From Candidatus Latescibacterota bacterium (lineage in GTDB: Bacteria > Latescibacterota > UBA2968 > GCA-2709665), in assembly GCA_965203805.1 (NCBI GenBank), contig OZ241917.1, positions 5,440,001 through 5,504,000 on the forward strand: a DNA stretch of 64,000 nt. The letters run 5' to 3'. Position numbers and translations under genes: made by a program. The notes below the pieces were generated by a model. The model was given only the letters and a program-made list of their open reading frames with translations. It was not told the DNA's origin and did no database searches. The first letter of the stretch is position 1; every line of letters begins with the position of its first letter. This document shows, in pieces, positions 1 through 64,000 of the stretch.

Positions 1-364
1 GTCCCAGGGCTTGTGCGATGTGGCTTTTGCCCGTGCCGCAAGGTCCTGCAATCAGTACCGCGACCTTTTCCTTGATGAAGGCACAGGTGGCCAGGTCCTT
101 GATGAAGGCCTGATTGATGGCGGGGTTGAAGGCGAAGTCGAAGCCCTCGAGGGTTTTCTCGCCGCGGAAGCCCGCGCGTCGCAGGCGCAGGTTGAACTTT
201 TTGTGTTCTCTGCGTGCGACCTCGTCCTGGACAAGCAGGGCGAGGAACTCGCTGTAAGCGAGTTTGTTGTCGATGGCTTCCTGGTTTCTGGCAGGCAGTG
301 TCTCGAGGATGCCGGACAGGCGCAGTCTTTTGAGCATGGGGGCAAGTTCAGGCATAGGGTTCAT
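1..364 (-). CDS. istB: IS21 helper ATPase IstB (5' part, truncated by window)
   Basis: Manual translation MNPMPELAPMLKRLRLSGILETL...KTLEGFDF...IAGPCGTGKSHIAQALG (Walker A). Not in the ORF track because there is no stop in the window. Confidence 0.92.
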   Translation of the reverse strand, partial: MNPMPELAPMLKRLRLSGILETLPARNQEAIDNKLAYSEFLALLVQDEVARREHKKFNLRLRRAGFRGEKTLEGFDFAFNPAINQAFIKDLATCAFIKEKVAVLIAGPCGTGKSHIAQALG

Positions 365-383
365 TTTGTTGTTCTCCCGTTTT

Positions 384-1931
384 TTAGCTGAAGAGGGTTG
401 TGGCATCGCGGCTGAAACGTCCCCCTCCCGTATAGGCTGACGCGAGGGTGTGCGGGTCTGTGGACGTCTCGTCTGGATGCTTATGTTGGTCCAGACCTTT
501 TTCGAGGATGCTCTTCACACTCCGGTAGCGGGGGTTGTCATAGGCCAGGGCGCGGTCGCAGGCGGCCTCAAGGCGCCTTGCGCCGTAGCGTTCGGAAAGT
601 CGGATGATGCCCTGCGCCGCGCGGAGGTTGTCCAGCACGCGATCGGAGAAGAGGGTCTTGATGAGGCGGTGGCAGGAAGGACCGATACGCTGTGCCTGTT
701 TGAGGCACCATTGTGGATCGCGCATCAGGAAAGCGCGCGCCTCTGGCGGCAGATGTTCGGTAACGGTCGCGCGTGCACCAGGTGTGTTTTTACGGGGATG
801 AACGGCCACCATGTTGTGGTTCTGGTAGATCCTCACGGTTTTTGGGCTGGCCCGCAACCAGAGCTGTTGGCGCACCAGGGCATAGGGCACGGAGTATCGA
901 CACTTCTCGAACTGGACGTGGCAGTCGCCGTGAACCTTCACCTTGGCCCAGGCCGCCTGCTCAGGTGGAATGGCGGGTAACGGCTTGAGGAACTCGCGCT
1001 CGGTCTGTGCAAAGCGTGTCAGGGGTCGTTCGTGGGTGGTGCCGTGAATGCGGTTACCGGCCACCCCCAGGATCCAGTCCTGCAACTGCCGGTTGGCATC
1101 TCTGATGTCACGGAACTGGCGCAGGGGCACAAAGCTGCGCCTGACATACTTCACGGCCGCCTCCACGCGCCCCTTCTTCTTCGGGTCTCGCACGGGGCAC
1201 GGGGAGATGGTGAAGCCATAGCCTTCGGCGCACTCGCCGTAGGCGCGCTGCACCTCCGGATCGTGGTAGCAGGCCCTGGTGATGGCGTTTTTGGGGTTGT
1301 CGATCACCACGCGTGCCGGGACTCCGCCGAAGAACTCGAAGGCGCTTCTGTGGCAGGAAAGCCACGTCTCGACCTTCTGGTCCGGCACGATCTCGGCATA
1401 CTGGTGGCGAGACCAGGCCAGTACCATCACGAAGATCCACGTCGCGATGGTCTGGTGGGTGAAGACGTCCTCTATCGTGGGACCCCGCCCGAAGTCCACC
1501 TGCGCCACGTCGCCCGGATCGAAGTCCAACACGGTGGTGACGTCGGGATGAGCGTCTTTGAGCTGCTGGAGAAAACGACGGATGGAAGAATACGAGCCGG
1601 CATAGCCGTAGGTGTCCACCAACGCCTGGTGGATGACGGTACCCCGGATACCCTCACGCCACCAGGCTGTCACCTTGTCCTGGTAGGGCAAAACCGACGA
1701 GGCCGACTGAGGCCGCGAGGTTGGAACCTGAACCACCTGCACCAGCGTGGCATCATCGGGCAACACGTTGGAAGCGTCCAGCCATCCCTCACGGCCTGCC
1801 ACGTCACGAAGCGCGCCGGCCTTCCGCCGACCCATCAACCCGGAACGGGCGATCGCACGATCCGACTCGCCCAACCGCATACGCGTCAATACCTGGCGAT
1901 ACTGATACATCTCGAACCTCCGGTTGGCCAT
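384..1931 (-). CDS. istA: IS21 transposase IstA
   Basis: AQVDFG, VVIDNPK and KGRVE DDE motifs; C-terminal YSVP/Mu-like domain. Confidence 0.95.
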   Translation of the reverse strand: MANRRFEMYQYRQVLTRMRLGESDRAIARSGLMGRRKAGALRDVAGREGWLDASNVLPDDATLVQVVQVPTSRPQSASSVLPYQDKVTAWWREGIRGTVIHQALVDTYGYAGSYSSIRRFLQQLKDAHPDVTTVLDFDPGDVAQVDFGRGPTIEDVFTHQTIATWIFVMVLAWSRHQYAEIVPDQKVETWLSCHRSAFEFFGGVPARVVIDNPKNAITRACYHDPEVQRAYGECAEGYGFTISPCPVRDPKKKGRVEAAVKYVRRSFVPLRQFRDIRDANRQLQDWILGVAGNRIHGTTHERPLTRFAQTEREFLKPLPAIPPEQAAWAKVKVHGDCHVQFEKCRYSVPYALVRQQLWLRASPKTVRIYQNHNMVAVHPRKNTPGARATVTEHLPPEARAFLMRDPQWCLKQAQRIGPSCHRLIKTLFSDRVLDNLRAAQGIIRLSERYGARRLEAACDRALAYDNPRYRSVKSILEKGLDQHKHPDETSTDPHTLASAYTGGGRFSRDATTLFS

Positions 1932-2147
1932 GTCCTTCCCTCCTGACTGTCGGGGAGACAGAAAGAAGGTAGAACCGTTGCCGGATAGTCCGAAACCTTA
2001 GTCGCATCCCAGGTGGCCTGATTATGCCGATCCTGCTGTGGCCGCAAATGGGCGATCATTGACAGGAATCGGGCTGGCCAGTTGACATTGGGGTTTCAGG
2101 GTGGACGGAGTGACGACGCGCGGTCTATGGAGAATCGATTCTCTGCG

Positions 2148-2200
2148 GTTACTCGTTTTCTCGCGCTTCTCGGCTTTTATCCTGTTCATCCTGTCCATCC
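2148..2200. repeat. Pyrimidine-rich module plus ATCCTGNNN nonamer repeats
   Basis: 2148-2187 aligns with 7244-7283 at about 31/40, mismatches all transitions; followed by atcctgttc-atcctgtcc-atcc. Confidence 0.6.
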
Positions 2201-2336
2201 ATGTAAGTTCATGTTTACGAATAATTCAGACTAGAGGTTAACGACCCGAAATCCCGTCATTCGCCCAGGGGTTCCTGTCCGGGTACGTCGCATTCAGGGC
2301 TTGACTTTGTATGGGGCCGGGCCCATTATCTTCCTT

Positions 2337-3494
2337 ATGGGAAACGCCGGGTCGAAGGTTGACGTCGTCGTGGCCGGGCTGGGCGCGATGGGCAGCGCGG
2401 CGGTCTATCATCTGGCAAAGCGCGGACTGCGGGTGGCGGGTTTCGACCGCTACCATCCGCCGCACACGCACGGCTCGTCGCACGGACACGCGCGGGTGAT
2501 CCGGGAGGCCTACGCCAGCGGGCCCGCATACGTGGATCTGATCCGGCGCGCGTACGCGCTGTGGGAAAGCCTGGCGGACGAAAGCGGCGCGGAACTCGTC
2601 CGGACGTACGGCCACCTGTCCATGAGACCGCCGGGCGGGGCCGAACGCCTGGGTGTCCTGGAAAGCGCCCGAGCATTCAATATTCCGGTCGAGCGGGTCC
2701 CGGCGGAGGACGTGCGGAAGCGGTTTCCCATGTTCCGCGTCGACGATGGATGGGAGGGGATCTTCGAGCCCAGGGCGGGGGCCGTTTTTCCCGAGGCCTG
2801 CATCAACGCGCACCTGAGGCTGGCGGAGTCGGCAGGGGCGGCGTTGAACTTCGATTGCCCGGTTCTGGACTGGACGCCCGATGGAAGCGCGGTGCGGGTG
2901 AAATCGACGTCGGGCGAAATATCGGCGGGCCGGCTGGTCGTCTGCGCGGGCGCCTGGGTCTCCCGGCTCGTGGCGGACCTGGCGCTTCCGGTTGAAGTCG
3001 AGCGGATGACGCTGTTTTTCTTTCGGCCGCTGCGGAACCCTGAAATGTTCGTGTCCGGGTGCTGTCCCAACAACACCTGGGTGTGTGAGGACGGGGTTTC
3101 GTTTTACTGCCAGCCTGATTTCGGACGGGGTTTCAAGGCGGCATTGCACTGTGGACGCGCGGGCGTAGACCCCGATACGCTGGATCGGACGACCACCCCC
3201 GAGGATGAGGTGGAGATTCGGCCGTTGGTTGAACGGTTCATTCCCGATGCGGCCGGGCCCGTTGTCGAGAGCCACGTCTGCATGTACACGAATCTGCCGG
3301 ATTCCGGGTGGCTTGTGGACCACCATCCCGCGCATGAGCAGGTGATCATCGCCTCGCCCTGCTCGGGGCACGGGTTCAAGTTCTCATCCGCGATCGGGGA
3401 GATTCTGGCGAAGTTGTGCACCGGCGAAGCCGATGCGGCGGAGCGGGAGATGTTCGGCATTTCACGGCTTCTGGCCCGAGGATCACGGACATGA
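2337..3494 (+). CDS. solA: N-methyl-L-tryptophan/monomeric sarcosine oxidase family FAD oxidase
   Basis: VAGLGAMGS dinucleotide motif, GSSHGHARVIR, CMYT, SPCSGHGFKF. Confidence 0.85.
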   Translation: MGNAGSKVDVVVAGLGAMGSAAVYHLAKRGLRVAGFDRYHPPHTHGSSHGHARVIREAYASGPAYVDLIRRAYALWESLADESGAELVRTYGHLSMRPPGGAERLGVLESARAFNIPVERVPAEDVRKRFPMFRVDDGWEGIFEPRAGAVFPEACINAHLRLAESAGAALNFDCPVLDWTPDGSAVRVKSTSGEISAGRLVVCAGAWVSRLVADLALPVEVERMTLFFFRPLRNPEMFVSGCCPNNTWVCEDGVSFYCQPDFGRGFKAALHCGRAGVDPDTLDRTTTPEDEVEIRPLVERFIPDAAGPVVESHVCMYTNLPDSGWLVDHHPAHEQVIIASPCSGHGFKFSSAIGEILAKLCTGEADAAEREMFGISRLLARGSRT

Positions 3495-4462
3495 CAATTC
3501 AGGATCACGTCTCCTGGGCTGATTTCAACGATGAAACGTTGCGGTTTTCGCGTGCAATCGGCGCGGACATGATCTGCCTCGACATTCGAGCGATGCACAG
3601 GCTGGATCCCACGATGGATCTGCGCGACGGCCGGGACAGCCGCCCGTTCTTCGAAGCGGCGAAGGAGAAGGTGGAAGCCCACGGGATGGCGTTGTACAGC
3701 ATCTTTATGGCGGGGTGGGACGAACTGGCATTCGGCCTGCCCGATCGCGACGACAAGCTTGAAGCGTGGTGTCGGATGCTGCGATGCATGGGTGAGGCGG
3801 GCATACCGGCGCTGGGGTACAACTTCAAACCGATGGGCAACTTCCGCACGCCCTCCGTGCCGCCGGGCCGGGGCGGGTCCGTATACAGCACGTTCGATTA
3901 CGAGACGTTCTCACGAAACAGGCCCCAACCCCACGATCCTGCGGTTGACGAGGCGGAGATCTGGGCGAACATGAAGGTCTTTCTGGAGGGCGCGGTGCCG
4001 GCGGCGGAAAAGGCGGGGGTGAAGATGGCGCTCCACCCGGACGACCCGCCCATCCCGGAACCGCTCGGCGGCGTCGCCCAGATCGTGTCCACACTGGACC
4101 ACTATCGGCGGATCTTCGCGGCCGCGCCGGGCGACAGCAACGGGATGCTGTTCTGCCAGGGCTGCGTGACCGAAATGGGCGTCGACGTGTATGAAACCAT
4201 CCGCGAGATGGGACGTCGCAACAAGATCGTATTCGTGCATTTCAGGAACGTGCGCGGCGCCCTGCCCAGTTTCCAGGAGGTGTTTCTGGACGAGGGCGAC
4301 GTGAACATGCGCCGGGCGATGGAGGTCTACAAGGAGGTCGGGTTCAACGGTCCATTCATGATGGATCACACGCCGGGCATCCCCGGAGACGTTGAATCCA
4401 GGGCCGGGCACGCGTATGCCGTGGGATATATCCGAGCATTGATACAGACGGTTTATGGCTGA
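3491..4462 (+). CDS. Mannonate dehydratase (UxuA)-like protein, copy 1
   Basis: MALHPDDPP, FCQG, VHFRN, DEGD motifs; ATGA overlap with solA stop. Confidence 0.8.
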   Translation: MTIQDHVSWADFNDETLRFSRAIGADMICLDIRAMHRLDPTMDLRDGRDSRPFFEAAKEKVEAHGMALYSIFMAGWDELAFGLPDRDDKLEAWCRMLRCMGEAGIPALGYNFKPMGNFRTPSVPPGRGGSVYSTFDYETFSRNRPQPHDPAVDEAEIWANMKVFLEGAVPAAEKAGVKMALHPDDPPIPEPLGGVAQIVSTLDHYRRIFAAAPGDSNGMLFCQGCVTEMGVDVYETIREMGRRNKIVFVHFRNVRGALPSFQEVFLDEGDVNMRRAMEVYKEVGFNGPFMMDHTPGIPGDVESRAGHAYAVGYIRALIQTVYG

Positions 4463-4497
4463 CAATTTTCAGCTTTGTAAACGGGAGGATAGTCGCA

Positions 4498-5451
4498 ATG
4501 TATATACAGGAACAGCTTCCCTGGGACCAGATCAACGACGATACGCTGAGTTTTTTCAAGGCGATCGGCGTGGATTATCTGACGGTGAACGCCATTCCGC
4601 CGGACGTCCGCCAGGGTACGGACCGTACGGAACTCTGGAGGGACCTCAAGACGCTGGCCGAATCCCACGGGTTGAAGCTCACGAACCTGGCGGCAACCGG
4701 TTGGGACGAAATATCCCTCGCGCTCGATGACCGTGACGAGAAGATCGACGCATGGTGCCAACTTTTGAGAAGTATGGGCGAGGTCGGCATTCCCACGCTG
4801 GGGTACAATTTCAAACCCGCGGGGAACTTTCGGACCGAGTCCGTGCCTCCCGGCAGAGGCGGCGCCAGGTACAGCACGTTCGATTACGAAAAATTCATGG
4901 TGGATCCGCCGTACTATCCCGATAAGGCGATTTCCGAGGAGAAGATCCTGGAGAATATCCGATATTTCCTGGAACGCGTCATCCCGGTGGCGGAAGAGAA
5001 CAACGTTCGCATGGCGCTGCACCCCGACGATCCGCCCATTCCGGAACCCATGGCCGGCGCTGCCAGGATCGTGTCCACCCTCGACCAGTACCATCACATC
5101 TTCGATATGGTCCCCAGCCACAGCAACGCCATGTTGTTCTGCCAGGGCTGCGTCGCGGAGATGGACGAGGATGTATGCGACGCGATCCGGAATATCGGCG
5201 GCCGGGACAAAATCGTCTACGTGCATTTCAGGAATATCCGGGGCGGATCCAGGAGCTTTCAGGAGGTCTTCGTGGACGAAGGAGACCAGGACATGTACGA
5301 GGCGATGCGGACCTACAAGGAAGTGGGTTTCGAAGGACCGTTCATGATGGACCATACGCCCGGTTTTCCCAACACGGATTCCACGTTCTGGGGAGGGCGC
5401 GCGTTTGTGGTGGGGTATATGCGGGCGTTGATCCAGGCGGTTTATCGTTGA
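4498..5451 (+). CDS. Mannonate dehydratase (UxuA)-like protein, copy 2
   Basis: Same motifs; clear paralogue of the upstream gene. Confidence 0.8.
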   Translation: MYIQEQLPWDQINDDTLSFFKAIGVDYLTVNAIPPDVRQGTDRTELWRDLKTLAESHGLKLTNLAATGWDEISLALDDRDEKIDAWCQLLRSMGEVGIPTLGYNFKPAGNFRTESVPPGRGGARYSTFDYEKFMVDPPYYPDKAISEEKILENIRYFLERVIPVAEENNVRMALHPDDPPIPEPMAGAARIVSTLDQYHHIFDMVPSHSNAMLFCQGCVAEMDEDVCDAIRNIGGRDKIVYVHFRNIRGGSRSFQEVFVDEGDQDMYEAMRTYKEVGFEGPFMMDHTPGFPNTDSTFWGGRAFVVGYMRALIQAVYR

Positions 5452-5606
5452 CCATGATTCGTAGGGTTTCGGGGACGTTAATTCGAATATATGCAAGTTG
5501 ATAAAGGCGATTAAACTGCGGATTACCAGGATACACCAGGTCGCTGGACGTGAACAAAAACACCATCCTTATGAACGACCTCGATACCCCGTTTGGCACG
5601 GGTCCC

Positions 5607-5635
5607 TTCTGTGTCTTTTGTGCCTTTTGTGGCTA
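5607..5635. repeat. Nonamer tandem repeat (TTTTGTGCC-type)
   Basis: ttctgtgtc-ttttgtgcc-ttttgtggc. Confidence 0.55.
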
Positions 5636-5715
5636 TTTTGACTGTTGTTTGTTTTCGAATCGGAATTGAAGTCGCGATCGGTGTCCGGACCCTGACGTGA
5701 TGACTGGAGGCGAAT

Positions 5716-6726
5716 ATGACGAACCGCCGGCAAGAGGCAACGACAAATGAGTCCACGGAAAAGAAGACCATTCGCGTGGCGATGATCGGCGCGGGCGGCC
5801 GCGCCACCAGCGCGCACTATCCCTCTCTCAAGGCGTTGAAGGGCGTTGAGATGGTGGCCGTCTCGGAACTGAGCGAGCAACGCATGGCAGGCGCGGCCGA
5901 CCGGTTCGGAATTCAGGGGCGGTATTCGGACTACAGAGAGATGATCGAAAAGGAAAAACCGGATGCGGTCTACGCCATCATGCCGCCCCATCATCTGTAC
6001 GATATCGGGGCAACCGTGATGGAAATGGGCTGCCACCTGTTCATCGAAAAACCCCCTGCGATGACCACGGAACAGACCCGGCAGATGGCGCTGATTGCGC
6101 GGAAGCACAACGTGCTCACGGGCGTGACGTTCCAGAGGCGGTTTGCGCCGGTGATCCGGTACGGAAAGGAGCTCTGCGAGAAGCGCGGGGCCGTTCACAG
6201 CGCCGTGTCCACCTTCTACAAGAACGCCGTGGGCGGGGCGCCGTATTACCGGGGAGCGATCGATATCCTGACGTCCGACGCCATTCACGCGGTGGACACG
6301 CTCCGCTATCTCTGCGGCGGCGAGGTGGAATCCGTGGCCAGCGACGTCCGGCGGGAGGGCGCTACACACACCAATATCTACCTGGCGCTGGTCAGGTTCA
6401 GTTCCGGGGCAACCGGCGTGCTGCTGACCAACTGGATGACGGGGCGCCGCATCTTCTCCGTGGAAATCCATTCACCCGGAATTTCGGTATTCGGGGACCC
6501 GGAAGAGGGCGGAAAGGTTTTCGCGGATAATAAGGACGAGCCCATCGAGATGCTCGATCCGTTCCGTCTCGGCGGCGGCGACGACACCTGGCGCGCGTAC
6601 GGCGCGTACGATACCAACCGTCACTTTATGGAATGCATCCGAGCGGGTAAACAGCCGGAAACGTGTCTGGACGATGCGGTCAAGACCATGGATCTCGTCG
6701 ACAGGATCTACCAGTCGCAGATATAG
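5716..6726 (+). CDS. Gfo/Idh/MocA oxidoreductase
   Basis: IGAGG Rossmann motif, FIEKP, IHAVD. Confidence 0.9.
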   Translation: MTNRRQEATTNESTEKKTIRVAMIGAGGRATSAHYPSLKALKGVEMVAVSELSEQRMAGAADRFGIQGRYSDYREMIEKEKPDAVYAIMPPHHLYDIGATVMEMGCHLFIEKPPAMTTEQTRQMALIARKHNVLTGVTFQRRFAPVIRYGKELCEKRGAVHSAVSTFYKNAVGGAPYYRGAIDILTSDAIHAVDTLRYLCGGEVESVASDVRREGATHTNIYLALVRFSSGATGVLLTNWMTGRRIFSVEIHSPGISVFGDPEEGGKVFADNKDEPIEMLDPFRLGGGDDTWRAYGAYDTNRHFMECIRAGKQPETCLDDAVKTMDLVDRIYQSQI

Positions 6727-6856
6727 TGTACGCTCTACGCGGCGCGTCACTGTTCAGCCGCCGGTTCGTCCGCGAATCGCCTCAGGTGCACAATCTCGTC
6801 AATGCATTTCTCACCCTTTCCCTGAGGAGAGGGACCAGGGTGAGAGGTTTCAGGGT

Positions 6857-7172
6857 GCGAGGGCATCCTGCCCTCGCCGGCTTAACCCGGAGGTTCTTGC
6901 GCCGTCACTTCCGGTATGGCTCTTGATTCAAAGGAATCAACAGGCCCCTGGTGCAGTTATCGATGGGTTATACGAAGTTCGAGGGCAGGATGCCCTCGGT
7001 CCGGATACAGGCAGATCATGCACTGATGTAGGGCATGATGGCCCAGGTTCCATGGATGTCAAATCAGATATGGCGTCGACTCCAACGAACTGGTATCGGA
7101 CGCAATGGAAGCAATAAGGCCTACACGCGAATAGGGGTTGGTGACGCGACGTTCGAGGGCAGGATGCCTTCG
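6857..7172. repeat. Three REP-like palindromes CGAGGGCA-TCC-TGCCCTCG
   Basis: Copies at 6857-6877, 6980-6998 (inverted) and 7154-7172 (inverted); fourth copy at 56817-56836. Confidence 0.8.
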
Positions 7173-7211
7173 GTCGCAGGGCTCTCGTGGCAATTGATTT
7201 GAGTCACGGCC

Positions 7212-7328
7212 TTTTCGTTTTTTTCGTGTGTTTCGTAGTTTCCGTTGTTCGCTTTCTCGTGCTTTTCGGTTCTCATCCTGCTCCTGGTTTCTAATCCTGT
7301 TAATCCGGCAAATCCTGAAAATCCTGAT
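7212..7328. repeat. Nonamer repeat cluster (TTTCGTNNN; AATCCTGNN)
   Basis: ttttcgttt-ttttcgtgt-gtttcgtag and aatcctgtt-aatccggca-aatcctgaa-aatcctgat. Confidence 0.65.
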
Positions 7329-7375
7329 CGGTTTCTGAATGAGAGAAACCCGTCGCATATCGATGGAGAGACCCA

Positions 7376-8194
7376 ATGAAAACCATCATGTTTACGAAAC
7401 ACCTAGAGGGCCTGGACGTGCCCGGCATCATCGGCGCGTTGAGATCGGTCGGCGTAGAAGGCGCGGACCTGTGCGTGCGCCCGGGCTATCCGGTACATCC
7501 GGAGAACGTGGAAACCGCGCTCCCGGAAGCGGCCAGGCGGTTTGCCGATGAAGGGCTTTCCATTCCCCTGGTCACTACCCCCGGGGACTTCGTCAGGCCG
7601 GATATGGATTACGCGGAGCGCCTGTACGCGGCCTGCGGCGAAGCGGGCGTGAACCACATCAAGCTGGGATACTGGCACTGGTCCGCGGGGATGGACTATT
7701 GGGAGGAACTCGACGCGGTCAGGGGGCATCTCGAAGGCTTTCAGACGCTCTCCGGGAAACACGGGGTACAGACCGTCGTACACAACCATTCCGGACTGTC
7801 GATGGGCCTGAACTCGTGCGCGGCGATGAATGTGGTGAAGGGATTCGATCCGAAGCACATCGGCGTGTTTGCCGACCCCGGCCACCTTTCCGTCTGCGGC
7901 GAGCCGATCGAACTGGCGCTGAACATCGTCCGGTCGCATCTGTCCGTGGTGGCGCTCAAGGACCTGATCCGGCAGCCGCTGCTGCAGAACGGCAGATTGA
8001 GCTGGCGCACGCGGGTGGTGCGGCTGGGCGAGGGGTTCGGAGACTGGCCGGCGTTGTTACGCGCGTTCAGGGCGGTGAACTTCGACGGGCCTCTGAGCTT
8101 CCACAGCGAGTACAGCGGGGAACCGGTGGATACGGTCATCGATCTGGCCAGGTCGGACGTTCGCTTCTTCACAGCGCTGCTGAAAGAAGGATAA
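7376..8194 (+). CDS. Sugar phosphate isomerase/epimerase (xylose isomerase-like TIM barrel)
   Basis: VHNHSG, ADPGH, ALKD, LSFHSEY motifs. Confidence 0.85.
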   Translation: MKTIMFTKHLEGLDVPGIIGALRSVGVEGADLCVRPGYPVHPENVETALPEAARRFADEGLSIPLVTTPGDFVRPDMDYAERLYAACGEAGVNHIKLGYWHWSAGMDYWEELDAVRGHLEGFQTLSGKHGVQTVVHNHSGLSMGLNSCAAMNVVKGFDPKHIGVFADPGHLSVCGEPIELALNIVRSHLSVVALKDLIRQPLLQNGRLSWRTRVVRLGEGFGDWPALLRAFRAVNFDGPLSFHSEYSGEPVDTVIDLARSDVRFFTALLKEG

Positions 8195-8215
8195 CCCCAT
8201 TCGAAAGCGACAATA

Positions 8216-8253
8216 GACAAGGGCGGCCGGGGTAGACCCCGGTCGCCCTTGTC
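8216..8253. terminator. 17-bp hairpin between convergent genes
   Basis: gacaagggcggccgggg-taga-ccccggtcgcccttgtc. Confidence 0.6.
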
Positions 8254-8274
8254 GTGTTACGCGAGATCCGGGAT

Positions 8275-11200
8275 TCAGTCCAGGGTCGCCCTGCAGTTGG
8301 ACCGGATTCGGAATCGCCCGTCCCTTTGCACGGTGGCCGTGGCCGTTGGCGTGACCGCTACGGCGTCTCCCGGTCCGATGTCGTAAAGATAGGCAATCTC
8401 GCCAACGTTGAACCTCGCGGCGAGGTCGTGTCCGCCCACCAGCCGGATGCCCGCGTCGCGCCGCACACCCGGGCTGTGAGGCGCGAGAGTAACGTCGTCA
8501 ACGGGCAGCCAGACCGTGTGGTCCTTGTCCGTGAGCCAGGCCCCGCGGTAATATCCCTGCGCCGCCATATAGAGGTTCGTTTTGGTGGACAGCCCCGTCC
8601 CGTCTGCGTTGCGTCCAGTGATGACGAACCGGCCGATTCGGAAACTGTCGTCGCCGAACCGGATGCGATAACGCCGCCCCTTGCCTTCCACGGCCGTGAT
8701 ATTGTAGGCGGTGGCGCGGCGGGGGTTCCCGATACGGGCGACGTCGCCCCTGAGGCCCGCCGCGCGGAAGGCCTGGCTCCCGGGGTCGCGTTCCACGGTG
8801 ATCGACGCAGACCCCGGATCGATTTCCACGATGTTTCCCTGCACGGGCTTTTCAATGGAGAGGGAATGCCCACCGGCGCTGATGCATCCGGAGCCTGACT
8901 GGTGCAGGGATACCAGCTTTCCCTCCGTGTCGCGGCGGGCCAGACTGAAGCTGCCGCCGGACGGTCCGGGGGCGTGGCGGATCGTGTCTTCGCCGTATTG
9001 GTGTCGTACCTTCAGCGCGAGGGTATCGCCGCTGGCATCCAGTTGTTCGACGTCGTGTACTTTCCTGGCGCCCTTATAGGGTTCGTGCACAGCCACAAAC
9101 CGGCTGGCCGCACGGTCCCCCGCGTTGCGCAGCAGCACCCAGGTGAGTTGCTTCGGATTGCCCGGTTTTCTGGGTGGGTCGCCGTGGGCGACGATCGCTT
9201 CGTCGGAGGGCAGGAAAGTCGTATTCAAGCCTATGCCGGTCTTCGGGTCGCGCCACGCGGAGGACCACGCCGCGGTCGGATGCCCGCGCTGCGCATCGTA
9301 CAGATACGAGTATCCGCCGCCCCGGTAGGTATAATACGAGCGGCCCTTCTTCAGCGGGTCGGTAAGGCCGTCGTCGTCATATATGGCGCCGTAGGGTACG
9401 TCCGGTCCTGCCAGCGTGCCCTGCTCCTGCGGCGGGGCGAACGCGATATCGTCCGCCGTGAACTCGCCCTCGAATCCGTGCAGGCTGTAGTCGTGCCGTG
9501 TCCCGCCCGCCACGCGGAAGACGTCGAGGACATAGCGGGCGTCCTTGCCTGCCTCGATGAGCGCGAGCGTCCGCCGGTACTCGGACGTATGGCGATAGGT
9601 TTCCGGGGCGTCGACCTGCACCCAGGTCAGATCTCTCGCCCTCACGAATTGCTCCAGCCTGCCGGGCCCCTGCGTATCCTGCCGCCGGCCGTCCACCACG
9701 ACCGTTGCGTGGGCCAGGGTGTTCTTGGTCCATACCGCGGGTCGGTCGCCCTCGGCGGCGTGTTCGCCGTAACCGAGGTCGGGGATGAGTTTTCGGCCGT
9801 ACGCGAAGAGTTCGACGTTGAGACGGTCGAAATGCGCGTGTTCGGTGGCCGCCCTTCCGTAGTACAGCGCAACAGCGGTTCGTTCACGGCCTCGCCCGGA
9901 CCGCAGCAGGGCCAGGCCGAAGCCCCCCATGAGACGGCTTCCGGTGTTCATGTCTCTGAGTTCGGCGCCGACGTCGGCGTGCGGTGAAGGTTCAACTGGT
10001 TCTTCCAGCAGCGACTCGAAGCTGTTGAAGCCGGTTTTCTCCCTTCGCAGCAATTCGCCGACGAAAGGGTCTCCCGTGGCTCTGTACGCTTCCTGCAGGG
10101 AATCGCTTCCCAGGGCGACATGGCCCCCCGTCGTGGTGCCGGCGTCGCCAATGCACGGGGTGAAGCGGTCCAGGCAGATCATTTCCGCTGCCCAGCGATA
10201 CATGCGCCTGAACTTCGGTCTGTCCCAGAGCCGTATGCCCCGGCCTTCCAGCAGGCGGGCGATAACGGTAAGGTGCGTGACCCAACTGCTGTTGTAGCTG
10301 GGGGAACTCTCCCACCCCATGCCCTCACGGAAGATCAGGTTGTCCAGCGCGAAGTTGATCCCTTCCGCGTGTGCGGCCTTGTCGCGAAAGATATACCCGT
10401 CGAAGTGGGTGAGCATTTCCTTGAGTTCCGTGGCTTCACCGGTGTTGTTCATCGTCCAGTCGACGGCTTTGTCGATTTCATTCCGGTCTCCCGAGGCGAG
10501 TGCGGCGACCAGCAGGGCTTCCTGGTGGCCGCCGTAGTTGCTTCGGACGTCGCCGCGGTAGATACCGTCGAGGCTCGCGCCGATAATGCCGGCCTCGATT
10601 TTTCGGCGGAATCCGTCCGCATCCGAACTGAAGACGGGGTCGTAGGGAATGGCGCCGCGCACGGCATCCAGGGCGTGGCACAGCCGGCGCACGGTGCCGG
10701 ATTCGGAAATGAGGTCGTTCATCTTCCCCGTATAGCCCGGCGAGAATTCCAGCGCGTACATGGATTGCCTGCTGTAGTCCATGTGCGGATAGACCTCGGC
10801 GAGCCGGTCCAGAATGACGAGCGCCTTGTGGGCATACCGGCCGTCGCCGCTGAGCAGATAGGCCTGCGAGAGCGAGGTGAGGCCGGCGACGACGGCGTTC
10901 CACGTACTGCAACAGCAATAGGCGATGAACCAGTGCCGAAAGGGCGCGTTTTCGCCCCGCCAGCCCCATCCGTCGTCCGCGTAAGGGCCGGTGAGCAGGC
11001 TGCGGTCTTCCATGCCGCTCTGGTAGAACGCCTCGAAGTCGTTGCTGGGATAGGATTCGCCGCCCACGGCGCAGGTCACGCGCCATTTGTCCTTGAATGG
11101 ATCGTGTATCCACCCTCCCTGGGCGTACCCGCCGTAACCGTTGGGGCCGCTGCCGTGGACCGGACATCCGCTGACGAAGTTGATGGTCCAGCTCCGCGGT

Positions 11201-11358
11201 ATTTCGGCGGACGGCATCAGCGTGCGAATGAAGTCCCGGTCCCGTTCCAGCCAAGGATTCGCGTCTTCAATGATACGCCCGGCGATTTTTTTCGCGTCGG
11301 GGTCAGCCGCCGCGCGTTGCCGGGCGAGTCGGATCTGTTCCGGTGTGTAGAGATTCAC
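8275..11358 (-). CDS. Heparinase II/III family polysaccharide lyase-like protein
   Basis: alpha-barrel region with ESSPSY, then HAHFDRL, DLGY, AHATVVVDG; no signal peptide. Confidence 0.8.
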   Translation of the reverse strand: MNLYTPEQIRLARQRAAADPDAKKIAGRIIEDANPWLERDRDFIRTLMPSAEIPRSWTINFVSGCPVHGSGPNGYGGYAQGGWIHDPFKDKWRVTCAVGGESYPSNDFEAFYQSGMEDRSLLTGPYADDGWGWRGENAPFRHWFIAYCCCSTWNAVVAGLTSLSQAYLLSGDGRYAHKALVILDRLAEVYPHMDYSRQSMYALEFSPGYTGKMNDLISESGTVRRLCHALDAVRGAIPYDPVFSSDADGFRRKIEAGIIGASLDGIYRGDVRSNYGGHQEALLVAALASGDRNEIDKAVDWTMNNTGEATELKEMLTHFDGYIFRDKAAHAEGINFALDNLIFREGMGWESSPSYNSSWVTHLTVIARLLEGRGIRLWDRPKFRRMYRWAAEMICLDRFTPCIGDAGTTTGGHVALGSDSLQEAYRATGDPFVGELLRREKTGFNSFESLLEEPVEPSPHADVGAELRDMNTGSRLMGGFGLALLRSGRGRERTAVALYYGRAATEHAHFDRLNVELFAYGRKLIPDLGYGEHAAEGDRPAVWTKNTLAHATVVVDGRRQDTQGPGRLEQFVRARDLTWVQVDAPETYRHTSEYRRTLALIEAGKDARYVLDVFRVAGGTRHDYSLHGFEGEFTADDIAFAPPQEQGTLAGPDVPYGAIYDDDGLTDPLKKGRSYYTYRGGGYSYLYDAQRGHPTAAWSSAWRDPKTGIGLNTTFLPSDEAIVAHGDPPRKPGNPKQLTWVLLRNAGDRAASRFVAVHEPYKGARKVHDVEQLDASGDTLALKVRHQYGEDTIRHAPGPSGGSFSLARRDTEGKLVSLHQSGSGCISAGGHSLSIEKPVQGNIVEIDPGSASITVERDPGSQAFRAAGLRGDVARIGNPRRATAYNITAVEGKGRRYRIRFGDDSFRIGRFVITGRNADGTGLSTKTNLYMAAQGYYRGAWLTDKDHTVWLPVDDVTLAPHSPGVRRDAGIRLVGGHDLAARFNVGEIAYLYDIGPGDAVAVTPTATATVQRDGRFRIRSNCRATLD

Positions 11359-11796
11359 CTGGGCTCCTGGTTATCTGTGACAGTTGACGCGGATGCTCCT
11401 TTTCGTGCAGGAGATCATCCGCGCGCGGGAAATTATCGGAGGCGCCGTTTGCGCACGCGCGGGCACCGAAGCGGTACCGATGACCGGCCCATCAGTATTT
11501 CGAAAGCGAGGCGAATCCGCAAGGCTATTTTCGACCGCCGGGATGAATCGTCGGATGGAGGGAGCACTTTCACCGGGGCGGGTAACGGAGGGTCAACTCA
11601 AGTCGTGCGCCACTTGCCGAAGCGCTTGACGCCTGATGACATATTTGATAAATAGTCGAGGTTCGACAGCAGGCGTTTCAGTTCGAAAAAGGAGCAACCC
11701 GACGCCACGATGCCGCGTCTCGGGCGGCAATCCTCACGGCGGGGATTCGCCTCGCATATCGGCCGCTTGCGCTTCGGGCACACAAGGGGAAACTGA

Positions 11797-12738
11797 ATGG
11801 AATATCGCACGCTCGGACGAACCGGGCTTCGTGTTTCGGTGCTGGGCATCGGGACGGGCGGTCCGAGTCAGTTCGGACAGGGTTCCGGCGTTCCGGAGGC
11901 CGATGCCGGCCGGATGGTGCGCAGGGCGCTGGAACTGGGCGTAAATTTCTTCGACACCGCCGCCGGATATGGGGATAGCGAGGCCATTCTCGGCAGGGCG
12001 CTGGCGGGCGTGCCGCGGGAGAACTACGTGCTGGCGACAAAGGTGCAGGCGGCGCGGGACGACTGGACCGCCACGTCCGAAGACGTGGTCGCCTCCGTGG
12101 AGCGAAGCCTTGCGCGCCTCAGGGTGGACGTGATTGACGTCATGCAGTTTCACGGCGTGAAGCCGGAAGACTACGCGCGCACAATCGAGATCTTCCTGCC
12201 GGTAATGGCGCGCCTTCAGGAGCAGGGAAAATTCCGGTTTCTGGGCGTATCTGAGACCTATTCGCAGGATCCCGGGCACGAGATGTTTCCGACGGCGCTG
12301 GCCGACGGCCATTTTGACACGGCAATGGTCGGGTACAATATGATCAGCCCCACGGCGGAGCACAGCGTCCTGCCGATGTGTCTGGAAAAAAACGTGGGCG
12401 TGATCTGTATGGTGGCCGTACGCCGGGCGCTGAGCAGGCCGGAGGTGTTGGCCGAGCGTATCGCCTACGCGAAGGAGAAAGGGCTGATAAAAAGGGATTC
12501 CGTGCCGGATGAGGATCCGCTGGGCTGGCTCGTGAAGGGGCACGTGAATTCGCTGCCGGCGGCCGCATACAAATACGTGGCGTCCCATCCGGCGATGGGT
12601 ACGGTGCTTACGGGCACGGCGAACATCGAACACCTGGAAGCCAACGTGAAGGCCATACTCGGGCCGCCGCTGCCGGACGAAGACATGGCGCGATTGAGAG
12701 ACATCTTCGGCGCCGTGTGGGAACCGTTGGGGAACTGA
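11797..12738 (+). CDS. Aldo/keto reductase
   Basis: MEYRTLGRTGLRVS, FDTAAGYG, ATK, SLARL. Confidence 0.92.
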   Translation: MEYRTLGRTGLRVSVLGIGTGGPSQFGQGSGVPEADAGRMVRRALELGVNFFDTAAGYGDSEAILGRALAGVPRENYVLATKVQAARDDWTATSEDVVASVERSLARLRVDVIDVMQFHGVKPEDYARTIEIFLPVMARLQEQGKFRFLGVSETYSQDPGHEMFPTALADGHFDTAMVGYNMISPTAEHSVLPMCLEKNVGVICMVAVRRALSRPEVLAERIAYAKEKGLIKRDSVPDEDPLGWLVKGHVNSLPAAAYKYVASHPAMGTVLTGTANIEHLEANVKAILGPPLPDEDMARLRDIFGAVWEPLGN

Positions 12739-12745
12739 TGCTGTA

Positions 12746-13004
12746 AAAGGCGGGTAGAGGGAAGACGTTAGACGGGAGATTCCGTGAGTGCGCTATGGTT
12801 ATTCTTGATTGTTACGATAGCGGCAAAGAAACAGGCACGGTTAGCGTGAAAACACTGTGGTAACGTTATCATCTACCGTCTACCGTCTTGCGTCTCACCG
12901 GTTTTATTGCCCGATGCGGTTTCATTTCTTGCCGGAGGCAAAAAGGAAGAAACAATCGAGCAAGGATGTCATCTCCCGTCTCCCGGCTCACGTCTTACCG
13001 AAGT
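12746..13004. repeat. Heptamer (AGACGNN)-bracketed cassette locus 1: H>, A(-), <H, B(-), <H
   Basis: Cassette A 12781-12870 and cassette B 12905-12970 are reverse-complement homologues of copies at loci 3-6. Confidence 0.85.
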
Positions 13005-13094
13005 TAGTCGACCACACCGCAGAGAGACGGCATGTATCGACGGGAGATTGGGAAGACATTTTCGGGACAGGACACGATCTGAGAGGAGCGTTGC

Positions 13095-14216
13095 ATGGGC
13101 GAGACGACCGCGGAATCCGAGGCGCCGGCGACAGACGGCCGGAAATCCGATGTGACCCTGATAGACGCGGATGTCCACAATTATCCGGACTCCATGGACG
13201 AACTCCTGCCCCACCTGTCGAAGCGGTGGCAGGCGTACGTGAAGCAGTCCGGGTTTACGCTCCCGTCGGTTTCAATCTATCCCAAGCTCTTTGCCCAGGC
13301 CGCCCGGCGCGACGCGTGGCCCCCGAGCGGCAGGAGGCCCGGCGCAGACGCCGATTTTGCGCGGGAGCAGTTGCTCGACACATGGGATATCGACTATGCG
13401 GTTCTCAACCCGCTCGTCGCGGTGTCGTCCGTACGAAATATCGATCTTGCCAACGCGCTGCAGCGGGCGGTCAACGAATGGACCCGGGAGGCATGGCTGG
13501 ACGCCGACCGGCGCTGGCGCGGTTCCATCGTCGTCAATATCCAGGACGCAGACGCCGCCGCGGCCGAGATCGAGCGCCTCGCGGGCGACCGTCGCTTTGT
13601 ACAGGTGCTGCTGCTCGTGCGCTCCTACGCCCCCTACGGTCGACGCGAATTCAGGCCTGTATTTCGCGCGGCGGCGGCGGCCGACCTGCCGGTAGGCATT
13701 CACTTTGGCGGCGGTGGCAATCCCATTACCGCCAGCGGCTGGCCATCCTATTATATCGAGGACCACACGGGAATGTCGCAGGCCTTCGAAGCCCAGGTCA
13801 TCAGCCTGGTATGCGAAGGCGTTTTCGAGGAACTGCCGTCTGCCCGCGCGGCCCTCATCGAGGGTGGATTTGCCTGGCTTCCGGCGCTCATGTGGCGGCT
13901 GGACAAGAACTACCGGGGACTGCGCAGCGAAGTGCCCTGGCTCCGGAGGCTGCCCAGCGAATACATCCTGGATCACTTCCGCGCCACGACGCAGCCCATG
14001 GAGGAGCCCGCCGATACCCGGCACCTGCTCTCCATTCTGGACATGATCGGGCGCGACGACTTTCTGATGTTCGCCACCGATTACCCCCACTGGGACTTCG
14101 ACGCCCCCGACCGGGCCCTGCCGCGGGCAATCAAGGGCGCCCTCAGACAACGCATTCTGTCCGAAAACGCGGCGGCTTTCTATGGCCTTGAAGACAATCG
14201 ACATCGGATCAGTTGA
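13095..14216 (+). CDS. Amidohydrolase_2-fold protein (possible dinuclear oxygenase)
   Basis: [24 protein letters not shown]. Confidence 0.85.
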
Positions 14217-14547
14217 CGATTTCGAGCCCGGCCGGCCGCGTCGCGTGGCAGCGGGCGGGCGGGCGCTGACGGTGGTGCGCCGCGGCCGGCGTTTCTTCGC
14301 GTTGCGCGATATCTGTCCCCATCAGGGTGCGCCGCTGTCCGCCGGAAAGGTGGACGGTACCGCCATGCCGTGCCGACCCGGCGAGGAAATCTCGTACGGC
14401 CGCGTGGGCGAAATCCTTACCTGTCCCTGGCACGGCTGGCAATTCGACCTGGCCACCGGCCGCGCCCTGATCGAGCCCGACCGATTTCGCGTGCGGGTCT
14501 ACCCGGTGCGCGTCGTTTGCGGACGCGTGGTTGTGGACCTCAAATAG
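14182..14547 (+). CDS. Rieske [2Fe-2S] ferredoxin
   Basis: CPHQG...CPWHGWQFD; overlaps the upstream gene by 35 bp. Confidence 0.92.
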
Positions 14548-14606
14548 CAGCCAGTTGAGAAAGTCCATCCGGACACCCGAACGACCTTCCCCGATCGGAG
14601 CCACGA

Positions 14607-15791
14607 TTGATCCGAATCGGCAATCCGTTTTCCGAATGGAACCGGGATTTCAGACTGCTGGCCGCGGCGGCGTTTTCCGTCGGTGTGTTTTTCGGCGTGC
14701 AACTCACGTTGTACAACAATTTCGCCGTGGATCGCCTGGGCATCGAGCCGCACGAACTCGGGTACGTGGAAGCCCTGCGGGAGACGTCGGGATTCCTGAA
14801 TGCGTTCTTCATCGCGCTCATGATGCGCGTGGCGCCGCCAGTCGTCGCCGGCGCTTCCCTGCTGGTGATGGGCGCCGGACTTGCCGCGTACGCGGATGTG
14901 TATACCGTATTTTCCCTCGCCGTATATTCGGCGCTGTGGGGCATCGGGTTCCATTGCTGGATCCCCATGGAACAGTCCATGGCGTTGCGGTTTTCGCCCG
15001 AGGGAAAGAAAGGAAAATGGCTGGGTCAGCTGCGGAGCGTTCATGCCCTGGCGTGGCTGCTGACCATCGGGGTCTGTAATCTCGTTTTCCATCTGATCCG
15101 CTACGACTGGCTGTTCGTGGGGGCGGGAGCGATCACCGCGCTGGGCGGACTCACGATCTTCTTCGCCGGCAGAAGGCGCCCGGAGTTTCGGGAGAAGAGT
15201 TTCGTGTTCCGCCGCCGCTACGGCCTGTATTATGCTCTGAATTTTCTTCAGGGCTGCCGGAAGCAGATGTTTATCACGTTTGCCATCTTCGCGCTGGTGA
15301 AAGTCCATGGGATGCCCGTGGAAACGACGATGGCGCTCGTGCTCATCAATCAGACGCTGATTACGTTAACGGCCCCGCTGATGGGCCGGATGGTGGACAG
15401 GTATGGAGAACGGGCGGTGCTCAGCTGGAGCTATATCGGGCTGGCCTTCGTTTTTTTCGGATATGGCGCGATTCAGCACCGTCCGACGCTGTACGTGCTA
15501 TATTGCGTGGACAACCTTATCTTCTTCGGGGGCATCGCGCTGACCACGTACCTGCACAAGATCGCGCCGCAGGAGGACCTGAAGCCCACGCTGTCCATGG
15601 GGGTGACAATGAACCATTTCGCAGCCGTGGCCGCGCCGCTGATCGGCGGGTTGGTCTGGCGTCACTTCGGCTACCAGGTGATCTTTTTCAGCGGCGCGGT
15701 CCTGGCGTTGATTTCACTGGTGGTGAGCCAGTGGGTGGATCCGGAGGGCATGCTTCGTCGAGAACGCGAGGCGCCCGCATTGGCGGATTGA
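14607..15791 (+). CDS. MFS transporter
   Basis: About 12 hydrophobic helices; GRMVDRYGER motif A. Confidence 0.88.
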   Translation: MIRIGNPFSEWNRDFRLLAAAAFSVGVFFGVQLTLYNNFAVDRLGIEPHELGYVEALRETSGFLNAFFIALMMRVAPPVVAGASLLVMGAGLAAYADVYTVFSLAVYSALWGIGFHCWIPMEQSMALRFSPEGKKGKWLGQLRSVHALAWLLTIGVCNLVFHLIRYDWLFVGAGAITALGGLTIFFAGRRRPEFREKSFVFRRRYGLYYALNFLQGCRKQMFITFAIFALVKVHGMPVETTMALVLINQTLITLTAPLMGRMVDRYGERAVLSWSYIGLAFVFFGYGAIQHRPTLYVLYCVDNLIFFGGIALTTYLHKIAPQEDLKPTLSMGVTMNHFAAVAAPLIGGLVWRHFGYQVIFFSGAVLALISLVVSQWVDPEGMLRREREAPALAD

Positions 15792-15827
15792 CCCCCGCGC
15801 GGGCATCGAACTGATAGGGAGGACAGG

Positions 15828-16781
15828 ATGAGGTCTCGAGAACTTGGACGTACGGGAATTCGGATCTCGGAAGTGGGATTGGGTTGCTGGCCGATCGGCG
15901 GCGCGTCATTCCGCGGAGGCAGCCCCACCGGCTGGTCCGGCGTGGATGTCATGGGATCGGTTGACACCGTCCGCCGTTCCTGGGCGCGCGGTGTGACATT
16001 CTACGATACAGCGGACGCGTACGGCCGCGGCAAGAGCGAGGTGCTGGTGGGTCTGGGCTTGTACGAAAACAAGAACGATGCCGTGATCTGCACCAAGGTC
16101 GGAATGAGTCTCGCGGCGCCGGGGCAGGATTTCTCCGAACCGTATATCCTTGGCGCGCTGGACGCGAGTCTTACGCGCCTGGAGCGCGATACCGTGGATC
16201 TGTATCTGTTGCACGGCCCACCGCTGGAGGGGATGACCGACGCCCTGTTCGGGTTGATGAGAGACCTGAAGGGGTCGGGCAAGATTCGCGCGTGGGGCGT
16301 TTCGATCAGTCCGGTCGAAACCTCCGACGTGGTTGTGGAGGAAGGACTGCGCGCGATGGAGGGCGGCGCCGAGGCGATTCAACTGGTGTACAACATCCTT
16401 CAGCAGAAGGAAGGCGACGCCCTGTTTCCCGCGGCGCTGGAAAAGGGCGTGGGCATGATCGCGCGGGTGCCCCTGGCTTCCGGCTGGCTGACGGGAAAGT
16501 ACAATGAACGTACCGAATTTCCCGCGGACGACCTGCGGAGTATCAGATACACTTCAGAGAGGGTGAGGGAGACGGCTGCGCAGGTCGGACAGCTGGACTT
16601 TCTGCTGGAGGAGGCGGATTCGATGGTCGACGCCGCACTGCGGTTCGTCCTTTCGAATCCCGCGGTTTCCACGGTCATTCCGGGGGCGAAGACGCCCGCA
16701 CAACTGGATGACATCGTCAACGCGGCCGGGAAGACGTTGTCGGCCGGCGCCCTGGATCGGGTCCGGGAACTGTTCGGCTGA
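15828..16781 (+). CDS. Aldo/keto reductase
   Basis: LGRTGIRIS, YDTADAYG, CTK, LYLLH. Confidence 0.92.
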   Translation: MRSRELGRTGIRISEVGLGCWPIGGASFRGGSPTGWSGVDVMGSVDTVRRSWARGVTFYDTADAYGRGKSEVLVGLGLYENKNDAVICTKVGMSLAAPGQDFSEPYILGALDASLTRLERDTVDLYLLHGPPLEGMTDALFGLMRDLKGSGKIRAWGVSISPVETSDVVVEEGLRAMEGGAEAIQLVYNILQQKEGDALFPAALEKGVGMIARVPLASGWLTGKYNERTEFPADDLRSIRYTSERVRETAAQVGQLDFLLEEADSMVDAALRFVLSNPAVSTVIPGAKTPAQLDDIVNAAGKTLSAGALDRVRELFG

Positions 16782-16802
16782 TTCGCGGGACGAGGAGCAG
16801 CA

Positions 16803-16934
16803 AAAGGCAGCTATCAGCCGTCAGCGTTCAGCAGTCGGCTTGAGTCAAAAGCGAAAATCAACTTCGACATCCCCATCTCCCCAAATTCCCTGAAGGCGGG
16901 TAGAGGGAAGACGTTAGACGGGAGACGGGAGATG
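16803..16934. repeat. Repeat locus 2: CAGCNNT heptamer module E, module C, AGACGNN array
   Basis: 16803-16848 matches the reverse complement of 48556-48601; 16857-16897 matches the reverse complement of 30505-30545; 16893-16925 is identical to 12747-12779 (33 bp). Confidence 0.85.
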
Positions 16935-16997
16935 ATATATCGCGTCTCCCGGACGACGATATGGCATCGCGAAATTTATCGGCGATAGACGTGCAGA

Positions 16998-17037
16998 CCT
17001 CTCCCCCCGGCCCCCTCTCCCGCGGGGAGAGGGGGAG
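16998..17037. repeat. CCCTCTCCC-GGGAGAGGG REP-like hairpin
   Basis: ccccctctccc-gcg-gggagaggggg; degenerate relatives near 6811-6834 and 59358-59379. Confidence 0.65.
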
Positions 17038-17179
17038 CAGAACCAGGCGTAAATCAAGCAATGACAAGATCCTCCCTCTTTCAGGAACGTCGCAGGTGGG
17101 TTGCGGTCTTGGGGGATTTGCAAGCGCTCTATCAATAAGGAATGTAAGTGTTTTGAACTTCGCGCCATTCCGTCGCGCG

Positions 17180-17365
17180 TTCGGTGGCTGAGCGGGGGGT
17201 TTTTGCGTGTTAATCCGTGCAGCTCCGAAGCAGAATGAGACCGATTGGGTACTCAGGCCACAGTCGCTCGTTTGTACCACTGGGTTGGTTCACGCAAAAA
17301 CCGGCCCCGCGCCGAGCGGCGCCGTTCTTTTTGGTCCTTTTTCTTGGGCGTACAAGAAAAAGGAC
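17180..17365 (+). other. Long imperfect hairpin plus perfect 13-bp hairpin (candidate structured RNA or repeat)
   Basis: 17192-17209 pairs with 17291-17310; inner stems rich in G:U; gtcctttttcttg-ggcgta-caagaaaaaggac at 17334-17365. Confidence 0.55.
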
Positions 17366-17611
17366 GAAGAGAAAATAAGAGTTTGTGAGAGAGATTAAGA
17401 TCTTGTTCTACCGGAGGTTAGTTCCAAAAGGTGTTCGTCCGCCGACAGGCGACCTGCGCAATGGTGGCAAGTGAGGACACTTCGACATGCCGCTTCCGCA
17501 AGCCACTTCGGCAAGCTCAGTGCAAGCAGCGTAAGCAACGCCGCGAGGCGGGATGATTCAGCGGAACATGGTGACGCATTTTGAGAGAGAATACCAGGGA
17601 GGGTTGCTGAT

Positions 17612-18595
17612 ATGGTCGGATTCGCGGTTGTCGGCCTTGGAATGGGACAAAACCGGTCAAGACTGATTCACGGTACGGACGGCGCCGCGTTGAAGGTCGT
17701 GGTGGACCTGGACCGAACGCGCCTGGAAAAGGTGAGTTCCGAACTGGGTGTGGAGGGAACAACGGACCTGAACGCGGCGCTTGATCGGGCGGACGTGGAC
17801 GTGGTGATGGTGATGACGCCCAGCGGGACCCATGCCGACCTGGGCATTCAGGCCGCCCGCGCGGGCAAACACGTGATAACGACCAAGCCCATGGACGTGT
17901 CGACCGACGCGTGCGACCGGTTGATCGCGGCCTGCGACGAGGCCGGCGTGCTCTGCGGCGTGGACTACCAGAGCCGGTACGTCGACAACAACTGGCGCGT
18001 GGCCGAAGCGCTGAGACGGGGCTGGCTCGGCAAGCCCATTCTCGGCGAGGTGCGTTTCAAGTGGTTCCGGGCGGCGTCCTATTTCGAGGCAAGCGGCGGC
18101 TGGCGCGGGACGTGGAAAATGGACGGGGGCGGATCGCTCGCCAACCAGGGGGCGCACCTCCTGGACGTGATGTGCTGGTTTATGGGCGACGCGGTTTCGG
18201 TCTATGGTGAAACGGCCGTCATGAACCATGAGATCGAAACCGAGGATATCGGGCTGGCAATCGTGAATTTCGCGAACGGCGCCAAAGGCACGATTGTCGG
18301 CACCACGACGTTTCCGTCGAGTGCGTATTTCAGCGCGGAAGTTCACGGATCGGACGGTGGGGTGTTGATCGAGGACGTGCTTACGGGCAAGATGAGTGTG
18401 TTCGGCGAGGGCCTGCAGGAGCGGCTGGCGACGGTGGAGAATCCACTTCAGAATATCGTGGAGGACGTCGTCAGCGCCGTGGAGAGAAGGACGCCGCTAC
18501 GGGTCGACGGACAGGAGGGACGCCGGACAGTGGCGCTGCTGGAGGCCGTCTACAAGTCGGCGCGGGAGGGCCGGCCGGTTGAGGTCGACGCATGA
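17612..18595 (+). CDS. Gfo/Idh/MocA oxidoreductase
   Basis: VGLGMG, TTKPM, GGGSLANQGAH. Confidence 0.9.
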   Translation: MVGFAVVGLGMGQNRSRLIHGTDGAALKVVVDLDRTRLEKVSSELGVEGTTDLNAALDRADVDVVMVMTPSGTHADLGIQAARAGKHVITTKPMDVSTDACDRLIAACDEAGVLCGVDYQSRYVDNNWRVAEALRRGWLGKPILGEVRFKWFRAASYFEASGGWRGTWKMDGGGSLANQGAHLLDVMCWFMGDAVSVYGETAVMNHEIETEDIGLAIVNFANGAKGTIVGTTTFPSSAYFSAEVHGSDGGVLIEDVLTGKMSVFGEGLQERLATVENPLQNIVEDVVSAVERRTPLRVDGQEGRRTVALLEAVYKSAREGRPVEVDA

Positions 18596-18661
18596 TTGAC
18601 GGATAGTACGGTCGTTTCCGCGTCCGCAATTTTCCTGTCGATTCGACGAGTCATTTCCGTC

Positions 18662-19270
18662 TCACGTCGACGGAGAATCGAGCCGGGCAACGCCGACCAT
18701 CGCGTCTCGCGTGACGAGCGGGACAAGCGCTTCCTCGCTGAAGCCTTCCGTGCCGCCGGGACGCTCCGGGAGTACCATATAGCGGAGATCCGAGTTGCTG
18801 TCCCAGACACGGATTTCCACCGAATCGGGCAGGTGAAGGTCGAATTCCTTCAGCACGGCTCTGGGTTCCCGGACGAGCCGGGAGCGGTAGGCGTAGGACT
18901 TGTACCATCCGGGCGGCAGCCCGAGCAACTGCCAGGGATAACAGGAGCACAGCGTGCAGACCACAACGTTGTGGACTTCCGGTGTGTTTTCCAGAACAAC
19001 GATCTCAGCGCCGTCCCTGCCGCTGAAGCCCAGTTCCGCTATCGCCCCCCTGCCGTTTTCCAGCAGTCTCCGCCTGTAGTCCGGGTCCGTCCAGGCGCGG
19101 GCCACCACTCTGGCGCCGTTGAGCGGGCCGATGTCGTTCTCGTACCTGTTCACGACTTCGTCTATGCGTTCGGTCGTGACCAGCCCCTTTTCAACCAGGA
19201 GCGATTCCAGCGCTCGTGTGCGCAGCGCCGCGTCGGATCCGCTCGGGACCGATTCTTCCTGTCTGCTCAT
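18662..19270 (-). CDS. nthA: Nitrile hydratase alpha subunit (Co-type)
   Basis: [11 protein letters not shown] metal site; CTLCSC is the Co-type motif. Confidence 0.95.
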
Positions 19271-19300
19271 CGCAATGGGCCCTCTCTGTTCCGGATGTGT

Positions 19301-19972
19301 TTACACGGGTTCCAGGTAGCTTTCCCACATGTCCAGATAGACTGCGTTACGGGCTTCGGCCGACTCCCCCCACAATTCGCGGGATGCGAAGCGCACGGCA
19401 TACAGCGATTGCTCGCGGCGCAAGCACCCCTCGGGCAGTTCGGCGTCCTGAAGGTCGTGGATTCCGTAAAAGCGCGTGATGGTTCCGGTTTTTCCCCGAA
19501 CGTACCGTGGAAGCCGCGTGTGCCCTTCGGGATGGATGTTCAGCGCCCGCACCCGGTCTCCATTTTGAAATTGCGGCCGGACGTCCGCCTGCGATGGGGT
19601 GGATTCAGCCGTTCTTCGGCTCGCCAGGTCAGCGCGGACGCCGTCCGGGTCGGCGTGGACCGGTGTTTCGGCGTCCGGCCTTTTCCGGAGCAGCGCCATT
19701 CTCGTTTCCAGCTCATCCGCCGTCAGCGCGCCGGCATCGATCAGGCCCTTGACCCTGGCGTGCAGCCACTTTTCGTAGTAGGTGGACGACAGATAGTGGG
19801 CAGGATCCATGTTTTCGATGTTGTTGCGCGAACCTCCGGGCACGGGCACGGGTGTGGCCACGGCCATTCCCAGTACGCGCCGTTCCCACTCGTGATGGAA
19901 CAGGGGTTCGTTTTCTTCGCGTACGACCGGGCCGAATCCGTGCATCCCGCCCATATCGTGTATGCCGTCCAT
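19301..19972 (-). CDS. nthB: Nitrile hydratase beta subunit
   Basis: MDGIHDMGGM, YYEKW, GHTRLPRYVRG, LWG, DMWESYLE. Confidence 0.95.
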   Translation of the reverse strand: MDGIHDMGGMHGFGPVVREENEPLFHHEWERRVLGMAVATPVPVPGGSRNNIENMDPAHYLSSTYYEKWLHARVKGLIDAGALTADELETRMALLRKRPDAETPVHADPDGVRADLASRRTAESTPSQADVRPQFQNGDRVRALNIHPEGHTRLPRYVRGKTGTITRFYGIHDLQDAELPEGCLRREQSLYAVRFASRELWGESAEARNAVYLDMWESYLEPV

Positions 19973-20058
19973 CGGCGCCTCCTTCGGCCCCCGTCGTGAT
20001 GCGAATTGGTTTTGACCGCGGATCGACGGTGTGTTTCTTGCTCTGGCGTATCCTTCGA

Positions 20059-20769
20059 TCAGGCGCTTCTTGAGTCGTTTCCGTCGTACACGATGTTGCC
20101 GCGGACTCGAATGCGCTTGGGGTTTGGCACATCGGACAGCTCATCCACGCTGTGGTATCCGATGGTCATGCTCATTCGTGTGTTATCTGTCCGGTTCTGT
20201 CCGATGCCGTGGATGATCATGCTGTCGACGACCAGCATGCCTCCCGCGGGCATGGGCACGACCACGGCCTGACGGATGAGGTCCCGCGTCGGTCCGTGGT
20301 TGTGAAGGCGACCTTCGATGCCGGGAAAGTGGTGGGTACCGGGCACGATAAGGGTGGCGCCGTTTTCGGCCGTGGTTTCTTCCAGATAGAAAATTACGGT
20401 GAAGATCGTGCGGGACCACTGCCTCACGTCGCGATGGAAGCCGTCGGGCCCGGTCTCCACCGAGGTGTTCAGGGTCGCGTGGTTGTGCCGGTTCTTGACA
20501 AGTTCGATATTGGGCCCCATCAGACACGTCAGGGGGTCGAGCACGAGGGGGCTGGACGCGGTTTCCAGGAATATGGGGTCTCTGTCCACCAGGTCCGAAA
20601 TCCGCACCACCCGCCCCGCGCTGTTCCTGACAACCGGTTCCACCTCAGCCTCGATATCGGCTCGAATGGTCCTCCGGAGCCTTTCGACCGTGTGTTCGGG
20701 AATACGGTCCGGCAGCTTCAAAAAGCCGTTGTGGCGAAACAACTGTATCTGCTCGCGAGTGAGCGCCAT
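20059..20769 (-). CDS. PhyH-family Fe(II)/2-oxoglutarate dioxygenase (HxD)
   Basis: LTREQIQLFRHNGF, FHRD, NGATLIVPGTH, IIHG, RMS. Confidence 0.88.
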   Translation of the reverse strand: MALTREQIQLFRHNGFLKLPDRIPEHTVERLRRTIRADIEAEVEPVVRNSAGRVVRISDLVDRDPIFLETASSPLVLDPLTCLMGPNIELVKNRHNHATLNTSVETGPDGFHRDVRQWSRTIFTVIFYLEETTAENGATLIVPGTHHFPGIEGRLHNHGPTRDLIRQAVVVPMPAGGMLVVDSMIIHGIGQNRTDNTRMSMTIGYHSVDELSDVPNPKRIRVRGNIVYDGNDSRSA

Positions 20770-20857
20770 AGCGGGACGATCCGGCTGACAGTCCGTTGGA
20801 AAAGTCGCGCTGCAGGCGAGGTCGGCCGCAGCCCGGATGGACTTTATAAACGGGCTG

Positions 20858-21595
20858 TTAAGGTGCCTTTGGAAAAGGGTGCGGATGACCGATATAGATT
20901 CGTTCGCCCGCGACGAGGATTTTCTCCGGGTCTTCCTTGATGACATCGTGGGCGGCGTGCGCCTGGTAACCCAGTGTCATACTCCTTCGGGAAACGGCCG
21001 AGTTGTTGGTGCCGGCGCCGTGGAAGCAGGCGTCATTGAACAGCAGGACACCGCCGCGAGGCATCGGCACCGGGAGGGACTTGGTGAATAAGTCGGAGGT
21101 CTCGAATTCACCGCCCGGGCGGCGCGGACGCCTGAACGGACGCCGGTGGCTTCCAGGCACGATGCGGATGCAGCCATTGTCCAGAGTGGATTCCTCGAGG
21201 TAGATGAGGGCCGTAACCAGTGCGGGCTGGTAGGGTTCTTCTCCGCTGTGCCAGTAGACGAATTCGGATCCCGGCGGGCGGACCATGATGTGATTGTGCT
21301 TGTTCGTGAGCAATTCGATATTGGGGCCGAGAATGGACGTGAGCGGGTCCAGAACACATGGATGCGTGGCCGCGTGGAGGTAACTGCGGTCACGGGAGAG
21401 GACCTTCGAGAGCCGGCGAACGTCGTCCGGCTCGCGCGAGCCGGATTTCTCCCAGACAACCGGTTCGATCATCCCCCGGATCTGTTCGTCGGTAACGGCG
21501 TTCAGGCGTTCGACGAGATCGTCCGGCAGGGTTTCCGGAACCCTGTGGATGCCTGTGTGGTCGAAGTACCAGAGATCCTCTTCAGTCAGGCCCAA
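20858..21595 (-). CDS. PhyH-family Fe(II)/2-oxoglutarate enzyme with HxG motif
   Basis: YWHSGE, NGCIRIVPGSH, CFHG, RRS; TTG start. Confidence 0.85.
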   Translation of the reverse strand: MGLTEEDLWYFDHTGIHRVPETLPDDLVERLNAVTDEQIRGMIEPVVWEKSGSREPDDVRRLSKVLSRDRSYLHAATHPCVLDPLTSILGPNIELLTNKHNHIMVRPPGSEFVYWHSGEEPYQPALVTALIYLEESTLDNGCIRIVPGSHRRPFRRPRRPGGEFETSDLFTKSLPVPMPRGGVLLFNDACFHGAGTNNSAVSRRSMTLGYQAHAAHDVIKEDPEKILVAGERIYIGHPHPFPKAP

Positions 21596-21926
21596 GACAA
21601 TTCCCCGCGACTTGTGAACGAACGAAAGCGGTAAAACCGGGACACGGGCTTCCGCGATATGTTATGGCGGTCCGGGATGCCCTGTCAAGGGTAATCTGGT
21701 GTCCGTTCCGGAGTCGAGGGAACATCGGACCGGCGGCGCGACGTTCGCGGTTTCGGAGCCGCAGAGCCGTTCATTTTTTACTGTGGCGTGAATCCCAAAA
21801 ACCGTTATATTATAGTCTGAATGCGCCTGATGTCCGCGCGGGTCGATTGTCTCAATGATTCAAAACGCCGGCGTGGACGGCTGATTGATGGCGGTCTGTT
21901 TGTATGTTCGTCGAAAGGGATGGTAC

Positions 21927-23774
21927 ATGCCGAATGCGTTGCTGGTCAGTCCCCAGAATCCCGTGACCTTCTGGAGTTTTGACGAAGCCCTGAAAATGAT
22001 CGACAAGAAGGTCGCATTCCCTCCGCTGGGGCTCCTGACCATCGCGGGGATGATGCCCGATTCCTATAACCTGCGCATGGTCGATATGAACGCACACCCG
22101 CTGATCGATGAGGATCTCGAGTGGGCGGATATCGTGATCACGTCGTCAATGATCATTCACTGGCACTCGTTGGAAGACGTGATTGCGCGCTGCAACCGGA
22201 TTGGGGTTCCCGTCCTGAACGGTGGCCCGCTGCCAACCCAATACTTCAAGGAAATTGAGGGCAACGGGGTATTTTATCTGGGCGAGGCCGAGAACGGTTT
22301 TATGGATATCGTAGACCGGCTCGCCGCCGCTTCAGGAGAGGTCAACCGGGAATACGTAGACCGCCGCGGGAGTTTTCAGGACCTGGCCGTAACGCCGCTG
22401 CCCCTCTGGTCCCTCGTCGACTTTGAAGACTACAGCAATATGGTGATCCAGGTCACGCGCGGGTGTCCGGAAAGCTGCACATTCTGCAATATTCCGTCGC
22501 TCTACGGGAAAACGACACGACTGAAGAGCAAGAGCAGAATGATCCAGGAACTCGATGCGCTCTATAACGCGGGCTGGCGCGGCGCCGTGATGGCGGTCGA
22601 CGATAACTTCGTTGGGAATCGGGATGCCATCCGGCACGCGCTTACGGACGAGGTCGTGCCGTGGCAGCAGGAGCGCGGCTACCCGTTTCAGTTCCACACC
22701 CAGGCCAGCATTCGCGTCAGCGACGATCCGGAGTTGCTCGAGGCCATGTACCAGGCGGGGTTCGACAAGGTATTCGCCGGAATCGAGTCTCCGGTAGCGG
22801 AAAGCCTGAAATTCATGGGCGCACAGAAAAATCTGCAGGGCGAGACGCCGCTCATGGACAAGGTGAAAATTCTTCAGGAAACCGGATTCGAAGTGCAGGC
22901 GGGCTTCATTATCGGGCTGGATACCGATCCGGACGATATCGCGGAACGGACCATCGCCTTCATCCGTGAGGCGGGCATTCCGGTTGCTATGGTGGGCATT
23001 CTCGGCGTATTGCGGGATACTCCGGACTACAAGAGGTTCAGCCGGCAGGGGCGGCTGGTGGAAGGCGCGAAGTACACAGGAGATTCCGGCATTTTCAGTC
23101 GTGAATTGAGCTACGTACCGCTGATCGACCCGGACACGCTGCTTGACCGGCACCGGAAGACGGTCGAACTATTGAACAGTCCGCAGGTCTTCTTCGAGCG
23201 GTGCCTGACGTTCTTCAACCACCGGAAACGCCAGCCCGTCGGCAGCATGCCGATCCGGATGCAGGAAGTCAGGGCATTCTTCCGTTCAATCTGGCGGCAG
23301 GGCGTCTGGAACAGGAATTACCGGTCGGAATACTGGAAATTCCTCTTTCAGGTGCTCATCAAGCATCCTGCCAGTCTGTCCGACGCGGTGCGGCTGGCCG
23401 TCCAGGGTCATCACCTGATTCTGACGACACAACGCGCGTTGCAGGTCGACGAAGTGAAGACGTTTCTGGACGAGGCGATCGAGCACCTGCAACACTTCCG
23501 CAATGGCTACCGCGCGGCCTACCGCAAGAACATGGGGGCGTACGCCAGCCGGCTGATGCGGACGGTTCACGACCGTCTCGAGCATTTTCAGGACGACCAT
23601 CGGACGCTTCAACAGCATACCGCGGTGTTCCGAGGCGCGGCGCAGGAGTACTACCAGGCAACCTGCGAGGAGTTCCGGCACCAGATTCACGAGCCGGTAG
23701 AACGATTCCAGCAGGATACGGAACAGCTCCTGCAGACCTTCGCGGCCGAGCGCGCCGCTCTGCAACAGTCCTGA
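21927..23774 (+). CDS. B12-binding radical SAM protein (DUF4070-type)
   Basis: FPPLGLLTIA cobalamin domain; RGCPESCTFC (CxxxCxxC); YWKF in the DUF4070 region. Confidence 0.9.
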   Translation: MPNALLVSPQNPVTFWSFDEALKMIDKKVAFPPLGLLTIAGMMPDSYNLRMVDMNAHPLIDEDLEWADIVITSSMIIHWHSLEDVIARCNRIGVPVLNGGPLPTQYFKEIEGNGVFYLGEAENGFMDIVDRLAAASGEVNREYVDRRGSFQDLAVTPLPLWSLVDFEDYSNMVIQVTRGCPESCTFCNIPSLYGKTTRLKSKSRMIQELDALYNAGWRGAVMAVDDNFVGNRDAIRHALTDEVVPWQQERGYPFQFHTQASIRVSDDPELLEAMYQAGFDKVFAGIESPVAESLKFMGAQKNLQGETPLMDKVKILQETGFEVQAGFIIGLDTDPDDIAERTIAFIREAGIPVAMVGILGVLRDTPDYKRFSRQGRLVEGAKYTGDSGIFSRELSYVPLIDPDTLLDRHRKTVELLNSPQVFFERCLTFFNHRKRQPVGSMPIRMQEVRAFFRSIWRQGVWNRNYRSEYWKFLFQVLIKHPASLSDAVRLAVQGHHLILTTQRALQVDEVKTFLDEAIEHLQHFRNGYRAAYRKNMGAYASRLMRTVHDRLEHFQDDHRTLQQHTAVFRGAAQEYYQATCEEFRHQIHEPVERFQQDTEQLLQTFAAERAALQQS

Positions 23775-23864
23775 TGTCCCGTCACCCGGACAGGTAGCCG
23801 TTCTCCCGCCGATTTCTCCCGTCTCGATACGCGGGGTCGACCTCGCGCAGGACACCAGGGCGCA

Positions 23865-25079
23865 TTACAGCTTCCAGTATTCGTCGATGTCGCGCTGGTA
23901 GGCGTTGATCTTTCCACTGATCACGTCGTTGACCTTGACGACTTCGCGGGATTTGCCCGATTCGTACAGCGCTATGCTCACCGCCTTGCTGCGCAGGCCT
24001 TCCTCCGCATCGATTTCCACGTTGCGTCCGGTGCTGATCGCGTCAATAAAGTCCCAGAGTTCCAGGGGCATGCCGCCGGTGATGCCGTAGGGAAACAGGC
24101 GTTCGTTCTCTTCTTTGCTCAAGCTTTTCCGATACATATTCACAACGCGTTCCATGCTGTACGATACCCCATCCAGTAACTGACACTCGCCGCGATGAGT
24201 GCTTGCCGCCGGATGGAAGATATCGTACTCCACGATGGTTCCCCTGCTGCCCGTCAGATTGAGTTGCAGGAATCCCTTGCCGGGGGCGCTGTTGGTCCAG
24301 GACCAGGTGCCGATAACGCCGCTCTTGAAGTTGAAGATACTCGTCCAGAAGTCCTCTCGCGTGTCGTTGATGATTCGACGTCCCTTCCGGTGCGGGCGTT
24401 TCTCAAGTTGCTCCACGCGGGCGTAGACGCTGTCTATTTCGCCGAACCAGTAGCGCATCGTATCCACCCAGTGGGCGCCGCTGTCCATCACCATGCCGCA
24501 CCCGCCCAGCCGACGGTCCACGCGCCAGTGCCAGTCCGGGAACTTCTGCGGGTCCTGCCAGGAGGCGCTGGCACCCAGCCAGAAGCGGGGTTCCCCCAGC
24601 AGCCCGCCCGCGTTGAAGGCCCAATGGATGGCGCGCTGTCCGACGCTGCGGCGGCACTGTTCGGCCGTTGCGGCAATGCGTTTGTGTTTCTTTGCCGCGG
24701 CGATTATCTTTTTCGTGGCTTTCACCGTGATGCCGATGGGTTTTTCGCAGAGAATGTGCACGCCGCCGGCAAGAAGCTCGCATGCCAGGACGTGATGCAG
24801 GCCGTGAGGGCCGCAGATATCGGCGCCGTCCAGATGTTTTTCGCCGTTGAGCAGTTCTTCCACGGTCCTGTAGGCGTTTACCGGCTCGCCGGTATGACTC
24901 TCAATTCGGTCTGCCATTTCCCTGGCGCGTTCCGGGATATCGTCCACGGCAGCGACAATGCGAAAGCGCGTTTCGTTTTTCTCGAGGAGTTCGGCGTATC
25001 CCCTGAGGTGCGCGCCGGCGATGCCGCCGCAGCCCACCATAGCCAGGTTCACCCGTCTTCCGTTGGATTGTCCGGCCAT
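23865..25079 (-). CDS. Gfo/Idh/MocA oxidoreductase
   Basis: VGCGGIA, LCEKP, DSGAHWVD; RBS GAAAGGA before ATG 25079. Confidence 0.9.
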   Translation of the reverse strand: MAGQSNGRRVNLAMVGCGGIAGAHLRGYAELLEKNETRFRIVAAVDDIPERAREMADRIESHTGEPVNAYRTVEELLNGEKHLDGADICGPHGLHHVLACELLAGGVHILCEKPIGITVKATKKIIAAAKKHKRIAATAEQCRRSVGQRAIHWAFNAGGLLGEPRFWLGASASWQDPQKFPDWHWRVDRRLGGCGMVMDSGAHWVDTMRYWFGEIDSVYARVEQLEKRPHRKGRRIINDTREDFWTSIFNFKSGVIGTWSWTNSAPGKGFLQLNLTGSRGTIVEYDIFHPAASTHRGECQLLDGVSYSMERVVNMYRKSLSKEENERLFPYGITGGMPLELWDFIDAISTGRNVEIDAEEGLRSKAVSIALYESGKSREVVKVNDVISGKINAYQRDIDEYWKL

Positions 25080-25263
25080 ACGATTCCTTTCGGTCATGAA
25101 CGCGATGCAGCCCGGCGGCCGTCTGCGCAGACGGGCCTGTCTCCTGATTGCGCGTCCCATATTATCGGGTTCGGGTGATTTGTCAAGTCGTTTATTCGCG
25201 TTGAAACGAGACCCGGTGGACCGGGTTAAAACGTGTGAGGTTTCTCCAGGGAGGTAAGACAAG

Positions 25264-26133
25264 ATGTTGATTGACGCACACAACCATCCGAACTGGCATG
25301 GTTACGATGCAAAGAGAATTCTGAACAATATGGATGAACAGGGCATCGACAGGATGTGGCTGTTTACCTGGGAGGTGCCGGAAGACGAATACAATCCGTC
25401 CTACCACAAAGCCCTGCCTCCGGGCGGGGTGGGCATTCCGCTGGAAGACGTGCTGCAGGTGGGAAGGGAGGCGCGCGACCGCTTCGTGCTGGGCTATTTC
25501 CCGCACCCGAAACGGCCCGACGCGGCGGACCGCCTGCGGGCCGCGCATGAGATACACGGCATTCAGGTTGCCAGCGAGATGAAGGTGCGGGTCCTGTTCG
25601 ACGATCCGGACGCGATTCAGCTCTATAACGCCTGCGCCGACATGAATCTGCCCATAACGATCCACCTCGACTATCCGATCGGTCATGGCCGGGGAAGCTA
25701 TCCCAGACCGAACTACTGGTATGGCGGGAGTATCGAGGCATTCGAGCGGGCGGTCGCGGCATGCCCGGAAACCACGTTTATCGGTCACGCGCCGGGGTTT
25801 TGGGCGCATATCTCGGGAGACGATCTGTATGACAAAGAGTCGTATCCGCGCGCGCCGGTACTGCCGGGAGGGAAACTGTGGGATCTGATGCGCCAGTACG
25901 ACAATCTGTGGGCGGACCTCTCGGCGGGTTCGGCCCTGAACGCCCTCAAGCGCGACCCCGAGACCGGAAAGAGATTCCTCGTCGAGTTTCAGGATAAACT
26001 GCTGTGGGGCCGGGACTATTTCGACACGGCGCTGATGGATTTCTTCCAGGGCCTATCGTTGCCACGGGACGCGTACGACAAGATAACGTATCGGAACGCG
26101 TTGCGTATCCTCGGCGAATCCGAACCGGGCTAG
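25264..26133 (+). CDS. Amidohydrolase family protein
   Basis: IDAHNH, TIH, IGH, LWGRD. Confidence 0.85.
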   Translation: MLIDAHNHPNWHGYDAKRILNNMDEQGIDRMWLFTWEVPEDEYNPSYHKALPPGGVGIPLEDVLQVGREARDRFVLGYFPHPKRPDAADRLRAAHEIHGIQVASEMKVRVLFDDPDAIQLYNACADMNLPITIHLDYPIGHGRGSYPRPNYWYGGSIEAFERAVAACPETTFIGHAPGFWAHISGDDLYDKESYPRAPVLPGGKLWDLMRQYDNLWADLSAGSALNALKRDPETGKRFLVEFQDKLLWGRDYFDTALMDFFQGLSLPRDAYDKITYRNALRILGESEPG

Positions 26134-26154
26134 GCGAGACGTCCATGGACGCAC

Positions 26155-26188
26155 AAACGCCTCCGGTCGGTCGCCTCCGGAGGCGTTT
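26155..26188. terminator. Hairpin between convergent genes
   Basis: aaacgcctccgg-N10-ccggaggcgttt. Confidence 0.55.
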
Positions 26189-26226
26189 CCCGTTCTGGAA
26201 TCGTGCCGGTCTCGGCCCGGACGTCG

Positions 26227-27345
26227 CTATCCTTTCACGAATTCCGACAATTTCCTGGCATAGGCCGCGTTGCCGTATTCCTTGAGGATGCGGTCCTGCG
26301 CACGCGCCGCGGCGTGTCTCCGCCGGGTGTCGTGGGCCAGCCACCATCGGGCCTTGTCCCGAAGCTCCTCCAGGTCGGTCCAGGTATCGATTTCAATTCC
26401 GACCTCGAAGATTTCCTCTATGCCAGCCACGTGATCGGTGAGCATGAATCCGCCGCTGCCGGTGATTGCGGTGTCCCGTTGATTCAGGTAACCGTACGCG
26501 TCGGGCGAGTTGTGCTGGTTGACGTTGATCTTCGAGGCCCTGTACACACCCGGAAGTTCCATGTAGCTCCGGAAGCCGCGATAGGAATACCGCGGCAGGT
26601 TTTCAAACGTGCCGAATCCCAGGCCGCCGTAGACGTGCACCCGTCCCAGGTCTGCGAGCGCGGCAACCACGTCCTGCCGCAGCGCCCGCTGCTGCGGGAA
26701 GGGGATGGTGTGGGTGATCCGTTTGACCAGGTCTTCGGATTCCAGGTACTCCTCCGGGCTGCCGCCCTCTTTTGTGTAGAGCGACATGATGGTGACGGAG
26801 AGGTCGCATTCCTCGTGTCGCGTCGTTCTCGCGAGTCGATGCAGTTCCATCGCCGGCGGCGGATAAAGGACGATGGCCCGTATACCGCGACTGGCGTAGA
26901 CGGCCACGCTTTCTCTGCAACACGTGGCCGCGAATTCGAACTCCGCCGTGAAATGAGGGCTCCGCAGCAGGTCCCAGGGATCGTCCTGCGTATGGGTGAC
27001 GGTCTTGCACCATGGGAATCTCTCCCGAAGTTCCGTGATGAGCCCGGGCGGCCGGTCGTCTTTGCTGAACCACCAGATGAGCAGTTCCGGTTCGTGTTCG
27101 ATAATCGTCTTGAACAAGCCTTCCCGGAATGCGTCGATGTCCCCGTATTTCAGGTCCCACGCTTCGTGTGGGGGGATGATGTCGGCCTCCTCCTTCGCCA
27201 ATGCGATATCGGCCTCGAGATGGGCTTCGATACACCCGCGCGTGGGTTGATAGAGGACGTCGTAGCCGATGCTTTTGAACCCCTGCTGAATGCTCCAGAG
27301 GGACTGGCCGGGCAGGAATCCGCCCAGAAGGAGGACCTTTGGCAT
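26227..27345 (-). CDS. CgeB-like glycosyltransferase
   Basis: DDPW, YRASKINVN, NQR, GGFMLTD, EIFEVGIE. Confidence 0.75.
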   Translation of the reverse strand: MPKVLLLGGFLPGQSLWSIQQGFKSIGYDVLYQPTRGCIEAHLEADIALAKEEADIIPPHEAWDLKYGDIDAFREGLFKTIIEHEPELLIWWFSKDDRPPGLITELRERFPWCKTVTHTQDDPWDLLRSPHFTAEFEFAATCCRESVAVYASRGIRAIVLYPPPAMELHRLARTTRHEECDLSVTIMSLYTKEGGSPEEYLESEDLVKRITHTIPFPQQRALRQDVVAALADLGRVHVYGGLGFGTFENLPRYSYRGFRSYMELPGVYRASKINVNQHNSPDAYGYLNQRDTAITGSGGFMLTDHVAGIEEIFEVGIEIDTWTDLEELRDKARWWLAHDTRRRHAAARAQDRILKEYGNAAYARKLSEFVKG

Positions 27346-27568
27346 TCGTGAATCCTCTCAATTCAAAAAACGCGCCCGCTTCACGGGTCATCAATCGCGG
27401 GGGCGGCCGCCTTTCGTTGATGGCCAAAGATAGGCGAATTGAAAACCCTGCGAAAGACCAAAGCGGTCCGGTGTGTTCGCCTCGCTTTTTAGGTTGCCCG
27501 ATGCGGACTTTTGTCCTTATTTGGAATCACGAGCCTTCGCGCGCGGCCCCTCGATCGGAGGTGCAACG

Positions 27569-28429
27569 TTGACTACGGACACAGACCTGGCTGCGCCCCG
27601 CACTTCATTGCGGGCATGGTGGTCGAACGACGGTCATCGCTTCCTGCCGCCGGCGCTCATCACCTGCATTCTTGTCGGCAGTCAGATTACGTTTGGCATT
27701 CTCGAAGGTCTGTCGAAAACGGCGTTGGCGATCGCGGTTGCCATTGGCGCGGAGGCCGTGCTCGGCCGGCTGTACGGAAGCCGCAAAGCGAATTTCGTGA
27801 GCGGTTACATTACCGGAATCAGTGTGGGGATTCTGATCCGCTCGCTCTGGCTCTGGCCCTATGCGCTTTGCAGCGCGGTGTCGATTCTTTCCAAGTACGT
27901 GATCCGCTGGCGCGGGCGGCATCTCTGGAATCCTTCAAATCTCGGCGTGTGCGCGATGTTCTTCCTGGCGCCGGAGATGGCCGCCGGGCTGAGCGTTCAG
28001 TGGGGCAACGCCGTCTGGGTCATGCTGGTGATCTGGATCTTTGGCTGGATGGCCGTGTGGCGGGTAAAGCGTTTGCACATCTGCCTGACGTACGTGGTGT
28101 CGTTCCTGGTGCTGGGGTTTGTTCGAAGTCACATGACGGGGCAGGCGTATCTGGCCGGCATCGCTCCAATAACGGGGCCGATGTACCAACTGTTTATCTT
28201 CTTTATGATTACCGATCCGAAGACAACGGTGAAGTCCAGGCGGGGCCAGTGCTGGGTTGCGTTTTCCGTGGCGGCGGTCGAAGCGGTATTTCGTTTGCAT
28301 GAACAGGTCTATGCCCCGTTCTACGCGTTGTTCATTGTGGGGCCGTTCGCGAACGCCGCGGAAATCTGGTTCAAAGGGCGAGGCGCCGTTTCAACGGCAG
28401 GTGGAACCCGTGGAGAAGTCGGCGGTTGA
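27569..28429 (+). CDS. NqrB/RnfD-like (UnbU-like) membrane protein
   Basis: SKYVIRWRGRHLWNPSNLG and FIFFMITDPKT; TTG start after GGAGG. Confidence 0.7.
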   Translation: MTTDTDLAAPRTSLRAWWSNDGHRFLPPALITCILVGSQITFGILEGLSKTALAIAVAIGAEAVLGRLYGSRKANFVSGYITGISVGILIRSLWLWPYALCSAVSILSKYVIRWRGRHLWNPSNLGVCAMFFLAPEMAAGLSVQWGNAVWVMLVIWIFGWMAVWRVKRLHICLTYVVSFLVLGFVRSHMTGQAYLAGIAPITGPMYQLFIFFMITDPKTTVKSRRGQCWVAFSVAAVEAVFRLHEQVYAPFYALFIVGPFANAAEIWFKGRGAVSTAGGTRGEVGG

Positions 28430-28457
28430 TCGTGCAACCATGCGCAAGGAGGTGGCG

Positions 28458-28769
28458 ATGAAAACGGAAATTACGGGGAAGAACCTGGAGGTGTCCGGCC
28501 GCTTGCGGGAGTACATCGAAAAGGAAACAGAAAAACTGAGGCAATTCTATGAACCGATCCTGGACACGCGGATAACCCTGGAGCGGGAAAACCGGATATT
28601 CCGGATTGAGATTGTGGTGCACGTCCACAACCACATCTTGAAGGCCACCGACGAACAGGATGTCATTCACCCCGCGCTTGGCGGCGCCATCGACAAGATG
28701 GTCCGACAGCTCAAGCGCGTCAAGGAGAGACAACGCAGGCCGCGGGCGCCCGCACCGGCACGCGACTGA
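28458..28769 (+). CDS. raiA: Ribosome-associated inhibitor / short hibernation factor
   Basis: ITGKNLEVS..LREYIE, AIDKMVRQLKRVKE. Confidence 0.9.
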   Translation: MKTEITGKNLEVSGRLREYIEKETEKLRQFYEPILDTRITLERENRIFRIEIVVHVHNHILKATDEQDVIHPALGGAIDKMVRQLKRVKERQRRPRAPAPARD

Positions 28770-28786
28770 GCGACGGCGTTACGATC

Positions 28787-28818
28787 GAAACGCTTCCGGC
28801 TACCGCCGGGAGCGTTTT
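28787..28818 (+). terminator. Intrinsic terminator after raiA
   Basis: aaacgcttccggc-tacc-gccgggagcgtttt. Confidence 0.65.
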
Positions 28819-28830
28819 CTGTTTGGCCGG

Positions 28831-30252
28831 TCAGGGCGTATCGGCATTGGCGTCGGCGCTGCGCCACGTCAGCAAGAGATTGCAGGCCAGCACTGCCGCC
28901 GCCAGCCACCCGAACAGGCCGGAAAGGCCGAATGCGGTCATCGAGACCGGCAACCCGTATGGAACGCGATCCAGAATCTCCGCCAGGAGCAGAGGCGCAA
29001 TGCGGCAGACCGCGGCCGCGGTCGCGAGATAGAATGTGACGGCCACCAGGCCCGGAACGGCCACGCCGCGTTTGTGGAGGAAGCCGGGTACCATTCGAGG
29101 CGCCATCCCAAGGAGAAGGAGGGTGATGAACCCCGCGAGATGGGTGTGGCGCAATGCATCGGGGTCGAAGGGAGAGGGGAGTCGAAACAGAGCCAGCGCG
29201 CCATCCAGCAGTTCGGCCGCAGCGGCGAGGGACAGGAAGACGAACGCGGCGTAGAGAAGGCGCTCGAACCGGCCGAACTCCCCGTAGTCCGGCAGGCCCG
29301 GACGCGTGGGACGCCTGTCGGGACCGGGTTCGCCGATACGATTTACGGTCCAGGGAGGATACCACCGAAGCAGAACGTCCAGTTTCCAGATGAAGAGAAT
29401 CAGGATGCCGCCTCTCAGGACTTTTCCGATGGGCGAGAGATGTGCCAGCGTGGACGCGAAGGACGTCCCGGCAAGTTGCGCCAGAACGGGCGCGTGGATC
29501 AGAATGAGCGCGACCAGATAGACCTGACCGTACCGGGCGACGGGCCAGCGGACGGCCGGCAGGCGCAGGTAGAGCGGAAACGTACGGACGGAAAACGCCA
29601 TCGCCGTCGGAAGGATGACGAATCCGATGAACAACTCAATGCCGAATCTGTTCCACGCGATGTGCAGAAGCGGGTTGTCGCCAACGCTCGCGTGAACCGC
29701 GAGGGCGCCGGCGAGCAGCGAATACAGTCCCCAACCTGCAATCGCGATCACCAGGAAGATGCGCACTGTGTGGAGGGCGGGGCGATTCGGCGCGGCGCCG
29801 CGTAACGTAACCACCAGCAGCGCGATATAGCAAAAAACGCCCGTGGATTCCAGGAGCGCGCCAACACCGAGCGCCCATCGCAGGCAGTCGTGGATCGGTC
29901 CTTCGGCGCCCGCGGCAAGCAGCGGCTGCGAAACGGCGCGGAGCAGGATGCCGGTTACGAGGAAACGCAGAATCCACGCCGGAAGCCGGGGATAGCGGAG
30001 CGGGGTACCGGCCAGACGGGGCAGGAAGTAGAGGCTGACGCCGATGATGAACAGGCCGATCCAGCCCAGAAGCTGCGCGTGTCCATGCGCCTGGAGCATG
30101 GCGACCCACCAGGCGCCCATGGAGAACTGGAACCCGATCAATACGGCGAGGACAGCCGCATACCCGAACCCGACCGTCAGCGCAATGAAAAGCGAGGCCA
30201 GCACAAAGCCGAAATGGAAATGGGAATGATTGCGATTCGGGGTATCGGACAT
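28831..30252 (-). CDS. NnrS-like integral membrane protein
   Basis: QAHGHAQLLGW, DALRHTHLAGF, GMAPRMVPGF; about 12 TM helices. Confidence 0.7.
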   Translation of the reverse strand: MSDTPNRNHSHFHFGFVLASLFIALTVGFGYAAVLAVLIGFQFSMGAWWVAMLQAHGHAQLLGWIGLFIIGVSLYFLPRLAGTPLRYPRLPAWILRFLVTGILLRAVSQPLLAAGAEGPIHDCLRWALGVGALLESTGVFCYIALLVVTLRGAAPNRPALHTVRIFLVIAIAGWGLYSLLAGALAVHASVGDNPLLHIAWNRFGIELFIGFVILPTAMAFSVRTFPLYLRLPAVRWPVARYGQVYLVALILIHAPVLAQLAGTSFASTLAHLSPIGKVLRGGILILFIWKLDVLLRWYPPWTVNRIGEPGPDRRPTRPGLPDYGEFGRFERLLYAAFVFLSLAAAAELLDGALALFRLPSPFDPDALRHTHLAGFITLLLLGMAPRMVPGFLHKRGVAVPGLVAVTFYLATAAAVCRIAPLLLAEILDRVPYGLPVSMTAFGLSGLFGWLAAAVLACNLLLTWRSADANADTP

Positions 30253-30374
30253 GGTCAATGGAATGGCTTGAGCGTCGCTTGTGCATTTTTCGTAGGGCAA
30301 TGGACCGGTTGCCTGTACTGGTATTTATGCCCGATTTCGAGATTCCGCAACCCTTTTTCCGGGATGAGACAAGA

Positions 30375-30565
30375 GCGGGTAGACGTGAGACGGTAGACGG
30401 TAGATGACACCCTTGCCCGAATGGTTCGTCCGTTATGCCTGCGGCAAGAAATGAATTCGCACCGGGCAATCACATCATCTCACGTCTCATCTCTCCCGTC
30501 TCACCGCCTTTAGGGAATTTGGGGAGATGTGGAAGTTGAAGTTGACCCTTGGCTTTGCTTAAAGC
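30375..30565. repeat. Cassette locus 3: H>, B, <H, C(-)
   Basis: agacgtg-agacggt-agacggt-agatg; B 30407-30474; reverse array 30475-30508. Confidence 0.85.
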
Positions 30566-30786
30566 GGATCGTTGAAAGTGGAGTCTCGGTGTAATATCGT
30601 CTGGTCAAGTTAGTTTGAACCCAGGTCGGCGGAACCGTGTCTTTATTTAATGGCCGTCGCGGCGGACGAGCAGTGGCGTCAATTCGGTGGGTCATAGTGT
30701 TGCGTTACTTCGAGGGTGATTGCGAAACCCACATCCATAGGGGCGCTTGGACAATGCAGGCTTGCACGGGCATCATGGATGCAGTC

Positions 30787-33123
30787 ATGAAACATATCGC
30801 GCTGGGAGTGATACCCGCCCTGCTCCTGCTGAGCCTTGCAGGATGTTCGCCCAATGAAACGGTCACCGTGTCCGGCGCGGTGAGCCGCCCTGGAGACGTG
30901 ACGCATCGCCCGGATTGGGGCGTGCAGGACTACGTGACGGCCGCGGGGGGATTCCTGCCCGAGGCGGATACCGGGCGGGTCGCTCTGGTCCGGCATACGC
31001 GGGACAGCGTGTCCGTCGGGAGGCTTCGGAACGCGGGCACGTGGGCGGTAGAAGACGCGCCGCCCGTCGTATCCGGTGACCTGATCAACGTCCCGTTGAA
31101 GGCATATCGCGTCCGGTTCGATTCCGTGCTCTCGGTAAGGAATCTGCGATTGAAATGGAAGGACCGCGTCTACGTCCTGGATCGCGGCAGAGTAGCGCTC
31201 GGGTCGACCGTGCGCGGGCCCGTGGCGGCGGTGTTCTTCGGAAAGGGCGAAGTGAGGGCGAACGCTCCGGAGGAAACCGCAGGTCCGTTTCAATATCTGT
31301 ACGTGACGATGCATCCGGACGGGCACGGCCTGCTGCGCCATGGGTTTGAAGGGATGGTCCACGATAGAGAAGCGGCGGAGGACGCCGTGGCGCTGCATCG
31401 ATTCATGTCCAGGGCGTCCACGTTCAGGGCCGGCGAGCGGATGCATCTTCCACCCGAAGGCTATCTGCGGGTACAGGCCGGCCTCTGGCTCAGGCCGAAA
31501 AACGCGTCGTACCCCGGCAGAGGGGTACGGAAACGCCATTATAAGGATGGCAGGGTGTGGACGACGTTTCCGGACAGACGGCAGCGTTGGCGGTATCCGG
31601 GCGGCCGGGTGGTGATGCAGTTTCCCGACCGTACCCGGGAAGTGCGCTCTCCGGACGGTTCGGTTCGATTCGAAGATGCGCTGGGAGGCGTACGTACATC
31701 GTATCCGGATGGCAGGGTGGTATTAGAAGACGCCGACGGGAATCGGCACCGGGTGTACAGGGACGGGCGTCAGGAATGGCTGCGCACTTCCGGGAACCGG
31801 ATGACGATATATCCCGATGGACGGCGGGTGCATCGGTTTGCCAGCGGTACGGTGCGCACGGTACATCCCGACGGCATCGAACGGACGGTATTCGCCGACG
31901 GGACCCGGCATGTTCGGTTTCCGGACGGAAAGGTGGAAGTCGCGACGCCCGGCGGGGCGAGAGAGACGCGGTATCCGGATGGAAGCGTTTCTGCAATCAC
32001 GCCCGAAGGGCATCGGGTAAGGGTCTTCAAGGACGGCCGGCAGTTCACGCGGATGAATGACGGCACGACGATCGAGCAGTTTCCTGATGGACACAAGATA
32101 CAGAAACATCCATCGGGCGTGACGCTGAAGGTTTTCGCGGACCGGTCCAGGCGCACCGTGTATTCGGACGGCTCGGAAACGGTACGCCGTCCCGATGGCG
32201 TGAGGGTCGCTACACTCGCCGACGGGACGGTGATCGAGGAGTTCCCGGACGGCCGGATCGTACAGACCGATACGTCGGGCGCGCGGCTGGAGTTTCTCTC
32301 GCCCGGTCGATACGTGGTGACGGACCGGGAGGGCAACCGCGTTGAGGCGCGACCTGACAGTACAGCCTCAAAACAGTTCGTGGAACCCTTTCGATACCGC
32401 GGTTCGATCCGGCGTGACCTGATCCGGCTTGAACGCGCGCCGGAGCGCATCTCTCCCGGCATGGAGGCGTCCGTCCAGGGAACTGTGGCCGATGCGGTCA
32501 AGGAGTTGTCAATGGCCGCGTTCGCGCTCCCGGACGGAGACGTCCTGGATATGTCCGTAGCGTTCGAGAACGAACGGTTTTCCGGGGCGCTGCTGATTCC
32601 CGAGCCGGGATACTATCGGTTACAGGTTCAGGGGAGACTGGAAAACGGCGATGCGGTAATGCTGGAAGACCGCATGATGCGGGTCGGTAATCCGGAACCC
32701 CTCGTGAAGCCCGTGATCGAGATCGCGCTGTATCCGGGCGACGCGGCTGCAGGCCGCCGGCTGACGGAGATGGTGAACGCCGTGCGCGGGAGCAGGGGCC
32801 GCATGAGGCTGGACTGGGACGACGACCTGGCCTACGCGGCGGCGTCACACCTTAATGACATGCTGGCGTACGACTCGATTTCGCACTGGTCCCCGATGTA
32901 CGGGGAACTGGAGAACCGCCTGAAGCGTCTGGACATTTCGTTTGAGGTCGCGCTGGAGAACCTGGCAGCCGCGCCTTCGCTGGAAGAGGCGCACTGGCAC
33001 CTGATGTTGAGCGCGGAACACAGGCGCAATATCCTCGATCCGAGATTGACGCATATCGGAATCGCCGTGGCGCGCGAGCGGGGCCAGGTGTGGGTAGCCG
33101 AGATCTTCAAGCGGAGAGAATAG
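30787..33123 (+). CDS. Lipoprotein: SLBB + Tcp10/CPAP-like 9-aa repeats + CAP (SCP) domain
   Basis: Lipobox SLAGC; VTVSGAVSRPG..DYVTAAGG (SLBB); about 30 x(5)[YF]PDG repeats; ENLA..SAEHRRNILDP..IGIA (CAP). Confidence 0.8.
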   Translation: MKHIALGVIPALLLLSLAGCSPNETVTVSGAVSRPGDVTHRPDWGVQDYVTAAGGFLPEADTGRVALVRHTRDSVSVGRLRNAGTWAVEDAPPVVSGDLINVPLKAYRVRFDSVLSVRNLRLKWKDRVYVLDRGRVALGSTVRGPVAAVFFGKGEVRANAPEETAGPFQYLYVTMHPDGHGLLRHGFEGMVHDREAAEDAVALHRFMSRASTFRAGERMHLPPEGYLRVQAGLWLRPKNASYPGRGVRKRHYKDGRVWTTFPDRRQRWRYPGGRVVMQFPDRTREVRSPDGSVRFEDALGGVRTSYPDGRVVLEDADGNRHRVYRDGRQEWLRTSGNRMTIYPDGRRVHRFASGTVRTVHPDGIERTVFADGTRHVRFPDGKVEVATPGGARETRYPDGSVSAITPEGHRVRVFKDGRQFTRMNDGTTIEQFPDGHKIQKHPSGVTLKVFADRSRRTVYSDGSETVRRPDGVRVATLADGTVIEEFPDGRIVQTDTSGARLEFLSPGRYVVTDREGNRVEARPDSTASKQFVEPFRYRGSIRRDLIRLERAPERISPGMEASVQGTVADAVKELSMAAFALPDGDVLDMSVAFENERFSGALLIPEPGYYRLQVQGRLENGDAVMLEDRMMRVGNPEPLVKPVIEIALYPGDAAAGRRLTEMVNAVRGSRGRMRLDWDDDLAYAAASHLNDMLAYDSISHWSPMYGELENRLKRLDISFEVALENLAAAPSLEEAHWHLMLSAEHRRNILDPRLTHIGIAVARERGQVWVAEIFKRRE

Positions 33124-33230
33124 GCGAAAGAAGCGGGCACAGTTGTCAGGCAGCGTGCCCATGCGCGAAGCGACGAAGCAGATGGCCTCGCGCTTGCAGT
33201 TCCCGTTTTGTCCGTCTTTGAGGGATAACC

Positions 33231-35471
33231 GTGGGTATCGGACGTCGAACAATCTGCATCGCAATCGTCGTTTCTCAATGGTGCGGCGGCGGATTCGCGT
33301 TTCCGGCCGAGCTGAAAACGGTCGATGACCGGTTCCGGGTTGCGGTGGAACGGCTGGGAAAAGTAACCGTCGAGGAGAGCGTCCGTGAATTCAGGGACGT
33401 GCTGGCGGCGGACGAAAATTACGCGCCGGCGTACGCGGAAATTGCGAAGTTGTATATGTCTTTGAGGACACCCCTGGACCGCAGGAAGGCCGAGACGATG
33501 GTGCGCCGGGCGATTCGCCTGGACCGGGACAATCTGACGTATCAGGTTTTCCTGGGGGACCTTATGTGGCAGCAGGGGTTCTTGTCGAACGCAAAGCGTC
33601 AATATGAAGCGGTATTGGCCCGGAATCCTCAGGACGCCCGTGCCGCGTTCGGGATCGGACTGTACTATACGAAGGATTATATGAAGTATCGAAACATGAT
33701 CGACATGGAGGGCAGCAGTCATTCTGTGATGCTGGAGTGGGGCCATTTCGCCAGGGAATATCGCGAACGCGCAATAGGCAATCTCGAGCGGAGCATCCGG
33801 TACGATCCCGGATTCAAAGATGCCTACTACCAGCTGGGTCTGGTCTATATGGAGGATTTGAAATCCGCTCCCGCGGCCGCGGGCAGAGCGCTGGTCAACG
33901 TCTCCAACTCACTGTTAAAGGAGTACCCCCGACACAAGGACGCACTGCTGTTTGTCGGTCTGGGCTATCACACCGGCGGATATCCGGATTTTGCATGGGA
34001 TTATTACGTACGGGCGATTGGGAGAATGGGCGCGGAGGAACGTTCGATCATCGAATCGGTGGCGGCCGTCGCCTCGGATGAAGATCGGGTGCGTATCGCC
34101 AGAGCGGACTCGCTGCTGAATGAGGAGGGTGGACAATGGGTGGAAAGCGCAGAGCGGGAACGGTTCTGGCTGAAGCAGGATCCGCTGCTGCTGACGGAAC
34201 GGAACGAACGGCGAATGGAGCATTACCGGCGCGTGGCATACGCCAATTTGCGGTTCAGCAAGCCAAGGAGAGGAATCGATGGCTGGCGGACCCCAATGGG
34301 CAGGGTCTACATTAAGTACGGAGATCCGATCAGCCGGACGGTGACGCGTCCCGAGGTGGACCCGCGCGGTCGCCTGGTTCAGGCGCACGAGGAACTCTGG
34401 GCATACGAAGGTTTTTCCCTTCGATTCAGAAACTGGAACGGGCTGGACGGATGGCGTTTTGCCGAAGGCACTCGCTTCATTCCTTACGGCGAATGGGTGC
34501 TGAAACGAACGCCGCAACGCTACGAAGATCCCTTTCGCGGCTTGAAATACAGCCTGCCGTACCAGGTGGCCGCGTTCCGTGATGCCGGGAAGATACGGCT
34601 CGAGGTGGCCTACGCGATCGCAAAAGAGCGATTGAAGACGTCCGGCGCGGGTGCCCTCGACCTGCAGGACGGGCTCTTCCTGTTCGACGGCGACTGGAAA
34701 GAGGTTTCGCGGGCGGTGTATGCGACCCGGCGGCTCGAGGACGCGGGAACGGACAGTGTGAGGGGCCGGTACCTGTTGTCAAAATCGACGCTGATCATCG
34801 GACCGGGGGACTACAATCTCATCGCCGAGGTCCAGGACCGAAAGACACGTTCCATCGGGACGTTCAGGAACACGTTTGCATTGGCAGCAGAAGATTCATC
34901 GCCCGCGATGAGCGACCTGCTGGTGGCAACCGACATCCGGATGGACGATCCGTTTCCAGAGCGGCGGACAGACTTGAAAGTGGCGTTGAATCCGCTGCAC
35001 ACGATCTTTCGGTCGGAGTCGATGTACATCTATTTCGAGGTCTATAACCTGGTAAAGGATGATTTCGGACGGACGAACTTCGAAATTACGTATCGGATCG
35101 GACAGCCGGACGAAACCGAGGTGATTCCCGCGCGATTCGAGGCAGTCTCAATGGCGGAGCCCCCGGGAAAGGTGCGCATTACTCTCGGAAGAAGCCTGGA
35201 AGGCGGCCGGGTTGAGATGCGGGCGAATTATCACCCTGCCGAACGGAATATGGTCTCCAGGACGCTTCGCAGATTTGACGGGGATACCGGTGAAACCGCG
35301 GTCACCGTCCGGTACGAAGGAGACCGGACGGATGATTTCACCTGGCTTCAAATCGATCTGGACAGGGTGCCCGAGGGCGTACACAGGCTGTCGGTTGAAC
35401 TGAAGGACCTGAACAGGGAGAGTCAGGGAGACGAAAGACGCGTGTTGTTCCGCGTCATTGGAGACGAGTGA
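33231..35471 (+). CDS. TPR + GWxTD-domain protein
   Basis: Signal peptide, TPR helices, EHYRRVAYANLRF...DGWRTPMGRVYIKYGDP. Confidence 0.8.
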   Translation: MGIGRRTICIAIVVSQWCGGGFAFPAELKTVDDRFRVAVERLGKVTVEESVREFRDVLAADENYAPAYAEIAKLYMSLRTPLDRRKAETMVRRAIRLDRDNLTYQVFLGDLMWQQGFLSNAKRQYEAVLARNPQDARAAFGIGLYYTKDYMKYRNMIDMEGSSHSVMLEWGHFAREYRERAIGNLERSIRYDPGFKDAYYQLGLVYMEDLKSAPAAAGRALVNVSNSLLKEYPRHKDALLFVGLGYHTGGYPDFAWDYYVRAIGRMGAEERSIIESVAAVASDEDRVRIARADSLLNEEGGQWVESAERERFWLKQDPLLLTERNERRMEHYRRVAYANLRFSKPRRGIDGWRTPMGRVYIKYGDPISRTVTRPEVDPRGRLVQAHEELWAYEGFSLRFRNWNGLDGWRFAEGTRFIPYGEWVLKRTPQRYEDPFRGLKYSLPYQVAAFRDAGKIRLEVAYAIAKERLKTSGAGALDLQDGLFLFDGDWKEVSRAVYATRRLEDAGTDSVRGRYLLSKSTLIIGPGDYNLIAEVQDRKTRSIGTFRNTFALAAEDSSPAMSDLLVATDIRMDDPFPERRTDLKVALNPLHTIFRSESMYIYFEVYNLVKDDFGRTNFEITYRIGQPDETEVIPARFEAVSMAEPPGKVRITLGRSLEGGRVEMRANYHPAERNMVSRTLRRFDGDTGETAVTVRYEGDRTDDFTWLQIDLDRVPEGVHRLSVELKDLNRESQGDERRVLFRVIGDE

Positions 35472-36258
35472 CGTCGCGGGGCACTTTCAGCCGAAACCGG
35501 TCTTCCGGCACGCCGGAATTGACCTTCCGGCGGATGACCTGAATCCGGATCCGGTCGCCGCCGTGGACGATCTCCATCCGGCGGGGAAGCGGGATGCCAC
35601 TCTGCAGCTGGTAATCGGAGAGGTTGCGGCGGGATATCAACAACCCGCCGGGTGAGTAGACCCGCTCTTCGAGCAGGACGGCGGTGCTGGGGTCAAACCG
35701 AAGGCGGCGCGTCCACAGCGGTTCGATGATTTCCAGGTTGAGACTGTCGGGGCCGGCCTGGAATTCGCCGATACGCGGCAGACTCAGCGGAGACATGTTG
35801 ACGAGACCCAGCATGGCGTGCGTGGCCCCGTAGGGCGTGAGATCCACGCCCGTGACGGTTCGGAGCACGTCCTCTGAAGGCCCCTCCAGATAGTGGTTGG
35901 TTCTTGGCAGGTATATGGAGAGAGAGTCGCCGCGAGCCAGGGCCGAGAGGACGCCAAGGCCGAGCAGGGCATCCGTCATCTCGATTTTCAGAACGCCCGG
36001 CGCCCGGTAGAAAAGCACGACGCCCCCCTTTTGTTTGACGCCGTCGATGCGCATGTCCATTCCTGCGCGGACGTTAAGATCCTTGAGGCTGTCGGCCCGC
36101 GCGGTGACAATGCGCAGCAGGTCGTCGGGGGTTGAAACCGGTGCGACTTCAGGGAGGCGGGAAAGAGACGCGGCGCAGCCGGGAAGCGCCAGGAGAAGTA
36201 GATATAGGAGCGGCGTTGACGCGAGGGATCGCGTTCCGGACCGCTGACGGGTTGCCAT
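35455..36258 (-). CDS. DUF4292/LolA-LolB-like lipoprotein
   Basis: Lipobox LPGC; beta-rich; ends NSGVPEDRFRLKVP. Confidence 0.65.
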   Translation of the reverse strand: MATRQRSGTRSLASTPLLYLLLLALPGCAASLSRLPEVAPVSTPDDLLRIVTARADSLKDLNVRAGMDMRIDGVKQKGGVVLFYRAPGVLKIEMTDALLGLGVLSALARGDSLSIYLPRTNHYLEGPSEDVLRTVTGVDLTPYGATHAMLGLVNMSPLSLPRIGEFQAGPDSLNLEIIEPLWTRRLRFDPSTAVLLEERVYSPGGLLISRRNLSDYQLQSGIPLPRRMEIVHGGDRIRIQVIRRKVNSGVPEDRFRLKVPRDVTRLQ

Positions 36259-36259
36259 G

Positions 36260-38170
36260 TCAGGGTCCGCTTGCGCTATTGGGGCCGAATGATTGCAGTT
36301 TGCGTTGTATGGACTCGTTCCCGGGATTCAGGTCTGCCGCGCGTTGCCAGTGTTCGACGGCTTCCTCGATACTGCCCAGGGCCCGGGCGGCATCGCCCAC
36401 GTGATCCAGGATGATCGACAGATTCTCGCGCTGACCGGCTGTGCGTAACGCCGCCTCGATTTCGTTGAACCTGCTTTCTTCGACCTTGAGCGCGTGCTTG
36501 AGGTATTTCATCGCTTCGTCGTAACGCCGTTGCTGGAAGTAGACCCATCCCATGCTGTCCAGGTACGCGCCGTTATTCGGGTCGCCCTTCAACGCGCGTA
36601 TGATATAGTCTTCCGCTTCACCCAGGCGAATGCCTTTTTCCGCGAACATGTACCCCAGATAGTTCAACGCCTTGTGGTTGTCCGGCGCCCGGGCGAGAAG
36701 GCGCTGAAATACGGCCACCGCGCTGTCGAAGCGACCCGCGCGCTCGTAACTGTGGCCCAGGTCGAAAAGCACATCCTCCAGGAGTTCCCTGTCGTCTTGA
36801 AGGCGATTTTTCAGGCTCTCCAGGGCGGGAATCGCCGCCTCCCAGTTCTTCTCGGCCAGGTAGGTGCGGCCAACCGCCAGTTGATAGCGAAACTCATCCG
36901 GCCGGGCGTCGACGGCCCGGCTGTAGACCTGCCTCGCCTGCGCGGTACGATCGCTCAAGGCGTATGCCCCCCCAAGCGTGAACACGATCCGGGAATAGAT
37001 TTCGGAATCCGCGGGTGTCTCGCCGAAAAGTCCATCGAGAATCTCGATCGCGGGGTCCAGGTCGCGTTCGCTCAGATAGGTGCGCGCAACGCCCAGGCGG
37101 TACCAGGGGTCCGGGTCAAGCGAAATCGCCTTGCGGAAGGCGCGTCTGGCTTCTTCCGGCCGGCCGCTCGCACGGAGCAGCGATGCCTTCCGGCCAAGCA
37201 GATCGTGTCGTTCGGGCAGTTCGCCGATGAGGCGGTCCAGAAGGGCTTCCGTATGTCGATAACGACGCTTCACCAGGACGCTATCGGCGCCCGATGACGG
37301 AATGCTTTGCGGAAGGTATGCGGACAGGCGGTCCAGGAAAAGCGTGTCCGGCGGGGTTTCCGAGACAAGCGCCTCCAGATGGTCTTCGCGGTCGTAGATG
37401 GCGATGAGCTTCTGCCAGAACGCCTGGGTGGTCTGGTTGAGGCGGTGTCGGAAATGTGCGAGCCCCGTTCGATAGATGGCCGCGGCGCCCAGGGTGTCGC
37501 CCCCGGCGATTGTCAGGTCGCCAAGGCGATTCCAGATCTGCGCCTGCTCGGGATCGCGATGGAGGATGCGGCGGTAGATCCCGGCCGCCTTACGAGGCAG
37601 ATTCAGGCGCTGATATCCGTCGGCGATCAACAGATCGTACCGGATGTTCGGCGCCGGCACAGACGCGGCCCGATCCAGTACACGGAGGACTTCCTGGCGT
37701 TGCCGTCGGGCGGTGTAAATCTGGAGCAGCTGGGCATAGGCCCGGAAATCGGCGGGATTCAGGCGGGTGACCGCCTCGAGCTGGGCCGCGGCCAGCAGTG
37801 TGTCCCGCTGCCCCTTGACAAGGGTGTCATAGAGCAGCCAGCGATGGGCCGGCGCCCGCGGTTCCAGTCGCACGGCCTTGCGCGCGACGTCACCGGCTTC
37901 GGCGATCCGGTTCAACGAAATCAGATTGCGGGCCAGCGAAGTGTACAGCGTGGCCGCGGTGGAGTCGATGGCAATGGCCGCCCTCAGCGCCGCCACGGCG
38001 TCTTCGAGCTGCCCCGCAAGTTCGAACCGTTTGGCGTCTATGAAGTGTCCCATCGCCCGCGGGTCGGCGCCGCGGGGTTTCGGCTGCGGCGGGACGACAG
38101 CCTGCCGGGGCGCGGCGCAGCCCGCGATGGCTGTCAGAAGGACGAGCGGGATGATTTTACGTAAATCCAT
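36260..38170 (-). CDS. TPR lipoprotein
   Basis: Lipobox IAGC; ALNYLGYMFAE, PNNGAYLDSMGWVYF. Confidence 0.88.
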   Translation of the reverse strand: MDLRKIIPLVLLTAIAGCAAPRQAVVPPQPKPRGADPRAMGHFIDAKRFELAGQLEDAVAALRAAIAIDSTAATLYTSLARNLISLNRIAEAGDVARKAVRLEPRAPAHRWLLYDTLVKGQRDTLLAAAQLEAVTRLNPADFRAYAQLLQIYTARRQRQEVLRVLDRAASVPAPNIRYDLLIADGYQRLNLPRKAAGIYRRILHRDPEQAQIWNRLGDLTIAGGDTLGAAAIYRTGLAHFRHRLNQTTQAFWQKLIAIYDREDHLEALVSETPPDTLFLDRLSAYLPQSIPSSGADSVLVKRRYRHTEALLDRLIGELPERHDLLGRKASLLRASGRPEEARRAFRKAISLDPDPWYRLGVARTYLSERDLDPAIEILDGLFGETPADSEIYSRIVFTLGGAYALSDRTAQARQVYSRAVDARPDEFRYQLAVGRTYLAEKNWEAAIPALESLKNRLQDDRELLEDVLFDLGHSYERAGRFDSAVAVFQRLLARAPDNHKALNYLGYMFAEKGIRLGEAEDYIIRALKGDPNNGAYLDSMGWVYFQQRRYDEAMKYLKHALKVEESRFNEIEAALRTAGQRENLSIILDHVGDAARALGSIEEAVEHWQRAADLNPGNESIQRKLQSFGPNSASGP

Positions 38171-38245
38171 AGAATATGCGCTGAAAAATCCGGAAGAACG
38201 GGTGACGGACCAGGCGGTGAAAATCCGTTTTTTCGACGTTCCGGA

Positions 38246-39658
38246 TCAAAAAAGGTTGCCCGCTCGTTTTTCAAGGAGCAGCTTGCCGGCCTCGTTCTCG
38301 ATGGGGATGGGATAGTCCTGCGTAAAGCAGGCGGTGCAGTACTGAAGCGATGAATTGGGGGCCACGCCGAGCATGCCGTCGAGGGAGAGATAACCCAGGC
38401 TGTCCACGCCGAGGTGTTCACGGATCTGTTCCACGGTCTTGGCGCTGGCGATCAGTTCCTTCTCGGTCTGAAAGTCGATGCCGTAAAAGCATGGCCCGAC
38501 GATTGGCGGGCAGCTCACGCGGACGTGAACCTGACGGGCGCCGGCTTCGCGCAACATTCGAATCAGGTGTTTGAGCGTCGTGCCCCGGACAATCGAATCT
38601 TCCACGACAACCACGCGCTTTCCATTCAGAACGCCCCTGACGGGGTTGTATTTGAGGCGGACCTTGGACGATCGGCTGTCCTGTCCCGGCGTGATAAAGG
38701 TGCGTCCCACGTAGTGGTTCCGTATGAGGCCGATTTCGTGTTTGATGCCGGATTGATTGGCGTAACCCAGCGCCGCGGTATTGCTGGAGTCCGGCACGGA
38801 TATCACGATGTCCGCGGCGGCAGGCTGCTCGATGGCAAGTTGCCTGCCCAGCCGGCGCCGGGTCTTGTCCACGTTGTCGCCGAAGATGATGCTGTCGGGC
38901 CTCGAGAAGTAAATGTATTCGAAAATGCAGAACGCGTGCCGGTCGGCCTCCTCGGTCGTGAAGGCGCGGAGACCGTGCGTGTCTATCATCACGAGTTCGC
39001 CGGGTTCGATGTCGCGAATGTAACGCGCCGAAATGATGTCGAGCGCGCATGACTCGGACGCAACGATCCAGGCATCGCCGAGCTGACCCAGACACAACGG
39101 ACGGAAACCGAAGGGATCGCGGGCCGCGAACAGCTGGTTTTCCGTGGCCAGGACCAGAGAATACGCGCCGTCGATCTGCCTCAGTGCGCCTATGATACGA
39201 TCGACCATCTTCTCTTCCCGGGACCTGGCGACGAGATGGAGGATCAGTTCGCTGTCGGTTGTGGTCTGAAAGATGGCGCCGTCGTCCTGCATCCCGTTGC
39301 GGAGTTCGGCTGTATTGGTGAGGTTGCCGTTGTGCGCGACGGCGACGAAGGCGTCCCGGCACTCCGCCAGAAAAGGCTGGGCGTTGGAAAGGGTGTCCGA
39401 CCCGGTGGTCGAATACCGATTGTGTCCGATGGCCAGGTGGCCGGGAAGCCGCTCCAATACGCCGGCTTCCGCGAATACATCGGCCACCTGTCCCATTTCG
39501 GTGTGGCGAAACAGGTACTCGCCGTTTCCGGAAACGATGCCGCTGCTCTCCTCGCCCCGGTGCTGCAGCGCGTGCAGGCCCAGCGTGGTGAGCTTCGCCG
39601 CATCGCTATTCCCGTAGATGCCGAAGATGCCGCAAAAGTGTTTGACACTATTGTCCAT
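38246..39658 (-). CDS. purF: Amidophosphoribosyltransferase
   Basis: Propeptide then CGIFG, LQHRG, GHNRYST, EDSIVRGTT. Confidence 0.97.
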   Translation of the reverse strand: MDNSVKHFCGIFGIYGNSDAAKLTTLGLHALQHRGEESSGIVSGNGEYLFRHTEMGQVADVFAEAGVLERLPGHLAIGHNRYSTTGSDTLSNAQPFLAECRDAFVAVAHNGNLTNTAELRNGMQDDGAIFQTTTDSELILHLVARSREEKMVDRIIGALRQIDGAYSLVLATENQLFAARDPFGFRPLCLGQLGDAWIVASESCALDIISARYIRDIEPGELVMIDTHGLRAFTTEEADRHAFCIFEYIYFSRPDSIIFGDNVDKTRRRLGRQLAIEQPAAADIVISVPDSSNTAALGYANQSGIKHEIGLIRNHYVGRTFITPGQDSRSSKVRLKYNPVRGVLNGKRVVVVEDSIVRGTTLKHLIRMLREAGARQVHVRVSCPPIVGPCFYGIDFQTEKELIASAKTVEQIREHLGVDSLGYLSLDGMLGVAPNSSLQYCTACFTQDYPIPIENEAGKLLLEKRAGNLF

Positions 39659-39739
39659 CGACCCTCCTGTCGGCGGTATGCAGGACTGTTGTGCAGGAAA
39701 CTCGCGAATGGGTCAAAGTGCTCGCAGGGTCCGTAAACG

Positions 39740-41905
39740 TCAGTGCCGGCGTCGCCGCCGCCTGCCCGCTTTCCCTCTGCGGCGCCGGCCGCGTTCGGGC
39801 GTGGACCCACCTTCTTTAAGGAAGAGATCGAGCCGTCGGAATCTCCGGTCGGCGTGTACAACCTGAACCACCACCGGGTCGCCCAGCCTGAAACGCCTGC
39901 CGCGACGTTCTCCAATCAGGGCGCCTTCGGTCTCGTGATACACATAGTAATCGTCTGCCAGCGTACTGACCCTGACGAGTCCGTCGATCAGGAATTCTTC
40001 GAGCTGTGCGAAGAATCCCATGGGCCGGACGCCAACGATAACGGCGTTGAATACATCGCCGACGCGATCTTCCAGATAGCGGATCTGTTTGACCTTGATG
40101 GACGCCCTCTCCGCCTCCTGAGCCACGGTTTCACGGCCGGTCGTGATCCTGCCCAGAGCCGGCAATTTTTCGCGGAGCCCGTTCTTTCTTTCTTCGGTCA
40201 ATCCGCCGGCTTCTCTCAGCAGGCGATGGACCATCAGGTCCGGGTATCGACGAATGGGGGATGTGAAGTGGGTGTAGTTTTCGCAGGCAAGACCGAAGTG
40301 GCCGATGTTGTCCGGTGAGTACACGGCTTTCTTCATGGACTGCAACAACCATGCATTCAGTACCTGACCGACAGGCTTCCCTTCGACGTCCGCAAGAAAC
40401 TTCTGAATGTCGGCCGCAGTAATCCGGTTCCGCCGTGGAAACCCGAATCCGAAGGCTGCCACGGCGTCTGCGAATTCCGAGAGTTTACTCGCATCGGGCT
40501 TTTCGTGAACCCGGTAGAGGCCGGGCAGATTCCGGTCGCGCAAATGGCAGGCCACGGTTTCGTTGGCCAGCAACATGAACTCTTCGATAATGCGGTGGCT
40601 GTCGAGGCGTTCGCTCTTGCGAATCGAAGTGACATTGCCCTCCCGGTCCACGTCAAGAAGGGGTTCGGCAATATTGAAATCGATCGCGCCTCGCTTCAAT
40701 CGCCGGCGGGTAATGCGCCTCCGAAGATTGTCCATCTTCCGCATCAGGCCGCTGTGGGGCGTTGACCCGGTCTTTCCGCCGCCGTTAAGACACTTCTGGG
40801 CCTGCAGGTAGGACAGCTTCGCCCGGCTTCGGACCACGGACGGGACGATCTCCGCCTTCGTCGATCTCCCGTTTTCGTCGAGATCGATGAGAACGCTGAT
40901 TGCAAGCCGGTCCTTGTCCGGCAGGAGCGAGCACAGGTTTCCGGACAGCCTTTCCGGCAGCATGGGAATCACCCGGCCGGCGAGGTAGACGCTGGTTCCC
41001 CTCGTCAGTGCTTCATGGTCCAGCGGGCCGCCTTCCTTGACGTAGTGCCCGACGTCGGATATGTGCACGCCCAGACGGTATCCGCCTCCGGGCCGGTCTT
41101 CGAGAGAGACGGCGTCGTCGTGGTCGCGGGCGTCTTCCGGATCGATGGTAATGCAAACGAGATGACGGAGGTCCTGCCGTTTGCGGGTTTCCGCCGCGGG
41201 AATCCGGTCTGAAAATTCCTCCGCGGCTTCGAGAACGTTCGGGGGGAACTCGATGGGAAGGTCGTACTCTTTCACGATGGAAAGGGTGTCGATGCCGGGG
41301 TCGTCGGGGTGTCCCAGGATTTCGACGATCTCGCCTTCGGGATCGGGATTTTCCGGGAGCCACGACCTGAGGCGGACCACAACCAGCTGACCGTCCCGGG
41401 CCCCACCGGCATCTTCCGGGGAGACGTAGACGTCCCTGGGCATTCGGGGATCGTCCGGTTCCACAAATCCGACGCGCGGTCCGGCGCGAAAGATCCCGAT
41501 AATACATCTCGCGCCGCGTTCCAGTACGCGGACGATCTCGCCTTCGGGCTTTCCGCCGCGCCTGCGGGAAACGCGGGCCACCACACGGTCGCCGTGCAAC
41601 CCGCCGCGCAGGCCCCCCGGCCCCACGAAAATATCCGGGGTTCCACCGTCGCGACAAACAAACCCGAATCCGTCGGGGTTGACGCTCAGCAGACCCGTGG
41701 CGAGATTGAGCCGGTCAGGAGGACCGAAGCGGTTGTTGCGCAGCCTGACGATCGCGCCTTCCCGTTCGAGTTGGATGAGCAGGCGACGAAATTGCCGGTA
41801 GTCGTGCTCGGGCACTCGCAACGCCCGGCTCAGTTCGCGACGTTTGAGCGGGCGGCCCGCTTCTTTACAGATGAAATTCAGAACCCGGTCGCGGGTTATG
41901 GGCAT
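39740..41905 (-). CDS. rnr: Ribonuclease R
   Basis: TIDPEDARDHDDA, YTHFTSPIRRYPD, S1 domain, basic tail. Confidence 0.96.
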   Translation of the reverse strand: MPITRDRVLNFICKEAGRPLKRRELSRALRVPEHDYRQFRRLLIQLEREGAIVRLRNNRFGPPDRLNLATGLLSVNPDGFGFVCRDGGTPDIFVGPGGLRGGLHGDRVVARVSRRRGGKPEGEIVRVLERGARCIIGIFRAGPRVGFVEPDDPRMPRDVYVSPEDAGGARDGQLVVVRLRSWLPENPDPEGEIVEILGHPDDPGIDTLSIVKEYDLPIEFPPNVLEAAEEFSDRIPAAETRKRQDLRHLVCITIDPEDARDHDDAVSLEDRPGGGYRLGVHISDVGHYVKEGGPLDHEALTRGTSVYLAGRVIPMLPERLSGNLCSLLPDKDRLAISVLIDLDENGRSTKAEIVPSVVRSRAKLSYLQAQKCLNGGGKTGSTPHSGLMRKMDNLRRRITRRRLKRGAIDFNIAEPLLDVDREGNVTSIRKSERLDSHRIIEEFMLLANETVACHLRDRNLPGLYRVHEKPDASKLSEFADAVAAFGFGFPRRNRITAADIQKFLADVEGKPVGQVLNAWLLQSMKKAVYSPDNIGHFGLACENYTHFTSPIRRYPDLMVHRLLREAGGLTEERKNGLREKLPALGRITTGRETVAQEAERASIKVKQIRYLEDRVGDVFNAVIVGVRPMGFFAQLEEFLIDGLVRVSTLADDYYVYHETEGALIGERRGRRFRLGDPVVVQVVHADRRFRRLDLFLKEGGSTPERGRRRRGKAGRRRRRRH

Positions 41906-42178
41906 GGCGATATTCCATCCCGGTCACGCAGATCCTGAAACAATTCCGAAACGCGGGCGCCGCCGCTATTCTCTTGATGCACGGAGGCGAAATCTTTACC
42001 TTTGTGCGACCGTCTGAGTACGCATTTAATATATAAGCAAGCGCGGAGAAAATCAAAAATAAATGGGCAGAAATAATGGAAAATCCACTCAGATGAGAAG
42101 GTGGGTTTCGAGGAGTTCATCCGGGTTCGCCGGGTAGAGCGTACCGCACAGGAAGTATTTCACCAAAGGAGTCTGGTT

Positions 42179-42640
42179 ATGAGACGTCTGATACCGGTAG
42201 TCCTCCTGCCGCTTTCTCTGATGTTTCTGCACGGGTCTGCAGGTTCGCACTGTGAGATCCCCTGCGGGATCTATGGCGACGACGCCAGGTTCACCGCCAT
42301 CGCGGAGAATCTGACGACGATAGAGAAATCGATGAATCAAATCATCCAGCTTTCGTCCGAACCGGGCAAGAACGCGAATCAGATCGTCCGGTGGGTGAAT
42401 AACAAGGAAGCCCATGCGGACCACATTCGCGAAATTGTGGCGCAGTACTTCCTGGCGCAGCGCATCAAGGCGCCCGCGGACGACGATCCGGCCGCGCGCG
42501 CGGCCTATTCCGGGAAGCTGGCATTGCTGCATCAGATGATCGTCTCCGCGATGAAATGCAAGCAGACCACCGACACCGCGCACGTCATGAAATCGCGGGA
42601 ACTGCTGCAGGCGTTTCAGACGCTCTACAATAAGAAATAA
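42179..42640 (+). CDS. sodN: Nickel superoxide dismutase with hydrophobic leader
   Basis: Ni-hook HCEIPCGIY after a signal-like leader; RWVNNKEAHA. Confidence 0.93.
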   Translation: MRRLIPVVLLPLSLMFLHGSAGSHCEIPCGIYGDDARFTAIAENLTTIEKSMNQIIQLSSEPGKNANQIVRWVNNKEAHADHIREIVAQYFLAQRIKAPADDDPAARAAYSGKLALLHQMIVSAMKCKQTTDTAHVMKSRELLQAFQTLYNKK

Positions 42641-42690
42641 GAGATAGCCGGCCGCGGGCCATCCTGAACATGCGAGCCGCAGGAATAATC

Positions 42691-42725
42691 ACGCCGGATC
42701 TTCCCGGGAAGGTCCGGTGTTTTTT
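42691..42725 (+). terminator. Intrinsic terminator after sodN
   Basis: acgccggatcttcc/ggaaggtccggtgt stem followed by a T run. Confidence 0.75.
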
Positions 42726-42744
42726 CGCAATGGTCAGATTTTCC

Positions 42745-42773
42745 TTGCCAACAATAAGCCGGTATGATATATT
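42745..42773 (+). promoter_or_regulatory. sigma70 promoter of groESL
   Basis: TTGCCA-N17-TATATT with extended TG. Confidence 0.7.
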
Positions 42774-42782
42774 TGTCGTTCG

Positions 42783-42809
42783 TTAGCACTCAACAACTCA
42801 GAGTGCTAA
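42783..42809 (+). promoter_or_regulatory. CIRCE element (HrcA operator)
   Basis: Perfect TTAGCACTC-N9-GAGTGCTAA upstream of groES. Confidence 0.97.
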
Positions 42810-42884
42810 CAACTGGCTGTTAAGCGCTTATAATCAATAAATCTAACGCCGATCCCGTCTCATTTCTTCAAGGAGGTAAGAGAC

Positions 42885-43181
42885 ATGGCAGTCAATGTGA
42901 AGCCGCTGGGAGATCGAGTGCTGGTCAGGCCCCAGGAAGAAGAAGAACAGGTGAAGGGGGGCATTATCATTCCGGACACTGCGAAAGAGAAGCCTCAGCG
43001 CGGTGAAATCGTTGCCGTCGGCGACGGCAAACTGGACGATTCCGGAAACAGAATTGCTCCGTCCGTGTCGTCCGGCGACGTCGTGCTTTACGGTAAATAT
43101 TCCGGCACCGAAGTGCGGCTGGACGACGAGGACCATCTCATCATGTCCGAGAGCGATATCCTGGCGATCATTGAAGACTGA
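42885..43181 (+). CDS. groES: Co-chaperonin GroES
   Basis: [20 protein letters not shown]. Confidence 0.98.
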
Positions 43182-43195
43182 GGCAGTTCCTGTAA

Positions 43196-44839
<1,644 letters not shown>

Positions 44840-44883
44840 CAACGCGCGGTCTCCGCTCCCCGCGCGGGAGCGCGGATAGCAAT

Positions 44884-44929
44884 AAAAAAAGAAACGCGCC
44901 CTGAACGTTCGGGGCGCGTTGCTTTTTTT
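44884..44929. terminator. Bidirectional intrinsic terminator
   Basis: A tract, aacgcgccctgaac/gttcggggcgcgtt stem, T tract. Confidence 0.85.
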
Positions 44930-44947
44930 AAATGAAAACCCGGCGCT

Positions 44948-46126
44948 TCAATCGTCCGCGGCGGCCTGCTCCGTCACGCCGCTGCAGAAAGCGACGTAGT
45001 CGATCAACTCGGTAATCTCCGGGTTGTCTCCGCAGACCGGGCAGGCGGGGTCGCGCCGGATCTTGAACGTGCGGAAACTCATGGCCAGCGCATCGTACAT
45101 AAGCAATCTGCCGATAAGCGGTTCGCCCTGACCGAGAATCAGCTTGACCACTTCGGTGGCCTGAATCAGGCCCACGGTTCCCGGAAGGACGCCCAGAACC
45201 CCCGCATCGGCGCACGACGGCGCCAGTTCGGCGGGCGGCGGTTCGGGGTAGAGGCACCGGTAGCAGGGCCCCTCCAGGTCGCAGGGATAGATGGTCACCT
45301 GGCCTTCGAAACGGAAAATGCTCCCGTCTACGATGGGTTTGCGCGCGAAAACGCAGGCGTCGTTCACCATATACCGCGTGGGGAAGTTGTCGCAGCCGTT
45401 CACCACGAGGTCGTAGTCCGAGATAATGTCCATCACGTTGTCGGAGTTGAGAAACTCCACATAGGGGACGACCTTGCAGCCGGGATTCAGGTCTTGCAGG
45501 GTCTCGCGCGCGGAGATGGCTTTCGGCCTGCCCAGGTCGGATGTGCCGTGCAGGATCTGACGCTGGAGATTGGTTACGTCCACCACGTCCGCGTCCACGA
45601 TCCCCAGGGTGCCAACGCCGGCCGCGGCGAGATAGTAGGCTGCCGGGCAGCCGAGTCCACCGGCGCCGACCAACAGCACCTTCGCGTCCAGCAGCTTTCC
45701 CTGGCCCTTTTCGCCCACTTCGGGGACCAGGAGATGCCTCGAGTAACGTTGGACCTCGGCTTTGCTGAGCGCTCTGTCGCGCTGAACCGGAAAGCCCGCC
45801 TCCACCCAGGCGTCGTAGCCGCCCTCCAGGTAAACGACGTTGTCATACCCCATGTTTATCAGGTCACGCGCCGCAAGCGGTCCCTGGTTTTCGTCGCCGT
45901 AAACGAGGATGGCGGTTGAGCGGTCATTCGCCACGGTCTCGATGCGCAGTTCGAGAAATCCTCTGGAGAGGTTTTCCGCGCCGCGGATATAACCCTCGGC
46001 GTAGTCCTCACGTTCACGGACGTCCAGAAGCAGCACGCTGTCCATCCGCTCCCGCGCGTCTTCCGGTGAAATGCCCCGGACCTCGCTCCTGACGTTCACC
46101 ATTAGCGATTCAAATGCCGCAATCAT
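44948..46126 (-). CDS. moeB: Rhodanese-like domain fused to MoeB/ThiF adenylyltransferase
   Basis: RYSRH, GAGGLG, NLQRQ, CYRC, SCADAGVLG, CPVC. Confidence 0.9.
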   Translation of the reverse strand: MIAAFESLMVNVRSEVRGISPEDARERMDSVLLLDVREREDYAEGYIRGAENLSRGFLELRIETVANDRSTAILVYGDENQGPLAARDLINMGYDNVVYLEGGYDAWVEAGFPVQRDRALSKAEVQRYSRHLLVPEVGEKGQGKLLDAKVLLVGAGGLGCPAAYYLAAAGVGTLGIVDADVVDVTNLQRQILHGTSDLGRPKAISARETLQDLNPGCKVVPYVEFLNSDNVMDIISDYDLVVNGCDNFPTRYMVNDACVFARKPIVDGSIFRFEGQVTIYPCDLEGPCYRCLYPEPPPAELAPSCADAGVLGVLPGTVGLIQATEVVKLILGQGEPLIGRLLMYDALAMSFRTFKIRRDPACPVCGDNPEITELIDYVAFCSGVTEQAAADD

Positions 46127-46263
46127 AAGATCCCCCTGGTGCAAAGAGGTTGTCATCACGTACCCGTAATGTATCCAATTCCGGCCCTGAAGGCAAAATT
46201 AATGTCGGCGTTCAGGAATTACGTCATCTGAATATCGCCGGACATCAGGGTCCGTCCTGGAGT

Positions 46264-47082
46264 TCACGAAATGGTAATCCTGGGTCCCGGCTGTTCGAAG
46301 GCGTCGATCGGGTCCACGATCTTCCTCGCGATCTCGAGGAAGGTCCGGGCCACATCGGTTTTCCCCGCCGCGATCGGGTCGCCGGCGTCGCCGCCTTCGC
46401 GAATGGCCGGAAGGATGGGCAGTTGACCGAGCAGCGGGATGTTGAAGGCCTGGGCGATCCGATCGCCGCCGCCCGTGCCGAAGATGGCCGCGGTTTCGCC
46501 GCAGCAGGGACATGCGAATACGCTCATGTTTTCCACGGCGCCCAGAACGGGCACGTCCACTTTGCGGAACATCTCCACGCTTCGCGTTACGTCTTCCAGC
46601 GCAACGTCCTGCGGCGTGGTGACGATCACCGCACCGCTGAGCGGAACGGTCTGGGCGAGGGTGAGCTGGGCGTCGCCGGTTCCGGGCGGAAGATCGACAA
46701 CGAGGAAATCCAGCGCGCCCCAGGCAACGTCGGACATGAACTGCTGGATCATCTTTCCCACGATGGGGCCTCGCCAGATCACGGGGGTGTCCTCGCCCGC
46801 GATGAGTCCGAGAGACATCAGTTTGACCCCGTGTTTTTCGAGAGGGATAATCTTGCCGCCCACTGCCCGCGGCTGTTCGGTCGCGCCCAGCATCATCGGG
46901 ACATTGGGCCCGTAGATGTCGGCGTCGAGCAGGCCGACGGTCTGCCCCATGCGCGCCAGGGCGACCGAGAGGTTCACGCTGACGGTGGTCTTGCCCACAC
47001 CTCCCTTGCCGCTGGAAACGGCCACGATATGCTCGACGTCGGGAATGGGGCGCGGTTTCGGCATGCCGGGTGGCATTTGCAT
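46264..47082 (-). CDS. mrp: Mrp/NBP35 Fe-S carrier ATPase
   Basis: SGKGGVGKTT, DLPPGTGD, ENMS..CPCC. Confidence 0.95.
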   Translation of the reverse strand: MQMPPGMPKPRPIPDVEHIVAVSSGKGGVGKTTVSVNLSVALARMGQTVGLLDADIYGPNVPMMLGATEQPRAVGGKIIPLEKHGVKLMSLGLIAGEDTPVIWRGPIVGKMIQQFMSDVAWGALDFLVVDLPPGTGDAQLTLAQTVPLSGAVIVTTPQDVALEDVTRSVEMFRKVDVPVLGAVENMSVFACPCCGETAAIFGTGGGDRIAQAFNIPLLGQLPILPAIREGGDAGDPIAAGKTDVARTFLEIARKIVDPIDAFEQPGPRITIS

Positions 47083-47136
47083 GGATTCGTTCCTTGACGT
47101 GTGTTGCGTGGTTTGGGGTCTGTATGACCGGGCGCG

Positions 47137-48315
47137 CTACATGCGGCGCTGACCTGTATTGACGTAAGGTGAGATCTCCCGCAGCCGTTCGACTTCGCCG
47201 ATGACCCGTCCCGCCACGTGGTCGATCTCGGCTTCGACGTTGAATCTTCCAATCCCGAACCGGATGCTGCTTTCGGCCAGACGGTTCGAAACCCCCAGCG
47301 CCCGCAGCACGTAGGAGGGTTCCAGCGCCGCCGAGGTGCAGGCGGATCCGGAAGAGAGCGCGATCTCATTCAGGCCCACCATGAGGCTCTCGCCATCCAC
47401 GCCTTCGAAGCTGAGGTTCAGGTTTCCATCCAGTCGCTCCGTCGGATGTCCATTGAGGAAGACGTCGTCGAGTCCGTCGAACAGACGGGTCTTCAGTCGC
47501 TCGCGCAATCCCCGGAGCCGGGCGCCTTCAGAGGCCATTTCCGCGCCCGCAAGTTCGCAGGCCGCCCCGAGGCCGACGATACCCGGCACGTTCAGCGTGC
47601 CGGAGCGCATGCCCCGTTCGTGGCCGCCGCCGTCGATTTCCGCCACGAGACGCACGCGGGGCCGGCCGCGAACGTAGAGGGCGCCCACGCCCTTGGGGCC
47701 GTACAGCTTGTGGGCGGATATCGAGAGCAGGTCGATGCCGAGGGCCTGCACGTCGATGGGCAGCTTGCCCACGGCCTGAGCGGCGTCGCAGTGGAAGAGG
47801 ATGTTCCGTTCCCTGCAGATGGCGCCGATCTCGTCCAGGGGCTGCACGGTGCCGATCTCGTTGTTGGCCGCCATAACGGAGACGAGCAATGTGTTATCGC
47901 CGATCTCGTCCGAGACGGCTTCCGAATCGACGCGTCCGTAACGGTCTACCGGCAGGACGGAAACGTCGAAACCACGCCGTTCCAGCGCTTTGCACGAATC
48001 GAGGACGGCGTGGTGTTCGGTGGCCTGGGTGATGATGTGCCCGCCTTTCTCACCGCACACGGAAGCCACGCCCTTGATGGCCAGGTTGTCGGACTCCGTC
48101 GCGCCGCTGGTGAAGACGATATCCCTCGCGTCGGCGCGAATCAGGTCCGCAATCTGCTCCCGGGCCCGGTCCACCGCGGTTTCAGCGGCCCACCCGAAGC
48201 TGTGGGTACGGCTGGCCGCATTGCCGAAATCCGCCTTGAAATAGGGCATCATCTCGTCCAGTACCCTTGGGTCGACCGGCGTCGTGGCCTGGTTATCCAT
48301 ATATATGGGCGTCAT
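47137..48315 (-). CDS. iscS: Cysteine desulfurase
   Basis: [27 protein letters not shown]. Confidence 0.95.
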
Positions 48316-48336
48316 AGCGGTAACGATCGGGATCGG

Positions 48337-48601
48337 ACTTCGGTGAGACGTGAGCCGGTAGACGACAAATGAAAGACCCGAAAGCGGTGAGACGGTAGAC
48401 GGGAGATGAAGACATTTACAGCAGTGTTTCTACATAAACCGTGCCTGTATATTTACCGTTATCGTAACGACTAGAAAAACCTTAGAGCACTCACGGTATC
48501 TCACGTCTCCCGTCTCACCGCTCACCAGGGGAGGGTGGCCGGGTGCGGTTTGAACTTGACTCAAGCTGACGGCTGAGAGCTGAAAGCTATTGGCTGCCTT
48601 T
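48337..48601. repeat. Cassette locus 4: H>, H>, A, <H, E(-)
   Basis: 48337-48364 matches the reverse complement of the right end of locus 1; A at about 48409-48497; CAGC module at 48556-48601. Confidence 0.85.
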
Positions 48602-49532
48602 AATCGCCTTCAAAAAGCGCTGTGACAAACGCTCCCGGTTCGAAGTCGCTCAGATCGTCCTGACCCTCGCCCAGGCCGACCATGCAGACCGGGAGACCGA
48701 GTTCGTCGGCAATCGCAATGACAACGCCGCCTTTGGCCGTTCCGTCCAGTTTGGCCAGAACCAGGCCGGTAATGCCGATGTCCGCGTGAAACCGCCTGGC
48801 CTGGGCCACGGCGTTCTGTCCGGTGGTCGCGTCCAGAACCAGCAGGGTCTCGTGCGGGGCGCCGGGGACGCATTTTCCCAGGACGCGGCGAATTTTCTTG
48901 AGTTCCTCCATCAGATTGACGCTGGTGTGGAGCCGCCCCGCGGTATCGATGATGACAATGTCCATGTCGCGGGACCGGGCGGCGGAAAGGGCGTCGAACG
49001 CCACGGAGGCGGCGTCCGCGCCCGGCCGATGGCGAACGATGTCGGCGCCGGAACGTTCGGCCCAGATCGTAAGCTGATCGATTGCGGCGGCACGGAACGT
49101 ATCGCATGCGGCCAGAAGCACCCGCCGGCCCCTCGCGCCGTACCGGCAGGCCAGCTTTCCGATCGTGGTCGTCTTTCCCGATCCGTTGACACCGGCCACC
49201 AGGATGACGTGCGGCCTGGTCCGGGGAGGTATCGGGGAAGCGGGTTGCGCGGTCCGGAGGATGCCCATCAGTTCGGTTTCGAGCCGGCCGCGGACCCAGT
49301 CTTCCGCCCCTTCCGGCGCAGGTCCTTCCCGCAGGCGCTCGCGAAGACGGTCGATGATCCGCAGCGTGGCGTTCACACCCACGTCTGACCGGATGAGGAT
49401 TTCTTCGATCTCCTCGAGGGTTTCTTCGTCCAGTTTCGGGTTTCGGCGCAGAACCTCGGTGATTCTCCCTGACAGCCCTTCCCGGGTCTTTGAGAGACCC
49501 TTTTTGAATTTTTCCAGAAAATTTCCGAGCAT
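48600..49532 (-). CDS. ftsY: SRP receptor FtsY
   Basis: GVNGSGKTT, DTFRAAA, DTAGRL, KLDGTAKGG. Confidence 0.97.
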   Translation of the reverse strand: MLGNFLEKFKKGLSKTREGLSGRITEVLRRNPKLDEETLEEIEEILIRSDVGVNATLRIIDRLRERLREGPAPEGAEDWVRGRLETELMGILRTAQPASPIPPRTRPHVILVAGVNGSGKTTTIGKLACRYGARGRRVLLAACDTFRAAAIDQLTIWAERSGADIVRHRPGADAASVAFDALSAARSRDMDIVIIDTAGRLHTSVNLMEELKKIRRVLGKCVPGAPHETLLVLDATTGQNAVAQARRFHADIGITGLVLAKLDGTAKGGVVIAIADELGLPVCMVGLGEGQDDLSDFEPGAFVTALFEGD

Positions 49533-49633
49533 TGTTGCCGCGGGCTCCTCGTGTACGCCATGGAGACGGGAGAACCAGACAGGGGCACGGCGCGCCGTGC
49601 CCCCGGGGCGTAGTTGACGGTGGGGTTCGTCCG

Positions 49634-50539
49634 TCAGTAAGACGATTCCCGGAGGAGGTCCAGGATGCGTTCCAGATCGTCGTCGGTGTAGAACTCGATT
49701 TCGATTCTTCCCTTCTTCCCCCGGCGGTTGATGTTCACCCCCGTCCCGAAACGACGCTGAAGGTCTTCTTCCAGCGAGAGGGTCTGGGGGTCCTTTCCCG
49801 CGGGACCGGCCCCGGGCGGTTTCCGGCGACCTGTTCTTCCGGCTTTGACAAGGGTTTCAACCTGTCTCACGGAAAGGCCGTCGGCGATGATTTTCCTGCA
49901 GAGATTCACCTGGAGACGATCGTCGGCCAGGCCCAGCAGCGCGCGGGCGTGGCCCATGGAAATCTGGTTGTCCTTCAGGGCGTTTCTGACTTCCTCCGAG
50001 AGGTGGAGAAGACGCAGCGTATTGGTCACGGTGGACCGGTTCTTGCCGACTTTCCGCGCCACCTCTTCCTGAGTCAGGAAACAGGTCTCCATCAGCGCCC
50101 TGTACGCTCTGGCTTCTTCAATCGGATTCAGATCCTCCCGCTGCACGTTCTCGATCAGTGAGATTTCCATCATTTCCTGATCGGACCCCACCTCCAGCAG
50201 GATGGCGGGGACGGTCGCCAGGCCGGCCTTCTTCGCGGCGCGGAGTCGGCGCTCGCCCGCGATGAGCTGGTAGGTCGACCCGTAGCTCCGGGCGACGACG
50301 GGCTGGATGACCCCTTTTTCCCGGATCGAGTCCGCCAGTTCCTGTACGGCATCCGGATCGAACTCGGCACGTGGCTGGTGCGTGTTGGGCTCGAGATCTC
50401 CGATGTCGATCTCGAGCACCCGCGCCCCCGGATGGAGATCGCCCGTATCCGTTGAACCCGCTGTCCGGTCCGGGGCGGATTCGTCGGCGCCGGGGATCAG
50501 CGCGCCCAGGCCTCTGCCCAGGACGTTACGCTTTGCCAT
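49634..50539 (-). CDS. parB: ParB/Spo0J partition protein
   Basis: LGRGLGALI, IAGERRLRA, ENVQREDL. Confidence 0.96.
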   Translation of the reverse strand: MAKRNVLGRGLGALIPGADESAPDRTAGSTDTGDLHPGARVLEIDIGDLEPNTHQPRAEFDPDAVQELADSIREKGVIQPVVARSYGSTYQLIAGERRLRAAKKAGLATVPAILLEVGSDQEMMEISLIENVQREDLNPIEEARAYRALMETCFLTQEEVARKVGKNRSTVTNTLRLLHLSEEVRNALKDNQISMGHARALLGLADDRLQVNLCRKIIADGLSVRQVETLVKAGRTGRRKPPGAGPAGKDPQTLSLEEDLQRRFGTGVNINRRGKKGRIEIEFYTDDDLERILDLLRESSY

Positions 50540-51293
50540 GGTTGATGACCTCCCCGGCCAGGCTCATGTAATTTCGCGCCCCTTGAGACATAATATCATA
50601 AAGGATAATGGGTTTGCCGAAACTGGGCGCCTCGCCGAGTTTGACGTTTCGGCCGATGATCGTGTTGTATACCCGCGTTCCGAAGTGGTGCCGGGCCTCA
50701 TCCACAACCTGACGGGAGAGATTCAGCCGGGTATCGAACATCGTGAGCAGCACGCCTTCGATACTGAGCGGCGGATTCAGTTGGCGCTGGACCAGCCGCA
50801 GCGTATTCAACAGCTTGCCGACGCCCTCCAGCGCATAGTATTCGCACTGAATGGGAATGAGGACGGAACCGGCAGCGGTAAGTGCATTGAGCGTCAGCAA
50901 CCCCAGGGAGGGCGGACAATCGATCAAGAGGAAATCGTAGTTTTCGCCTGCGCCTTCCAGCGCGACCCTGAGGCGGTGTTCCCGGGCGCCGAGGTTGACC
51001 ATTTCGACTTCGGCGCCGGTGAGGCGCACATGCGACGGCGCCACGTTCAGGAAGGGAATCTCGGTTTCCCGGGTGATGTCGGAAAGCGGAACCTCCTGGA
51101 CGAGTACCTCGTAGATGCAGGGTTCTTCTCGCGCCACGGACACGCCGAAGCTGCTGGTGGCGTTGGACTGCGGATCCAGGTCGACGAGCAGCGTCTTCTT
51201 TTCCGCAGCCGCCAAGCAGGCGGACAGGTTGACCGCGGTTGTGGTCTTACCGACGCCGCCTTTCTGGTTGGCAATGGCAATGATTCTTGGCAT
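50526..51293 (-). CDS. parA: ParA/Soj ATPase
   Basis: NQKGGVGKTTT, IDCPPSLG, QCEYYALEG. Confidence 0.96.
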   Translation of the reverse strand: MPRIIAIANQKGGVGKTTTAVNLSACLAAAEKKTLLVDLDPQSNATSSFGVSVAREEPCIYEVLVQEVPLSDITRETEIPFLNVAPSHVRLTGAEVEMVNLGAREHRLRVALEGAGENYDFLLIDCPPSLGLLTLNALTAAGSVLIPIQCEYYALEGVGKLLNTLRLVQRQLNPPLSIEGVLLTMFDTRLNLSRQVVDEARHHFGTRVYNTIIGRNVKLGEAPSFGKPIILYDIMSQGARNYMSLAGEVINHGKA

Positions 51294-51322
51294 AGATGGA
51301 AAACCCGGGGCGGCGTACCCGG

Positions 51323-53977
<2,655 letters not shown>

Positions 53978-53997
53978 GTTGTTCCTCGTATTGGATG

Positions 53998-55233
53998 TCA
54001 GGGGTTCCGTCCGATGGCGGTTCCCTGGCCCTTATCGGCCGTGTTGGCGCTTCCGGATGACGTGGTGATCACCGTGTCTGACGCGGTCTGGCCGGGCGAG
54101 ACGGGTTGTGCCTGGCCTCGTCCGCCTGGATCCCGGGATTCCTCGCGACTGGCCCGGACCACGTTGCGGTCTTCAATATTGAGGAGGGTCTTGAGGATGC
54201 TTCGCCTGCCCACAATGATCCGCAGGTCCGCCGTGGAGCCGTATTTGAGTGGTAGAGGGGTTTCCAGAATGCGGATTTCCAACTCGAACGTACGGACGCC
54301 GCCGCCGTGAACCGCGTATCCGTAGAACCTGGAGATTTCACCGGCGCCTATGAATTCTTCGCGGTCGGTGAAGAGATTGCTGAGGATTTCGACGGGGTGT
54401 CCGAGGCGGATCTTCCAGGCGTTGGTTTCCGGAACCCAGGCGTCGATTGTGTCGTCCCCGCCTTCGCCGGCGATGATGAGTACGATCTGCCCCTGTTCGG
54501 CCAGCATGCCCGGATGCAGGTCCCGCCTGGCCACAACACCGTTAACGGGGGACCTCATGGTGGTCAGCTCAAGGCTCTCGCGGGCGCCCTTGAGGCTGCT
54601 GCGGGCTTTCGCGAGCGCCGCGTTGGCCCGGCGGACTTCCGCCGCAGCCTGTCGAAGCTCGGATGGCGACGCGCCGCGTCGGGTGAGGCTCAAAACCTCG
54701 GATGCGACTTTCAGATTGGTTTCGGCGAGTTGATGGTTGGTTTTCGCGCGCTCGAGCTCCTCGACGCTCCAGAGGCGCTCGCCCAGGTAGAGGTGCTCGG
54801 CGCGTTGCAGTTCCTGCTTGCGGGCTTTCAGCGCAATCTGTGCCTGCTCGACCCGGGATTCCGCGATTTTCAGCGCTTCAGCCGTGGGCTTTTCTTCCAG
54901 AAGCGCCAGGTTCGCCCGGGCGTGTTCCAGATTGGCATCACTGCGCTGGACCTCCTTCCCGGCCGCATCGACGGCGGACACGAGGTCGCCGTTGTAGAGC
55001 TGTACGACCGGCTGACCGGCCTTCACCTGCGTTCCGGCCTCGCAGTGGATGGCTTCGATTACCCGCTTGAGCGGAGAGTCCACATAGATCTTCTTCCCAG
55101 GCTCCACGATGCCCTGGGCCATGACGACGTCGTCTATTTTAATCAGCGACAGCGTAAGAATTACAGCCGCCAGCACGCCCCCGATCCACAAAAACCACTT
55201 CAGCACGCGGTGCTTGCGTCGCCTGCGCATCAT
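53998..55233 (-). CDS. HlyD-family membrane fusion protein
   Basis: N-terminal TM, lipoyl half motifs (VKAGQPV; RSPVNGVV), long coiled coil. Confidence 0.85.
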   Translation of the reverse strand: MMRRRRKHRVLKWFLWIGGVLAAVILTLSLIKIDDVVMAQGIVEPGKKIYVDSPLKRVIEAIHCEAGTQVKAGQPVVQLYNGDLVSAVDAAGKEVQRSDANLEHARANLALLEEKPTAEALKIAESRVEQAQIALKARKQELQRAEHLYLGERLWSVEELERAKTNHQLAETNLKVASEVLSLTRRGASPSELRQAAAEVRRANAALAKARSSLKGARESLELTTMRSPVNGVVARRDLHPGMLAEQGQIVLIIAGEGGDDTIDAWVPETNAWKIRLGHPVEILSNLFTDREEFIGAGEISRFYGYAVHGGGVRTFELEIRILETPLPLKYGSTADLRIIVGRRSILKTLLNIEDRNVVRASREESRDPGGRGQAQPVSPGQTASDTVITTSSGSANTADKGQGTAIGRNP

Positions 55234-55250
55234 TACCGAAACCCTTTTTC

Positions 55251-55279
55251 TTGACAGGGGAGAACGGCTTGTCTATATT
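55251..55279 (+). promoter_or_regulatory. sigma70 promoter of tRNA-Lys
   Basis: TTGACA-N17-TATATT. Confidence 0.65.
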
Positions 55280-55333
55280 CATCACTTTGCCTGATCGCGT
55301 AGCGGTTTTTGGCGCGTGGTCCGGGTGCGGAAT

Positions 55334-55405
55334 GGGCCCGTAGCTCAGGGGTAGAGCAGCGGCCTTTTAAGCCGTTGGTCGAAGGTTCAAATCCTTCCGG
55401 GCTCA
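55334..55405 (+). tRNA. tRNA-Lys(UUU), CCA not encoded
   Basis: Acceptor GGGCCCG/CGGGCTC; anticodon arm GCGGC-CTTTTAA-GCCGT; T arm GGTTCAAATCC. Confidence 0.96.
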
Positions 55406-55440
55406 TTTAACTATCTTAAAATAAACTACTTGCTATTATA

Positions 55441-55477
55441 AAAGGCCCGGATCGCAACCGATCGGGCTTTTTTGTTT
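55441..55477 (+). terminator. Intrinsic terminator after tRNA
   Basis: aggcccggatcg-caac-cgatcgggc followed by a T run. Confidence 0.75.
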
Positions 55478-55648
55478 CCTGTTTCGGAAGGTTCCACGAT
55501 TTCGCGAAACGCCGGCGATATTTAGTCTTACAAGGTATCATATCAGATTTCAAAAGTCAAGGCGATTCCAATTTTCGATCGCGCCGGTTCGGACCGTCTC
55601 CTTCCCTAAATCCGGCGCTCCGGACGATTGCAATATTGAATTTATGAC

Positions 55649-55700
55649 TTGACAGGGCGAGATGTTTTCGTTATTCTTGACTAACTTGATTGACAATATA
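55649..55700 (+). promoter_or_regulatory. cysH promoter with possible Rrf2 (IscR/CymR-like) box
   Basis: TTGACA-N17-TATTCT overlapping ATTCTTGACTAACTTGATTGACAATAT. Confidence 0.4.
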
Positions 55701-55704
55701 ATAA

Positions 55705-56490
55705 ATGTCGCCGGAAGAGGATCTGCAGCATAGGATTTGCATGCGTATCGACCAGCAGGACATCGACAGTTTCGCCGGCGCATTGGATGGCGCGCAGCCG
55801 GAGCAAGTTCTGGAGTGGGCCTGGCGGAACCTGGGTCCCGCCGTCGCGATGAGCACGGCATTCGGGCCCAGTGGCGTGGTGCTAATCGACATGGCGCAAA
55901 GGGTGGTCCCGAAACTGCCTGTTTTCACCATCGACACCGGATATCTGTTTGCTGAAACGCTGGCGCTGAAAGAGCGCATCGAGGCGCGTTTCGACATTCA
56001 GATCGAGTTTTTGCGCCCTCGCTTGAGCGTGCCCGAACAGGATCGCGCCTGCGGCCCCGATCTTCACAACAGGGATCCGGACCGCTGTTGCGCGATGCGC
56101 AAGGTGGAACCGCTGCAGCGGAAACTGGCAGGCCTGAACGGCTGGATCGCAGGTCTCAGGAGAGATCAATCCGGAACGCGCGCGGGCGTACGCGTCGTGG
56201 AAGCCTACCGGACCAGCGGGGGACGTGCCGTGGCCAAGGTAAACCCGCTTGCCGCCTGGACCCGGAAGCAGGTCTGGGATTACGTCATTGAAAACGGTCT
56301 GCCGTACAATTCACTCATGGATCAGGGCTATTCCAGCATCGGCTGCTGGCCGTGTACCCGGCCGGCAGCGCCCGGCGCAGACGAACGCGCGGGCCGCTGG
56401 GCGGGCACGTCCAAAACGGAATGCGGGATGCACGCGCCGCTGATCGATGTCGAGATTCCGGAGGTGGAAGGGCAACTGGCGGCGGGATAA
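55705..56490 (+). CDS. cysH: APS/PAPS reductase ([4Fe-4S] APS-reductase type)
   Basis: IDTGYLF, RCCAMRKVEPL, SIGCWPCT, KTECGMH. Confidence 0.93.
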   Translation: MSPEEDLQHRICMRIDQQDIDSFAGALDGAQPEQVLEWAWRNLGPAVAMSTAFGPSGVVLIDMAQRVVPKLPVFTIDTGYLFAETLALKERIEARFDIQIEFLRPRLSVPEQDRACGPDLHNRDPDRCCAMRKVEPLQRKLAGLNGWIAGLRRDQSGTRAGVRVVEAYRTSGGRAVAKVNPLAAWTRKQVWDYVIENGLPYNSLMDQGYSSIGCWPCTRPAAPGADERAGRWAGTSKTECGMHAPLIDVEIPEVEGQLAAG

Positions 56491-56631
56491 ACGGGACCGG
56501 GCGGACAGACGGACGTTAATCGAACTGAATCTTCATCGGCGGCAGCGAACACGGCTTCCGCCGATGTTGTTTGCGGACCTAATCTGTTCCTCCACCGAAT
56601 CTGTACGGGCAACACCTGTGGTTGCCAAAAA

Positions 56632-56900
56632 GCGGTGAGACGGTAGACGTTAGACGGGAGATGACGTCCTTGCCCGATCGGTTCTTCCTTTATGCCATCG
56701 GCAAGAAAGGAAACCTCACAGGGCAATCACATCTTCTACCGTCTCCCCTCGACCCTCTCACTGCCTTTATGACACTTATATCAACTCCCGTCTTACGTCT
56801 TTCCGCTCTCCCGGGAGCGAGGGCATCCTGCCCTCGACGCGCCCATTCGAAGCCTGTCGTTTAAGGGCGCAGACGTCTGTGGATTGGGCTCTTGATTCAA
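56632..56900. repeat. Cassette locus 5: H>, B, <H, A-end, <H, REP palindrome
   Basis: B at 56664-56731; REP at 56817-56836 followed by ggctcttgattcaa, shared with 6918-6931. Confidence 0.85.
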
Positions 56901-57042
56901 GCTGACTACTGGCGGGCCAGGCTGATGCAAATTGGTGGAATTCTAGCCACGAAAAGACTCCCGCTCCAGTACGAGGCGGGCGGGAGGAGAAGACATGAAA
57001 GCGATTGCAGCGTCGCTCTTTCGTGACGGCACGACAGTAAAT

Positions 57043-59079
57043 CTAACTACCTGGCTGCGATCCAAAAGCATTCGAAAATATCACAAAATCTGAAAAGCCA
57101 ACCTCGCCGTCTTCGTCCAGGTCGAACGCGGGATCGAAGTCTTCGTCGGCCGAAGATCCGCCGAACGCTCTCGCAAATGCGATGAAATCCGGGAATGCGA
57201 CGGTCCCGTCGCGGTCAAAGTCTGGAATGGGCGTTTCACCTTGTACGACGGTTAAATGGCGAAAACCCTGAACCGTATAGCTATTTTCCCACCATTTCTG
57301 AGGATCAAATGGAATATAACTTACACTCACAATCAACCTGTAATCGCCGATTTCTTCTGGAGTAAATGAGATGTTTCTACTGAATCGCCCGTTTGAAACC
57401 TTCGCCTCAAGCCGTATTCTCCTTTCTTCGTTTTCAAACTCAAAATGGACCACTTCGGATAAGGACGAATCGGATACTGAGCCGCTGAGCCGCATAGCCT
57501 GACCCGTCCTGTACTGGAAAGGTAGCGGCGGGTCAAAGTAGACCCGGGGCCAATAGCCCCTCGGTATATCCATTCGTGGATGGTAATTTTTCGGTAGAGG
57601 GATGAATTGGACGCGGATTTTACCATTTGGATCGGTTTGAATGGATAGGATTGTCTGGTTTCGATTTCCAATTAAACGCACATACGTGGAGGAGAGCTGA
57701 AAAATTTCCCCCTTGACGGTGACAGACCCTGACGATTCTGGTCTGACGGCGGTATTACCGCGATCACTGTGCTCATACCCCCCATCCGGCCAGACAATGT
57801 GTTCTGCCGGAATAGGGAAGGCCCGACCTAAGGAAAGACTGTCTGCAAGAAGCGTCGTTGTATAATTAAGCCTAGTATTGAGTCCCAACCCACTCAAAAA
57901 CAGCCGCGAAACGTGCCGTTCGAAAATATCTGAGATTCGGTGTCCTGTTGCATTCTCGACGTTGGCAATTCCAACCTTTTCTGTTTGTGCTAGCCTTGCC
58001 AGAACACCCGTGCCGAACTCTTCAACGAGGCTACGCAGGAACAAATAGGCTGCGCCGCGTCTAGTGGAATTTGGTGGGGACCGGTTACCGATAGTCCCAC
58101 GTTCAGTTGACTTGAGGTACCTATCGACATTTCGGCGATTATGCTTATCATGTTCGCCGACTAGATCCTCAGCAACGTGCGACAACCCTTCATTCAGCCA
58201 GTGATGCTCTGCATTCCCGTTGCGAACGAGCGCGTGCTGATTGAAGTTGATGAGATGTTGAAATTCGTGGGCAAGTACGGCGTCCAACATCCCTGGATCG
58301 GTGTCAGGGTCGATATATAACAAATCGGACAGGTTCCCGTCGCCTCCCTGTTCCACAGAGAGCAACGAAGCAGCATTGAAGAACGCCGCCGCGCCGAAAA
58401 TGGAGTTGTCAGGGTTTACCTTGTTGGTATAGAGTATGTGGATCTTGCCGTCATTATCCACGTCCGATTCCTGACCAATCATGGAAGTGACAATAGGATA
58501 GGTTGTGTTGCTGAACCGGTCGATCTGCTCTTGGATCATCGATTTACTAATCCGGTGTACGTCGGATACGTCCACATAGGCATTTGCCCGCTCGCTGGTC
58601 GCTAAAAACGACGCTGTAATCGTGGTTTTTCGGACATCTCCGAAAGAGGGAAAGGCAAATTGGTGAGCGCTGCCAATTTGCTGCGGGACGATCTTCGCAG
58701 CGTGCGCACGATAGCCGCCCGAATCCTGAAGCCGGCGTGCGAGTTCCTGTTCCTGTTCGCGAACCTTGCTCTTAAGGTCGGTGCTGTTCGGGAGGGGAGC
58801 TAGCTGACTCGTTCCAGGAAGTCGGTCAATTATAGGACGGGAATCGCCAAAGGCTGCCGTTATCGAGAAGTTGAATGGGTGAGCCAGCCCAAAATCGCCG
58901 GATTCCGCGTCAGTTCGTGCGGAATAGAGGATCAACTCGTAGTCGCGGTCCGAAAAATCAAGCGTTACGGTCGTAGACCCTTCAGCGAGATCGACCCGGA
59001 AGGGTTTGCCGATTTCCTGTGCGTGAACAGGCTGCAAGCAGATCGATAATAAGGGCAAACAAAAGGTAAAGAGTCTCAT
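57043..59079 (-). CDS. Secreted gluzincin (M30-like) with C-terminal dockerin-like twin EF-hand
   Basis: Signal peptide; AHEFQHLI..WLNEGLSH; DFDRDGTVAFPDF and DLDEDGEVGFSDF. Confidence 0.8.
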   Translation of the reverse strand: MRLFTFCLPLLSICLQPVHAQEIGKPFRVDLAEGSTTVTLDFSDRDYELILYSARTDAESGDFGLAHPFNFSITAAFGDSRPIIDRLPGTSQLAPLPNSTDLKSKVREQEQELARRLQDSGGYRAHAAKIVPQQIGSAHQFAFPSFGDVRKTTITASFLATSERANAYVDVSDVHRISKSMIQEQIDRFSNTTYPIVTSMIGQESDVDNDGKIHILYTNKVNPDNSIFGAAAFFNAASLLSVEQGGDGNLSDLLYIDPDTDPGMLDAVLAHEFQHLINFNQHALVRNGNAEHHWLNEGLSHVAEDLVGEHDKHNRRNVDRYLKSTERGTIGNRSPPNSTRRGAAYLFLRSLVEEFGTGVLARLAQTEKVGIANVENATGHRISDIFERHVSRLFLSGLGLNTRLNYTTTLLADSLSLGRAFPIPAEHIVWPDGGYEHSDRGNTAVRPESSGSVTVKGEIFQLSSTYVRLIGNRNQTILSIQTDPNGKIRVQFIPLPKNYHPRMDIPRGYWPRVYFDPPLPFQYRTGQAMRLSGSVSDSSLSEVVHFEFENEERRIRLEAKVSNGRFSRNISFTPEEIGDYRLIVSVSYIPFDPQKWWENSYTVQGFRHLTVVQGETPIPDFDRDGTVAFPDFIAFARAFGGSSADEDFDPAFDLDEDGEVGFSDFVIFSNAFGSQPGS

Positions 59080-59388
59080 ACAGGGGCCCTTTTCACATTT
59101 TGGATCGGATCGTGTGTGTCTCTCGCTGGAATTTCACAGTGTGCGTCACGAAAACTATAATGTATCTTAATGTGTAGTGTCAAGAGATTTCGGCTGAAAA
59201 GTGTAATGTTTATGAGATCATAGTCTGGACGTGTCCAATGCCTTGTGATTCGCATCGTTTGGTTTCAGGAAGTCTGGATGACGCAGGTTATACAACGGCC
59301 TCGAAGGATTCTCGCGGGTTCTGTTGGATAGGCCTCACGCTGATCGCTGCTCTTCCTCCTCCTTTCCCTCCGGGAGAGGTCGCCTAAC

Positions 59389-59626
59389 GGCGGGGAGACG
59401 TAAGACGTGAGCCGGTAGACGGTAGATGAGAGACCTTGTTACATTACGTTTTGCTATAAGGATAGTGCCGGAACGCCATATTGAAACGTGTGCGCCAGGG
59501 TCTTGAGTTTGACACAACGGCGTTTGCACTTAACCCGTGCCTGTTTCGTTGCCGTTATCGCAACGACAAGAAAAACCATATGGCACTCATATCATCTCCC
59601 CTCTCCCGTTTTACGTCTACCCGCCT
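59389..59626. repeat. Cassette locus 6: H>, unique ~80 bp, A, <H
   Basis: agacgta-agacgtg-agccggt-agacggt-agatg; A at 59511-59592. Confidence 0.85.
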
Positions 59627-60023
59627 TTTGCCGTTTGCGCTTGACAAAGCCGGGCGCCGGCGTATATTGTTTTTTGCTGCTTGGTCCCTGGCAACACGGG
59701 GCCATTTTTGTACGTGGTCAGGATATGATGGGTAATGGGCCGCCAGGAATGCAACGGGGGGAATGTGCCGGTCACTCCGTTCCGTCGGCCCTACCAGCCG
59801 ATTCTTTAGAGTCTCCATATGCGCGTGTACAAAAACCCAACGAAGCCATAGATTACGCGCTCGCCTGCAAGAATTAGCTTTGGCGCCCCATGATTCATTA
59901 GGATACAGCCGCGTTTGAGCGGGTTACGATGCTGTACAATATTCAATCGAATTCCAATCCGTAAATATAGGAATTTGGCCGCAAATTCAACGTAAAACGA
60001 GAATCCAAGACGATCAGGACGCT

Positions 60024-61742
60024 ATGGAATATAGCTCGATACGAGTCAGCGACATCGTCAAATACGTTAACCGTGATTGGTATCTTCCTGCGATTCAGCG
60101 CGAATTTGTGTGGAATAAGGATCGAGTTGAACGTCTTTTCGACTCCATCATGTCAGATTTTCCAATTGGATCATTCTTGTTTTGGCGCTTAGAAGAAAAA
60201 AACAAGAATCAATGGCCAATCTATAAGTTCATTCAGGAATACGATGAAGAGAGGCCACATAACGAGCTGGCTAACATGTACGGAATAAGAAAGGATATAA
60301 CGCTTGTTCTCGATGGCCAACAGAGAATCACATCTTTGTTGATAGGGCTGCAAGGCTCATTTCGATACTTTTACTACCGGTGGAGAAAGGCGAATCTATA
60401 TCTCAACCTATTGAAGGCAGCAGTTCCAGACGATGGCAATCCCGAGGAACTAACCTATCAGTTTTCATTCCGTGAGAATGACGTGGCGTCATCGTCTCAG
60501 GAGCAACTTTGGTATCCAGTTGGTCGCGTTTTGGATTTTCCGGATGCAGAGGATGCCAAAGCTGACTTGGAGGACCAATTATTAGAACTGCCTGAAGAAA
60601 AACGAAAAAATGCCAATCGGCTCGTTGGGAAATTGCATAATCGCATCCACACGATGTCGGTTGGTAATTATTACGAAGAAAAATCGCAAGACTACGACAA
60701 AGTTTTGCAAATTTTCGTCCGGGCGAATTCTGCCGGACAGCCCTTGTCTTACTCTGATTTGCTATTGTCGACAGCGACAGCGCAATGGAAGTCGGTGGAT
60801 GCACGCAGGGAGATTCACGAATTCACAGATCGTCTCAATGAAACGGGCAACGGCTACAAATTCGAGAAGGATTTCGTTTTAAAGGCTTGTCTTTATCTTT
60901 GCGAGTCTCTACCTATTCAATACAAGGTCAAGAATTTTTCGAAACCCAACCTACTGACCATAGAATCTAAATGGGACGCCATACAAATGGCACTTGCCAC
61001 CACGGTGCGTTTGATTTCTCGTTTCGGTTTCCACTCCAGAAACGTCGTCGCGCCACTAGCTCTTCTCCCCATCGCTTTTTTCCTCCTAAAGCGGGGCAAT
61101 CCGAACTTCGACAAATCTTCAGAAAAAGAGGACGCCGAGTCTCAAGTTGCAATTCGCAAATGGTTTGTGTTTTCCACGCTCAAGAACGCGTTCGGCGGCT
61201 CCTCAGACACGACCTTGAGACGTCTTCGAGAAATATTGAAGAGACGCGGTTCCGACGAGCAGTTTCCCGCGGAAAAACTGTATCTGTCTCTTGATATCAA
61301 GCCCTCGTTGAGCGATGACGAGATAGATCGGATCTTGGATTTCAAGTATCACGAGCGCTACACGAATTTGGTGCTGTCATTGTTGTATCCTGACAGAGAT
61401 TGGAAAGACGCCGTGTTCCACGAGGACCACATATTTCCAAAGTCTGAATTCAAGGCCTCTTCGCTAAAAAAAAGAGGCTACGAGTCGACCACCATCGATC
61501 AGTACATATTAAATTTCAACACACTCCGAAATCTTCAGCTTCTTACCGATTCGGAGAATTTAGCCAAGAGTGCGAGACCTTTCGACGAATGGCTAAGGAC
61601 GCGTGACGCCAGATTTCGCTCTCGCCATCTCATTCCCGACCTTCCAGACTATGGCATTGATCATTTTGATGAATTCTCGAAGGCGCGACGAGGGCTGATC
61701 GTCAAGGCGTTAAAGGGGCTATCCTCACTATACCAGATATAA
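60024..61742 (+). CDS. DUF262 + DUF1524 (GmrSD-like) modification-dependent nuclease
   Basis: LPAIQREFVW, LDGQQRITS, IFVRANS; C-terminal HEDHIFP..NLQLL..EN; visibly lower GC. Confidence 0.88.
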   Translation: MEYSSIRVSDIVKYVNRDWYLPAIQREFVWNKDRVERLFDSIMSDFPIGSFLFWRLEEKNKNQWPIYKFIQEYDEERPHNELANMYGIRKDITLVLDGQQRITSLLIGLQGSFRYFYYRWRKANLYLNLLKAAVPDDGNPEELTYQFSFRENDVASSSQEQLWYPVGRVLDFPDAEDAKADLEDQLLELPEEKRKNANRLVGKLHNRIHTMSVGNYYEEKSQDYDKVLQIFVRANSAGQPLSYSDLLLSTATAQWKSVDARREIHEFTDRLNETGNGYKFEKDFVLKACLYLCESLPIQYKVKNFSKPNLLTIESKWDAIQMALATTVRLISRFGFHSRNVVAPLALLPIAFFLLKRGNPNFDKSSEKEDAESQVAIRKWFVFSTLKNAFGGSSDTTLRRLREILKRRGSDEQFPAEKLYLSLDIKPSLSDDEIDRILDFKYHERYTNLVLSLLYPDRDWKDAVFHEDHIFPKSEFKASSLKKRGYESTTIDQYILNFNTLRNLQLLTDSENLAKSARPFDEWLRTRDARFRSRHLIPDLPDYGIDHFDEFSKARRGLIVKALKGLSSLYQI

Positions 61743-62150
61743 TGCCGAATAGGTCGATTTTTTGACCACCTGAATGGATTTGGGAAGTATGGTCGTTCTA
61801 AGGGGCTTCGCTGGCAACGGCCCGGGGAGAATCCGTCCTGTGCGGACCGCCAATATCAAGAACAGCAAAGAACCTTACGATGAACTTGGTCGGTTATATA
61901 CAAGAAGGGATGCACTACATTTGGTGGGTGAGCACCTCTTCGATTACTGTCCACTTGGCGCGGGCCAACGAGGCGTGTGCTGGTTTTTCAAGTACTCGAA
62001 GTCACACCCAGCTTAAGATTCGCAATTCTTCAGTTGGGCACTCAAGCGCTTGGTCGTTGGCCGTGTCAGGATGTTCGCGAAATTCGTTGCATGCTATTAC
62101 CGAAGGTACAACAGAAACCCTGACTTCATATAGAGCAGGAGAGGCAGACA

Positions 62151-64000
62151 ATGGGTATAATCCTCAACGACTCACAGATGTCGTTTTGCAATTCCAAAGC
62201 GTTATGCATTCGACTATTGGCCCCAGCCGGTTGTGGCAAGACTGAATCGCTACTCTATCGATGCCTGCATCTATTGCGCCGGGCTCGCAAATCCTCGCCG
62301 CGGTTCCTAATCGTGACATTCACGAAGACTGCCACCGCCGAGCTTGTCGACAGGATTAGCTGCGATCACGAATTCGAGGGATTGCGAGGACGTACCAACG
62401 TCACGACATTGAACGCGTACGGGTGGCGGCGGATTCGAAGCAGCGTGACCAGCCCTCGGCTGCTCAGCACACCAAATGACCGCTACTTCGCATTACGCAA
62501 CCAACTCCATCCCGTCTGGCAAGGGAATCCACACGTTGAAGAGGTCGTTAGCAAGCGGGGCAGCGCACCACGTACATTGATGCAGGCCATGGACAATCTC
62601 AAGTCGATAGGGTTCGACCACAAAACACACACAAACTTTGAACTCTTCGACCAGCATATGGATGCGTTGGAGTCACAGCGACTCGGATGGCATGTCGTGG
62701 AGCAATATCAACTCTTGGCATCAATCGGCGTCCTCAACGGGCTTGCTTCGTCCCGATCGGACCGGAAGAGGTCGAGGCGGCAGTTTTACGACCGTTTCTT
62801 CAAGTTTTGGCGAGCCGCGACGAAACGCCTACTCGAGGAGTCGACCTTTACGTTCGAAGACCAAAAGTATTGGTGTTATCTTGATCTGGCCGAGACAAAT
62901 GCCGACGAAGCTGCCCAAGTTCTTGCGGGGGCGACGCGATACGACCACATTCTCGTGGACGAATTCCAAGACATCAACCCCTTGGATTTGGCACTGATCA
63001 GAGAGCTGATTGAACGGAACCGCGCCACGATTACCATCGTGGGGGACGACGACCAAGCGATATTCGAATGGCGCGGTGCTACGCCCGAATATATCCTGTA
63101 CCCCGACCAATACTTCGGCACGGACTTTAGGGACTTCCAACTTGACATCAACTATCGATCCCCTAGAAACATCGTCGACCTCTCTCGGAACCTAATTGGC
63201 CACAATGAAAACCGCGTCGACAAGAAAGTCAGAGCCAAAAATCGCTCGGTCAAGGCCGAGATTGAAGTCGTTCAGTCCGATGACATCAATGACCGTCTCA
63301 AACTAGTGACTCAAATCGTCAACGATACGGAGTCTCCAGGAAAGGTGGCGGTGATCGGACGTCTGCGGAAACAACTCATCCCCTACCAGGTCTACTTTGC
63401 AGGTGACGGAGCGCCGTTCAGCACCGCGGTCGACCTCGATGTCTTTAGCGGCGCCGCGTTCGACGGCTTGGTGAAGCTTCTCGATATCTGGTCGAGAAAC
63501 GACAGACGCCAAGCAAGAAGCAAGGTCGTCCAAGATGTTCTGTCAGTGTGCGATCTAATCCGTCGGCGACCTCTAGGTAATACTGACCGACGCAACCTGA
63601 CCAAGTACCTAACACGAACTCGTCCGGACAACATCGCTAATGGCGCTGACGCATTGAAAGACTACAGCGGTCCGAGGCTAAGCGGCAGAACACATCTGGA
63701 ACTCCATCACGCAGCTGGGAGTTTCCTCGCGGCGGCCGATGCCCCAAAGGCGCTACGGGTAATTGATGAGGAGTTCGCGGGGTTGTGGTTTGACACCGAG
63801 AAAGCAGAGGAGGACGTGTTCTATACCGATCCGCCCCTCGAACAGTTGGCGTCGATTGCTGAGAGTGAACGACTAGATGCAGACGACCTTGTTGAGAGGA
63901 TCGAATCGGTGAAGCAGCAAGTTCAGGACTACCGCGACTTTGACTTAGCCGATGACGAGAGCGACATCGACGTACTTCGTCGTCCTTTGCACCTAATGAC
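62151..64000 (+). CDS. UvrD/PcrA-like SF1 helicase (3' end beyond window)
   Basis: Manual translation: LLAPAGCGKT, VTFT, ILVDEFQD, VGDDDQAIFEWRGA, NYRS; ends ..PLHLMT at the edge. Confidence 0.92.
   Translation, partial: MGIILNDSQMSFCNSKALCIRLLAPAGCGKTESLLYRCLHLLRRARKSSPRFLIVTFTKTATAELVDRISCDHEFEGLRGRTNVTTLNAYGWRRIRSSVTSPRLLSTPNDRYFALRNQLHPVWQGNPHVEEVVSKRGSAPRTLMQAMDNLKSIGFDHKTHTNFELFDQHMDALESQRLGWHVVEQYQLLASIGVLNGLASSRSDRKRSRRQFYDRFFKFWRAATKRLLEESTFTFEDQKYWCYLDLAETNADEAAQVLAGATRYDHILVDEFQDINPLDLALIRELIERNRATITIVGDDDQAIFEWRGATPEYILYPDQYFGTDFRDFQLDINYRSPRNIVDLSRNLIGHNENRVDKKVRAKNRSVKAEIEVVQSDDINDRLKLVTQIVNDTESPGKVAVIGRLRKQLIPYQVYFAGDGAPFSTAVDLDVFSGAAFDGLVKLLDIWSRNDRRQARSKVVQDVLSVCDLIRRRPLGNTDRRNLTKYLTRTRPDNIANGADALKDYSGPRLSGRTHLELHHAAGSFLAAADAPKALRVIDEEFAGLWFDTEKAEEDVFYTDPPLEQLASIAESERLDADDLVERIESVKQQVQDYRDFDLADDESDIDVLRRPLHLM

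Follow-up and report, generated by a model that had tools for sequence, protein, structure and literature searches.

A gene in the 64,000-nt stretch of Candidatus Latescibacterota DNA analysed here (contig OZ241917.1, positions 5,440,001 to 5,504,000; hereafter the window) encodes a conserved PhyH-type Fe(II)/2-oxoglutarate (2OG) oxygenase, protein A, which keeps both iron-binding His residues and the 2OG-binding Arg and belongs to a large clade in which the canonical Asp two residues past the first His has been replaced throughout by Gly. That Gly (Gly118) is followed by an invariant Glu (Glu119), which covaries with an upstream Lys (Lys99). Our preferred reading, to which we assign a probability of roughly 0.55 to 0.6, is that protein A functions as an oxygenase that does not halogenate and whose iron site has been rewired, with Glu119 most likely serving as a shifted ligand. 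The PhyH superfamily itself is known; what is new, at the level of sequence, is a PhyH-type Fe/2OG clade with H-x-G-E and a coupled Lys, and we found no publication on such a clade in the open-access literature that we searched.

The H-x-G/A motif is the present sequence rule by which Fe/2OG halogenases are called, and the protein A clade obeys that rule: it is a large, conserved group from uncultured bacteria, with an invariant Glu beside the Gly and loci of non-biosynthetic character. If Glu119 ligates the iron, the clade would hold what is, to our knowledge, the first natural shifted facial triad in a 2OG oxygenase, and it would constitute a false-positive class for halogenase mining. If Glu119 stays off the iron, the clade would represent either a new free-standing lineage of PhyH-fold halogenases or a bacterial two-His hydroxylase of the AspH type. 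In either case, calling such enzymes from sequence would become more precise.

A PhyH-type clade with Gly in place of the iron-binding Asp

Protein A is translated from a TTG start codon at 21595 (see the table for the coordinates of all features) and matches PF05721 (PhyH) at E 3.3e-22 (80.2 bits; cut-off 22). It has the family's proximal and distal His as well as its 2OG-binding Arg (H116, H192 and R203), and two residues past the proximal His, where PhyH proteins carry Asp or Glu, stands Gly118, in the context F-V-Y-W-H116-S117-G118-E119-E120-P. An earlier note on this DNA had read YWH-S-G-EE here, placing CAC AGC GGA (H116 S117 G118) at 21250-21242, and FH-R-D at 20436-20428 in the adjacent paralogue, protein B. 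Both readings are borne out by the translations, the latter as G-F-H112-R113-D114-V with the codons CAT CGC GAC for its His, Arg and Asp. The same note's observation that the two proteins share the distal His, the 2OG-binding Arg and the segment LDPLTxxxGPNIELxxNxHNH also holds, with the Arg lying 11 residues past the His in each case (H192/R203 in A, H187/R198 in B). Assignment of protein A as a methylphosphonate hydroxylase was rejected (29.8 bits in NCBIfam against a cut-off of 500), and a look-up in the ESM Atlas returned generic PhyH clusters only. Longer, fused relatives of protein A were absent at E <=1e-10, a null result that carries little weight.

Table. Features discussed in the text, in positions of the window
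Feature	Positions	Strand	Basis
Protein A, PhyH-family Fe(II)/2OG oxygenase, 245 aa	20858..21595	-	Open reading frame, translation
H116 S117 G118 E119 codons (CAC AGC GGA GAA), altered facial-triad motif	21239..21250	-	Sequence
Lys99 codon, within N-K-H-N-H	21299..21301	-	Covaries with the 118/119 pair
Distal His192 to Arg203 (F-H-G-A-G-T-N-N-S-A-V-S-R), second iron ligand and 2OG-binding Arg	20987..21022	-	Invariant in alignment
Protein B, PhyH paralogue, 236 aa plus stop, ATG at 20769	20059..20769	-	Translation; PF05721 E 3.4e-19
Nitrile hydratase beta subunit	19301..19972	-	NHase_beta_N and NHase_beta_C; TIGR03888 210.7 vs 152.2 bits
Nitrile hydratase alpha subunit, contains V-C-T-L-C-S-C	18662..19270	-	NHase_alpha E 2.4e-86; TIGR01323 298.2 vs 249.85 bits
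Radical SAM protein with B12-binding domain and DUF4070, divergent from A	21885..23774	+	Pfam
Promoter-like site TTGACA-18-TAACAT, ~64 nt upstream of the start of A	21659..21688	-	Consensus scan only

An AlphaFold2 model of protein A, built from an alignment of 42 diverse clade members (alignment A1), is confident (pLDDT 90.6, pTM 0.88) and, taken together with its Foldseek matches, has the double-stranded beta-helix fold. H116 ends the strand formed by residues 113-116, and residues 117-125 form a loop. Foldseek against the PDB places 2a1x, 4xbz, 2opw, 8h7y and 5nci on top (probability 1.00, TMq 0.66-0.73), with human PHYH, EvdO1, PHYHD1, SnoN/SnoK, H11, GriE and EctD among the matches; the lowest rmsd (~3.1, at TMq 0.73) belongs to the free-amino-acid hydroxylases H11 and GriE, and the halogenase SyrB2 appears at rank 8 (TMq 0.66). 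Searching the PDB with the family profile of protein A gives PhyH first (1.4e-15), then PHYHD1, EctD and others; SyrB2 is found at rank 24 (2.6e-6) and CytC3 at 3.5e-3, behind many hydroxylases. Neither this profile comparison nor the tree described below revealed a specific similarity of protein A to, or a descent from, a characterised halogenase lineage. In the alignment to 4xaa, W-H-S-G-E of protein A stands opposite W-H-R-D-R.

The altered motif is a property of the family. A word-indexed protein search returned 268 proteins at E <=1e-5, the best 120 of which (48-100% identity) were aligned with MAFFT. Among these 120, H-x-G-E is present in 119 and H-R-D-E in one (P0120), Lys occupies position 99 in every sequence, and the distal His and the Arg are kept in 114 and 115, respectively, the remainder being mostly fragments. 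Throughout the 119 H-x-G members, position 118 is Gly, never Ala or Ser, and position 119 is Glu, never Asp or Gln; the residue that follows varies (E/Q/H/K/S/A/P). In alignment A1, H116, H192, R203 and 27 other columns are invariant, with E119, R204 and N98-K99-H100-N101 among the invariant positions.

At the level of genomes, a scan of one genome per species yielded 302 matching stretches, 237 of which encode relatives of protein A, and the best 80 of these 237 were kept. All 80 loci encode W-H-x-G-E, with Ser (47), Ala (27), Thr (3) or Arg (3) at the variable position. They use GGC (37), GGT (22), GGG (11) or GGA (10) for Gly118 and GAA (52) or GAG (28) for Glu119; since the motif has been kept through synonymous codon changes, Gly118 and Glu119 both appear to be held by selection. 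By phylum, the loci belong to Latescibacterota (51), Gemmatimonadota (15), Poribacteria (3), Planctomycetota (2), Acidobacteriota (2) and Rhodothermota (1), with 6 unassigned. Judged from these sequences, the H-x-G-E clade is widespread in Latescibacterota, Gemmatimonadota and Poribacteria and comprises ~126 clusters at 90% identity. The earlier note had named a private mutation to Gly as a case that would overturn its halogenase proposal; with the motif conserved in 119 of the best 120 homologues and in all 80 loci, that case falls away. The invariant columns, the preservation of the motif through synonymous codons and the confident PhyH-like model together argue that protein A is a working enzyme, and a pseudoenzyme is unlikely given the conserved His, His and Arg.

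An exhaustive HMMER search against 1.84 billion cluster representatives found 2029 matches with E <=1e-3, of which 25 reach E <=1e-30. In almost all relatives below ~47% identity the motif is H-R-D or H-Q-D and the next residue is hydrophobic, and these relatives have N-R-H-N-H where the clade has N-K-H-N-H; in the H-R-D relatives, Val, Ile or Ala is found where the H-x-G clade has Glu119. We computed a tree of 84 rows (A, B, 60 HMMER representatives and 22 word-search members, picked by length and presence of the motif) with IQ-TREE in quick mode and SH-aLRT support. The H-x-G rows all group in a single clade of 25, with support 100 and a stem length of 0.51, which is nested among H-R-D relatives; this clade includes the sole H-R-D-E row (P0120), and its neighbours in the tree read H-R-D-A (P0127) and H-R-D-Q (P0142). 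A search seeded with P0124 brought out a side branch of four clusters at 90% identity (P0124, P0272, P0273 and P0274) with N-W-H-N-H and W-H-R-G-A, in which the His, His and Arg residues and the Gly are retained and Lys99 and Glu119 are both absent.

Positions 99, 118 and 119 were then tallied by regular expression over all fetched proteins, with 69 fragments or divergent sequences left unmatched. This census counts ~126 proteins with Lys99 and Gly118-Glu119, 4 with Trp99 and Gly118-Ala119, 1 with Lys99 and Asp118-Glu119, and 138 with Arg99 and Asp118-x. Covariation of Glu119 with Lys99 is firm at the sequence level, and the Arg99/Asp118 and Lys99/Glu119 pairs look compensatory. Because the changes from Asp to Gly and from Val to Glu both lie on a single stem branch, they amount to one evolutionary event, not to repeated covariation.

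Paralogue B and the gene neighbourhood

Protein B starts 88 nt downstream of protein A on the same strand, and the two are 36% identical (88/244, E 4e-46). A profile-profile alignment of their families runs without a gap from the His to the downstream YLEE block, with loops of equal length, and sets G118 of protein A against D114 of protein B, E119 against V115, and K99 against the Arg of B's N-R-H-N-H. In the tree, protein B belongs to a different subfamily and to the main half opposite that of protein A; this placement, together with the 36% identity, rules out A and B as recent tandem duplicates. Among the best 80 of the 237 loci, an orthologue of B (at least 55% identical to B by tblastn) is found in 37 and lies directly downstream of A in 33; at the other 43 loci, no B is present within 6 kb of protein A. 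The earlier note had seen in the two genes a natural halogenase/hydroxylase pair: the pairing of H-x-G with H-x-D is indeed kept at these loci, and the case for its halogenase half goes no further than the motif itself.

Downstream of B, the window encodes the beta and alpha subunits of a nitrile hydratase, both above their NCBIfam equivalog cut-offs; the alpha subunit contains V-C-T-L-C-S-C, a segment that marks cobalt-type nitrile hydratases. By consensus matching, there is no terminator-like site on the minus strand between A and the alpha-subunit gene, and the promoter-like consensus scan found 2 sites against 0.7 expected from shuffles. Protein A is probably co-transcribed with B and a downstream hydrolase gene, which encodes the nitrile hydratase in the window and, among more distant relatives, a sulfatase. 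Sulfatases and nitrile hydratases both have oxidised active-site Cys residues.

On the other side of protein A, the divergently encoded radical SAM protein was considered as a member of the PhpK family and rejected (63 bits against a cut-off of 600 in NCBIfam). An orthologue of this protein is present in 35 of the best 80 of the 237 loci, 34 of which also have B. An Rfam scan of positions 16500-24500 found no RNA family, and thus no cobalamin riboswitch beside this B12-dependent radical SAM gene.

Across the same 80 loci (the best of 237), the gene that follows B varies from one group of loci to another. Nitrile hydratase beta and alpha genes occur in 14, which are the window's closest relatives; at one locus (L001) they come directly after A, with no B. 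A sulfatase (PF00884 plus SGSH_C) lies directly downstream in 18 loci, and sulfatases are found within 23. M19 dipeptidases are encoded within 12 loci, directly downstream of A in two of them (L017 and L021), and an M20 peptidase takes that position at L043. Other neighbours include enolase-family proteins (5 loci), GH2 (4), FGE-type proteins (3) and DUF6785 (3), along with more PhyH paralogues, aminotransferases and peptidases. In its left half, the window holds genes for heparinase II/III-like, UxuA-like, Gfo/Idh/MocA, xylose-isomerase-like and aldo-keto reductase proteins. Scans of 81 ORFs at 20 loci, 31 ORFs at 6 loci and 46 ORFs of the window turned up no carrier protein, NRPS or PKS, nor any other sign that a halogenated natural product is made. 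On this evidence the gene context of protein A looks catabolic, not biosynthetic. One study describes large PhyH expansions of unknown function in Poribacteria (PMC3909097), and a search of the open-access literature found nothing that ties PhyH proteins to sulfatases and sulfated polysaccharides.

Readings of the altered iron site

We propose that protein A is a selectively maintained Fe(II)/2OG oxygenase of a PhyH subfamily found mostly in Latescibacterota, in which the canonical Asp two residues past the first His has given way to Gly, and in which the invariant Glu119, paired with the invariant Lys99, would assume the role of the lost carboxylate. Most likely, Glu119 would fold back into the space vacated at Gly118 and ligate the iron, producing a shifted H-x-x-E...H triad, with R203 holding 2OG; alternatively, Glu119 might act through a bound water. 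The expected outcome would be ordinary oxygen transfer of the hydroxylation type on a small polar substrate, with no halogenation. From general considerations of geometry, it is plausible that a Glu three residues past the His could come within reach of the iron, provided that Gly118 allows the backbone to turn, and the strict conservation of Gly118 fits such a backbone requirement better than a mere need for space. Glu119 also appears to behave like a catalytic residue, being invariant and, the rare combinations in the census apart, present exactly where Asp118 is absent. The exchange of Arg99/Asp118 for Lys99/Glu119 and the equal loop lengths of A and B speak for the same proposal. Direct binding of the iron by Glu119 is nevertheless a tentative proposal, at somewhat less than even odds. 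We know of no precedent for a natural 2OG oxygenase with a shifted carboxylate. In prolyl 4-hydroxylase, activity was lost when the triad residues were rearranged (PMC2767507), and the Gly-Ala side branch also speaks against a shifted triad.

A different arrangement, which falls within the non-halogenating reading but which we consider unlikely, is a two-His iron site without any protein carboxylate that hydroxylates in the manner of AspH: the third position would be taken by a water or by an anion of the substrate (carboxylate or sulfate), and Lys99 and Glu119 would form a second-sphere or substrate-binding pair. AspH itself is the precedent, since it has H-x-G...H and is nonetheless a hydroxylase (PMC10947486). 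The same precedent bears on the earlier note's premise that replacement of the facial-triad Asp or Glu is the hallmark of radical halogenases: the conserved H-x-G of the protein A clade does conform to that rule, yet in AspH the same motif accompanies hydroxylation. The Gly-Ala side branch points in the same direction, as it has no nearby carboxylate and has lost Lys99 and Glu119 together; because it keeps the His, His and Arg residues without either, Lys99 and Glu119 may be a substrate-binding pair. Neighbouring genes, too, handle anionic substrates, including the sulfatases in 23 of the best 80 of the 237 loci as well as enolase-family and uronate-type proteins. Against these points, AspH comes from a different fold family, which makes the comparison one of analogy only, and the absolute invariance of Glu119, never exchanged for Asp, is what one would sooner expect of a residue that ligates the metal or takes part in catalysis.

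We regard it as improbable that protein A is a true radical halogenase, in which H116 and H192 alone bind the iron and a halide sits where the Asp used to be. In that event, Glu119 and Lys99 would bind a zwitterion (a free amino acid, a dipeptide or an amino sugar), an unlikely role modelled on Asp143 of BesD. The H-x-G clade would, with correspondingly low probability, be an independently evolved, free-standing family of halogenases, or of anion-transferring enzymes, within the PhyH fold, and its members would have to serve catabolic or housekeeping loci instead of natural-product clusters, with the Trp99/Gly-Ala branch as the purest two-His form; we doubt this equally.

Several observations are consistent with halogenation. 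The strictly conserved H-x-G is the rule by which Fe/2OG halogenases are annotated (PMC13519999). For BesD, PMC13244439 names H140 and H207 as the iron ligands and D143 as the residue that salt-bridges the substrate amine; from the H-x-G rule, the BesD Gly would be at 142, so that an acid directly past the Gly serves the substrate. That example also weighs, by analogy, against a shifted triad in protein A, as it shows that the acid following a Gly is not necessarily an iron ligand. Judging by the Trp99/Gly-Ala side branch, this scaffold may well tolerate a two-His site, the lowest-rmsd structural matches act on free amino acids, dipeptidase and peptidase genes adjoin A at some loci, and SyrB2 shares the fold.

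On the other side, H-x-G is the one feature that singles out halogenation, the family of protein A shows no greater affinity to known halogenases than to hydroxylases, and the scanned ORFs contained no biosynthetic cluster, carrier protein or halogen-related partner. One would expect a carboxylate next to the vacant iron position either to ligate the metal or to keep a halide away. Exchanging Asp for Gly by engineering did not on its own give halogenation in the cases described in PMC10245910 and PMC2767507. In view of the invariance of Glu119, a register-shifted ligand is, from the sequences, at least as likely as a halogenase.

It is very improbable that protein A is instead a catalytically impaired subunit in a heterodimer with B, like TlxI with TlxJ: the two genes adjoin in 33 of the best 80 of the 237 loci and there is a same-fold precedent for a dead paralogue aiding an active one (PMC12141560), but protein A keeps both His residues and the 2OG-binding Arg that TlxI lacks (R203 is invariant in A1), its active-site residues are strongly conserved, and it has no B within 6 kb in 43 of those loci. 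A predicted complex of A, B and iron scored 0.49 against 0.46 for a control, a difference that weighs on neither side.

Comparison with known systems

Among halogenases, SyrB2 has H-x-A and WelO5 has H-x-G. SyrB2 and CytC3, which have the PhyH fold, and BesD, WelO5 and AdaV, which lie elsewhere, are like protein A in that H-x-G/A replaces H-x-D/E, and BesD resembles it further in placing an acid directly past the Gly. Protein A differs from these enzymes in showing no specific sequence kinship with them, in its lack of a biosynthetic context and in its invariant Glu119.

Human aspartate/asparagine beta-hydroxylase (AspH), the one relevant case that we found in the open-access literature on atypical iron motifs, shares H-x-G...H with protein A and has only two protein ligands; it belongs to a different 2OG-oxygenase subfamily and acts on a protein substrate, so the likeness is an analogy of the metal site only. 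Cpz10 has a normal H-R-D triad and no bearing on protein A (PMC9814697). TlxI and TlxJ, both of which are among the PDB matches of protein A, are like A and B in being two same-fold paralogues encoded together; TlxI has lost the 2OG-binding Arg, whereas protein A keeps it and also occurs alone.

The PhyH hydroxylases (PHYH 2a1x, PHYHD1, EctD, EvdO1/2, the proline hydroxylase H11 and GriE) have the Pfam family and the predicted fold in common with protein A, as well as both His ligands and, 11 residues past the distal one, the Arg that binds 2OG. What sets protein A apart from them is the iron site: the carboxylate that they carry two residues past the first His has become a Gly, followed by an invariant Glu.

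The A-B pair and its downstream hydrolase

The gene for protein A (the H-S-G member of the PhyH family), that for its canonical H-R-D paralogue B, and a divergently oriented B12/radical SAM gene together behave as a cassette-like unit whose downstream hydrolase varies by locus. Among the best 80 of 237 stretches encoding relatives of A, the radical SAM gene is kept beside A-B in 34, a nitrile hydratase is the downstream hydrolase in 14, and a sulfatase lies directly downstream in 18. Nitrile hydratases and sulfatases both carry active-site cysteines that are oxidatively modified. The target of A and B may be a common small substrate, or else the hydrolase itself.

In the window, the hydrolase is a complete nitrile hydratase. 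Both subunits exceed their NCBIfam equivalog cut-offs, and the alpha gene product contains the motif V-C-T-L-C-S-C; the nitrile hydratase genes have no visible activator or accessory gene adjoining them. The radical SAM protein matched no NCBIfam equivalog (the best family, PhpK, scored 63 bits vs a cut-off of 600), and an Rfam scan of positions 16500-24500 found no cobalamin riboswitch near its gene. In one relative-encoding locus (L003, 6753-7449), the B orthologue was matched as two pieces in differing frames (residues 1-91 and 97-236), which may reflect a frameshift or an assembly error.

Surrounding features

Opposite the nitrile hydratase genes and B, on the other strand, run two long ORFs in DNA of 60% GC; they are probably not genes. 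Separately, a run of carbohydrate-type genes was observed at 2301-16781.

Coordinates of features in the window and, where an L-number is given, within loci encoding relatives of A
Feature	Position	Strand
Mu-type transposase/integrase	384-1931	-
FAD oxidoreductase, UxuA-like dehydratase, Gfo/Idh/MocA, xylose-isomerase-like barrels	within 2301-16781	
Two aldo-keto reductases, MFS transporter	within 2301-16781	
Heparinase II/III-like protein, 1027 aa	8275-11358	
Gfo/Idh/MocA oxidoreductase, next gene beyond nitrile hydratase	17612-18595	+
467-aa ORF, antisense to nitrile hydratase genes	18596-19999	+
Nitrile hydratase, beta then alpha gene	18662-19972	-
A-B cassette with hydrolase genes	18662-21595	-
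262-aa ORF, antisense to B	20152-20940	+
Radical SAM protein, 629 aa, B12-binding domain and DUF4070	21885-23774	+
Nickel superoxide dismutase	42101-42640	+
GmrSD-type restriction endonuclease	60024-61742	+
Cassette loci L013, L027, L040, L044, L045, L047, L048, L050-L055, L057, L058, L060, L071, L074	~7270-9260	
PhyH paralogues	L041 3292-8818; L049 4970-8814	
PhyH paralogues	L018 5952-6761; L022 6778-7587; L028 2778-3626; L034 2700-3491	

A side branch and further PhyH paralogues

Within the H-x-G clade (relatives with Gly at position 118), the homologues P0124, P0272, P0273 and P0274 form a side branch with the motifs N-W-H-N-H and W-H-R-G-A, which lacks both Glu119 and Lys99 while retaining the distal His and the Arg. 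Judged by these residues, the side branch is a candidate for a cleaner two-His case (halogenase-like or AspH-like) than protein A.

Additional PhyH paralogues cluster about A, often accompanied by an enolase-family gene, with a maximum of four PhyH genes per locus (L041). A PhyH expansion has been reported in Poribacteria (PMC3909097), and the clustering around A resembles that expansion.
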